Notes: a model not told the origin generated them from the sequence alone. A DNA stretch of 64,000 nucleotides from Lingula anatina (GCA_051362555.1 CM120647.1:6820001-6884000), one strand, 5' to 3'; shown: positions 1-64,000, counted from the stretch's first letter. Numbers and translations: made by a program.

Positions 1-2
1 TT

Positions 3-464
3 TTATCAAAAGCAAAATTTGAAAACAATTCCAGGACATATGTGGAAACCTCAACAATACGAGTACAGAAATGTGAGGTACCCAGGTGTGGCACCTGTCC
101 ACTAATTAGAGAGGGGAGCCATATAACATTTAAAAATGGACTTACATTCAGAATCAAACACCCATTCACCTGCACTAGCTCAAATTTAATCTATGTATTA
201 ACTTGCAGTGGATGCGGTGAGAACTATATAGGACAAACTGGAGACACTCTCCGACATAGAATGACCGTTCACAGACAACAAATAAGACAACCTAAATATC
301 AGTGCACGTCTGTGAGTGGGCACATTAGGGAATGCTCTATGAACAAAAACAAGGATTTTACGGTATTCCCATTTTATAAATTCACCAGGGAAACAACCCA
401 AACCGAAAGGGAAATAAAAGAAAATCTATTCATTAATAAGTATAAACCTACATTGAATAGATAA
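3..464 (+). mobile_element. Penelope-like retroelement, C-terminal GIY-YIG endonuclease ORF (truncated at window start)
   Basis: Frame is open from base 3 (LSKAKF...). It contains a CxxxxCxxC linker, FTCTSSNLIYVLTCSGCGENYIGQTG (GIY-YIG), RHRMTVH and RExxExxFIxxxxPxLN. An AT-rich tail follows and ends at a (TA)n tract. Confidence 0.9.
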
Positions 465-554
465 AAGCATTGGTAAAAGTAACAATTAAACACTCATTGT
501 TAAAGACGTCACATTTAAGCCTTTATGACATCACCTAGTAACAAATAAACAAAA

Positions 555-585
555 CCCCCTGAAGAAAGAAAGAAACCGGTCGGGG
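555..585 (+). ncRNA. Minimal hammerhead ribozyme motif of the Penelope-like element
   Basis: cccc-CTGAAGA-aagaaa-GAAA-ccgg-TC-gggg: helix I cccc/gggg, CUGAnGA and GAAA core, palindromic ACCGGT helix III, GUC cleavage triplet. Lies about 90 bp after the ORF stop. Confidence 0.75.
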
Positions 586-656
586 CAAGAAAGTTGCTGT
601 TCTTCTTTTTCTTTTTATTATATATAATATTACTCGTACAGGAAAAACGTTTCCAT

Positions 657-661
<5 letters not shown>

Positions 662-707
<46 letters not shown>
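662..707. repeat. (TA)n microsatellite at the end of the Penelope-like element
   Basis: Pure TA tract seen directly. Confidence 0.95.
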
Positions 708-715
<8 letters not shown>

Positions 716-918
716 GAGCATTTTATTTCCTTGTACCATAGCAAAAGAGATAAAAAAACGAACATATTAAGTCCTCATCAATTTTCAGTTGGTATCAGTA
801 TTTATTCCTTTTAAGATAAGGAAAAATAGTTACATCATTATCTTTTAATAGAGATCGATTCATCGTCAAATCCTGGTATCTGCTATAATAGATAGTTGAA
901 TCCTACATCACACCTTAC

Positions 919-2391
919 CTTTCATTTTCTGAAGAACGAGAGTTTGTTCTTTGGTGATTGCATTCAGTTCTTCCAAGACATTCTTCTGCAGCTGAGCTGT
1001 TTTCATAACGAGGCTCGCCATTTCATCCTGAATTCAATAAATAGAATAAATTGTTCATAAATAAACCGTTTCTTTTTTTAAAATGTTCAGTTATCTGTAC
1101 GGTGTTTGCAACAATCCAAGCAACGAACAATGTCTCTGGCTCTGAGGTTTGTATTACAACTCCCCTCTCCCCCTCCTTACTCAAAAACAAAAATTTGAAC
1201 ATGAATGAAAAATTACCTTTGTTTTGGTCAGCTTTAAATGCAGTTCTTCCACTTCCCTATCTCGTGATGCCAGGGCCAGTGTTAATTCATTCACCTTTCT
1301 CTTTAGATCTGCTTTTTCGCGGGCCTCCAGAATTTCGCTTTTATCTTTCGCAATGAGCACTTCATTTAAGGCAGCAATAGTCTCGTCTTGTTGGGCAATC
1401 CTCTCGCACTTTGCCTTCAAGTCAGTCTTAAGAATGTCTAAAAAGTAAAAAATTACTAGTGAAACATTGGTATTTTCCAAGTTAAACAACATGTTTACAA
1501 AAATCCCCAGCAGACAAATGACATTGATTCACCGTTGAATCAACGTTAATTTTGTTGGATCAACGTTGAATCAACGTAGAACCAATGTCGTTTGCCTGCT
1601 GGGATCGCTGCAGTTTTTGACATTTCTCTTTTTTCTAACGGCAGTAATGAAATGATTAGATTTTAGAAGAAAATTTAACAATGAATGCATACCGAGTTCA
1701 TCTTGCTGCTCTGAAATTTTCTGTAGGGCGGCCGACTTTTCTTCCTGCAGTGTTGCGATTTGCTGTTTTATAAGATTCAGAGTCTGCTCCTTTTCTACGC
1801 ACTTTTCCTCAATCATTGCTATAAAAAAGTCACATTATAAATAGGTTGTTTTACAAATACATAGTATGTTTAAGGTTTATTTATCGAAGAGCCTGTTACA
1901 AAAACTATCAATATTCTTCAGAAAATTGCAAATTATACTTAACTGCATATTGGTCAAAATAATAGATTCTCAGAAAAAAAAAAAAAAAAACATTGGGTTA
2001 TTCAGTATACATTGTATATAATGCTGAAATGGAATCGTTGACTCACCAATGTTGTTTTCTGAATCAGTAATATGGCTTGACATATTTTCCATTTTGTCCT
2101 CAAGATCGGCAACGTGAAGGGTTTTCTTGTTCACGTCCTCAAGTGTTTGCTTCATAGTCAAGAGAACTTGGTTCAGGCTGTTCTTCAAAGCCATCATATC
2201 TTTTCCATAATGATAATATTCAGGATCAACCCTAACGGGGAGATCCGGTAACACTTTTTTCCTAAATAATCCTGAAATATAAAAAAAGACACTATACTGC
2301 AAAACAAACAGTTACTCAGAGCTATAAGAGATATTATATTTTGAAACATTGTTACATAATAGTAACAATGATAATAAGACAACTTACCCAT
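919..2391 (-). CDS. Multi-exon coiled-coil protein of unknown family (3' end not resolved)
   Basis: Exons 2391-2388 (ATGG), 2271-2047, 1818-1693, 1437-1217 and 1027-919 splice in phase with GT-AG: MGLFRKKVLPD...LKNSLNQVLLTMKQTLEDV...AMIEEKCVEKEQTL...DILKTDLKAKCE...DEMASLVMKTAQLQ. Rich in heptad E/K/L/Q. A second ATGG exon lies at 3426-3423. Confidence 0.75.
1506..1603. mobile_element. Short MITE with CCCAGCAG termini (EnSpm/CACTA-like)
   Basis: CCCAGCAGACAAATGACATTG...CAATGTCGTTTGCCTGCTGGG inverted ends, with internal repeats of CGTTGAATCAACG. Confidence 0.7.
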
Positions 2392-2490
2392 CGTCAGATT
2401 TTATCTATCTGTTCATATCTCCGTAGTAACATGAACGTTTGGTTGATAAGAGAGTGACGTCATTATGTCTATGACGCAACACAGCGACGG
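2380..2490 (-). promoter_or_regulatory. First exon/promoter copy 1 with X-box-like and CRE motifs
   Basis: ATCTCCGTAGTAAC at 2417-2430 resembles an RFX X-box; TGACGTCA at 2455-2462; ATGG|GTAAG donor. Confidence 0.55.
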
Positions 2491-2767
2491 CGTCATGTTA
2501 AATACAAGGAGTCTTCACACAAGGAAAATAAGCTCTGTTGCGTAGTTTTACGCCAAACCCTCAGTTAATGTATGGGCTTTATGCTTTAAAACAATTAATC
2601 CCTAGTATTTTACATCAGTATCATTTAGTTAAATGTATCCTATTCGAGATTTCCGAGTCCCAGAATAAGAGGCAAATTTCTTCTACTCACAATAAAGCAT
2701 CGAACTCATCATCTCTGCACTTAGATTCGATGGTTTATACTAATTCTTATTTAAAAATCCAGTTCTA

Positions 2768-2982
2768 GGCTCTATTCCCATAGGTTTTAGATCGATCTAT
2801 CCCCGCGGGGAGTCTCACTAGATTACTTTCAGATAATCCGACTTAAATGTCGGTCCCGCCTACTACAAGCTGTAAGGGGGTAATTAACTTTCGTGTCCGC
2901 CCGGCTGACAGCTATTTAGCGTGAACCCCCAGGGAGTTAGGTCGATCTAAAGTAGGTCGATCTAATCTATGGAAATGGGGTG
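2768..2982. mobile_element. Harbinger/Tourist-like MITE, family A copy 1
   Basis: About 215 bp, clearly homologous to 8081-8292 and (reversed) 46898-47117. ATTCC...GGAAATG inverted ends and GATCGATC subterminal motifs. Confidence 0.8.
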
Positions 2983-3414
2983 TTAGATGTCTGGCAAGAC
3001 ATTTAGACAGCATATTATACCTGTTCAAATATTCAGTCCATTTACATAATTAAAGAAGAGTACGTTTATTTTCATATATGGAAATTTCCTCTAGGGATAG
3101 AACAAAACTAGATGTTTGTAAAAAGTTTTTATTTTCCGCTTTTTAAACAAAATGGGTGCACACATTTTAAAAAAGTTCTATATAAAATGCGGAACCTACG
3201 TATTTTAATTTATTTTATATTAATTTTGTATTCCTGCACGCAATCCATTTCTCATTTCTAACTCCCTTTCTTCATTACCACTCACTATCTCACCAAAATA
3301 TGCACATTCTTTGCCATCAAGGCCTTTCGCAAAACAACCAGCAATTCAGAGCTCTTGACTGACAAGTCTAAAATTATATTTCTACGGTTACATGAAACAG
3401 AATAAAAGAAAAAA

Positions 3415-3525
3415 CAACTTACCCATTGTCAGATTTTATCTGTCTGTTCATATCTCCGTAGCAACATGAACATTCGGTTGATAGGAGAATGACGTCATTC
3501 TATTTATGACGCAACACAACGATAG
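3415..3525 (-). promoter_or_regulatory. First exon/promoter copy 2 (duplicate of 2380-2490)
   Basis: Same block with ATCTCCGTAGCAAC (3452-3465), TGACGTCA (3490-3497) and ATGG|GTAAG all retained. Confidence 0.55.
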
Positions 3526-4060
3526 CCCCATGCAAAATAATTGCCTTCTTCAAAGACAATAATAGCACATGTAGGACTAATACTAAGTAACCGTATTGGT
3601 CAATGTAGAATGAAAGTTTTTAGTTTTAATGCCACGACCATTTCCCCACACTCCCATTTTACCCCGGGTTTTCTGAAAAAAAAAAAAATTTTTTTCTGCT
3701 TCATCGGATGTACCCGGTATGTGCCTTTTACTTGTCTTTCAGCCGGCGTCTAGGGGCTAGCATATAGTGTAATATCTAACAACTAACAGCTGCCCTCCTC
3801 CCCACCTCCCCCCCTCCCCCCCCTCCCCCCCATCGATCTTTCTGTGTCCTCAACGTCCCCGCGCCCGCAACGTTACTAAGGTGATTTTTTTCAGAAAACA
3901 AAGGGGGGGGGGGGGGTACATGTAGGACCCCCCTGACCCCTCCCCTAAATCCGCCACTGGATAGGTCTACTCTCAAGAAACAACATCATGATATTGCGCG
4001 CGAGAAAGTCCCCACGATGTTACACCGTTATACCCCTCAAGGGGTTTTTGCATGATGATT

Positions 4061-4097
<37 letters not shown>

Positions 4098-4329
4098 CCA
4101 TTAGTTGTTGGGGGAGGGGGTGATAGGCGTAATTTATAGGTATCACTTGTAGGCATGTAACGTTTTAGGCTATAAAAAAGCGTTTTTCGTTAAAATTCAT
4201 GTTCCATATGCCGCATTTTAGCAGTTGGGAGTAACGTTGTCTGTGTGTGTGTGTATGTGTGTGGGGGGGGGGGGGGATAACAATGTGGGGGAGCAGAACC
4301 AACTACCAGTAGGCCTATGCAGGGCAGTA

Positions 4330-4740
4330 ATAATAATTATAATAATTTATTTTAAGTCTTAAAGAAAGAGTCAGATTCTAAAAAAAAAAAAAAAAAAAAA
4401 AACATGCAGTCTTATTCTCAAATAAAACCAGTCACAATAAAGATAACCAATATGAAAGTTTTCTAAAAAGATATGCTTTTGACTTTTCTTTAAATTAAAT
4501 TAACAGTTGATTCAATTAATTGAGCAGACTTCAAAGGGTAGGGCCTACCATATTCCACCCCATTGGATCAGCTGACTTAAGGGATGTCCCCGGTCATTTA
4601 AGTGACCTCCCCACCCCCTTTCTTCCGGAGCATCTCTTTCTCGGCCTACGGTCCCCTAATAAAATCCGTATTTTTGGAATAACAATATTCAATCTAGGAC
4701 GCATTAAGCAAGCTGTTCCTGGATTCGATCATTAATTCGT
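4330..4740 (-). mobile_element. Possible decayed LINE (L2/CR1-like) 3' end
   Basis: Minus-strand translation SLKSADPMGWN...FKEKSKAYLF resembles the L2/CR1 ORF2 C-terminus (WNxLP...FKxxLKxYLF), with stops, followed by an AATAAA/(ATT) tail. Confidence 0.3.
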
Positions 4741-4896
4741 CCAAATACTTTTAAGTCCCACTTAAGGGAAGTCGCGCATATAATACTGCCTCGCTTTAGG
4801 AGAAACGGCAGGCCTGTTGTGCCTGTGGCCTGTGCCGACATTTTCTGACCTGTCCTGGCGTTTCTCCAAAAGCGAGTCGCGCCGATATCCTTCTAA

Positions 4897-4930
4897 CGCA
4901 TGCGCAGACGTGTTACCACAGGACTTCCGG
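4897..4930 (+). promoter_or_regulatory. NRF1-like and ETS/GABP sites in the MIC26/27 promoter
   Basis: CGCATGCGCA at 4897-4906 and ACTTCCGG at 4923-4930 in a CpG-rich patch, just before a non-coding exon donor (GTAAGT at 4972). Confidence 0.5.
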
Positions 4931-5386
4931 AGCGTGAACTTCTTGGTGAAGGTCGAGTCGGAGTTGAGCATGTAAGTTTGTATTTATTGCAAGTTTACCC
5001 TTTAGCAATTGGCATTTGCCTAATTAATTTAAATGAAAAACCAGTGATTTTATTTGGTCTTAAAGGAACTGTGATCAGAAGCGATAAATTCTTTTAAATG
5101 AGAAATTTGATGATTTACCGGCCAAATACCAGTAGCAAAACCCTTTTATGACAATTTTGTTTCTTTTTTTTTCTTTTTATTCATGTAAAATGTTTGATAA
5201 ATTTGTCTCACAAGATTACAGTGACATCAAAACATAATTTATAAGTAAGTGCAAATATTATTAGTGAGTGCTGAGTTATATTTTAATACTCTGCAATTCA
5301 ATCTAAAATTTAAACTTGTGACATTCTCTTTTGTCATACTGTACAAATGTTTTCTGAACTTTCTTAGTAGATTAGAAGTTTTTGCC

Positions 5387-5510
5387 ATGGCAAAATATAA
5401 GCTTCTGATCGGAGGCGGTCTGGGAACAGCGCTCGTGGGTGGCATCACATTGTATGGACAGACACTCACAGAGAAACAGGAGAAAAGAACGACTGTATTA
5501 AAACCAGACC

Positions 5511-5564
<54 letters not shown>

Positions 5565-7238
5565 CCAATAAGGGGGTGGGTGGGGTCCATTGGGTCACAT
5601 GTACCCTTAAGCTATGGAGGCATACCCTTTTCTCCCCCACCCACCAAAAATAAATAAATAAATTATAAACAAGTAAATGAAAGAAAAAATAATAAAAGAA
5701 AAAAAAAGGGAATTATAAAACCAAAAGTAAATAAATAAATTTATAAACAAATAAATAAAAGAAAAAATAACAAAAGAAAAGGAATTACAAAAGCAAAATT
5801 TGTCATCATGTAACTTGATTGCAATTGTTTCCCTCCCATGAATGCCAGTCACTTGCATTGTGTCGAAGACAGTGTGGCACTATCCCACAATGCATTTTGA
5901 GTGCTCCACATCCTACTAGTATATTGAAATCTGAGATCTTCTTTACCTTTGATAAAAGATTTCTAGTCTCTTTATTCATAAATCACATTACAGTTAGCCT
6001 TCTATGAAGTGGGAGCAAATGACAAGGAGTATTACATAGAAGAGACGATAACTCCAGTGACAAAGTTTCTGAAATCTACCAGACTGTCCATTAGATCAGC
6101 TTTAGAACCTCTTAAGGTGGGTAGTGTATGTGTGTGTGTGTGTACGTGTGTGTGAGTGTGTGTGTGTGCATTTATGTGGATGCGTGAATGCATATGTGTG
6201 CTTGGGTATGAATGTAATGCATTAGCACGAAAATTCATGCATTAGCACTCCTATTGACGATTTTGATATGTACTGGCTGTGCTAAGACAGCTAGTATTAG
6301 TAGGCTACATATCAGAATCGTCAATAGAAGTGCTAACGCATGAATTTTCGTGTAAGTAATGCATGTGTGTGGTTTTGTGTGTGTATGTGCATGAATGCAT
6401 GCAGTCTTTTATGTTAACACCAGTGACATTTTGTTTGATACGCATTCAGTTTCATGAGTGCAACCAGATGAAATTCTGTCGCAGTAATGAAGTGGAAGCA
6501 ACTCTGGTCTCTGCATAAGAAGCTGCCCAAAGTGTGATTCTTATTTATTTATTTATTTTTGTTATTTATTTGTTAAAAACACCCAATTATGACCCTATAA
6601 TACCTGGAATGTAAAGGCTTATTACCAATCAATTTTTCTAAGACTACCTTAAAGTTTCTTGTTATTTTAGGATAAGGATGGTGTTAGTATAATAGAGAAA
6701 ATCAGTGACAAGTGGGGGATAGCAAGGGCACACACAGAAGGTAGGTTTAAGGCCCCATTCAGATCGAGAAGAGCTGAGTGCTAGCTAGGCCAAAATATGG
6801 CGGACCTACATGAAAGGAAGACCACTTAATCCTGTAATGGTCTCTCTGCCTCTCACACGGCTCCCCATGTGTCGTCCCTCGACCCGTTGAATTGAGCCGA
6901 GATTTTTTAACTTATCCCCAGCAGGGATGTGGGGAAGTGGGTGAGAGGCGGAGAGACCATTACAGGATTACAGGGAATGGTCCCTGTGAGTGTTGAGAAT
7001 TGATTCCATTTTATATTGTAAAAAGCCAGGATCTCTGTATGCTTTAGATTCAGGAACATGGCCCTGACTGTGCTTCAAATGCAGTAAAGTGTATGGTAGA
7101 CATTGTGCATTTATTTATTTACAAGTATGGTTGTTTGTTTACTTTTCTATGTCATTATTGTTTACACTGTTATGGTGCCAAAAATGATAGTAGACCTTAA
7201 AGAACAGATACAGTGGATCCTGAAGGTAATGACAGTAT

Positions 7239-7273
<35 letters not shown>

Positions 7274-7629
7274 TTTCTCTTCGCAAAAAATCATTTCAGA
7301 CCTTATAGAACAGATAAGGTCGGATCCGGAAGTCAAGGCAAATGCTGGCATGATTGCTGTAGCAGGAGTGGTAGGAGCCTCTCTAGGATACAGAGGTATG
7401 ATCTTTTAAAGGCCGTTCCGCAGTTTATTTCCAATCTGTAATGTCAAACTTTAACATCTTCTTCCACTTTTGGTTTAAATCAGTTGGTAAATGGTACAGT
7501 GACATTTTCTCTGTTTCTTTGAAAAGTTGAAAAGTATGTATTTGGAGGGAAACAAGCTTAACGCGGTGGCTTTTTTATGAATATATGTTGTAAATTAGGG
7601 ATATGGCATGAGAGAGAGAGCATGAAACG

Positions 7630-7661
<32 letters not shown>

Positions 7662-9084
7662 GCACGTGTGAGAGAAAGAGAGAGACATTTGCAATCCTCA
7701 GAAGGTTCCCCTGTGGTTTGGATCCCATTATCCTCCCTTTTATTTCCCCTATAGGTGGTGTGCTGAGGAAGGCAGCCTTTGGTACTACAGCTATGGTCGT
7801 GACAGCCTCCTTGCTGTACCCAGAACGGGCCGTCTCTGTGGGGATCGCAGCGGTAGACAGGATCACAGGTGAGATGCTCTGTTCATATCAGGATCAAGTT
7901 AGACTTGAGGGTGACTTACTTCTGCTACGTTCACACCAGGGATTAGTTAGACTCAAACTTTTTTCTGTAACATTCTCATCATGATTGAGTAAGACTTATG
8001 AGAAACTTTTGCAGCTGTATTTAAACCAGGCTTACCTTTAGCTAATCTTAGGTCTGTTGCTTCACATCTGGATAATGTTAGGGCGCATTCCCGTAGATTT
8101 TAGATTGATCTATCCCTGTGGGGAGTCTCACTAGATAACTGTCAGATAATCCGGCTTAAATGTCCGTCCCGCCTACTACAAGCTGTAAGGGGGTAATTAA
8201 CTTTCGTGCCCTCTCAGCTGAGTTATTTAGCGTGAACCCCCAGGGAGTTAGGTCGATCTAGTTGGATCGATCTAATCTCTGGGAATGGGGTCTTAGACTA
8301 TATTTCTGCAGTGTAGCCATGTATATTGAGATAGACTTTATGTTGCGTTCACATCAGGATATGACTTATTAATTGACCAGATGAAAAATTCCATAACACT
8401 GGTGGTAATTAAAGGCATGAGTGGAGTTTCTCTGGTACATTTATCTTGTCCAGTGGAGGGTTCAAGCAAGGCGGATTTCCACTGAAGAGTAGTTGGCCTA
8501 ATTCAGTACTTAACTAGTTCAACAGGTGGTGTGATTGTGTCCAAGGTTGGATGGACCCAGTGTCAATGGAAATGTGCCTTTTGTCTTTTTCAGATCTGTT
8601 GTGAATATTATTGTCATTTAAAAGGGCTTCATTTTAGATGTGTAGTCGCTTGTAACATTTTGGATGTAATTGTCCTATGTGTAGTACAAAAAAAAAAAAA
8701 AATGTCACAGATGCAGAGTATTGTTATAATTATTATTATTATTATTAATTTATTTTTTGAATTCTTCAGTGAACTTTGGAAAAGGTAAAGATTCATTCAC
8801 AGTAGAATAACAGAAATTGAACCATTAATTAATTAATTAATTAATTAATTTTTTTTGTAAGTTGTGTGTAGTAAAATATTTTTACCATTTCAGGAAAAAG
8901 TAATGAAGTTAAGAGATCTGAGGGAGAAATGGACATTTCAGAACAGGTCAGCATAGAGTTGACTCTGGAAGAGACAACAGGCTCTGCAACAGAAACTGAA
9001 ACACCATTTAGCAGTAGTGACCAACTGGACAGCCAAAGTGACCAGCCAGCCAGTAAAAGTGACCAAAAAGAACAGGATTCTTAG
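5387..9084 (+). CDS. APOO: MICOS complex subunit MIC26/MIC27 (apolipoprotein O family)
   Basis: Exons 5387-5512, 5994-6116, 6671-6740, 7300-7395, 7755-7868 and 8894-9084 splice in phase. KPDQLAFYE matches the ApoO KPxxLxxY motif; a Gly-rich TM (AGMIAVAGVVGASLGYRGG) and a second TM ending ASLLYP follow. Confidence 0.8.
6219..6363. mobile_element. Palindromic MITE in a MIC26/27 intron
   Basis: Arms CACGAAAATTCATGCATTAGCACTCCTATTGACGATT and AATCGTCAATAGAAGTGCTAACGCATGAATTTTCGTG. Confidence 0.7.
8081..8292. mobile_element. Harbinger/Tourist-like MITE, family A copy 2
   Basis: TTA flanks on both sides; GGGCGCATTCCC...GGGAATGGGGTC ends. Confidence 0.8.
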
Positions 9085-10149
9085 GGTTAATAAGGTATTT
9101 TTTTTTTGCTTATTGATTCAGTTTTAATTTTTGATTTGTGTGAACAGGTTAGAAGTTGGGCAACAATTTTCAAGTGGCTGAATTTAATTGCTGTGGATTA
9201 AGTGTAGGATTTTATCCATTTTCATTTTTATTTTGACTATGTGGTCATTTGGGCTTGCTTCAATCAAAATAGAAAAATGTTCAGAAAGCCATGCATATTA
9301 ACAAAATGCATTTTTTCATTTTTTTCAGAATTTTTCATAAAAAATGTGGAACAGACTTCTAAGAAGAAAAAAAAACTGTTAGAGCTTGGACTACTAGTTG
9401 AGAAGTTTTCCTTTAAAGTTCTGATCAATATATCCAGAGCAAAAGAATTAAATATTTCAAACAGGACTAACTCTTTTTTGTGTCAGTCTTTTTTCCACAG
9501 CCACGAATCTAGACTTTGAAAAGGAAAATGCCTATGCAAATGTATGGACAAAATATATCCTGTAAGAATATAGTAGCAAACAGTGAACAAGGCAGCAAAG
9601 CTGTCAAATATACAGACAAGATTTAAAAAATCTAATGAGGCTGGTTTGCCAATCAGAGCTGTATGTCAGTCATTCTTGTATGTTACAAAATAAGAAACAG
9701 CTTTCTTTTTGGAGCATTTGAAATGACAATACACAAAATATTTTTATCAATTTTGATGAAATGTTACATAATGCTTAGCAGATTGCAATCACCATCAATT
9801 TCAAATTATGCACTGACAGTTACATAGGTATCTTGAAATTTGTGACTGGCAAAGGTCTACAGGCCTTTGCATTTGGAAATGCCAATATGTACACAGTTTT
9901 GGAAATGTGTTATTTTCATTGCAATAATTATTACGTAATACACAATTTACTTATTACATAATACATAATTTACTTTCATCTTTAGATGATCAACTACAAA
10001 TTGTTAAGAGCATAAAAATATTAATAAAACATTGTTGATATGTTCAGTTTGCTCCATTCTGAGATAAGGAACATGCCTAAGAATTAAATCTGAGGAAAAC
10101 CCATTTATATACAAAAAAAAAAAACAGTATAAATTCAACAAAAATAAAC

Positions 10150-10610
10150 TAATGAAGCTAATTTTCGAACTTGATATCAGAACTTTGAATCAGATCTGCA
10201 AATTTCAAATCAAAATATGACATGGTTTTCCTTTTTATTTATTTGATGGTGGATAAAATATGTTGAAAAAAAGCGAAAAAAAAAAAGCATTACTTTTGGA
10301 AAAATGGCCTGCTCAGGCTGATTTTCTTACTTGACCTGTATTTCATAAATATTCATCATTTCTGTAAGTTTGAAGACAAAAAGTAAAATTGGTTTTCATT
10401 TTATTTGTATAATGGTAGATAAAATATGCTGAAAAAGGCCAGAAAAAAGCATAACTTTTGGTAATTGTTCTGATCAGGCTGATTTTCGAACTTGACCTGT
10501 ATTTAAAGAATATTCGTTAATTCTAAAAGTTTGAAGACCATAGGTAAAATGATTTTCATTTTATTTGTATAACATTAACATTGCATGGTGACGTAACAAC
10601 AACAGACACA
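10150..10610 (+). repeat. Short array of ~178-bp tandem units (Helentron/HINE-type core)
   Basis: About 2.5 units sharing ACTTTTGG...TCAGGCTGATTTTC..ACTTGACCTGTATTT...AAGTTTGAAGAC, followed by ACAACAACAGACAC. A related reversed fragment lies near 40650-40700. Confidence 0.6.
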
Positions 10611-11009
10611 GGTGACTGCCATACATATAGACACAGATGTGTCTGTACATAAGAAGTCAATTAAAGTAAAAAAAAAAAAGAAAATTTCACAAAAAGTTGC
10701 TTTTTATTCAATAAAAAAATTCAATTAATGATAACCTGTTTTTTAAATCAAGCTGTATATCAGCTCTATTAATCTTTTGAGTTTGATAATTATTAGTAAC
10801 ACGGTTTTCGATAAGTGGTCTTTATGGTGGCAATGTTCAAAATAGGGTTTTTAGTCACTATTAAATAATGTTTAACAGCATAATCGCCGCCAATTTTTAA
10901 CTATGCACAACAGGTAACAAAGATATTCAGGAAATGAAATAGAAAGTTTTTTCTTTTTTTTTTTACTCAACAGTGTGTACATTTTTTCAACGATTGGGGA
11001 AAAAAGACA

Positions 11010-11161
11010 TATTTGCAATTAATAACTATGATGTTATTCTTGACTCAACTTTATTTTTATTAGTAACAAGTGATTCAGCCACAAGTGATTTGCAATTAAT
11101 AACTATGATGTTATTCTTGACTCAACTTTATTTTTATTAGTAACAAGTGATTCAGCCACAG
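11010..11161. repeat. Perfect ~77-bp tandem duplication
   Basis: ATTTGCAATTAATAACTATG...GATTCAGCCACA occurs twice in tandem. Confidence 0.9.
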
Positions 11162-11419
11162 ACTCCCAAAAGACTCACTCTAGCACCTTTTAAGCTATTC
11201 AACTGAAGTCTTTTTACTTAATTGGGTGATTGTGGCCTTAAAACTTTCATTTGTTTACTGCCATTAATTTTTTTCTAAACTTTACTGTAAAGAGACCATG
11301 TTATAAGTTAACAATCACAGCCTTCTTCCATCAAATGATGGTCACCAGTGTTCCAGTTGCAACAGAAATATTCATGTGTCTCAGGAAGTGTTTCAATCCA
11401 TCAGAATAGATCAAATGGG

Positions 11420-11890
11420 CACGCTAGGTCCCTCTGGTGACAGTATGTCTTGTCCTGTACAGTAGAGACCTCTGGTATCATATCTTGTCCTGTACAGAAG
11501 GGACCCCTGGTGTCACATCTTGTCCTGTATACTAGTAGTAGAGACCTCTGGTGTCACATCTTGTCCTGTATAGTAGGGACCCCTGTTGTCACAATATAAT
11601 GTCCTGTGTGGTAAGGACCCTCAGTGATGTACTAGTAGTATCTTGTCCTGAACACTCTAGCGCCCCTTAGTTTTAAAGTGTCCTGGTCCTGCACTAAAGG
11701 CCCTGTAGTTTCACAATACTGTCCTGTGTAGCATGGAGCCCTGGTGTCACAAAATCCTGTCTTGTTCACTAGGGCCCTCTAGTGTCACAGTCTCCTTGTT
11801 CTGCACCAAGGATCCTCTAGTTTCACAATGTCGTCCTGTCCACTAGCACCATCTGGTGTCATGATGACCTGTCTGGCAGATACTGTCCTA
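11420..11890. repeat. Degenerate ~37-40-bp minisatellite overlapping the TMEM60 stop codon and 3' UTR
   Basis: About 12 units resembling GGGACCCCTGGTGTCACATCTTGTCCTGTAC. Confidence 0.8.
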
Positions 11891-13297
11891 TGACATTTTT
11901 CCCCACATCTACGACTGACCCAATTAGTAATATCCACAGCGGAATCATGACATAAAAAAGTGATAGCGAAGAAACATACTGGAACCTCAGACACAGTATA
12001 ATTTCAAAGATGAGTTTCATGAATAACGAGGTCAGGTACCACGCCCGCCTTTTTATGCTAACGAGTCCTCGGTCGTGGTAGGCGCGGTTTTTACAGTGGC
12101 GCACCATGGTGACAAAGACGTAGATGACGACTCCGATGTCATACAGCCACATGGGAATGAAGATGATGAACCAATTCCAATCCACCTTATAAGATAAATT
12201 TATAGTCTTGTTAATAGAAATTAAATAGCAATGTATGAATGTACTACTAGTAGTAATTCCATGGAGCTGACACCAGTAATTAAGTTAGCCAGATTATTTG
12301 TTAAAGACATTTGCCCCACAATTATGTGCCATAATAAAGCTTCATAAAAATGTCAAATTTATCTGTGACAAGAACGTAACATTTACACTCAGTCATTGTC
12401 TGAATTATTATTAGGTAATCTTAATTGTGATGTTTATTTAAAAATATAAAATTATGAAAACGATATACCATTACATGTACATCTACACTTTACAAAGACT
12501 AAGTATGTGTTCACAATAAAACAATCATATTATCGAACTTAATCCACAGGGACACTCGCTGAATGCAACCAAACTACTACTACTACTACTAATAGTAATA
12601 GATATAACCTAGATAGCATATACAGAACAGTACAGACCTCCTCCCAGCATTGAATACACACAGAAAAGCTGGGCCCAGTTTTATAAAGGACGTTTAGCAC
12701 TAACCAGTGTTTAACTCTAACCAGACCTAAATAGTCTGTTAGTAAACTGACCTTTAAATAATTATTTAATCCAGTTAAACACTGGCCAGTTAACTAATTG
12801 GCTGTTTTCCGTCAGAAGACTGTACATAAAACACATTTTAACCATCTTTTAGTTAATGGGTGTTAGGAGAATTTATCCACTGGTTAGGCTTATCCACTGG
12901 TTAGTGCTAAACGTCCTTTATAAAACTGGGCCCTGGTGATTATATTTGTACGTTGGAAATAAGTGGAGGCGTGTTAGTCTGTTAACCTGATTGCGTTAAG
13001 CGAGAGTCCTGGCGCGACAGATGCAATGCAAATCCATCTTAAAAAGTAAAACTAAGAATTAAAATTATTTATTATCAACTTGAATTTACGACAAGTCCCA
13101 CATTTCACCAGTTGCTATATTAGGTCTGTCACTCTACTTAATTGACTAGAATGCAAATTAATCACCCTAACTAACTGCATATAATATGTTATTCACAATA
13201 ACAAATCCCCTACCTTGTCATCGAGCTTCAAAACAAGTAAAATGAGGAAAATTAACGCCATGAACCACGTAAACAGAGCTCGCTGAATGACAGCCAT
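11859..13297 (-). CDS. TMEM60: Transmembrane protein 60
   Basis: Exons 13297-13214 and 12185-11859 give 136 aa: MAVIQRALFTWFMALIFLILLVLKLDDK|VDWNWFIIFIPMWLYD...FYVMIPLWILL, the TMEM60/TMEM185 family signature. Confidence 0.9.
12672..12932. mobile_element. Harbinger-like MITE in the TMEM60 intron
   Basis: Perfect ~39-bp TIRs GGCCCAGTTTTATAAAGGACGTTTAGCACTAACCAGTG; CTG target duplication. Confidence 0.9.
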
Positions 13298-13545
13298 TAT
13301 TTTTTTCAATGAACAAGACAAGCTTTTTGTTACTGTTCATATCCAAACAACATACCATCCTTTATTTATATCCTAACTCATTTATACCACAATAAAATAA
13401 TTGATCACAAATTTAAAAAATGCAAGAAACAAACTTTTTATTTTTGTTGAATAATAATGTGGATCGTCTTGGGAGAGGTCAAGAGGTCAACCACAGGTAT
13501 AGAACGCTAGAGCTCGAGGAACAAGGAAGCCGGCAGCAGGTAAAG
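13298..13545. promoter_or_regulatory. Probable bidirectional promoter between TMEM60 and the glycosyltransferase
   Basis: TMEM60 ATG at 13297 (-) and a plus-strand donor CAG|GTAAAG near 13539. A perfect AGGTCA-ag-AGGTCA (DR2) lies at 13476-13489. Confidence 0.45.
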
Positions 13546-14549
13546 TTGAAGTGACATTTATACGCGTATGTGTCATCTTAAGGTTATGACAAACCTATAA
13601 ATTGTTTAACTGACGTCAGAAATAGCTCATTCTCATTTCTTGATGTTTATATGCAGTTTTGGTTGAAACTTTTTTTGATCGTTTTTATCACTCGGGGTTG
13701 GAGAAGCTAGCCGATCACCCGAAATGACAAATGTTCACGTACCAGTATTTAATTTCAATTAATTTATTGATGCTTACGTGGAAAAGTCAGGTACCAGCTG
13801 ATAAAGCCAAGGTGGTCATAGAGCAGAGGTTTTCAATAATGAAAGGCAAAAGCATAATGAAATAAATTTTCAAATTGAAAAAAAAAAAACTGAAACCTAG
13901 ACCAGAGTGAGTATAAATATCTATTAATTCATAAAAATAGATAAATAAAATGAATTAAAAACAAATAAATAGATCAAGTGTTTTTTGCATTATGATAATT
14001 CAAACAAATTTCTTCGTCTGAATTTATCCCTGTGTATTTCTGAACTGGGTGGGTGGCGACCCTGGTCGTGACTTATCACTTAATTGTCAGGGCTATATAC
14101 CAGTATATACTATACATAGTAGCTATATACATGTATATAGCCAATAATATACAACCGCCTGATTGTCTGGTACACTACAAATAGGGTATACACTTGACAT
14201 TCAATGACCAAGGCCATTCATTGTAACTAGGTACAGTCAGTCCAGTGTACTTGTGAATCTGTCTTTGTCTCAGATTAGAGAGATATATAGCACAGTGATA
14301 GCATGCTGGCACACATTAAACTCCTTGACTAGACACTTGAAGCATGGTATATAGCTCAAGTAGTTTCACCGAAGTTTAAACAACAAGTTATGTCCAAAGT
14401 CCCCCCTCCCTGTCAGTAATAAAAATGATTTGAAAATCTGTTGATTTTGTGTTATAATTAAGATATTGATACTGTTGTGAATGTCTGAAATTGATAAATC
14501 TTGAAGAATTAGGTTAGTAGAATCGTACCTGGCTCTTGAAAATCTCAAG

Positions 14550-17172
14550 TAATAACCTTGCGCGCGTTATACGTCACAGGTCTTGCGTAACTACCCACGT
14601 GCTACGATTTTTCCCTTGGGGGGGCAGCAAGCGGCCATTTTGTACACGAGCAAAGCATAGATGGGTGAAAACGATACGTTGTTTTTAACCAAAAACGATG
14701 TCCCCAGGGCGAAACTGCCAACACCAAAAGTAAAGGAGCATACCACCGTTGTTTTGAAACGATGTGGTTAGCCTGTCAGTGGCGAGTTAGGGAGAAAAGA
14801 GCAGCACTGATAACAAGGTACTGTATACACGTGAACCGGCAAAGTTACTGATAATTTCATGTTGCAAAAGCATAATTAAATCAGTAAGTTATTTTCCAAA
14901 GGATATTATTTGAATAGCAGATACATAAATCAAACTAACAACAATAAAAATTTTTGATGACATTGAAAATCAAAACCTGCGGTGCACGATAGGTTGAGGA
15001 GGACACTGCCACAGCAAGTAATGCATGAATTTTGTTACACAACACCATATGCTTGTGTCATTGTTAACTCTGTGGTATTATTACTCAATTTACTGCTCAA
15101 ATTAATACCTGATACTATTTCTCAGGCTACCAAGTACAAATCAACTTATTTTGTGGCAATTGACCTCCATGTTCCATCTTGTGTGCAGGTTGTTTATTTT
15201 TGTTATCATTATTATTATTATTTTTTCAAACACATTTTGATAAAGTGGCTATGCTTTAACAAGAGAAATTTATGCTGAAGTTTAAAAGATTAAATAATCA
15301 GTAGTATGTACAATTAAAGCTATTAATTTGATTATGCATATTTGATTTTCAATTATCTTGATTATGATATGAGGTTTCTCCATTTTTCTCTTGCCCTCAA
15401 ATCAATATCTAACAAGTAAATTGATAGTGCTTTATTACAAATTTGCTTTATACTTTCAGATGTAAAAACTGTGTAGCAGTTGGTAAGCTGTAGAGATTGA
15501 TGTGAGCATAGAGCAGGGGAAATGGTATTAGAGAAACTAGGAGGACAAGACATAGATAATGTACTAGTACTCTCAGTAGATCCATCATCACAGCAAGGAT
15601 AGATGGTGTGATCTTGTCCCTGAAGCTATGCCACAAGTTTTCAAACTGGTTGAGTCCTTACTAAGACAAGCTGCTGCGGTGTGAATCGTTGTACATTCAG
15701 GTTATACATGGCAGATTTATGACAAAAGAGACCTTCACAATATACTTCAAAGAAGTTATTCTTGCATCTATGCCTCAAAAGTACAGTTACAGTGACTAGA
15801 ACATTGTCTGCAAATAGTGAGGCAGTGAAGGCTGCAAGGTGCCATTGTTTTTCAGTATTAAGAATGACAGTATCTGTTTTTTATTTATTTTTATTTTTCA
15901 TTTTTAATGGGAGGGAGACTCACTTTGTTCTTTCAATGCCCATTCAGTTAAGGGTTGGTGGCAATATATGGTAAATCTGTCATGCCTGTATGTAGAATTT
16001 CTCTGGCTCAAATTTCTACATTTATTGGGTGCATTATGAAGTTTCCTGACTGATTAATGAGGTTACTTGCAGAAATATCTTGCTTACACACATTTTGTGA
16101 TATTTTTACTACTTTATACATATTATTATTCACATCTCATCAGTGGTGTGTGAAAGGTACTTGGTATTTGCATTTTAGAACTGTAGATCTGTGTACCAGC
16201 AGGGTTATATTTCATATATCTGCGAATGTTTCTAAAAATAAGCTTCATGTTTGATAATTAATTGGTTTGAAATAAATAAATAAATAACCCAAATAAAATC
16301 AATTCATTTCATATTTCACATAATTTGTTTTTATTATTCTTCTAAGCATTTAATCATAACATCTCCCATCATTATACTGTTATTGTGTAATAACATTGAA
16401 AGTTTCCAAGTTTTTATTAACAGGTTGATGCTAACGTATTACAAATGAACATAACTTCATAAGCATTAAAGCATATTTCCTTACTCAAATGTATCAAACG
16501 TACCACTGGCATAATAGCGGTAAAGATACAGGTAAAGATGACAGCATTGATAACTGAGTTTACAGCGCTTTTAGTGCAGCTTGGCTAGTGTCAGATTGTT
16601 ATCTGATAAAGTTTGCTACTAGTACCTGGGAAGAAAAGGTCTGGCACTTGGCAATCAAGTTGATAAAATCACAAAACGCCTGTAGAAAATAGAGCATACC
16701 TGTCCAACATCGATTTGTTCAGATTCTTGACTAAGGGGTGCGTTACTGGTGTCAAGGGCCAAGACTTGAACTTTGGGGTTTGGCATGTCACTGGACATTC
16801 CTCTCGATTTCTGCCCAAATCTAATAAAGCCTCAGTTGCTTAACTTTCGCCAAATTTCCAATATCTACAGGTTGTGTTGTTTAATGCTTGGGGTCTCTTC
16901 TTTGGTGGCGGTTAATTGGGGACACCTGTGCGGCCTGTCAACGCACCAAGATTCACTTTTGCCGTTGCCACATTTTCAATTGCCGTAAATATCAAATTCA
17001 TGAATAGAATGAGGAAAAATGACAGTTATGAAAAAATGTTTGGAAGTACCTGTCACCTTCGCCACAGTAACCATATGGGCTGTGCTGCCCCCCACCACAG
17101 GCGACACCTTGCGGAGCAAGCGTGCGTAATCCAGGGTGCAACTGAAAATAACCTTGTCGCGCGACCTTATTA
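14550..17172. mobile_element. Possible heavily decayed DNA transposon upstream of the glycosyltransferase CDS
   Basis: 14661-14817 reads MGENDTLFLTKNDVPRAKLP...LKR(W)LAC...KRAALITR|gt, a SAP-like domain with frameshifts. 15800-15850 reads VKAARCHC (SWIM-like). An AATAACCTTG(T)CGCGCG motif occurs near both ends. Confidence 0.3.
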
Positions 17173-17773
17173 CCATATTCAACTCAATGACCCTTTATTC
17201 ACATTCAAATGTTAATGACCTTTTCAGACTAGAATAAAAAGCCTTTGATCCCGTTAAAGTTAATACAATTAAGAAACACTGGAGCCAGTGTAGGATTCAG
17301 GGCTTAGCTGAAGGGAGTAGGGGCAAAGGCATTAAATAAGCAATCAATCAATAAATCAATCAATCAATCAATAAACCAACCCATGGAACAATCAATCAAT
17401 TGATCAAATAATTGGTCTTTTGTAGGGCATAGGGAAAACTAAATAATTCGGTTTCATCTCTTTTTCATTGTTATTATGTATTAATTCATTGAGGAAGAAT
17501 AAAGAGGGTAATTAAGGCACAAGCTAAGTGTTGCCCACTGTGCACCCCCCCCCCCCACCCCCACACAGGACCTACCTTACTATTAACAATGACATGATGA
17601 AATAATGAAAAAAAGAAATAGTACAGTGTTATTTTGTAATAATGAAAGTAGACTCATATATCAAGTTAGCATCAGATGTTCAACTTCAACAAAAGAAAAG
17701 TTTTGAAAAGTCAGCATCATTACTGAAGGCCAGTTCAATTATAATATTCAAGTTTTGTTTCATTTTAGTCAAT

Positions 17774-20700
17774 ATGGGGAAACACATTATAGTTGTCCAT
17801 GGGTACCTGCTTAGCGGGACAGGATCGAATATCTACTCCTGTAACCTGGCGATGCAGTGGAAGAAACAGGGCCACGCAATTACTGTGTTCTGCCAAGACC
17901 CGCAGGCTGGAACCTACGACTGGGTGGACGAGTTTTTTACATCAGAGGTATGAAGTATTGGGGTAACAGTGGTCTTATTGTGAAAAAATTCGATTTGATC
18001 AATTGGTTTTGCTCAACAGATAAAGTAAGTATAGTTTTTAATTAGTTTATTTATTACTTATTAAATCTATTTAGTAAAATAAATAAATAATTAATTTTTT
18101 TATTATCATTAGTCAAGTGAATGATAGAGATAGAGCACTGATATTTTTTTTATAAAGCCTGCATCGATCATTACCATCATGACTTTAATTTTTATTAATA
18201 ATATTATCACATTTTTTTTCATCGTCGCAGGCGTCATGGCCGAAAGATCCACCAGCCCCAGGCAAAGTGCGAGTCCTGGTCCCCGATATAGCCGGCCTGT
18301 TACCAGTGTACGTTTATGATGAGTACGAGGGCTACACAGTGAAGACCATTCCCAATTGTACAGACGAAGAGATTGAGCGACATATCAGCATGACATCCAA
18401 AGCAATACGCAAAGCTGTGGATATGTGGGGATGCGATAAGGTAGGACAACTTGGTGGTGGTTTTCACATGTGCATGTGTTTGTGTGAGCATCATTTTACT
18501 TGATGACCTTAGATTTATAATGAATATTTAGAATTCAAAAGATAATTATAACTTTTTAATATAGTTGATTTCTTAAAATTAAAACTGAAAAAAAATGAAA
18601 GCAGCTTTAATTGAAGGTAAAAATAGGAAATAAAAGCTTAAACATGGCTTTATAGGTCATCATAAATTTTTTCAGTTGTTTTGAATGCGTATTCTATACC
18701 TTGGAACTATTACAGGAAGAAAGAGTGAAAATTTCCAAGAAGCTTTAATTTTTGCCATGTAGACACCCATAATGCTCATTATCTCCACCAAGGAATTGTG
18801 CTTTGACCTCAGTTTGTGTTTTTTATTTTTTTTGTCACTGGCCTAATAAAAAAAAAAGTTATGGATAGACTTTAGAATTTGATGAAATTTTCCAGATAGA
18901 ACACGAAATAAGGTATAATGCATAAAACTCATTTGTTTTTGGTGAAGATCTGTGAATTAGTTCATGGTCAAAAATTAGTGAATTATTTGTCTAAGCAAAG
19001 ACCTACACTCTCTGAATACCTCTGTACTAGTAATTGTCATTGCCTCACACTTTTGTTACCAAACTATCATCATCTTCTTTTAAGGTGCTGACCAACCATG
19101 CTCTGTTGTCCCCCGTCAATGCAAAGAGAGCTTTAGAAGGAACGGGCATTCCTTTTGACATTAAGATCCACGGCAGTGCCCTTATTTTTGTCGTCGATCC
19201 ACACCCACAGTATAAGAAATATGCCATTGAAGCCATCAAGAAGTGTAACAGAATCATCGCAGGAACACGCCATACTGTGTCCCAGGTAAGTGGGTTTTTA
19301 GAATTTCCTATAACTTCCTCCCAGAGAAATATTGTACACTCCCCCGTCTTTGTGATTCTGATCTGCCCCCCCCCAGCAGTGCTGCCCCTGCCCTTATCAT
19401 CTGTCAAACAGGAATTACTAAATATTGAGCAAACAAACAAAAAAGTTGCTGCTTGTGCCCCCCCCTCCCCCCCACCCCCCACATACACGCTTTTTTGTGC
19501 TCTGCCTCCAGCTTCCCTTAAAATTTAATTTTTTCCTTATATATATAGAGAGAGCCATGCCAACTGTAAGTAGGTAATTTTTTTTCTTTAATAATGATAA
19601 TTATTTCTCCTGGAACTCCTGATGAGGGGTAAAGTGCTGTGCCTCATTGGTAAATAATATGTCAGTTCTATTTAGAAATGATTACCTTTTTTCGAAATCA
19701 GTTTAAAAAAGACAGTGAAAAAGCATATCTGGTATTGCATCTTTCTTTCCCAATTCCTGTATCTCTGCCAACCCCCTCTCTTTTCCCAAACTGTTCTGTT
19801 CTCCTAAAAAATGTGTCCAACCTTGCAGGTCATGGGATCTTTTTCCCAGGAAAAAAATGACCTTGACCTTGAGAAGAAGCTGGTCATTGTGCCACCTGGA
19901 ATGGATCCAACCGTTTTCTCCCTGTGTAAAAGCATCGACAGCAATATGGCAGCATTTCTAGAAGAAATAGGAAAACATATTGCAAAAGAAGGGAACGGGC
20001 GTCGCGCAACAGACATCCAATTTCCAAAAGTCTCCAACTCTGCAGAAAACATCCATCAAAAGCTTGTCGACCTGGGAAAGTCCTATAACCAGAGAGTAGT
20101 TGATGCAGATCTTCCAACTCGGCTGCCAAAATTTGCGGCTGATGAGCCTGTGATAACATATTTTGGAAAGTTTCTCAATACAAAAGGAGTAGGGGAGATC
20201 CTCCTCTCTTTTCCAGCTATAGTGAAAGAGGTGCCTAAAGCTCGACTGCTGTTGATTGGTTTTGGAACTTTCAGGGAACATCTGGAGGCCATGATCCATG
20301 GTCTGACTACAGGTAACACTACTTATTTATTGTTTTACTTATTATGTTTGCTTGTTGTTTGTATAAATTTATTTATCACATTTGTATATATGCAAGCCTT
20401 CATGCCCTACTAGGCTGCAGCTATGATCCAATATATATCCTAAAGTAACATTGCAAAAGATAATAGAAAAATAATTGAAAATAAAGATTCGAATAAATAC
20501 GACGTAACGTATGTATGATATTATGTAAATTCCAGGTGACATCACTTTGTTCAAGGCTGCAGCTCACAGTACAGATGAAAATGGAAAAACATTTCTGGAT
20601 TCTAATATAGATATTGACAAATACTTCAGAAAACTTGGTAGGTACTTAGACTTAAGGTGTCACCATGTTGTGGTCTCACTAGCATCATGTTCTTCTACAA

Positions 20701-23700
20701 CTATACTTGTCTCAATTGCAATTTACATTTTGTTATATAGCAAAGTTTGCAAATACTCTAAAAAAAACTGGTAAGATATGTAGAATCATAATATGTGCTA
20801 GATATACTAAATGATAAGTTCAACAAATCGGCTTTAAAAAAATTGAAAATATTCAAAAATAATGTTGCCTGTTGCATTTGAGAGATATATTTAATTATTT
20901 TGTGTATTATATCTTATTTATATATTTTTTCTATAATGTATTTAACTATATTTTATATTGCCTATAGTGTTGAACTTTGTTAGCCCAATCTGTAGCAGCA
21001 AAAAAGCCAATGTTGTGCCATGTATTTTACTTACTGGGCTTGTTCAAACTTATTGAGTAATTACCATGTAATTATAATGTTTTTTTTTTTACTGTAATCT
21101 ATAATATCAGAGCCATCTGAGGCCAGTCGTATCACCGTGACCGGATGCCTGAACCACAGTGAACTGGGTTTGATCCTTCCGCTGGCATCTATTGGCGTTG
21201 TTGCCTCCAAGGCCAGTGAAGCATTTGGAATGGTGGCAGTGGAAGCCATGTCTGCTGGAGTCCTGCCTCTCTGTGTGTACCACTCAGGTAAGGTAGGGAC
21301 TGTAGACAATAGGTAGCGCTAGTTGTTTGTTTACAAAAATTGCCCAAAAAAGTGTCTGTAGAGTTTCAGATTTCTACTGTATATAGATTGCATGCCACTT
21401 TGCAGCCACTGCTTAAGGAATTGACTTATTTCTTGAAGTGATAGTTATTCTAAAATATTTCAGTTTTAGAGAACAATTGTATATTGAGCAGAAATTATAA
21501 ATGGCTCTTGTAATATAGAAAGGTTATTTAGCATAATCACAAAATTTTCTGAATGTTAGCCTACTGCCAACCGAGTCAGACACCTTCATTAGACTGATGT
21601 TAGATGTTGTCACTTACTGATCACAGCTAGGTGATACAGCCATAAGATAGAGGGGGAGAACAATTACAACCTTTGGTAAAAACCTTACTACTACTAGTAC
21701 ATGATTCAGCTACCAAGCCTTTGAACATTTTTGCTTAATGTACATTTATCTGCTTATAAGCCTGTGTTCCATCCATTGTTGTTTTTGAAATCATTTCAGG
21801 GTTAATTGACGTACTTGACCAGACCAAGGAGAAGGAACCCGATCTAGAAGCTCTTATGCATCTGGAGGTAGAAAGTGGAGGGGACTTCGGTGTAGCAGCA
21901 GGAGCAAGTTTTATGGAGGTAAAAAATCTCTGATGGCTTTATGGCAAGTCAGTTTGTATTGGTTTCTAGAAGACAGACAGAATGCTTTTGAAGGACTCTT
22001 TTCTTTTTTTTTCATATTTTTTTTTTAATTTCTCCATAATATATATTACACAGTATACTATATTGATGTATAATATGGTTTTAAAAGGTATATATTTGTA
22101 ATCAAAAACTTTATACATAATTCATCACTTAGTCTTAATTCTCAAAAAATAAATAAATAAATAAAACACTTTCAGCATGTCCCTTTTTCTTCAAAATTCT
22201 GTAAGTCACCTCTGCATTTGTATCAGGCACGTTGCCAGCAGTATGAAAAGGAGGGTTCTTTGTCTGAAAAAGTGGACCTTTGTATCATGAAAGATTTTAT
22301 TTATAATGGAGTAGAAACTAGTCTAAGAACAAATTTTGATTCAGAATGGTCCTTTTCCCAGTCAAAAGGATTGTTATTCCACTCACACCCAACCCGCAGC
22401 TACCATACACTAGGTTACGTACATGTATATGCCTACACATCCATCTACATATTTATTTGTGCCATTATTTATTTATTTATTAAATAACAATAACTAATCA
22501 ATATAGTAAAATGAAGAATTATCAAAAATGCAATTATGCAAAATTTCTTATTTAAGGACGTCCTCTCATATTAGCTTTTTTTGCGATCTGCGCAGATTTC
22601 GCGCATGAGTAGTTTTTTGCAATAGCGGCTAATGATAAACATATAACATGCAATAAAATACGTAATTCACCCTTTTAAGAAATCAGTATGAAATCTTTGA
22701 TGTTATTTTGGTGGAAGCGCTACGAATATGTCAACAATGCGTTGCGTATCTGTGAACGCTTGGTCTTTTACGACGTAAAGTACCCACTTGCGACTTTGTT
22801 TACGCCGCAATGTAAGAAATTACGTGAAGACGGGATGGAAAAGAGCGTTTTAGTACGGCTTGTATAGCAGTGACAAGATCTTATCTCACGGAAAGTAATC
22901 ACAATGGTTTGCATTTTGACCACAAAGTATATTGTGGTGATTTGTCACATGGTTACGATGTGTGCAACAAGACATTGTCTTCTTCAGCATTGCTTTCCGA
23001 TCACCCAGGGCCAAGTTACCGTGATTTGTATGCTGAAAACAATTCTCTTCTTTCACAATAAGTTAAAATAATTAGACTCATGGCGTTTTGTTGTTGATTT
23101 AAGTATGTTATTGAACAATATGACCTGCAAACAGTGCGATTTTCAGCTCTCCAGGAAAGATGCAACAGGTGTGCACCCGCCTGGCGTGTTGCGACGTCAT
23201 TCTTGTAATGGTTTTGTTAAAGTGCAAATGGACAAAACCATAAAACACACAACAGAGGACCAAGGGTTTTTATGCAGATACATGTAATACTTTTTTGATG
23301 CTAGGAAAATAAACAGTATATTTTAGAAGATAAAGTGTACTTTATTCCAACTTTATCCTAATTTACCCAATCATAAACAAGAGATCTAGCTGATCGCCTT
23401 TAGTTTGTAAATTTATTACATCACAGAAATTATTCAGCCCATAATGCATTAGAAGATAGTCTTGAGTTACAAAACTTAGTTAATTTTTGCAATGATGAAA
23501 GTGAAGAAAATCCTTTTTTTCTGATTTTTTTATTTTATCCCAGTCAACTGACTCAATCCTGTGTGAAACCTTTACCAAATTCTGTAGAAAACCTTGTTTG
23601 TAAAAAAATAATTTCTCCATGTGTAGGAAAAAAAAATAAAGCTGTCAGGGTTAACATATCAGAATTAGTAATTGCTCTTCAAAGAGAAAGTCTAGATGGT

Positions 23701-23734
23701 CTTTATTTTCTTCTCAGCGAAATCAATCCAAACA

Positions 23735-23771
<37 letters not shown>

Positions 23772-25030
23772 GAGTAACAAAATGCATAAAAGTAGTAAAA
23801 AATTGTATGATTTTTTTTATTTTAAAATTAATATGCATATTTATATGCTATTGATATGTATTTGATTGCATGTTGTAAACATAATATGAAACAGAAATAA
23901 ACTGATAATCAAAGATGTCTGTAGATGAATATTTTTGTCACCATCTTCCATATATAGAGAAGAAATATGACTAACTTACCATAGTAAGAAATTGATACAT
24001 TGTTAATGTACAAAGGAAACAATTTATCCAGTTTTCTCACCATAAAGTGCATGTTTTAGAAATAAAGATAAAAAGGAATAAGAAAATAAGTCACATGAGA
24101 TTGATATAATATGCTTTTGGTCAATCTGCCTAGCCTATGAAAAATCCAATATGGCGGCATTCCATAAGGCATACTGAAATCCAACTGATACTTTCAACAT
24201 TTGATTATCTATTTATTATGAATGGGATATGCAAATTTTATGAAATTTGGTTAACTGATGCAGAGAAATTTAAATATAATTTTCATGGAAACATAATAAG
24301 TGTATGAGTTAAAAACCTAATGATACAAATATATTTATCTTAATTTGCTAGTAAATTTCCATTGATTCCTATGTAAATTTGATAAAAAATCGATGCTCAA
24401 GCAGCCCTGGCTCAAAAACAAGCCTGGTGTGGTACGTATTTTTTTGTAAATTTCTTTGAGGTCTACCAAGATCCATAACATATCCACATAAAATTAAAAT
24501 CGCTAGGGCAGAAATTTTTATTTTTGCATTTTTCAGCAAAATTAAGGGCATTTTGGCAAAATTCCCATATAACGCAATGTAATAAACGTAGCGTTTTTCG
24601 GGACGCCACCTATCGAAAACGAGCGTGGGGACCCCCAATTTTTTTTTCATATTTTTTACTCATATGGTAAGAAGAATTTGTCTTACAATTTTAATCAAAA
24701 TCGCTAGGGCAGAAATATGAAATCTGAAATATGAGAGGGCGTCCTTAAATGCTAATCTTAAAAAATGAACCAGAACCTCTGAAGGTGATAATCTTGCTCA
24801 ACATATTAAATAATTTAGATATAAACTCTTCACGCCCCCTTTTACTTTGTTCTCATTTATTTGTTCATTTATTTCAGGCATTCAAGCCAAAGGTTATGAA
24901 AGCCCTTGCTCACTTGTATCCAGCCACAGATGAGGGGAAGAAAAAATTGGCCATCTCAGAGAAAATTAGGGCAGTTGCTGAGGCCATTTGGTCTTGGGCC
25001 GGTATTTGTCAGCGCCTGGTGGAGCTGTGA
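17774..25030 (+). CDS. GT4 (GT-B fold) glycosyltransferase of bacterial type, 539 aa, 8 coding exons
   Basis: Exons 17774-17947, 18231-18440, 19085-19285, 19829-20312, 20536-20637, 21111-21287, 21800-21918 and 24878-25030 (1620 nt) splice in phase with no stop. Motifs: HGYLLSGTGSNIY, GHAITVFC, KIHGS, VPPGMD, YFGKFLNTKGV, EAFGMVAVEAMSAGVLP (EX7E) and WSWAGICQRL. Confidence 0.92.
22556..24744. mobile_element. Kolobok-type non-autonomous DNA transposon in the last glycosyltransferase intron
   Basis: 17-bp TIRs GGACG(T/C)CCTCTCATATT with 1 mismatch, GG..CC termini and TTAA on both sides; no long ORF. Confidence 0.8.
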
Positions 25031-26399
25031 GAACCTGAAACTGATGAAAAAATAACATTCCACAAGAATGGTATCGCAACTCTGTTGATTTTCTTAAAAA
25101 GGAGGTGATGTTGACAAAATTTGAAGTTGTTGATTGTGTCCATCTTTAGTATTTACTTAATAATATAAGATTAATGATTTTTTTCCAAAAGTAATTTGGT
25201 AGTATTTCTTTAAAGAGTTAGTCCCATTGCTTTGAATTGAAAATAAATATATTTTTGTGATTATTTGAAAATGCTAAATCTTGTGAGAAAGTAAAGTATT
25301 AGAAAAATTAAGGTATTTGAACATTTTGAACAAGTACAGCTTGAAGGCTGTCTTTGTGATATTTTATCAATATCTCTCTTGAATACTTATCCAAACTATA
25401 AAGATAGGCTTTCATATTGTAATGAGGCTGACCCAAGTAAAAAAAATGTGCAAATCCCATTCAAAAGTAATGAGAAAGTTACTTTTATTTATTATCCATG
25501 CTATTAAGTTGCCTATCTCTCAAAACATACTGGTACAGCTGTATTGCTAATATGTAATCCTTGTTAGCCTCTTTAGTATGGAAAGTATTGCAAATAACTG
25601 ATACTATAATATGTAGATTAGTAATTTTTGCAATTTTTCTGCAATTTATAAAGGTGCTGCTTCTTACTTCCGTACATTTGATAAAGTATATTTCTGTAAT
25701 AATATTTTAGATCATATTTATATATTTCTGTGATGATAAAATTTCATCACACATGGTTCCCAGATTTCAGTTGGTAATATTCATAGATTATTATAGTAAA
25801 TGGTGACAAAATGTTTACCACGAGCAACAAGTTGCAACGTCCATGCAAACTAGATAAAAGTGTCAGATTGACATTGAAATGTATCTTTAATATTTTTTTT
25901 CTCAAAATAATCATATAAATATTTTTTGGAATAATCTACTCAATTGCTAATGTTTGAAACTATGGAGAATGTTCTCATATGTTAACTTAAGGTCCCAGTA
26001 TTTACATGGATATAAGGTTCTAGTCCCTGTGTTATTTAGGTATATAATATTATTTTGTATGTAATCTATAGTGCAGTCCTATCCAGAGAGCAATATTCTA
26101 GTCTACTTATATTACTTCAAAAATTAATCAAACATAAAACATGCTGCTACACACATTTCATTTCCTGCATAATAGTTTGAAATCGTTCAAACAGCTGATT
26201 TTTTTTCCAAGTTCATGTATGTATGATTCTAGCACTGCACACATGTCGATCTATAAAAACGTCATAGTCAAGTCATGGTATCTTATGAATGTGGACCAGT
26301 ATTGCATTGTAGTTTATTGCCTTTTTTTTTTTTTTTTCCGAGGCAGGGAATATTTTTGTCCATTAACATACTATATGGATAACTTTCGGCTCAACTCGT

Positions 26400-27234
26400 T
26401 AAATAACAAATAACATTCAAACAGTACACGTTTCCCTCTGGTGATTCTTGAAACAGGCCTATCAGGTCCATACCCACCACTGAAAGGGGTAAGCAGGCAT
26501 TGGTAATTAGCTAGGGTGGTTTTTGGGGGAATACTTTAAATTAATGGGCCAGGCAAGTCAGGCATCTTTTTACCCTTTCCAAACATAACATTCCCCGACT
26601 CTGCAGAGTGTCTTATACACTCTTTGTAACAGTGGGCAAATTATATTGTTTCTAAACTGTTTGGGTTGCAGTAAATGCAGATAATTGGGTTCTGTCAGAT
26701 TAGGTGGTCTGACCGAGTAAAGAATCACTTGAAGAATTTGGTAATCTGAGTCCTTGTTTTGAGCTTAAGCTATCTCTGCCGGAAATTCTGCAATTTGATG
26801 TTGTTGTATGTCATCAACATTTAATCCATCGGCTTCTATTGGGATATCATGTAAAGCTATGCTGTCTGGAAATGACCTTGGATCAACTCGATCTTCTTCT
26901 GTATCAGTGACGCTTATTTTCTTGCGCTCTGATGGGAGTCTGTTAAGAAAATCCGCTTTTTCGCGCCTTTTATATATTCTATTTTAGGATTATATTTAGC
27001 TAAAATTGCTGCCCATCGTTGCAACCTTGCATTTTGCAGTTTAGAAGAAGGGCTTATGATTGATGTAAATGGTCAAATACGGTTGTAATTTGTTGACATT
27101 GTACATAACGGTGTTTTCTTCTTTCTGGATGGTAGAATACCTTTGTTGACTGGGTGATAATTTGTGGCTAACATACTGAACAGCTGTATCTTTCCCTTGT
27201 TCATCCATCTGAACCAAAACGCCGCCTAATGCGT
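26400..27234 (-). pseudogene. Older Gypsy element, decayed RNase H-integrase fragment
   Basis: Minus strand reads ALGGVLVQMDEQGKDTAVQYVSHKLSPSQQRYSTIQKE...NARLQRWAAILAKY...ADFL and VVGMDLIGLFQESPEGNVYCLNVI, broken by stops and frameshifts. Confidence 0.85.
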
Positions 27235-27939
27235 TGTAAAGTTTCCACCCCCTTTACAATGCGCAATCGTAACGCAAGATTGCCCGGTTCGGCAGCACGG
27301 TGTTGAGTTGGTGCGGTCTTCGTACAAAAACCCAAGACGTTCACTTTGGGGTTAAACGATAGAGTTTTATTTCTTCTACATCTGCCTTTCTAGTCTAACT
27401 GCGGTTCTAGCTTCTTTATTAAACACTACAATATTCTGCACTGTACTTCACTGTCCAGTATGGCTCTCTGCATAAGTTATTCTATTCACCGGGGAAAATC
27501 CCAGCCCTATATACTAATCTGTGAGTAATTCAAAAGTATTTTACTCTGAGCACTGTCACCCAAAAGCTATTAACATAATAAATGCCCTAATTCAGAACCC
27601 CAGGTCGGGCACGTCCAAACCACGGACACTGGGTGGGGAAGACCGGGTTAGGTCACCTCAAAGGTGTATTTCTGTGCCGTCCTCTCATCAAGGTCATGGT
27701 TGATTAGTGGTCAAAGTTCATTTATCAGCCAAATGATTTTCTAATTGATGCTTAAAGCACGTACTTGTCAAATAGGGCTGAATAAATGAAAATAATTGAA
27801 ATTTTAATTTCTACCAAAAAGGAAATGGTTTTACTTAATGATTTGGGTAAACGCACACTTGAATGAAATACTAGTGTGGCTTTCTGGATTGCCGAAAATG
27901 TTGCATAATGTTTTAGATCAAAGAGGCACATACTTTACA
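27235..27939 (-). repeat. 3' LTR (705 bp)
   Basis: Direct repeat of 34302-34982; TG...CA ends; TATA and AATAAA on the minus strand. Confidence 0.92.
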
Positions 27940-28185
27940 CCTTCATTCCCCAAAAGACAAGTTCCATCTTGTCTTCCAATTATTTCTACCAAAATGAATA
28001 TATGTTTCTACGGTTACTTAATACTAATAATTCTTTAGTTATTCATTCAATGTTCATTATAGTTGCACAAGTCTATGTTCCTAATTGTTATGGAATTCTA
28101 ACATTCCATATTCATGTATATTTCATAGTTCTGTTTCCATGTATCGTTCATTCCATATTCATGCATCGTTTCGTGTCCATGTCTT

Positions 28186-29760
28186 CTAGACATAATACCG
28201 CGACCGTTTGGCTGGTGGGACAGTATAGAGAACTGTCGTATTGTTCCTTGCGTTGGAATACGGTTGTTCTTCAGTTTGCCTCATAGTGAGATACCCACTC
28301 GGGGAGTGGGGTTGGGCTCCATCCTCTCCATCTAGACACTCTGGCGGTGGCGGAATCTCCAGGGTAATAGGACACTCTGCTGATCGCCTCGTTCCACGTG
28401 AGGTTCCAGGTGTCGGTTGGTCAACGTCCATGGGTTCTTCATATTGATGTACCGTTTCCGCCAGCATTCTCAGTTGCACTTGTTCTGGTGGTTCTGGTCG
28501 GTTGTATCGGTGGGCACAAAAACAAAGTCGTTTGCGGTGACGACGCAAACAGACACAAAGATCAATTAGAATTATCATGCATGCTATGACAATCCCCACA
28601 ACGTACGTAACAGAAGTTCCGCTGGTCGGTGCAGACCAAAAGTTCAGTTCCTGCTCACTCAGTGGCGCAAGGTGAAGGTGCGCAACTGGCTCAAGATTTT
28701 GAAAATTTGGATTTCTCAATCTTTTTGCGACAATTCCTGATGGTATCAATTTGTGCACATTGAGGGATGAAATGTCGTTTATCAGTTGAGATCTGAGTGA
28801 GACTCGACCTGCTTTCTCTGTTATACCAGGAAGGGTGAAGTTACTTCCTGTTATCGTACATTTTGCTGGGACTGTCACAAGATAGGTTCCTGCCTTGAGC
28901 AGGTATGAGACCGGTCGGGAACGGTGGCATCGCTTCGTCACCTCTCTCCCCAGGTTACCAATACGTATTCGCCCAAGACTATTTCTGTGGCAGTGGAAAT
29001 GCCACTCCGAGAGGTCAGCTCCACCTTACATGCACTCTGCTGCGCATGGTTGTGCGAGATGATGGCTCTGGAACATAATTCTGTACCTTGGTTGTAGACG
29101 GCACCGGTCCTACATACCAAAGGTTTCCAGCCAATGCAGCCAGACGGGTAAAACACATTTCCGGTTCGCTCTACTATACCGATATTGGCTTCACCATGTA
29201 CAACTCGGCTAGCGAACCCTGTGTTTTTGTATGGCTGCTTGAAGGACCGGATATCGTATCTGGTCCGCTTCCTCCTGGCTGATCAACGGTAGTTTGACCT
29301 TGTAGATTAAGGTGCTCCCTCCCCACACTGGGGAGACCGTAATGTGTTCATAATACCACTGTAGCGGGTCTATCAACACGTCTGTTGCATTGTCCGCTGC
29401 CAGTGCAAGTGTTTCTAACAGTTGAGATGGTGGCAGGAGTTCTTCTGTCAGGCATCTCAACTCCAGACTAGCCTTTTGATGATTGAACTTTTCAAAAAGT
29501 AGTCTGTAGTCCCTTACAAGCTGTTCGAAAGAGTAGACCGCTCGATCCAGCTGGTAGGTAGCCCACACCTTATTCAAACGAACCCTGGTGTCGTAAGCAA
29601 ATCGGTTTAAGTCTCTAAAGCTGTTGGTGACGACCGCATTCAGATAGTTGGGAGATGTCATTGAGACGTCTTCGTCCGATGTTAATGGTGTCCACAGTGT
29701 GTTTGAGTACCGAGATGAGCTTGTTAATTCGATGTACGAGTACCTGGTTATTTCTCCCAC
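28186..29760 (-). pseudogene. env-like envelope/fusion glycoprotein, frameshifted
   Basis: Third ORF after the integrase, broken into pieces (29209-29760, 28938-29156, 28186-28941). It has a heptad region (QLDRAVYSFEQLVRDY), LTEELLPPSQL and PLQWYYE motifs, a Cys-rich segment, and a TM helix VTYVVGIVIACMIILIDLCVCL followed by RRHRKR. Confidence 0.75.
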
Positions 29761-32700
29761 TCTAGTTCAGATGTGTCTCCCTCTGTGTCTGCGGCAGGAG
29801 TGCCGCTACTGGGCTCGGGTACGGTGTTATGTAGTTGCCCTTCCTTTTGATCTTCTTGCGGTTCTCTTTGATCCTGGATGACAAATGGGATCAGTGGAGG
29901 GCGCGCCGGTGGTGGTCTTCTGGGTCTGCGTTTTACGTCATCCCAAGATATATTGGGGTCTACTAAACACAATTTATTTCTGTTTACTGTCAAAACTTTC
30001 CCAGTCTGCTGATGACGAATGGTATAGACCTTGCCTCGCCTATTGATTACCTCATATTGTGGATCCCAACTGCTAGTGAAGGGAAGGCGCTCTTGTGCCT
30101 TTAATATTACCGTGTCGCCGATCTGAAGTTGCTCCGCATTCCCTCGGGCATTCAGTCGCGCCCGGTTGTACTTTCGGGAGTTTTCTAGGTTGATTTTAGC
30201 TGTCTGTAGGGCTTCAGTCATATCCTGTAGTCGACCATTCAGCAGGTGTGTTGCTGGTGAAGGCGTAAGCAACTTGGTGAGTGGTAATCGGGCACGGCAT
30301 CCATACATCAGAAAATATGGAGTATAGCCAGTTACTGTACTCACAGAGTTGCGGTAGGCCATTAATGCGCTACCCAACTTCTCTTCCCATCTGTGTGGTT
30401 CGTTGTTGAGCAATCGTGTCAGGATTTCTTTAATGGTACGGTTTACTCGTTCAGTTTTACCATTGGCTTCTGGCGAGTAGCTGGTCGTTCGTCTATGTTC
30501 CACACCTACCTTTGACAGGAAATGTTCAAAAGCTTTAGAGCAAAATTCCTTTCCTCGATCGGTAATAATTACTTCCGTGAATCCAAATCGTGGGAAGAAA
30601 TCCTTGGTGAGCGCTGACTCCACTGCTTCGGAGGTCTTGTTGGGAATTGGGTAACTCTCTACCCATCCTGAGAAGTGATCAATCAGATTGAGACAGTACC
30701 TATTTCCTTTTGACGATTCTACAAATGGGCCAATTAGGTCCATCCCAATTATGTGATTGATGGCTGCTGGCATAGGCATTTCTCCATACTCCGCACGTTG
30801 TTGTCGGGGAATATGCACCTTGCATGTTGCACATCGATCTAATTGATCTTGGATGTCAGCACGCATTCCGGGCCATACGTAACTCTGCCGTACTCTGTCG
30901 AGAGTTTTACCAGTGGCACAGTGTCCCACCTCTTCATGACAACATTTAATCACGTTTTCACGGTATGGTGATGGTAACAATATCCGTGGGTAGATGGCGC
31001 TGGTGCTAGTTGGTCTCTTAATGGAGTATAGATGGCCGCTCAGCACTTCATATTCCGAATCCTCATTTAGAGCTAACTTAAATTCCTCTCTGAACTCTGC
31101 CGTACTCTGTCGAGAGTTTTACCAGTGGCACAGTGTCCCACCTCTTCATGACAACGTTTAATCACGTTTTCACGGTATGGCGATGGTAACAATATCCGTG
31201 GGTAGATGGCGCTGGTGCTAGTTGGTCTCTTAATGGAGTATAGATGGCCGCTCAGCACTTCATATTCCGAATCCTCATTTAGAGCTAACTTAAATTCCTC
31301 TCTGAATTCGTCTTCTTGTTGTATCAAAAGTTCTTTTGGATCAATGTCGTCTGCTTCCAGTGGTACATGTCTCAAGGCATATTCATCGGGGATGCATTCT
31401 GGGTCAATCCAATGGGAGGTGTCGAAAGTGGCTATTGTTTCTGAAGGTGGATTGGGTAATCTGCTCATCATGTCTGCTCTGATGTTCTTTTTTTCCTTTA
31501 ATGTATTCGACCTTTGCACCGAATTCTTCCATGAGAATAGCCCACTTTTGTACTTTGGTGTTCCTCATTTCTTTGGTGAATAAAGATTTCAGTGGTTTGT
31601 GGTCTGTGTACACGGTCAGCGGGCAACCATATAGATATGCACATGGCTTTGAGATGCTGTATACCATGGCATACGCTTCCTTCTCAATGATCGGCCATCT
31701 TAGTTGTGGTCCTGACAGGCTATGCGATATGTACTGGACGACTCTCTCCACACCACTTTCGTCATCTTGGACAAGAACTCCTCCTATCGCGTAGTCTGAT
31801 GCATCCACATACAACTTATATGGCTCATTCGGTCGGGGGTAGGCCATGACATGATTGGAGCATAACAGTTCTTTTAGTCTTTGGAAACTCGTTTGTTGTT
31901 CTTCTCCCCAGTGAAATGTTTGCCTCTTTTTCATTAGTCGATACAGGGGTTCGGCAACCTTGGCAAAGTCGGGTATGGTTCTGGCATAATAATTGCACAT
32001 ACCGATGAATGACTGCATATCTTTGACTGTGCGTGGGGGTGGTAATTTGTTTATGGCTTCCAATTTTTCTGGGTCACTACGCACTCCGTTCTCGGATACG
32101 ACATATCCCTGTAGCTTCACTTCAGTCTTCATGAATTCGCATTTCGAAGGTTTCATTCTCAGGCCTGCTTTCTTCAATCGCTCGAATACTTCTGTCAGAT
32201 GGTCAGCATGTTGTTCTTGACCATTGGAAAAGACAATTATGTCATCCAAGTACACTAGTACCGAACGTCCAATTAGGTCGTGTAGAACATAGTCCATCGT
32301 GCGTTGGAAATATTCAGGAAATGATGTAAGACCAAAAGGAACACGAGTAAACTCATATAATCCTTTATGGCATACAAAAGCAGTCTTAGGAATGTCTTCT
32401 TCTGCTATGGGGCACTGCCAGTATCCGGCTCGTAAATCAATCGTGCTAAAGTGTGTTGACCCACTTATCAGGTCCAGGATGTCCTGAATTAATGGTATTG
32501 GGTAGGGATCTTTAGTCACCACTTTGTTCAATTTTCTATAGTCCACACAAAATCGTGTAGTTCCATCGCGTTTAGGAACTAAAGTTACAGGTGAGCTCCA
32601 AGGAGAACAACTAGGCCTTATTATCCCTAGCCTTAGCATTTCTTCTATTTCTGCTTCGACGATCTTCCGCTTAGCTAAAGGCACTCGGTAGGGTCGTTGT

Positions 32701-33236
32701 CTCATGGGTTTTGCATCTCCTGAGTCTATTTTCATTCGTTGTAATGTTAATTTTCCGTGTGGCTCTCCCTCTATGCTGAACACCTCATCATATTTTCTCA
32801 GCACTTTATCAACGCAGTCCACACCAGTCAAGGGGGCCTTGCACGCTACAGCAGATACAGAGTTAGTTTGCTTCTTACCTTTGTAAAAGGTCAAAGGCCA
32901 TCTCTTTCCACACCATAACAGGGCTCCTTGCTGATAATTAATGACTGCATTATTTCTTAGTAGCGTGTCATTCCCAATTATCATGTCATAGTCCACTTGG
33001 TCAGCTACTAAAACGTCTACTACTGTAGCATTGTCTATCTTGATCTGTGTTTTCCCTATCACCGGTACTGTGTGTCTTGTCACTCCATATGTGACACTTA
33101 AAGGCTTGATTAATCTAGGTCTATTCATAGTTCTGCATAAAGTGTTAAATAGTTTTCTGTGCAAGAGGCTAGTACTGGCCCCCGTATCAATTAGTGCATG
33201 ACATTTAATTCCTGATATAGTAATGTTAATGGCCAC
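29748..33236 (-). pseudogene. Gypsy pol (protease, RT, RNase H, integrase), split by frameshifts
   Basis: LIDTGA protease; RFCVDYRKLN and YLDD RT; VDASDYAIGG RNase H; HHCC and DDE (MDLIGP, ITDRG, KTERVN) integrase. There is a frameshift near 31490 and a 212-bp duplication. Confidence 0.95.
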
Positions 33237-33265
33237 ACGAGGGTCAGGTCCACCTCTTGCACTTG

Positions 33266-34231
33266 CTAGTTTTTTTTCGAATTATGCTGCTGTTTTTCCT
33301 GGGCCTTCACTTGATAACACTCACGGCGAAGGTGGCCAATCTTTCCACAGTGAAAGCACACAGGTTTTCCATCGTCGGTCCACTTCACTGTTCCATTTCT
33401 CTGTGTTCTTGCGGGCGTTTGTTTGTTCTGTCGAAACCTGGCTGGTTGAGTCGGGGCCGGGCTACATTCTAATTTTGCTATTCTCGTAGTCATTCTTTTT
33501 AATTGCTGTTCTACTTTCTCGAGCATCCCTTGCTGCTCCTTTTGCGTTGCGACTTCCATCGGCTCTTGGTATCTCGTTTCCATGCCCATTACCGTTTTGT
33601 ACAGTTGGGCACCTACCTCAGCATTATCAATGTAGGCGAGGGCCTCATCCAGGGTCCTGGGCAGGGCGTTTTCGATCAGTTTTTTTCTTAGATCTGCCCG
33701 GGCCAGTCCTTTAGCATAACAAATTACAAGCTGTCTCTTTGCATCCACGGAGCAAGGGGGAGGGTATGCTTTTCTTGCTAGGTCTCTGAATTTGCGGTTA
33801 TAAGCGGCACAGTTCTCGTAGGCTGATTGCTTCATTTGTTCTATTTCTGCTCTTAAACATGCCGCCTCATCAGGTGAGGGGAATGACCTACGTATATGGT
33901 TCCTCAAGATATCCCAAGGATCATTCTGTTGTTGTAGGCAGTAGTCAATTTCTGCTGCCAGGGCACCTCTTGTGGTCTTTAACGCTAGTCGTGTTGGCAA
34001 ATTAAGGATCGTGTCCCTACCTCTAGTAATGGCCCGCTCCATTTGGTCGAGCCAATCTCTGGTCTCAGAGGGTACTGATCCATCGCAGACGGAACACAGG
34101 TCTGCTAAATCTTTCAGGGCAGTTCTTTCAACCTCTTCTGCCCATCTACGTGCCTGTCGTCCACTCTCGACTTGCTGTTGTTCCCCGAGGCCCCTGAGGT
34201 TTTCAATAAGAGCTTGAAATTGCTCGACTCA
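33266..34231 (-). CDS. Gypsy gag
   Basis: CCHC knuckle CFHCGKIGHLRREC and EPMEV motif. The frame stays open upstream of 34042 to about 34225, and the start appears frameshifted. It ends in AAAAAAC-TAG, a -1 slippery site. Confidence 0.85.
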
Positions 34232-34301
34232 TTTTGCCTACTTCTTAGTTTCTCACCTTGTCTGTTCTTCCCCAAAGCGAAGTAATGGCGAGCTCGCCAC
34301 T

Positions 34302-34982
34302 TGTAAAGTTTCCACCCTTTACAATGCGCAATCGTAACGCAAGATTGCCCGGTTCGGCCGCGCGGTGTAGAGTTGGCGCGGTGTTCGTACAAGTAAAACC
34401 CAAGACGTTCACTTTGGGGTTAAACTATATAGTTTTATTTCTTCTACATCTGCCTGTCTAGTCTATCTGCGGTTCTTCTATATTAAACACTACAATATTC
34501 TGCACTGTACTTCACTGTCCAGTATGGCTCTCTGCATAAGTTATTCTCTTTTCCGGGGGGAAAACCCCAGCCCTATATACTAATCTGTGGGTAATTCAAA
34601 AGTATTTTACTCTGAGCACCGTCACCCAAAAGCTATTAACATAATAAATGTCCTAATTCAGAACCCCGGACACTGGGTGGGGAAGACCGGGTTAGGTCAC
34701 TTCAAAGGTGTATTTCAATGCCGTCCTCTCATCAAGGTTATGGTTGATTCGTGGTCAGGGTTCATTTATCAGCCAAATGATTTTCTAATTGGTGCCTAAA
34801 GCACGTACTTGTCGAAAGGGCTGAATAAATTAAAATAATTGAAATTTTAATTTCTACCAAAAAGGAAATGGTTTTATTTAATGATTTGGGTAAATGCACA
34901 CTTGAATGAAATACTAGAGTGACTTTCTGGATTGCCGAAAATGTTGCATAATGTTTTAGATCAAGGAGGCACATACTTTACA
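34302..34982 (-). repeat. 5' LTR (681 bp)
   Basis: Direct repeat of 27235-27939, followed on the minus strand by the PBS. Confidence 0.92.
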
Positions 34983-35215
34983 CCCTGTTTCAGGTCCAGG
35001 ACACTAAAATTCGCCATTCCTCCCATGTTATCAAAAATGTTGCTGATAAGTGGCATCGGATATCTATTGACCTTTGTTATCTCATTCACTTTGCGATAAT
35101 CCATGCAAAATCTCATGGAACAATCTGATTTTGGCGTAAGAAGTACCGGGGAACTCCAGTGACTCTCACTCAGCCTAATCATATCATTGTCTAGTTGGGT
35201 CTGTATCTCTTTTTC
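34983..35215 (-). pseudogene. Older Gypsy element, RT N-terminal fragment
   Basis: IRLSESHWSSPVLLTPKSDCSMRFCMDYRKVNEITKVNRYPMP...FSVLDLKQG, cut by the LTR. Confidence 0.9.
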
Positions 35216-35459
35216 TAATAATTAATTTTATACATTTGAACATGAAGAACAATAATGGTAAATGCTTATTTGAATGTTTAATATGTAAATTGTACAATGA
35301 TTTAACAGCAATGGTGAACGATTAAGTTAATTGTACAATAACTTTAACAGTAGTGGTGAACAATTAAGTAAATAGTACAATGATTTTGAATAATTATAAA
35401 TGCTAAGTTAATGGTAAAATGGTTTCACAACAGTGGTGAATTTTTACTATATAACAAGG

Positions 35460-36927
35460 TATTCAATTTCAGATGCTCTGCATTCATTGAATAATATTGC
35501 ATTATTTGCTTAAGTACTGATACTTTTTCTCTTTCCACTTCCAACCTCTCTTCTTCAATTTTTAACCTCTGCTTTTCAATTTGCAATCTTTCTTCCTCTG
35601 TGTGGTGAACCTAAAAAAATGAAACATTCTGGTAGTTAAGGGAATACATTTACTTTTAAAAATATCATTTATCATTGAAAAATGTATGATTAGACCTTTA
35701 AAAATTTGAGAATATTACCTGTGCTTGTTCTCTTCTTGCCTGTAAAAAAAGTAAAAACTAAATACAATGTGACATTATAAATTTTTCATGACACAAGTAT
35801 TGGAACTTCCTCAATTAAATTTGTTCTATTCATGACCTAGGGAGAATTAACAAATAAAAAGGGTGACTGATATGTACAAGGATTGCTGAAAGCTAAATGC
35901 ATGTTAGGAAACCCCCCTCTAAAAAAAAAAAAAGACAATATTAACTTACTTTGCACTGCTCTTCTGGTTGATCCCTCAACTCTTTCTGCTAACAAAGAAA
36001 TAAATAATGAAAATTGTTTTAGATTTTACAGAAAAGTTTGCTTACAGTTTTTACATTTTCTAGAAGATTTATTTGCAACAAGTAGTAAAAGCAGATTTAG
36101 TTGAAGATACAAATACATTTCATAAATGAAAAAAAAAAATTAAACACATAACAGAAATTGGACTTGAAGTATCAAAACTTGTACCTTCTTCTGAAATTAA
36201 AAAAAAAATATATATATAAACATAGAAAATAGATATCTAGAAAATAGATGTGGCTTATAACATCATTATTTCTCCCTTATATGAAATAATCATTCCCTTC
36301 ATCCCATTTATATTCAAGGCATGCAATTTTAACAGATAATGGTATTTGTATTATTATAATTACCTGGGTCACATGGAAGTTCTGCGGTAAACTCACATTG
36401 ATCATGGAGAAAAAAACATCAATTATTAAAACATTTACTCAAATTTTATTAATATCAGACTCTATGATATACACGTACTACTTCATCAAAATGCAAATGT
36501 GAATTAAAATAGTTAAAAGAATGGATATATATCTAAATAAACCATAACCAGTAGTACCAGATTCAAACCAGAAAGAGTCATTCTGCTCCAGCTCCTGCAC
36601 ACCCTCTACCGCCACATCTCCAATGATCTCTATGACCTAGACAAAATACATTAAATGTATTATCTTCATAAAAAATTATATAATAATAATAACAATAATA
36701 ATAATAGAGACAAGACACACTTTCTTAAAAAATAATAATTTGAACTATATTTTTATAAACATACTTTTTGCTCCCTAGCTGTGAGCTGGGGAGATTCTGG
36801 CTCTCCCCCGTCCTCCTCATCTCTTTTCTCCTCTCTGCCTCTTTCCCTTTTGTACGACTGGAATAGTCGTACCATTTTTTCTGACTTCTGTAAACTTTCT
36901 CCCACTCAAGGAGACACTGCTGATCCT
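35460..36927 (-). pseudogene. Spliced Myb/SANT-like (MSANTD4/Harbinger ORF2-like) gene remnant
   Basis: KKWYDYSSRTKGKEAERRKEMRRTG (end of a trihelix domain), an exon reading VIEIIGDVAVEGV, several micro-exons, and a terminal exon EEERLQIEKQRLKIEEERLEVEREK. The 5' part is missing or frameshifted. Confidence 0.6.
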
Positions 36928-37044
36928 GATAAAAATATAACAATATAAACCTGTATAAATCACAATAATTAATTAAATTTCTTTCTTTAAACTTTCCCCA
37001 GTTTTTAGGAATAAAAAAATCACATACTTTCACAAATAAAAACT

Positions 37045-37350
37045 TGCACACTTGTGCCTTCATGAAAGCCGGCCCAATCCGTCCATAGTCGGTCAAGGGC
37101 CAATTTTTGTCGAAGAAGACCATTGTCATTTGTACACAATTTATTACCACGTGCCCACTCTTTAAAATATTGATCCCCAGTATCATTTCATGCTTGATAT
37201 TCGTGATCACCACGACTTCGAAAATACTGGCCTCGTCAATTTTTATTCTTGCTTTGCCTTTGACCTCAAGTTTCTCTCCTGCAAGCTGTAAATTTTGTTT
37301 GTTTTCTCTTGAAAACATGTTCATCCTACAATGGCTTCTCCACCTGTCAC
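37045..37350 (-). pseudogene. Older Gypsy element, protease fragment
   Basis: KLEVKGKARIKIDEASIFEVVVITNIKHEMILGINILK...KNWPL aligns by eye with the protease of the nested element (VIGKTQIKID...DMIIGND...KRWPL). Confidence 0.75.
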
Positions 37351-37445
37351 ATGCCCCCCCCCCCCCCATGAAAATGCACTGATTGACCCCAAGCTAAGGA
37401 TGATGAAAGAAAACCCCATATGCAGATTAACAAAGTAATGCTCAC

Positions 37446-40140
37446 TTGTTATAACTCTACAAAGAAGACAGCTTTTGAAGGCAAGCTAGCCTTTTTGGCC
37501 CTCCAAGCTGTATCGGCTCATTAGAGCGTTGGTTAGCACTGCTCTGAGCATGGCACGGCAAAGTTTTCTTATGTCATGTCCGCCTTGTATCCTGACCAGA
37601 CATCTAACCTGTGTTGATTTAATAAACAGGATGTTAGGGTATTATATGCACCATTACAACAGTATTTACACATTTCATCCAGATTGTATTCCTTGAATAA
37701 GTACATTATTTTTTATTTCTTTAGATTTTCTTTTCAAAGGATCAGCTATGCTATATAAACATAGTACAGTACATAAAATTATGTATCTTGTGAAGTAAGG
37801 TTGATACTACGTACAATTTTCCTTCTAAATGCACTTCTTCCAATTTATTTTTAAATCCCATGAGCTCCTCCACAGTTTCTAGCTTTCTGCCATCTGGCAG
37901 CATGGATTCCAGGGTCTCCTTGACAGTGAGCATGTCCTGCTCAACAACCCTGCCAAGACTGCTTTAATTCATTCATCAGTTTTTCCAAGCGTGATAGCCT
38001 AGAAAGAGCTGAAAGAGGGTTAAAATGGTATTTATGAAGCATGTTATAGCATACTGACTTTTGATGGTAAAATAAGATCTGTTAAATAATGTGATTCACT
38101 GGAAAAGGTAAACATAAGCAAACAGCATTCTAATGTTATATTTATTGACTCTTAAGTAAATATTCATATTCAATTAGAAAAAAGAAAGAAACAAACAAAA
38201 AAATTGGATCCTTTCATTTGCTTTAGCATGGAGGTAGTCAGCAACGGACGGAAAAGAATTTTGCAAAATTCCAAAAATTTCTTCATTTCCCCCATAGCTG
38301 TTGGATAGCTTCTTAATTACAGCATTCTACATGTAAATGAAGTATTACCTTCAGTTTCAAATGAAGCCACTCTACCAGGTTCACTACTATGGGGACTTGT
38401 ATGTGTCAACGGACCACATATATTTATCATTGAACTACTGGTAGTACTAACATATCTGACTCTGCCTGGAAGATTTATCAGATTTATTCATCATTTATAA
38501 AAACCTTGCAATGTTATGTAAGCCAGCAGACATTTGGTTTTATTTGATTCACTGGCAAGGGTTACAATATTCAAGCAGTATTTAAATGTAATATTTATTG
38601 ACTTAGTATATTTTCATCTTTAATATAAGAAAAATGGGAAACAAAAAACAATCCTCTAATTTACTTTAGCATGGACAATAAAGAAATTTGTATAATTAAA
38701 AAGTATACTCTTTATTGCCCACAGTGTTGAATAGCTTCTTAATTACTGCATTCCACATGTAAATAAAGTAATACTTTCATTTTCAAATGACGCCTCTCTG
38801 TCAGTTTCACTACTATGGGGACTTGTACATGATAAGTTACATATTATTATATTGTAAAGCGTTTTATTAGTATCAGTTTGACATTATGTGGTGTGCAGGC
38901 TTAAAGTGAAGTGAATTAGAGTCATAGATTAAGCTGTCATTTGTCAGATATTTTCTTTCATTTAAATTTATTATATGCCTATCTATCTATCCATCTATAT
39001 TTATATAAAAGTGCTCATTATTTAACAATTGTACAAGCATATATATATGTTTTGTACATTTTTGCAGATATGAACCATTATCTCAGACATTCTCTGACAT
39101 TACCTCTGTATCCATCAGGTCAGATTACTTCAGGACAGAATAAAGAAATATGAAAAATATTGTCGTGTCCTCTTGTTCTAATACCTCCAGCGTCAAATTT
39201 CCCAGCTTCTCATCGGTTCACCTGTCACACAGGAACTTTCTTTCAGTATGTGCTAGTATGTCAAATAATACAGTGCCACCATATACAAATATTAAAGGGA
39301 TAACAACTCTTCGTATGAGATCTATATTTCACAATAAATATGTTGTGAACAACTCACAGAAATAGAATATATTCTATTTTACCACAAAAATGACAGTAAT
39401 AGCAATAAATCTGAAATATGTGCTTGCCATCCAACCATGTGTCCTTCATAGATGGCTATACTCTAACAAACTTTTTAGAAAAAAAAAAAAAAAACAGGGA
39501 CTAACTCTGAATATAGGAATGGATTAACCATTGGAAAGTATGGAAAAATTGTTGTTTACTCCAGGTAAATTCATTTTTTGGCCAAAATGAACAGTTGTTA
39601 TCCCTTAAAAATTTCAAACAATGTAGAAAGATCAGCTAACTAGGTAAAGTTCAAAACAAAACATGAAAACAAATTGTATAATATTAAGCAATTCATAAAA
39701 ATCATCCTGTCATTTTGTTTTGAAAATGCTTATGAATAAAAATAAACACTATAGATATAAACCTCACAATACTATCATACTTTCATCATTATCATCCTTG
39801 CTGAAATTAATGTAACAGACCGATAGCTTGGGTTGATGTTTCTTTATTGTTAGTATTCAAATATCTGCAAATATCTGCGAGATCAATATAAACAAATTAA
39901 TTTTAAACAATTACATTAACAAAATTTACACTGACGAAAGACAAGAAAGACAGAACAAAGAAATAAAAATATAACAATGCCAAAAACACCATAAAAAATA
40001 AATATATAAATTTAGAAATGTATGAATTTAAACTATGGATTGGTCCTTTATTAAATATAGTTAAACTTACCTGCAAGATCACTGGAATACCTATTTCAGT
40101 TATTCAACCTGCATCTCCGTCCGACTTTCAGGTGGAAATG
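37446..40140 (-). pseudogene. DUF4806-like spliced gene remnant (transposon accessory gene)
   Basis: Exon 37446-37608 reads VRCLVRIQGGHDIRKLCRAMLRAVLTNALMSRYSLEGQKG*LAFKSCLLCRVIT, a DUF4806-like pattern with an in-frame stop. The upstream exon reads LETVEELMGFKNKLEE, and a ~430-bp exon-containing segment is tandemly duplicated at about 38090-38830. Confidence 0.55.
39296..39605. mobile_element. Kolobok-like MITE
   Basis: TIRs AGGGATAACAACT/AGTTGTTATCCCT with TTAA-like flanks; second copy at about 59769-60113. Confidence 0.65.
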
Positions 40141-41084
40141 AAATTTTATGGGGCGCGGTCTTTCAACCCGTGACCTCCACGTACACATACGAACATACAC
40201 GATACACACCGAACACAATCACAGCTAACACAACAAACCTTACATTATGATCCTGGAATCTTATCAGCCTATTGTTTCTTCTTCTCTTTTTTCTCCCCTC
40301 TGATGGTCAGAGTCAACATTAGATGTAATCTTCATGCTCCAATATTGTTATACCACTCAGCTGAAATGATATTAACAGTCTGTTACTGCAGTAGCTCAAG
40401 GTTGTTGCATATTTTCCACTTAAAATGTTTTAATGTCATATATTCCAGTACAAAACATGCGGGACATCACTGAAATGTGGGCTTGAAACTTTAACATTTA
40501 TGGTGAGATCAAAATAAGAATGTAACGCCAATATTATGGCAATTACAAATCAAAAGTCCAGCGCAAAATACACAATAGTTTGTGTTATACAAGTGTTATA
40601 CAAATAAAATTGTAAACCATTTGACCTTTTGAACTGATGAATGATGAATATTCATAAATAACAGGTCTTATTAGAAAATCAGCCTGATCGGACTACTTTT
40701 CACAAGTGCACAGCTGCCTAAGTAATAGCATTCTCAGCACTGACAAAAACTATCGTACGCAGAACCTCTTGAGCTAAATCTATTGCACTTCCCTTTGGGC
40801 TCTTCCCTTCGACCTGGCGAACATGTAAAGTTTTCAAATTGTAGCAAACCTTTGTACATGCAAAATCGTTGCACCACCGGTGGTTGGGCGTGGAGCGATG
40901 TCTTGATTACGCTAGAAATTATCTCTTACCACAATTTTCATGTGTGAATTCTCCCGCCTGGAGAAACTATGAAAGTAGGTCAAGGAAGGCTCGCAGTGAA
41001 TACGCAATCAAGGTATTGGGTCACAACTACCACATCGAGTGACCTGGTGAGAAATGAGTCGCTTCCATCAAGTTACTGAGTAGA

Positions 41085-41234
41085 GCTACCCTCTACTAGG
41101 GCGGTAGATATTATAGGGATATTTTCAAAAAAAAAAAAAAAAAAAAAATAGAATGATATGACTGTCTATTTATCTAAAGACATATTTGTGAATATCTTGT
41201 GAAAAATCAATCTGTCGCCCTAGTAGAGGGTAGC
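41085..41234. mobile_element. MITE
   Basis: GCTACCCTCTACTAGGG...CCCTAGTAGAGGGTAGC inverted ends; a related half occurs near 63190-63235. Confidence 0.7.
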
Positions 41235-42391
41235 CTGCAGCTGCTTTCAACATCTTTGAATCTTCTGCGTAAATACCACCTTTTTGGAATAAAGCGAAGT
41301 TTACCTCGATGGAACCACAAAACAAAAGACAATGTTCACTGGCTAGATTCCCATGTTTATTTTGTGATTCAAACTTAAATTAAAACACTGGGAATTATTA
41401 TTCATATATTTAGTCTACATGTGTAGCCTATTCTATTTTTATCATTAGGCCTATTAAACATTATTTTACATCAACTCAAAGCAATAAAAAGCCCTGCAAA
41501 ACACACCACTACGCTGCACTTTTAATAAAAAGATATGTATCCACAATATTTAAATATATACCTACGGTAATGACTAGCTATTTTCAGTGGGCAAAATTAC
41601 CCGTTGTATCATCACAAAAAACTATTTGGCATTTGTAGTGCTTTTACTACTGTATAGAGTAGCTTGCTTTGCTATTTTTTTTCTACCGCTCGATATGTTA
41701 TAAGGCTAAGAAAATACAGGATCTGTAACTTCTCAAACTCAATTGGACATTTTCAGTCCATATGCTAGCAGGCGGCCATGTTTATTTCTGCCATGAGGTA
41801 GCTGCTACATGCTTACATACGATGGCTAGACAGATAAAGTGAATCTTTTGTACAAAAAGAACAACTCCAAAAACTGTAGATCTTTGAATGGAAAACAAGG
41901 GTTAGAGTTAGTAAAATATTTTCAGTTGCAACCAAAAAGAAAAAAAAGAAAATTCATTTTCATGTAATGTTTGCTATCAAAAAAAAAAAAAAAAAAAAGG
42001 AAAATATGGATAAGAAATAAAGTCCAAATACAGTAAGTATATCTTATTTCTTTTCTTATTTCTTAGGATTAAGACAGATTAAATGTAAAATGTGCTTCAG
42101 ATATTCAAAGTTATATTAATTATCATAATAGAAGACGTACATTGTAGTGGCCCCTACTTTATATAGAGACCCATGCTGTAATACACCTCTACACATAAGA
42201 GTGGCTTGACTCAACCCACTCTTAATGGGCATGAGAGTACATTTTGTACAACCAAAACTGTTGTGTAAATACACCCTTTTACGTCTATTTTGCATGCATA
42301 AAAAGTAAAGTAAAAGGCTCCATCACACACACCCTAGTTTTGTTATTTATGACTTAACCTTCCACACCAGCACTGTTCGTAATAGTACTCG

Positions 42392-42430
<39 letters not shown>

Positions 42431-43854
42431 CATACAAGGTCTTTATCACAAACATAATCATATGAAGTACTTTTTCGGTGATTTAATTTCATTGTCATAC
42501 AGATTATTGGCCATATAACTGTTACTATGTATACTATATTTTCATTCAGTTTTTAATTTTACCTTATCATTATTTTGGGACAATTTATACTTGTTAATTT
42601 TTATGGTTAATGAAAACATTCCAAACAGCTATTTAGAGTGCTTTAACAAATGATTTTTTTTTGTGTGTGTGTGCTGTTACTGTAACAGCTTTTTGCTTTC
42701 AGCAATTTTTAGTACTTTACAGAGCCTTGCATGTACAAAATGTATACATCAATTGGTCATCAGTACAATTATTTAGAGCAACACATGTAACTAAGAACAA
42801 AATGATTGTATCAAACTTAGTTTATGGTTTATTGCATCAGATATGCTGAGCAAGCACATCTATCACATTTCTTTAATAAAAGGACTCCATTAGCATAAGT
42901 GAATAGTCCTAGTTGTCACACCCAGGAGAGTGTGGGTCAGTTAGGTGTGTGCTGCAGAGGAGTGCAGAGGTGTAGAAATGCAGTGGCAATTTCATGTTTA
43001 CCCAGTAGAGGCATAATGGTAAGATGTTTATGCCAATTTTGTACATAATGTATTTTATCAGTATTACTTTGTTTATATTATATAATTTATTAATTAATAA
43101 CCTGGTTGCTAAATGTATTTAATTTGTAATTTGTATTATAAACTTAGATGTTATGTGAGAAATAATAGGTGATAACAGCTAGACAAATAAGTGACAATTG
43201 TATTTTTTTTTTTTTTTTTTTTTGTTTTAGTTACACGGCTGTTTCAACCTGAGAATATTTGAAAATAAAGCTCAAGTAAAGGAATATGCCAGTTGTCATT
43301 TGCCTCGTTTTTCTGTGGCCCCTGCGAGCTACACTGGTCAAGGAGAAAAGCTATATAAAATGAATAAATACGCTGAAACAAGTTGTCCTAGTCACAAGAC
43401 TTTTATACTGTGGAGTAAAATCAGTGACGGTTTCGGGGAGAAAATAGCATACATCAACTCTTCTTCTCTTCTCTGGGATGTAAAAATACAGTTTCTTTCC
43501 CATTTATTTGTGTCACACCACAAGTATTGAACATATTACTCCTTTTTACACCACAAGACATGTTTCAATGGAAAAAATCATTTATATAATATATATATGC
43601 TGAAACAAGTTGCTCTGATTCATTAGACTGCATACAACAGGTAAGTCTGCCCCCCCCCCCCCCCACAACATATAACTCATTAAAAAAAAAAAAAACTAGG
43701 TAGCGATGCATCAAACCAAATAATATTTTTTCATGCAAAAAATATATGCATAAACTTTATAATAGCAAATTATTTTAAAAATTGACGATGGGCACTTTGC
43801 CAATGGTTCCCAGCACTCGTCCTTAGTCAGGCGTCCTATAGTGTTTTTTTCTTT

Positions 43855-43909
<55 letters not shown>

Positions 43910-44169
43910 TGTTTTGTTTTGACAATCACTTTTTTCTACATTTTGGTATCAATATCGTTATCTTTTTGTTTTGTTTTGTCAAACACATTCCAAAATTATT
44001 TATTGCCGACATATTTTTTTATATATTTTGGAAGTAATTTTTTTTCAATCATTCCATATTTTTACTTCCGATTTAAATTTACATATTTTTTCTTTGTGTT
44101 CATTTTTGGGTTAACTACATTGTATTTTTTTACTTTTGGTGAGCACTTCTGTGTGTTGACTGTGTGATC

Positions 44170-44500
44170 GCATTTGTTTTATAAACATTGTATCGATACG
44201 CAATTACACGAGCAATTAGAAGCTTTAAGTGCAGACGACAAAGCCGCGGTTTTGCAATTGTTGTGTCCCGAATTAGCAAGAGGTGCCGCTGTTTCTGCTA
44301 CGGCTGGGACGACTCGGGCAGACGCACCTCAGCGTTTATTATTTATGTCGCATTTTGGAGGATATTCCGGCAAGTAAAGGCTTTTTTCTGGTAAACCCCT
44401 GTAGATTTCGAGACTTGGAAGTTCCAAGTACAGTCACTCTTGGCAGATATTCGTGGGGAAACGGATAATGCGGAAGCTACGCGTATCATTAGGGAAAGTT
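44170..44500 (+). pseudogene. Decayed PNMA-like Gypsy gag fragment
   Basis: Frameshifted translation QVK.FSGKP.VDFETWKFQVQSLLAD resembles the LRxFSG...xDFETW motif of Ty3/PNMA gag. Confidence 0.45.
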
Positions 44501-45633
44501 TGTTGAGTTAATGTCATAAAAAATAAATACAAGCTGACGTGTATACAAAGACTTAAACACGTACTTGGTTTCCACTTAACGAAATGGCTCATTTCTAATG
44601 GAATCAATAAAGCAAACAAAAAGTTTTTCCCGATCCGTGATCATGGCCATTGTATTCTTCTATGTTATCTTCCACTTTTCAATTAGGGAATGTTCCAGGC
44701 AAATCTAATTTTCATCTAGAAAAAAATCTTTCCTACCAACCGTTCATTGTCCCTGCACTTGGCCTTAGTTTTTCTATTTATTTATTTATTTTTATTTATT
44801 TATTTTTTATGACTCACTTCAAACCGCCAGAGGCATCAATCAATAAGAACGCAATGTCTTGTCGACAATTTAGAAGAAAATATAGATATAAAAGTACTTT
44901 TATTCGACAGGGGTTATTTCTTAATGGTTTTAACTGGGAAAGATGCTTTTTTCCAAGATATAATCAGACGTGAATATGACTCAAAGACGTTATCAAACAT
45001 ATTCTACACTTTAAGTGATTCACATCGCATCATTCATTTTGGTCGTGGCGACACACAGCCCTAACTGTCGGACAGGTGTACGTCTTCTAATAACACCATA
45101 ATTCTCACTAATTTCAAATCTTACATATTTTACAATAATCTGTTTATTTTATGGTCATTTAAGCGATAACCATAAAATGTTAAATAGTGCTTGAATAAGT
45201 GATCCGGGTCGCTGTACGTCATATAATGACCATATTAATCATCAAAATAGAGACCGGTTTCAAAAAAAAAAAAATAAATAAAAAATGAAATAAAAAAAGA
45301 ATGTAATTACCAAGGTTACATGGTCACAAGGGCACATCCCTATCAGGAACAGTGTAACAGCACTCTCATGGTAATTCTAGTCAACAAAGCCAAGAAATTG
45401 ACTTACGATTTTTTTTTTTTTTTTTTTTTTTTTGTGAAACTGGGGCTAAGGCTGACCGTCACTGTAAGATGGAGGAAACCCTCCCTGAGCAACCCATCTC
45501 CACAGGTAACGATTCTTGGCCTGATTGGCCGGGGGAGGGGGGCTCAGCATGGTGGTAGAGGCCGTCCATCCATCCGGTCTATGGTTGGCCCAGCTGTCTT
45601 GCCCGGCGCCTTGGAGTCCACTCTGTTGTTCTG

Positions 45634-45810
45634 GCCCCAGTTTCACAAAAAAACTTAAGTAAGTTCCCTGGCTTAGCTGACTAGGATTTCCATGAGAGTT
45701 CTGTAACACTGCGCCCGATAGGGTAAGATGTGCCCATGTGACCATGTAACCTTGGCAATTAAGTTCTTAGCCAGGGAACCCGACTTAAGATTTTTTGTGA
45801 AACCAGGGCC
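45634..45810. mobile_element. Harbinger-like MITE family (copies near 45252-45445, 45634-45810 and 47476-47642)
   Basis: GGCCCCAGTTTCACAAAAA...TTTTTGTGAAACCAGGGCC ends, shared internal sequence and CWG flanks. Confidence 0.75.
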
Positions 45811-46209
45811 AGATGTTTCAGAGGTTTTGTTAAGTCTTGCCACGTGTTCGGCCCGTCTGTGTTGGTTTGTCATGATGGTCTTGCAAATATCTCTGACCTT
45901 TGACCTTTGACTGATCTCAAATCCAGGTGTAATTCTTCTGGTCTAGCCGCGTGATGCTGAGAATAATTCTCGCCACATTTCTCTGGGCGACTGAGAGCAT
46001 ATTTGCATGTGCGTCAGTCAATGCCCATATAGTTTTTGTAACTAATTGCCAATTTTAATTTTTTAAAACACAGTTTATTATATCATGTAATAATAGCTAT
46101 CTTTGACCAGGTGTGCGCCGCTTGCTATTGATTTTATAATTTGTAACCAATTGCCAATCTTAATTTTTCAAAACTAAGTTTATTGCATCAATATTCATAC
46201 ACACTCTTA

Positions 46210-46756
46210 GAGCGCATTCTCAACGAATTAAGCCAGGCTTTACAAAGCCGGTGACCTAAAAATGGCGGACATACATGAAAGAAAAACCGCCTAATCTTTT
46301 AATAGTCTCTCCGCCTCCCCACACGTCGTCCCTGCGGGGTACAGTAATTAAATCTCGGCTCCGTTCGCCATGCGGAAGCTACCTGAGAAATATTAAGTGC
46401 GCATGCTCATCAGTTAAACTCGTGGTGAAGAAGGCATAGCGGCTGAAGGCAATCGAAAAAAAAAAAGCTCTTCTGTTCTATTATCTTTGAAAACAGAGAC
46501 GAAAAAGGAATAATTTGGCCCGTAGAGCAGCAATGAATCGACTTTCTAAGGAGATAATATCACCAGAGATATTCACGGAAATATTAATGTTCGGAGCCGA
46601 GATTTAATTACTGTACCCCGCAGGGACGACGTCTGGGGAGGCGTGTGAGAGGCGGAGAGACTATTAAAAGATTAGCCGGTTTTTCTTTCATGTACGTCCG
46701 CCATTTTTAGGTCACCGGCTTTGTAAAGCCTGGCTTAATTCGTTGAGAATGCGCTC
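46210..46756. mobile_element. Foldback MITE with ~150-bp near-perfect inverted arms
   Basis: GAGCGCATTCTCAACGAATTAAGCCAGGC... is mirrored at the right end; TTA/TAA flanks; a related degenerate copy lies at about 6750-7000. Confidence 0.9.
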
Positions 46757-46897
46757 TAACACCAGGCGTGCGTTATCTAATGGCTTTATAATTTGTTTTG
46801 CATTGCCAAATGGCGACAATTTCAAAAACCACAAATCATTTGCTTATGTTATGTAATAAAAGAGACCTGTCTCTAACCATTGTGCCACGTCAGCTAA

Positions 46898-47117
46898 GGG
46901 TGCATTCCCAGAGATTTAGATCGATCCAGAGATTTAGATCGACCTAACTCCCTGGGGGTTCACGCTAAATTGCAGTCAGCCGAGCGGGCACCATAGTTAA
47001 TTACCCCCTTACAGCATTTAGTAGGCGGGACAGACGCTTAAGCCGGCCAAGCTGACAGTAATCTAGTGAGACTCCCCACGGGGATAGATCGATCTGAAAA
47101 TCTATGGAAATGGGGTG
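46898..47117. mobile_element. Harbinger/Tourist-like MITE, family A copy 3
   Basis: TAA target duplication; ends 13 bp before the lectin TATA box. Confidence 0.8.
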
Positions 47118-47130
47118 TAAGAAACGCCTT

Positions 47131-47136
47131 TATAAA
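47131..47136 (+). promoter_or_regulatory. TATA box of the lectin gene
   Basis: TATAAA about 75 bp upstream of the ATG at 47207. Confidence 0.55.
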
Positions 47137-47206
47137 GCGCTTGCGCTTTATCTACTGTACCCATGCCTGTTCTGAATACCATCTTGGCGTTCAAGACAAG
47201 ACGAAG

Positions 47207-48907
47207 ATGTCCAGGTTCCTGTATGCTCTGCTTGCTCTCTGTTTAGCATTGGCGATCTTCGCTGGCAGCATTCACGGCGGATACGTCTGTAAGTAGAAAA
47301 TTATCTAAAGCTGATGGTTCGTTCAGTTTTTATGTCGGTTAGCGGTCAAAATAGTTTATAGGAAGCCAGTTTTATTTGTGTGTGTGTATGTGTGTTCGTG
47401 TGTGTGTGCGTGTTCTTGCGCGTGTGCGTGCGTGCATGCGGCTGAGTGTGAGAGGGGATCTACCTTTATATACCTGGCCTCGGTTTCACAAAAAAAAGTC
47501 AGTTCCTTGGCTTAGTTGACTAGGATTTCCATGATAGTGCTGTTACACTGCTCCTGATAGGATAAGATTTGCCAATGTGAACATGTAGGCCTAACCTTGG
47601 TAATTTAATTCTTTTTTTTTTTTTTTTTGTAAAAACGGGGCCTGACTTCTAAAGTGAAATACCAGCAGAGAATTCTGTTTTTTTTACGTGCTGTTTGTTG
47701 CCAACCCTTCTCTCGATATACGTAAAAGAAACAGCAACATTTTTAAAACCAATTGGTTAGAATAAAGGTCTGTAAATTGTCACAAAAAAAATTCTAAAGA
47801 CTGAGGCTACCACTGCTGGCTTTTGGAATTCAGTTTTGAACTGATAAACTCAAAGTTGGATAATGTGAAAATTGGACAGTAATGTAATGTAGATAATTCA
47901 ATCAGGGAGGGAAGAAATGGTAAACTCAAAGTTGGATAATGTACGCGTGGAACTTTGGTCTCATTTAATTAAAGGTACATATGAACCGAGCATCGGTGGA
48001 GCGTGGATTCGAAGTAACACTTCTACTAGTTTCTTATATGACTTAAATAAATTCAGCATGCCAAGGGATAACCTGAATAAATCACTCGGCCAGCCATTTA
48101 AGTGCTTTAGAATGCTCCTTAATTTCTTAAAATTTTTGGTCAGAAATTTAACCTACTTCTGTGGCCTTTCTGCCCACTTGATATACAGCATAAAATGCCA
48201 GCAGAAAAATCCGTTCAACTATCATTTTCCGGAAAAAATTAAATAATGCCTTTTGGTAATTCTCTTAGTTATACCACTTGAAACTATATGCTGGCATTTG
48301 GTTGGCTTTTGTGGAAAAAAAATTGACTTCATATGCATTTTTAAGCCGTAGTACCTCAATCTCAGAACTTTTAACGGATTTATGCAGCGTCACCACTTCA
48401 TTCATTTTAGGTGAAATGGGAAAAATCCTGCTTTCTATGAACACCTTGGGGGACAAAAAGGTGACGTTTGCAACACCATTTGCCACGAAACCGGATGTTT
48501 CCGTAGCTTTGGCCGCGATGGACGCATCGTAAGCATCCATTTTATTTTCACTTGAGTTAATTTTAAAATTCAGCTGTCGTTTTGTTGGTCATCATGTATG
48601 TGTATTTATAGTAAGGCTCTATATGATTGTTAAGAAGGTATTTTAAAGATAGTTGAATCAAGGCAAAGCCTATTTAGAGATAACTGAATAAATGTAGCCG
48701 ATGAAACCGTTTGAATGGAATGCTGATTTCTGTTGCAGGAACACCAAGAACATGCGTATTAGAGCCTTTGCGAAAGATATCGCCACTGATGGGTTCATCG
48801 CAGAAACACTGACATGGGACGATACCATCTTGTATACCGTTGCGGTTAGCTGGATTGCATGCGGAGAGCGGGACAGATGTGCTGGCATGAATCACAACCA
48901 ACAATAA
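47207..48907 (+). CDS. Secreted single-domain H-type lectin, 122 aa
   Basis: Exons 47207-47288, 48411-48528 and 48739-48907 splice in phase. Signal peptide MSRFLYALLALCLALAIFAGSIHG is followed by CEMGKI...VTFATPFATKPDVSVALAAMDASNTKNMRI...DGF...TWDDTILYTVAVSWIAC, the Helix pomatia agglutinin/discoidin H-lectin pattern. Confidence 0.88.
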
Positions 48908-49390
48908 CCTCAACCCCAAACCAAGAATAATCCCCAAAAATAACCTCAACTCCAAACCAAGATTAACCCCAACCCGAATAATAACACCCAACAATAACCT
49001 CAACCCCAACCCAAGAATAACCCTCAACTCGAGTAATAACCCCCAACAATAACCTCAACCCCAACCCAAGAATAACCCTCAACTCGAATAATGACCCCCC
49101 AACAATATCCTCAACCCCAAACCAAGAATAACCCCCAACAATAACCTCAACCCCACACCACGAATAACCCCCAACAATAACCCCAACCCCAAACTAAGAA
49201 TAACCCCAAACAATAACCTCAACCCCAAACCAAGAATAACCCCCAACTCGAATAATGACCCCCATCAATAACCCCAACCCCAAACCAAGAATAACCCCCA
49301 ACAATAACCCCAACCCCAAACCAAGAACAACCCCCAACAATAACCCCAACCCTTAACCAAGAATAGTCCCAACCCAATCCCCAAACAAAA
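48895..49390. repeat. C/A-rich ~33-50-bp minisatellite in the lectin 3' UTR
   Basis: Units resembling AACAATAACCTCAACCCCAAACCAAGAATAACCCC; AATAAA at about 49508. Confidence 0.9.
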
Positions 49391-49576
49391 ACTGAATACC
49401 GTCATCTGAAGAAGCAGAAAAAGGAGAAACAAATTTCACTTCAAATGGTTTATTGTTGGAACGCAGTTTCCAGCTTAATTGCATCCTCTGAAATTTTTGA
49501 CCGATTGAATAAAATGTCCTATCGCATAATTGTCGTTTCTCTTGTAGATTCTTGTTTTATTCTTTAAAAGTGTCTT

Positions 49577-49807
49577 TTTACCTCCGCCAAGGAAGTTATG
49601 TTTTCACCTCTGTTTGTTTGTTTGTCATCAACATAACTCAAAAAGTTATGGACCGATTTCGATGAAATTTTCAGGAACTGTCAGAAGTGGCAAAGGAAGA
49701 GATGCTTAGTTTTTGGTGGTGATCCGGATCAATAATCAATCAATAATCAATAATAATCAAAAATCGCTGCCTTGGCGGAGGTCTGCGCTCTCGCAGTGCT
49801 TTTCTAG
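49577..49807 (+). mobile_element. Helentron-associated non-autonomous element (HINE/DINE-like)
   Basis: Subterminal inverted repeat CCTCCGCCAAGG/CCTTGGCGGAGG, (TTTG)n, a 3' hairpin and a CTAG end in T-rich flanks. Other copies lie at about 60230-60499 and 18777-19030, with a related end at 56248. Confidence 0.75.
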
Positions 49808-50205
49808 TTTTGAGTAACATTTTGTCAACGATATTGATTTCAGCGGGTGATATGAAAGGGTATCCCTACCGTTATTTTGGCTTTAATAATTGAGTTTCAT
49901 CAATCAACCAACGCATCATTTACGTTTATTCGATTTTATTTTATTTTTTATTTTCATTATTATTATTAGTATTTTTTGTTCATTTGTAGCCCTATTCATT
50001 TTTCACTTATCGCATTTTCCTGTTGTGCAGCCTTAAATGCGCGGATCCCTCAAGAGGCGGCACATCTACAGCAATTATATGATCCCCAATCGTTTCCTTT
50101 CCCTTCGAATGCAACATGCCATGTACATGAATCGGTCATAAACCACAGGCGGAGAAATTATCAACAAACAAATAAATAGGCATTTGCTGGTAAGAATGTT
50201 TGAAA

Positions 50206-50256
<51 letters not shown>

Positions 50257-50380
50257 AACTGAAGCGAATTTGACAAACGGCGATAACACCTATTGAGAAT
50301 TTTGAATCACATAAATATGTTCATATTTTTCAAGAATAATAAAAACTTTTTATTTCTTATCCAAAGTCCGACAAGATGTA

Positions 50381-50549
50381 CAGGCCCGTAGCCAGGGGGG
50401 GGGTTCGGGGGTTCGAAAGAACCGCCCCTTTTGCTGGGAAAAGGTCCACTCTGGGTAAAATTTGATCTAGTTACATGAAGTTTTTATGGGAAAAGGTCCA
50501 CTTTTTCAGAAAAAGAACCCCCCTTTTGAAACTGCTGGCTACGGGCCTG
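50381..50549. mobile_element. MITE with 5-bp target duplication (hAT5-like)
   Basis: TIRs CAGGCCCGTAGCCAG; ATGTA on both flanks; degenerate copy near 22225-22410. Confidence 0.85.
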
Positions 50550-51288
50550 ATGTACATACGTGAACGCTCTCGCAACTGACAAGAAAGCAAACACGCTAAC
50601 ACATTTAGCTCCGTTTTTTAAATCCCCGCATTTCTGCATGTTCTTCACTGAAAGGAATCGAATCCTACGGGACATTTGCGCCTTCGCGTCAAATAAAAAG
50701 AAAACAACAATTTCCCCTATTTACGATTCACTGCCAGTCCCGGATGTGTACTTGCATTGAATGTTTTGAACCTTCCTGCACAAAGTATTTTGCGGGCTTT
50801 TATCGCTCTAAAAGTCGGGATCGGGAAGGAAAGGCAGCCTTGAAACATATCCTGACACAAAAATATGACCTCGGGGGCATTTTCAAAGGCGTATAGCGAA
50901 CCATTTATGCCAAACCTTTTACCTTAATTTGACCTTGGTTCCATCATCTTGTAACTGAGACAAGGAAAACCTTCAACCCATGCTACATTCATTAGGCAAA
51001 GGTATAGTAGTCATTAAAGGGCATTCGAAAGGGTGAGATTACCAGTAAAAAACACTCGGTTTTCTCAACTTCCTATCAAATTTCACAAACTGACGTTTAA
51101 ATTGCTACAGACTCTTGACAGCCAATTTATATCGCTAGTGCTGCACACACTAGTCGCCCCCCCGTCCCCCCCCCCCCTTTTTTTGCAATATACCAAGACA
51201 GGCCGGTGCCGAACGCGCGTAACCATAAAAAGATCCATAAAGGAGACTGCATGGCCTAATACAGTGGGCAGAGATGGAGGAGTTCATG

Positions 51289-52993
51289 TTATATATTTTT
51301 CCTCACAAACACTATATCTTGTCCTCCTAGAATTGTCCCGTCTTTATACAACCCTGTCTCTTCAAATATCTTCCTGATCGCCTTTTCCCGTCTTGGTGTA
51401 TCAGGACTTCCCCCGTGCACCGCGTACTCTATCGTCCAAACGTCCACGGTGACCTGGTTCCATGGAAACGATCTGAGGATTTCTATTTCCGCTCCCTCCA
51501 CGTCGAGAGAAAAATAGTCCACGTGATTCCGGCCAACGGCGGCAAGGAGGGAAAGAATGGGGAAGCAATGGACGCAGCTCATCCCCTGGAAGTCATGCTG
51601 CTCTGCTGCCAACAGCTTGTAACTTTTCCCTGAGATTCCTCCAAGTTCTTTTGCGAAGGTGAAGGGGACCACTGCCGGAAAGCGGCTAGTCGCTAGGCAC
51701 GAGTTTACAGCATACGCCTTCCTAAAACAAAGGAAATTGATGGCATAACGATAATATCATCACACAAGTAAAACTGGCAAATACGAAGGAAGTACAGAAA
51801 AGGGACTGATGAATGGATAAAGAAGTGGACGAAAGCATAAATGGATGATTCGAACAAGGGGCCGTAAAAGGAAAGGAGGAATAGGGTGTAAGATAGATAG
51901 GCCCTACTAGTAGATAGATAGATAGCTGGATAGATAGATAGATAAGGGGGGCGTGCAGACAGATATAGAGACTGACTTACTGAAGGATACTCCTTCCTAA
52001 CGAGTTTTCTTTCGACTGCTTTGCCTAAGCTACGAAATTTCGATAGACCTTTATTGTTTAGGACGTAGGCCTACAATGAGTAGGCCTACCAGACAATTAT
52101 ACAACAACAACAGCAACAACAACAATAATAATAATAATAATAATTGTAAAGGATATTTTAACTCCTTCCTTATTATAACCAAGGTTTACAAAGTAGACTG
52201 GGTTCTACGTTCTAGGTTTGTATAGTCTTGGCATCACAACCGTAATAAGGAGAATTTTGCTGGTATGCGTACTTGTGACAGACGAAATAACTTAATTGTT
52301 TAAAGATCACAAATAGGGTATATTTGATAATAAATACAACATTCTGAAATTTAGGGTTTTTATTTTCTTTTGCTTAATTAAAGGTCTATCACGTGTGCAC
52401 GAGTGTTCTAGGTAGGACCTAGGCCTACTTGCTCTCGGTTTGGCTTAAAACCAGTAGGCCTATTTTGACTTTTTAAGAATATATAAGAATCTGCTGAAAA
52501 AAATTCACCTGTTTTTCTTCAACAGATCTTTAAAGGACCACGGGTTTGGTTCTACGAGCAGGCCCTCCCAGCCTCTTGAAATCTCGAAAAAGAGAGAATT
52601 AGAATTCCCCTCTCCATCAGCAGCCCCTGACTCGACAAAGAATCCATTACGGCGCTGTTTGAGTATCCCGTCCACGAGTTTCGCTTGTCCGATTTGTGAC
52701 CACGATTGCCTATTTGGCCTGGAAAGATTATAAGGTTTTTTTGAGGGCTCGAAAACCCAATCCTCCTTCAACTGTTTTAAAAGGCTGTCCTGCGCTGTAC
52801 CGGTGTCCTCGAGCCGCTGATTCTTAAGAAATGCAGATGACCTACTTCCAAAATGGGTGCATTTTAAAAACGGTGGAATGCTTGCGAGTTTGGATACTGG
52901 TTTCGTTTGAAACTCAATTAGGAGAAAGGCGGCGCAAATGACGATGACAGTAATTGTAAAGTAGACGATAGCTGACCCTGTCCTCGGGACCAT
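51289..52993 (-). CDS. Star-like FkbM family (Methyltransf_21) type II membrane methyltransferase, 305 aa
   Basis: Exons 52993-52509 and 51721-51289 splice in phase. N-terminal TM; motifs SQIGQ, GFFVESGAADGEGNSNSLFFE, WEGLLVEPNP, CFPILSLL and DYFSLDVEGAE. Confidence 0.92.
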
Positions 52994-53124
52994 GCTGCCT
53001 ACACAGCTGCTGAGAGAATCATATGTGGTCTTCGTCTATAATCCTGTTGCCTGAAAGGAACAAAAAGAAAGGAATTAAAACCTTTTGACATAAGTGATTT
53101 TTGCGCTGCCATTCACACATTTAG

Positions 53125-53309
53125 AGCACTTTCAGAACACCGGACTTACAGATCTGCAGATCAAATATGGCGACCCACTAAAAAGCTTGCAGTTTAATTC
53201 CCCATAAGTCACTGAATAAATTCCCCGCGGGGATTACTCAACAAACATTCCAGTGAGGCGGCCATATGTGATCCGAGGATCTGTTAGTCCGCAGTTCCGA
53301 ATGGGCTCT
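53125..53309. mobile_element. Degenerate MITE
   Basis: Imperfect inverted arms GAGCACTTTCAGAAC...GGACTTACAGATC and GATCTGTTAGTCC...GTTCCGAATGGGCTC. Confidence 0.55.
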
Positions 53310-54519
53310 ATAGCCAAACATTGAGATATATCTATACTATTATTCTCTACCAGTGTCCTTGATCCCAAAAATTCTCGCGTGACACAATGTTCAGAAACGT
53401 ACACAGAATAGCTAGATAACTATCTGAGAGTATCTAGAGAAGAAATACCTTTCTGTGGTACATTTGTGACCTCTCTGTGACCTCACAGTGACATCACTGC
53501 GATTTCTCTGGGACGAAATATTTACCGGAGATTGCTCACGTGGAACCTTACCGGTACTTATCTCTTCACCGTTTCGAAATTAATAAAATGTGTTGAATTT
53601 ATAGCATAGTATTGAGACAAAAACATTTAATGATAAATGAAAATCAATCATATCAATGGGGTAGGATTTTTTTTTCATTCACAGGTAACGAAATTGGATG
53701 TTGAACGCATATCTGACAACTATTTATATTTAAGGCAATTATTTAGATTCTTAATTTGACGATTTGCAAAATGGCAGACAAAACTGCCAACCGAATGTTT
53801 CATCAATGACAATAAAAGGCGCTATAGTGTGCAATATGTCTTTTCTATTGTTTTAGGGGTTGTAGAATCCATTTCTAATGTTAGTACAGTACTGCTATCG
53901 CTATGTTTCAAGAGTGAGTTTCCGTTACCATGTTCGCTGGCAGTTTACTTTCAAGGTAGATTGGAGAACCAAATCTCGAAAATAAAGACAATTAGCGATC
54001 TCAATCACAGCGGTAGGATCTCTCAACATCTGATGGATATGAAATGTAAGGAAGAATCAGAATTATCCTAACCTCAAACAAGCAATAGGTGAATATCTTA
54101 CATTATTAAAGAATGATGGATGACATACACTGTATCATTGTATAGCATGTATGAAGCCAAGGTAGGAATCGCTTTCCTAAACTAGTCGCCGAGGAAATAC
54201 CCAATGTCTGCATCAACAAGAATATTTCTCTCTCTTTGAAAGTAGCATCCCCAACAGAATATTGTTGGATTATAAGACATTTAGGGAATTAATGAAGCAG
54301 TACCATTCAGTGAAGTGCAAACTAGATCGTGTTGATTACGAAGAATAAAAAATAATGCAATCAACTTTTAAAAAGAAGTGCCTGGCGAAATGTTTTATGT
54401 TGTTTAGGAAAATTTTGAACAGATTTATGTCACACGCGATAAATTAAACAAGTACTACACAAAAATAATTTATGAAACGATGAGTATCCTCGTTGATTTT
54501 TCATTCACGTTCCTTACTG

Positions 54520-54574
<55 letters not shown>

Positions 54575-55447
54575 CCTAACATCAAAGGTGTATGAAAGTT
54601 ATTTCAGTGACTTGTTACTATAAATAAATAAATAACAAAGAATACCAGCTGGTCGCCTTTCTGACATGTCTGCGCATGATCAATATCACTCGCACTATTT
54701 ACACTGGTGACATCCATTTGCGATATACATTTACAGTTACATTCAACTATGTACATTCGACAGTCAATGATATAGAATAAATGCCATTAAAAATCACATT
54801 AAATCGTTCAAAACCTACAGGCAATGTCACCTTGCTCAAGACAGGTGTGACGATGGGCGTGTTGCGCGGAGACTGAAATATAATCGTGATGTCGATGGTT
54901 TCTGCCACAAAGATCATACAGCGTCTGACAGTTATTATATCCCATGGGAATGTCACAAAGATATATGTAGTGTAGCTCAGTCTATGTATTTCTCACCACA
55001 CAATACAGTTAGTCAGTTCTGCTGGTTATTAATGCGTTACACTCCCAGTTTGTCCATTCTTTTGTTCACTTCGCGTTCAAAATACGTCCTATATCATTTG
55101 CTTGCCGTATGACTAATAACATTACCGACTAGGCAAGTGTTTTGTGTTTTTTTTTTTTTTTATCTCGCCTTAAGTCATCCTTGCTGTAATTTCACGATAC
55201 CACAAAATGGGTCACCATGCGGTTTCTCCTTCTTGTTGGACCTGTGTGCTACCCGTGTACATGCGACCAAGCCGAGACACATTAACCTGGCTACGGCACT
55301 TCAGGCACAGTCAACTATAGCGATTAAGTATATATAAGGAAAATAACGTATAAGAAAAGGCACCAACGTGACGACAAAGAGGTACCTTTATCAAGAAAAA
55401 AAAAACGCTAACTGCAGATCTCACACGTGCCTCGGTTGTCTGTGAAT

Positions 55448-57790
55448 GGGGTATAACAGCGTTGAGGGTCTGCCGCTAGATGGGGTGGGGGTGAAAGCAG
55501 TCCTTCTAAAATCTCGCATAATCTCGTTTGCGGTTTTACACCAGAATTTAACATGGAGCGTGGGCACGCGTCGCTGACTGTGAACCAACTCAAACGCGAA
55601 TTACTTGAATGTGGTGCCATAAAAACATGAAGAAAATGTGAATTGATAGAAAGGTATGTGTTTTCTTTTCATTTAGTGCTTGAAACATCTTTGAATCTTT
55701 AAAAAAAAATCAAAGATTAGTCGAGGTGTGTGAACATCAAATCTGTCATGTTACAATGTATGTAGACTATGTACGAGTACGCTCATATTTTTTTAGTAGA
55801 ACGAAAGACGAAGATTTTGTTATACTTATTTATTTTCTTCATAAGGTTCTCCAAAGAAGGCCCATAATATTGGGGGCAATGCAAACTGTCGGTTACTGGA
55901 CCCCAGGCCAGCCAACTTCAGACATCGAGCAGGATACAATGATTACTTCAGGAATCTGACTTCACATCAGTGCCAAAGATAGATGTAGCCACCAGATATG
56001 CCTACCCTAAAGCTGACTTACAGGCGGCAGTGGTGGACCACGACTATTGCCAAGTGCCATGGATAGAATAAAGAATTGATAGAGGGAATGATGTAAGTGA
56101 AAGCAGAGGACTAATATTAAGAATCAGGCAATTATCAAACTAGATGATGCGTGACATCATAGAATAATAATATTGAATCGAAACTAGTTAATGAAAATTA
56201 AGTAGCCGTGGCATGGCGGAGGACTGCACCTTCTGGGCGCTTTTCTAGTTTATTATGAATGATTGACGCACAACCCCTATACATGCATCTGCGTGTGAAA
56301 GGAGATCGTTAGAAACATCGCTCATTTCCAATTTGAAAGATCTGGGTCACTGAATCGATGGGACTCGTTGTTTTCCTTTGTAATATACTATCTTCCATGC
56401 TTTAATGGGACATGAATATTTCAGGTTGGGGAACAAACAGCAAGGACACTGAGCGTAGCACGTTACAACAAGGAAAGAGCGCAATCTGGCACAATGAGAG
56501 ACAATGGCAGTTCATTGCTTCCAAATTTGGAGATATAATGGCAGCTACAGAGAAGAACAAACTGCATGAGTCACTGTTGTGTCCAAAACCATTGCAGACA
56601 CATGACAGTTGGTCCCAGACCTGATTTCTCCTTTTTGGAATGTGTATCTGGTGCTCTGCGCCTAAAGAAAACACACAAATACTATACTCAGTTACAAGAC
56701 CAGATGTTCATTACAAATCCTCACTCTGCTATTTTGTTGTGTTTACACGCAAAGATCTGTTCGTGGAGTTGATCCATTCTGACACTGGATATTTGACATG
56801 CATTTTTCCCAGGCGCACCTTATTTTATGAAAAACACTATAGGAAGTATGTGGCAGCTAGTTTGTAGAAAGTATGAGATAGCTTAGCTGCAATCACAATT
56901 TTGAAGTGTCATTGTGAAAAACATGTTTTAGCTAAAATGAAATAATTTGGTGGTGCAAACTTTAAAGCGTTTTTAGTGCAATGAAATAATTTGATGACGC
57001 TAGATTATTTACAATACAGAACAAATATGGTTAAGCTGTTTTTTTTCAAATTTTTTACCGTTATTAAGTAATTTGGTGGTGTTATATGTTCTTTACAAAA
57101 AGTGTGGTTATGCTGTTTTTAATAATATTTAACTGTAATGAAAAAAAATTCTATGATGCTATTTTGTTAAGTATTTTTGGTGGGATGAAATGATTTGGTA
57201 GTTTTATTTCCAGCAAATAATTTGGTTTTGCTGCTTTTTTAATGAATTTTCAAAGTGATGAAGTATTTTGGTGGTTCTATTCAAGTAAAATAATTGAGAA
57301 GTGCTATTTTGTAAAAAGAACAAAAAACTGTTAATTTGTAAAATGTTTGCTCACTTTAAATTTTATTTCTTAAACTGTTGGACATAAGAAAACGCACTTT
57401 GACAATCATACGTCCTAAGGGCACTTTCTCGCTATGGAGCTTTCTGTTCAAAATTTTATAAGTTTTGCCAAGATCAATAAACCTTTCTACGTGTATTCTT
57501 TTTGAGGCAACTCGCCTATCTCTAATTACTGTGCCTGGGTCAAGTTGTGACTGGCCCTTTAACATGGAAGGTGTGTTGACATGGACAACCCTCAACTTCA
57601 AACGAAGCCCTGAATCCCCAGAAAAATTATGTCCACCTTGCCGACTTTGACATTCAGGTACACAACAATACTGAGGCATGTTTATTATGAGCAGTGCCAC
57701 AGTCACAGGTGTGTTATTTCCAAAATGGCGACTGAGGAAGGACTGAATTCACACTAGCGACACCTGGCGCCAAGCGGGCTGTTATACCCC
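55448..57790. mobile_element. Decayed ISL2EU (PIF/Harbinger superfamily) transposon
   Basis: 13-bp TIRs GGGGTATAACAGC. The minus strand has a THAP start (MPQYCCVPEC) fused to a DDE_Tnp_4 end (RVASKRIHVERFI...YKIL). The convergent plus strand has YqaJ exonuclease pieces (WHNERQWQFIASKFG, HKYYTQLQDQMFIT, CYFVVFTRKDLFVE). Confidence 0.8.
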
Positions 57791-58543
57791 AAGGAGGCGA
57801 GATCGTCCCAATATGTTCAATGTAATGACCATACATCTAACTGTTCTTATATAGTGTACTGTCCTGCGCTGCCACTGTATTTAAACATATTTTACAGAAT
57901 TGTACAGTCCAACTGCCTTTGGTTGCAAATGAACGTTATCACTATAACCTGTTTCTTTTAGCTCTGCAGGGGCGTATCCAGAGATATTTACTGACAGTCT
58001 TCCAAATCATCTTTGTTGATTCATCCTCCAATTTTGACGTCTTCCAGCAGAAAAAAAATAGATTTCCGTCAATGTAAACTTGAAAATCTGACCGTCTTCC
58101 GGAAGGCCCAGAAGACGGCCTAAATCCGCCCCTGCTCTGATAGGGCAATATCGGACTACCTGCGCCATATATAACCACCGCAGCAGTGCGGTATATATAT
58201 CAATGCAAAACAAAAGTTGTATATATGATATATTTATATCAGTACTTACGTCTGATATTGTGCTCTATCTCCTCTGTAGGCTTATGCGACTTTGCGGACA
58301 GTACATGTACAGCCTTCAACATACACAGGAGCTTTGCATAGAAGTATATTACAAAGGAAAACAACGAGTCCCATCGATTCAGTGACCCAGATCTTTCAAA
58401 TTGGAAATGAGCGATGTTTCTAACGATCTCCTTTCACACGCAGATGCATGTATAGGGGTTGTGCGTCAATCATTCATAATAAACTAGAAAAGCGCCCAGA
58501 AGGTGCAGTCCTCCGCCACGCCACGGCTACTTAATTTTCATTA
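56189..58543. repeat. 201-bp inverted duplication (56189-56389 / 58343-58543)
   Basis: The arms match on reading except for one substitution. Confidence 0.92.
57967..58134. mobile_element. 168-bp MITE with 5-bp target duplication, copy 1
   Basis: CAGGGGCG...CGCCCCTG termini; CTCTG on both flanks. Confidence 0.85.
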
Positions 58544-58579
58544 TTTTATGAATTATACAATTATTAATGGAATCATAGA

Positions 58580-59255
58580 CTGGGTTCCCATACCTAGATC
58601 GATCTAATAGGATGGTAAATTGCTTTCAGCTTTAGCGGCTTACATGTCTGGCACGCCTACTGAAGCTGCTTTAAACGATAGTTAATTACCCGGCCCCAAG
58701 CAGCTTCATTGGGCGTGACAGACATCTAAGCCGCTTAAGATGATTGCAATTTAGCGAGAATCACCTAGGAGATAGATCGATCCACAGTTAGTGCGACAGG
58801 GTCTGGGAACGGTCCCATTGATAGACCTTTAGGGTCATTTAAGCTATCCGACTGATGCATAAGTGGCACACGATAATAAAACACTGGCACTGGTCAAGCT
58901 GTTATTGATTGTGCTAGCTGTCTGGTTGCAGTAGGCGGAAGTAGTATAAATGGACAGATTTGAATGACGCACGTTGCAGCAGTCTGGGCTGAGTATTAAA
59001 TATTCATGAGAAGTCAGAGGGGCGGAGCTAATGGCGCATGCGTGACAGGACGGATAAGGAACGTTGCCATTTGGTACGGTTTAGAACTTTGAATCAGCTA
59101 GTCAAAATTATAATTTCAAGCGGGGACCATTGGTGTGGTTTTTTTCATACATCGAAATCAGACATCCCCCAAGAGAAAATATATCTAAATAATTTCGACC
59201 TACATCCTCGCGTGCTGAGAGCTTGTGCAAAGTCAGTGTCAGTGTACCGGAAGTT

Positions 59256-59291
<36 letters not shown>

Positions 59292-59961
59292 TTTACTAAC
59301 AACCAAGAAAGTTGGATTTTACTAGTGCAAGAAGTTTTAAATATTAATACCATAATTAAATGTATCTAATAAAATCTATCTATCTAAATCCGCCACTGCT
59401 ATATTATATAACGCCCGAACTGTCAGTGCCCTAAAATACAAGATCGACAGTTGCAAATTCGTTGTCATCCATCATTGTTGTCGTCCTATGTTTTCTTTTA
59501 ATTGAATAGTAAAAAAATTTAAATGTCAATGGTGCCATCGGGCACATTGTTTATCACACCAGAAATCAAAGGATTTTAGATCCCGTAATCTTTGCTAATG
59601 AATTTATTGAATATTTCTATTGATTGGTTCAAACGCTTTAACGAGGCAATGGTGAACCTATATTAACACGTAACATCTACATTGTAACTTACAAGGTGAA
59701 TATTTTAATGTTAAAACATTACGGTGAATTAAAGATAATGAAATATTCATTTTAATATTAGATCTTAAAGGGATAACAATTAAATGTTCATATTGATATC
59801 CATATTTGACAATAAATACATTGTAAACAACTCATAGAAATATAATAAATTCTATTTTACCACCAAAACGGCAGATAACACAATTATTCTGGAATTTGTT
59901 CTTGCATCACATCACATCACGTGACCTCCATAGCTGGCTACTGTAATAATCTCTTAAGAGA

Positions 59962-60011
<50 letters not shown>

Positions 60012-60744
60012 AGGGACTTATTTTGAATATTAGAATCGATTCATTAACCAATTGTAAGTGTGGGAAAATTGTCCTTTACCCCAGGAAAATCCATTTTCTG
60101 ACCAAAATGAACAGGGCTCCGTATCTCGAAAGGTTCGCTATGTTGCGCACGTGCGGTAGTGTCTCGATTCCTTAACCGATTCTATTTCGAGATACGGGGC
60201 CATGGAATCGAGACACTTGCGCACGTGAACAAGGAGGTTATGTTTTCACCCCTGTCTGTCTGTCTGCCTGTCTGTCTGTCATCAACATAACTCAAAAAGT
60301 TATAGACCGATTTTGATCAAATTTTCAGGAACTGTCAGAAGGGGGTCAAGGAAGAGATGATTAGTTTTTGGTGGTGATCCAGATCAATAATCAATCAATA
60401 ATCAATAATCAAAAATATCGAAAATTTAGGGGTGAAACGGCATTGGATGGAGACCTTGCTTCCTTGGCGGAGATCTGCGCTCTCTGAATGCTTTTCTAGT
60501 ATTAAAACAACGCTTCCATCTTATCACAAGGCATTCTTCAGCTGAATTGAAATGGACTTATGACTTTTAATACATTTCAAATTGCCTTAATGTACCAACT
60601 ATCATCTTTATCTTTTAAACAATTTTAAAAAATGTCATTAATTAAATTACATTAAATTTTATTTGATGCATTTAACTATGGTATTAATATGTAAAACTTA
60701 TTGTACTAGTAAAATCCATGCAACTTTATGTGATGCTAGTAAAA

Positions 60745-60782
<38 letters not shown>

Positions 60783-61310
60783 ATCTTTCGGTACACTGAC
60801 ATGGTCTTTGTGCATGCTATCAGCACGCGAAGATGTAGGTCAAAATTATTTATTTTCTTTTGGATGTTTTTTTCTTTCTTCTTTCTTTTTTATTTTTATA
60901 TCGAGTGTGAAAATGACTGACAGGTACCGGATATTTGTGCAACGGCGGATCTTGGAAAGACACACTTTAGGAGCACCGTTTTCCGCCTTCCATACCTGAA
61001 ACCAGTGCTGCTTACTGTAAAAAATTCTAATTCAAATATCCACAGAAATAAGATTATGGGACCATTCCCAACCTTATCGTACTAATTACGGATCGATCTA
61101 TCTCGCAGGGGTTCTCGCTAAATTGCAAACAACTTAAGCGGCTTAGATGTCTGTAACGCCTACTCAAGTTGCTAGAGGGTAATTAATTATCGTTTAGCAG
61201 CTTCAGTAGGCGTACCAGACATCTAAGCTGCTTTAGTTGAAAGCAATTTAGCGAGAACCCCATTGGAAATGGATCGATCCTGATAGATAACTAAGTTTAA
61301 GATCAGGGAC
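58580..61310. repeat. Old diverged inverted duplication with symmetric foldback MITEs
   Basis: 59143-59375 mirrors 60655-60912, including the (AAT)n/(ATT)n tract. The MITE at 58580-58817 mirrors the MITE at 61058-61310. Confidence 0.7.
60115..60201. mobile_element. Tiny Harbinger-like MITE
   Basis: GGCTCCGTATCTCGAAA...TTTCGAGATACGGGGCC inverted ends. Confidence 0.6.
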
Positions 61311-61434
61311 ACTGTCTTTACCAGAGGTATACGATAGTGCGTACGTTTTATAAGGTGATACGTTACCTCATCCGCCACGTCATTCAGTTACATCATTTAA
61401 AAACTGCACCGTTCGTGCATTTACTACCCGGACA

Positions 61435-61494
<60 letters not shown>

Positions 61495-61581
61495 TTATTT
61501 CTCATATCATTACAATTTAGGTTCTAGTGAAACCTCGTATTTGTAGCAAAATGGATTTCTGAAATCTGCAAGATATGTATT

Positions 61582-61636
<55 letters not shown>

Positions 61637-61811
61637 GCGTAAAGACGATTGACAGAGCTACACCTGCAGAAATAGCAAAAAGAAAAAGAAAACACTGCCT
61701 TGTGTAAACACTTTCAAAAAGCAATGAAAGCTACAATAAAAAGCAGAGCGAAGCGGTGTTGGAGATACTTAATATTTCAAGTATTACTTCATGTCTGTCG
61801 ACAAGAGTAAC

Positions 61812-61880
<69 letters not shown>

Positions 61881-62584
61881 TTGATAAGTAAGGCGTAACA
61901 AGTGGGGGGGGGGGGTGAGGGGCAACTGTACAGGTATACTATGGGACAGTAATTCCAATACAGTATAAAGACAAAACCAAGCAACTTTTCATCCCTGTAT
62001 AAGTACCTTGCATATTAAAAAATCGCCTAAAGGCTTTGTGTTCTGTTATTACATCATATGGGCATACATATGAATCATGGTGGTTATGCATAATAAAACA
62101 AAACGCGCCAATAAAAAAAAACAAGCTACAACCAAGCTATCGTACGGCTGACATAAACCACGTACAGGAAGTCATGGTAAAAGCCTTACAGATAGTGCAT
62201 CTCTGCCCTCTACCAGGGCCACAGATTGCTTTTCACAAGATATTAAGAGATATATGTCTCTGGTTAAATAGATGGCTAATCTGTGTACTGTCGCCTCAGC
62301 AATAATTGTCAACAGAATAGTATCTGCTGCCCTGGTAGATGGTAGTGTATCTTTGGCGTATAGTTTTGTGCTGCAGTAACTTGAAAATAAAAGCTACGCC
62401 TGGATTGTGACTATTTACAGACAGGCCCCAGGTTAAAAAAAAAATAATAATAAAAACTTAAGTCAGTTCTGGTGGTTAACATCTTTGTTACCAACGTTGC
62501 ACATCCGTTTACTTTCTTATATATGTTCATCTTAGGATGCTTGGAGATGGACCGGTTTAGGCATTTCAGATTTCCAGTTGAGCT

Positions 62585-62752
62585 TAGGGGCGGATTTAGG
62601 GCGTCTTCTGAGTCTTCCGGAAGACGGTCAGATTTTCAAGTTTACATTGACGGGTATCTAATTTTTTCTGTCGGAAGACGGTCAAAAATGGTGGATGTAT
62701 CAACAAAGATAAGTTGGAAGACTGTCAGAAAATATCTCTGGATCCGCCCCTG
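62585..62752. mobile_element. 168-bp MITE with 5-bp target duplication, copy 2 (reverse orientation)
   Basis: Homologous to 57967-58134; GAGCT on both flanks. Confidence 0.85.
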
Positions 62753-64000
62753 GAGCTACCTACGTGAGGTGTACATGCTAGCCCTATATCGTGTTAATGA
62801 CACAGTCTCTATGCTGTTTCTTGTGTATAGTCAACTGAAAAAGTTTAAAGGTCCACTGTTCAGTTAAAGACACCTCCCCCTTTGACATCCCTGGCCACAG
62901 AGTTTACATTATTCATGGCGTAGTTTTTATCAGTGATAGATAGGACTTGGGGGGGGGGGGGGGAGAAAGAATTCTGCCTTTAGGTAGCGTAAAGGTATTG
63001 TCAGTAAAGGTGCCAATTAATGATGATACGCATCTTGATTAACTCGCGTGTGTAGCACTCCACAAAATGCGATTCTCAGATTCACATCAGTGACACTGGA
63101 CTTTTTGTGTGCCTTCTATACCAGGGCCGCAGAATAATTGTGTCTCCAACGCGAGAAATGTGCCCTGAATTAACCATGCAGAGACGTATCTGTGAATATC
63201 TCGTGAAAAATTAATCTGGGGCCCTGGTAGAGGATAAATTTTATGCAATATTTGCTTTTAATCGCATTATTCTTAGTTGCCCCGTTATTTGCTCTGCGCT
63301 AGTAGCAAATGCACCCCCCACACACACACACACCGAGATTAAAAAAAAAAAAAGAAATAATTTTTAATATTAATATTGTGTTAATCCTTAAAGATCCCAA
63401 AAATATAGACCGATTTTCCGGTCTAACATTGAAAGACACGGATATAATACGGTAGTTCATATATATATTTAGCCGACCAATTTTGATATTTTTAGGTACC
63501 ATGCAGTTAGCATTTTTTGAGGCACGAGACAGGGAGAGGGTGGGGGGCATTCCACCACGGTCGTCCCATGACGTCAGCTCCCGTTTACCGGTAAGTAATC
63601 CGGTTTAAGACACACCTTGTCAGTCCACAGAGGTCATTTCGGTTTTTAACCGAATAGAGTGTGAACACACCCGGTTGTAGTGTATTCATACACAATCAAT
63701 GCGCTCATTCAGCGCTCACTGTATATGACGTAAACCGAGAGCGAGAGAAGCTGGCCTCACTAGGCTAGACCATACCTTGACCAGTTGACCTCTGGCCAGT
63801 ATTTATCCTGCTCACCAGACCAGTCATAATTTCAATAGGGCGCAAACAGCAAAGCTATTGTGTTTCGGAGAGCGGGCGGTGCGTTTACAGGCAAGTGTAT
63901 TAAAGGCGGCCATGATTTGGCATGGTTGTTGTAGCAAATGGCGTTCATATATATCTTGAAGGTAAATGAGCTACGGGAGATATTTCACAGTCAGAAATAT

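Follow-up and report, generated by a model that had tools for sequence, protein, structure and literature searches.

An expressed GT4 glycosyltransferase gene of Lingula anatina belongs to a small uncharacterised subfamily of likely bacterial ancestry

Old, domesticated transfers of enzyme-coding bacterial genes are described in the available text of the reports on Amphimedon (PMC4784904) and on corals (PMC4878875). For Salpingoeca, the available part of PMC7971027 gives two transfer candidates with glycosyltransferase domains, one of which is figured as fungal in origin. Within glycosyltransferase family 4 (GT4), the GT4-conflict domains (PF20706) are of bacterial origin and were gained laterally by marine invertebrates, according to the available sections of Kaur et al. 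2021 (PMC8195603). For the GT4 enzyme BshA, the accessible portion of PMC10361700 reports that five positions in the His, Thr, Lys and EX7E motifs are each required for activity, and that the Gly of the E-x-F-G motif accompanies gluco-configured donors. The part of PMC12022483 at hand describes an SNi mechanism for GT4 enzymes and names BshA as the top structural match of unrelated GT4s also. Here, we compare with these systems a gene located in a 64,000-nucleotide stretch of the Lingula anatina genome (GCA_051362555.1 CM120647.1:6820001-6884000), referred to as the window, from whose first letter all positions are counted.

The coding sequence of 1620 nt, spliced at canonical sites, encodes 539 amino acids plus a stop codon in eight coding exons without an internal stop (Table 1). 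All seven coding introns have GT-AG borders, with phases 0, 0, 0, 1, 1, 1 and 0. The spliced product aligned without gaps to P0001, the uncharacterised L. anatina protein LOC106181476, with 523 of 539 residues (97%) being identical. RNA evidence came from four poly(A) raw-read runs with the same species label, whose reads were 90–99% alike to the window. Reads skipped all seven introns in three of these runs; the fourth, X4, had little coverage. Run X1 contained 28, 49, 52 and 32 spliced reads over introns 1, 2, 6 and 7, respectively, and its strandedness was compatible with plus-strand RNA. Intron 5 was recorded in the reads as a 475-nt skip with two mismatched letters in between, as would be expected from a 473-nt intron together with allelic differences. 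The complete 539-residue GT4 reading frame across eight exons, which the original prediction had derived from the DNA alone, was thus confirmed by splicing, by the gapless match to P0001 and by RNA reads across the junctions, the latter being a check that the prediction itself had named. The predicted number of seven introns stands for the coding region, and an eighth intron is likely to be located 5′ of it: 20 reads of run X1 extended 5′ of position 17767, and their first 22 letters were identical to 13513–13534, shortly upstream of a GT at 13540. The exon ending at 13539 would be joined to the acceptor AG at 17767–17768, and the whole gene, counting this non-coding 5′ exon, likely comprises nine exons and eight introns.

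Table 1 Positions of the gene features and of the intron 7 element within the 64,000-nt window
Feature	Position	Strand	Evidence
Likely non-coding first exon, 3′ part	13513..13539	+	Loose read ends, run X1; GT donor 13540
Coding exon 1, aa 1-58, Gly-rich N-terminal loop	17774..17947	+	Splicing, RNA reads, alignment
Coding exon 2, aa 59-128, family-specific beta-hairpin insert	18231..18440	+	Splicing, RNA reads, structure model
Coding exon 3, aa 129-195, N132-H133 and H157-G158-S159	19085..19285	+	Splicing, RNA reads, alignment
Coding exon 4, aa 196-356, helical insert, K314, invariant R344-E345	19829..20312	+	Splicing, RNA reads, alignment
Coding exon 5, aa 357-390	20536..20637	+	Splicing, RNA reads
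Coding exon 6, aa 391-449, EX7E motif E427/E435	21111..21287	+	Splicing, RNA reads, alignment
Coding exon 7, aa 450-489, carries the eukaryote-clade 11-residue insertion	21800..21918	+	Splicing, RNA reads, alignment
2.2-kb inverted-repeat element, Kolobok-like, in intron 7	22550..24750		Arms, TTAA ends
Coding exon 8, aa 490-539 and stop	24878..25030	+	Splicing, RNA reads

Of 28 exon variants listed, with 429 further rows outside the listing, 23 were synonymous and five non-synonymous, against a silent expectation of 23% (pN/pS = 0.065, p = 6e-11). The Lingula gene is expressed, spliced and under purifying selection. No point was found in support of bacterial contamination or a decaying pseudogene, and this reading, to which we assign a negligible probability, is refuted by the splicing of seven introns in RNA, by the low pN/pS, by the independent record of a 97% identical protein and by the animal-type genes and transposons in the neighbouring DNA.

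The gene has stayed intact with a 2.2-kb transposon in its last coding intron, as had been predicted. This element has 23-nt inverted arms (96% complementary), TTAA at both ends as target duplication and GG...CC termini, and it is removed by splicing in the RNA. Kolobok DNA transposons are defined by a TTAA duplication and 5′-RR and YY-3′ termini in the available text of PMC9587614, and both features are also found on the intron 7 element. The sole domain match among the four short ORFs scanned was a PML_C-like fragment at 23407–23862 (E = 3e-6); a transposase (DDD/E) was not found in these ORFs.

The structure model of P0001 (pLDDT 95) has the GT-B fold with two Rossmann domains and begins straight with a beta strand. 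The highest 19-residue hydropathy mean, 1.79 at residue 428, lies within the folded C-terminal domain of the model. Hydropathy and model together support the earlier proposal that the protein lacks a signal peptide and transmembrane segment and is probably cytosolic. P0001 scored above the gathering score of PF00534 (49.4 vs 26.4 bits), and all Pfam families that it matched are generic GT4 families. None of seven family members scanned reached the cut-off of any NCBIfam model, and the names ALG2, ALG11, PIGA, GTDC1 and GLT1D1 were absent from the matches listed (best 120 of 1831 matches and best 120 of 163 clusters).

Residues H157, S159, K314, E427 and E435 were invariant in all 127 aligned rows, and in a profile comparison with three BshA proteins they aligned to the His, Thr, Lys and EX7E positions. 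Conservation of the five catalytic positions of BshA makes it likely that the protein is active as a retaining glucosyl- or GlcNAc-transferase, which would use a nucleotide-sugar donor and a small acceptor. The C-terminal domain would bind the donor through K314, E427 and E435, with G430 as in gluco-specific enzymes. Upon closure of the two domains, H157 may stabilise a front-face, SNi-like transfer that yields an alpha-glycoside, and the enzyme would likely transfer a gluco-configured sugar in a single step from its nucleotide-sugar donor to a small, soluble acceptor. The inserts at approximately residues 60–110, 225–295 and 360–395 probably give the acceptor site a form specific to this family.

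The enzyme is a member of a small GT4 subfamily that is uncharacterised and has a core of 163 clusters (E ≤ 1e-100). Five near-full-length representatives in the 50%-identity library exceeded 40% identity, followed by a drop to ≤37%. The nearest prokaryotic kin of the protein are bacteria; together with the purely generic Pfam matches and the NCBIfam results, this agrees with the uncharacterised bacterial GT4 family to which the original prediction had pointed. The nearest relatives of the Lingula protein are animal proteins (57–67% identity). The census of animals and other eukaryotes covered the best 120 of 1831 matches, the best 120 of the 163 clusters and 30 opened clusters. Animals with members among the matches listed were Lingula, Owenia (2), Hydractinia (2), Clytia, Exaiptasia, Actinostola, Porites, Acropora, Oculina, Amphimedon and Halichondria, with Lingula and Owenia being the only bilaterian genera among the best 120 of 1831 matches. 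Outside four animal phyla, the only records labelled as eukaryotic in the matches listed were two EukProt records in two clusters (g745.t1 and g7370.t1); their place in the tree, fusion to a PH domain and a gene-dense contig make them probable protists. Fungi, plants, amoebozoans, vertebrates, arthropods and molluscs were not named among the matches listed in this census.

The nearest prokaryotic members (45–50% identity) come from scattered bacteria. In an alignment-based scan of genome contigs, which covered 17 of 64 parts, members at 43–48% identity belonged to Desulfobacterales, Pseudodesulfovibrio, Calditrichota, Gemmatimonadota, Melioribacteraceae and Acidobacteriota, and distant members with 27–36% identity to Actinomycetota and Thorarchaeota. 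Core members occurred in only 8/301, 4/86, 1/251, 1/51, 1/251 and 1/301 genomes of the bacterial groups, seed genome included. Since close bacteria are this rare, no donor can be named. Asgard archaea had members of the distant subfamily only (10 of 400 genomes); entry by an Asgard route was rejected, as all 400 genomes were without a core member. No match was obtained in a single-protein scan of genome contigs, in plasmids at 1e-20 or in viral contigs.

The main tree contained 42 rows after removal of near-duplicate cluster members and fragments. Its 23 eukaryote-clade rows formed one branch (100/100; SH-aLRT 100 under a mixture model), and a single eukaryote clade was recovered in trees of 154 and 67 rows too. 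This clade comprises lineage A with Lingula, Owenia and hydrozoans (100/100), lineage B with sponges and anthozoans (100/97) and a third group. Lineage B is sister to the probable protists (95/98), and its internal branches separate sponges from anthozoans and anemones from corals. In the alignment, whose rows like those of the trees were mostly assigned to the eukaryote or bacterial clade by tree position, all 66 eukaryote-clade rows carried an 11-residue insertion, which none of the 61 bacterial-clade rows had; the span between two anchors measured 53–55 residues in all of the former vs 42–43 in all of the latter. The outgroup also lacks this insertion. Its absence from both the bacterial clade and the outgroup suggests that it is derived, and points to a prokaryote-to-eukaryote direction. 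Five of eight outgroup rows and eight of eleven close rows originate from prokaryote genomes.

AU tests were run under LG+G4 on groups picked after the trees were seen, and rejected two roots inside the eukaryotes (p = 0.026 and 0.003). The eukaryotic copies are derived from within a prokaryotic family, and a bacterial ancestry is well supported. The original prediction had looked for nesting within bacteria: the copies do lie inside the prokaryotic family, and relative to the closest bacteria a placement of the latter as one clade sister to the eukaryotes was not rejected (p = 0.28). Its old bacteria-to-animal transfer is retained with respect to bacterial ancestry, splicing and selection, but all eukaryote copies, including the non-animal-looking ones, have one origin. 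A brachiopod-specific event is contradicted by relatives in Owenia, hydrozoans, anthozoans, sponges and probable unicellular eukaryotes, which form one clade (100/100). Direct transfer from bacteria into brachiopods or spiralians would suit the restriction of the bilaterian matches listed to Lingula and Owenia; nonetheless we consider it very improbable, as the nearest relatives are animal, a clade of lineage A with the close bacteria was rejected (p = 0.019), and Lingula has the eukaryote-wide insertion. The prediction had also named two observations that would speak against it, namely a lack of spliced transcripts and a vertically inherited clade spanning the opisthokonts. Spliced transcripts were found, and the searches made revealed no such clade.

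Our preferred interpretation, held with moderate confidence, is that the gene encodes an expressed, selected, predicted cytosolic retaining GT4 of the GT-B fold that acts on a small soluble acceptor, and that its ancestor passed once from a bacterium to an early eukaryote. This single ancient transfer would predate the cnidarian-bilaterian split and would have been followed by duplication and wide loss. The 11-residue loop would have been gained after the transfer and before the split into deep lineages. Lineage B would have been retained by sponges and anthozoans, and most other animals likely lost both A and B. The single-transfer scenario requires many losses.

Ordinary vertical inheritance from the last eukaryotic common ancestor, with loss nearly everywhere, would be compatible with a single eukaryote clade that has several deep lineages and may be sister to the close bacteria rather than inside them. 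We regard this as quite improbable given the small core family of 163 clusters, the lack of any fungus, plant, amoebozoan, vertebrate, arthropod or mollusc among the matches listed, the 45–50% identity to bacteria, and the finding that 0 of 400 Asgard genomes had a core member.

Another history would start with one entry into a protist and continue with serial eukaryote-to-eukaryote transfers, by which the gene reached animals on two occasions or passed from hydrozoans to spiralians or the reverse. Cnidarian monophyly, with hydrozoan and anthozoan copies as one clade, was indeed rejected (p = 0.0002), lineage B is sister to non-animal-looking sequences with the support given above, and the matches listed include only two bilaterian genera. 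Monophyly of the animal copies was rejected under LG+G4 (p = 0.0015) and compatible with the mixture model (p = 0.136). However, an ancient duplication accounts for the same tree, lineage B tracks host relationships, and a clade of Lingula and Owenia was not rejected (p = 0.19). Lineage A, moreover, is deeply branched (57–67% identity) and its introns are apparently shared, so that serial transfer is in our view unlikely.

The intron comparison was based on three predicted protein fragments of the hydrozoan clade. P0136 and P0275, the latter with a 34-residue read-through, leave the protein after residue 58, and P0138 leaves it after Q195; in each, the next residue is Val, as expected for a phase-0 GT donor. 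These breaks match the phase-0 introns 1 and 3 of Lingula, with a chance of roughly 6e-5 to 6e-3 for the shared positions. Two intron positions thus appear to be common to Lingula and hydrozoans, and that of intron 3, as judged from a protein fragment, to Lingula and Hydractinia. Lingula has no counterpart of the remaining hydrozoan breaks, which lie near 108 and 240; P0138 reads through the position of Lingula intron 2 and P0274 through 195. Anemone sequences break near 363 instead, and six coral-clade loci are single ORFs. The matching breaks at 58 and 195 suggest that lineage A probably already had introns when hydrozoans and brachiopods diverged, and under a single ancient transfer introns 1 and 3 would already have been present in their common ancestor.

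The genomic neighbourhoods of family members were scanned for 134 of 166 ORFs from loci L001-L019 and 132 of 174 ORFs from L076-L105. In these loci, the bacterial core members stand alone, with no conserved neighbour and no sugar-polymer or defence cluster, which suits a one-step enzyme with common substrates. Such an enzyme may explain why one gene on its own would have been of use to its new host. Recurring neighbours occurred solely among close relatives: MttB-like genes lie near three loci, a PIG-L deacetylase near four distant actinobacterial members, and a radical SAM gene adjoins two Thorarchaeota members. These neighbours were set aside as clues to function.

An osmolyte or small-glycoside product, as originally proposed, is plausible. 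More tentatively, and as a possibility to which we give less than even weight, a one-step enzyme of bacterial origin was already passed down to the earliest animals. Its product would be a cytosolic glycoside not yet described, perhaps a thiol precursor like that made by BshA, a redox protectant or an osmolyte; sponges, corals, anemones and hydrozoans, along with a few slow-evolving spiralians, would have kept the enzyme, and most bilaterians would have lost it. If true, this would fill a gap in the metabolism of early animals and corals. The product of the family can be tested directly, both in model cnidarians and using the bacterial enzymes. A rather unlikely alternative is that the acceptor is a lipid, protein or polysaccharide, or that the protein is an anti-invader GT4 effector as in PMC8195603. 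Enzymes of family GT4 act on acceptors of each of these kinds, several animals have duplicated copies, a PH domain is present in some non-animal members, and three proteins from outside the animals exceed the PF20706 cut-off. P0001, by contrast, remains below it (19.9 vs 26 bits), a PADLOC defence-system scan matched none of four family proteins, and the bacterial core members lie outside sugar-polymer and defence clusters. The animal proteins are also single-domain and conserved, unlike the multi-domain, massively expanded GT4-conflict proteins described in the available text; the immune GT4s of that study are a different, multi-domain group.

In the literature searched, which excluded subscription journals, no description of this GT4 family was found, and six gene ids yielded no papers. 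The Amphimedon transfer list (PMC4784904, four supplements) contains, in the parts available, no GT4 Pfam id or glycosyltransferase term; that of corals (PMC4878875, three supplements) shows no GT4 in the parts available, and an unlabelled entry could hide one. The main text of a metazoan compendium of horizontal gene transfer (PMC13342648) mentions neither Lingula nor Cnidaria. This study defines a conserved uncharacterised GT4 subfamily, without a curated model or family-level solved structure, that is common to scattered bacteria and to sponges, corals and other early-branching animals.

Among known glycosyltransferases, the nearest folds were those of BshA (Z 29.5–30.9), followed by PimB′, GlgM and sucrose-phosphate-synthase-like (SPS-like) enzymes (Z 27–28), at 12–19% identity. 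BshA, the best structural match (Z ~30, 350–365 residues aligned), is likewise a soluble, stand-alone enzyme, and its His-Gly-Ser/Thr, Lys and E-x-F-G...E positions align with the Lingula protein. However, the two share only 14–19% identity, the Lingula protein is ~160 residues longer and scores 29.3 bits against the BshA model TIGR03999 (cut-off 273.7), and the Arg of the BshA NFR motif aligns to Leu311, with Leu in 81–86% of family rows. A separate true BshA was found in three of five genomes with a core family member. As BshA is the top match for unrelated GT4s also, the structural match says little about the substrate. SPS-like GT4s (Tll1590, 6kih; Leishmania, 8vrf, 8uag and 9dcm) and MshA (3c4q) were the top Foldseek matches; 6kih was the sole PDB sequence match at E ≤ 0.01 and the Leishmania chains gave the longest alignments (~400 residues), yet the SPS-like enzymes match in fold only (14–18% identity). 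The MshA model TIGR03449 did not match P0001, and the best score of its relatives was 28 bits vs a cut-off of 462.5. TIGR04157 was the best NCBIfam match of all seven proteins scanned, yet with 46–57 bits against a cut-off of 400. With respect to its origin, the Lingula-type GT4 gene appears to reflect the same kind of event as the Amphimedon and coral transfers, namely a domesticated gene transfer of great age, marked by a clean shared insertion. The type of event is already known, this instance is absent from the literature searched, and the event is older and broader than first proposed.

The gene models and mobile elements surrounding the GT4 gene, which encodes the spliced bacterial-type glycosyltransferase, are compiled in the table. 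A possible minus-strand donor lies near position 13214, within about 13210-13540 of the window, and suggests that the gene carrying the PF10269 exon and the likely non-coding first exon of the GT4 gene are arranged head-to-head.

Further features of the window
Feature	Position	Strand	Remarks
Exon-like ORFs, further gene	1181-2311	-	without informative Pfam match
Exon-like ORFs, further gene	5249-7984	+	without informative Pfam match
PF10269 (TMEM185/TMEM60-like) exon	11859-12284	-	Pfam match; upstream of GT4 gene, opposite strand
Gypsy-type retroelement	28186-34228	-	gag, protease/RT/RNase H and integrase on separate ORFs
FkbM-type methyltransferase gene exons	51289-53035	-	PF05050
DDE_Tnp_4 transposase fragment	57356-57748	-	Pfam match

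The Gypsy-type retroelement contains a tandem duplication of 212 nt (30881-31306), and its additional ORFs past the integrase had no Pfam matches. Two short stretches (22246-22281 and 25507-25550) were covered by many RNA reads that continued into unrelated sequence; these are probably fragments of abundant repeats.

Among the GT4 subfamily proteins, P0151, P0154, P0005 and P0016, which are probable protist members, carry either two near-identical GT4 copies per chain or a C-terminal PH domain. Adjacent locus numbers or same-sized contigs in the P0003/P0134, P0018/P0024, P0045 and P0037 clusters suggest tandem duplicates in Hydractinia, sponges and an anthozoan-like group.

Loci of distant subfamilies were accompanied by a PIG-L deacetylase (L010, L012, L013 and L017; Actinomycetota), a radical SAM gene (L016 and L018; Thorarchaeota) or a nucleotidyltransferase together with a STAS gene (L096 and L105). 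These neighbourhoods may represent undescribed small-molecule pathways.
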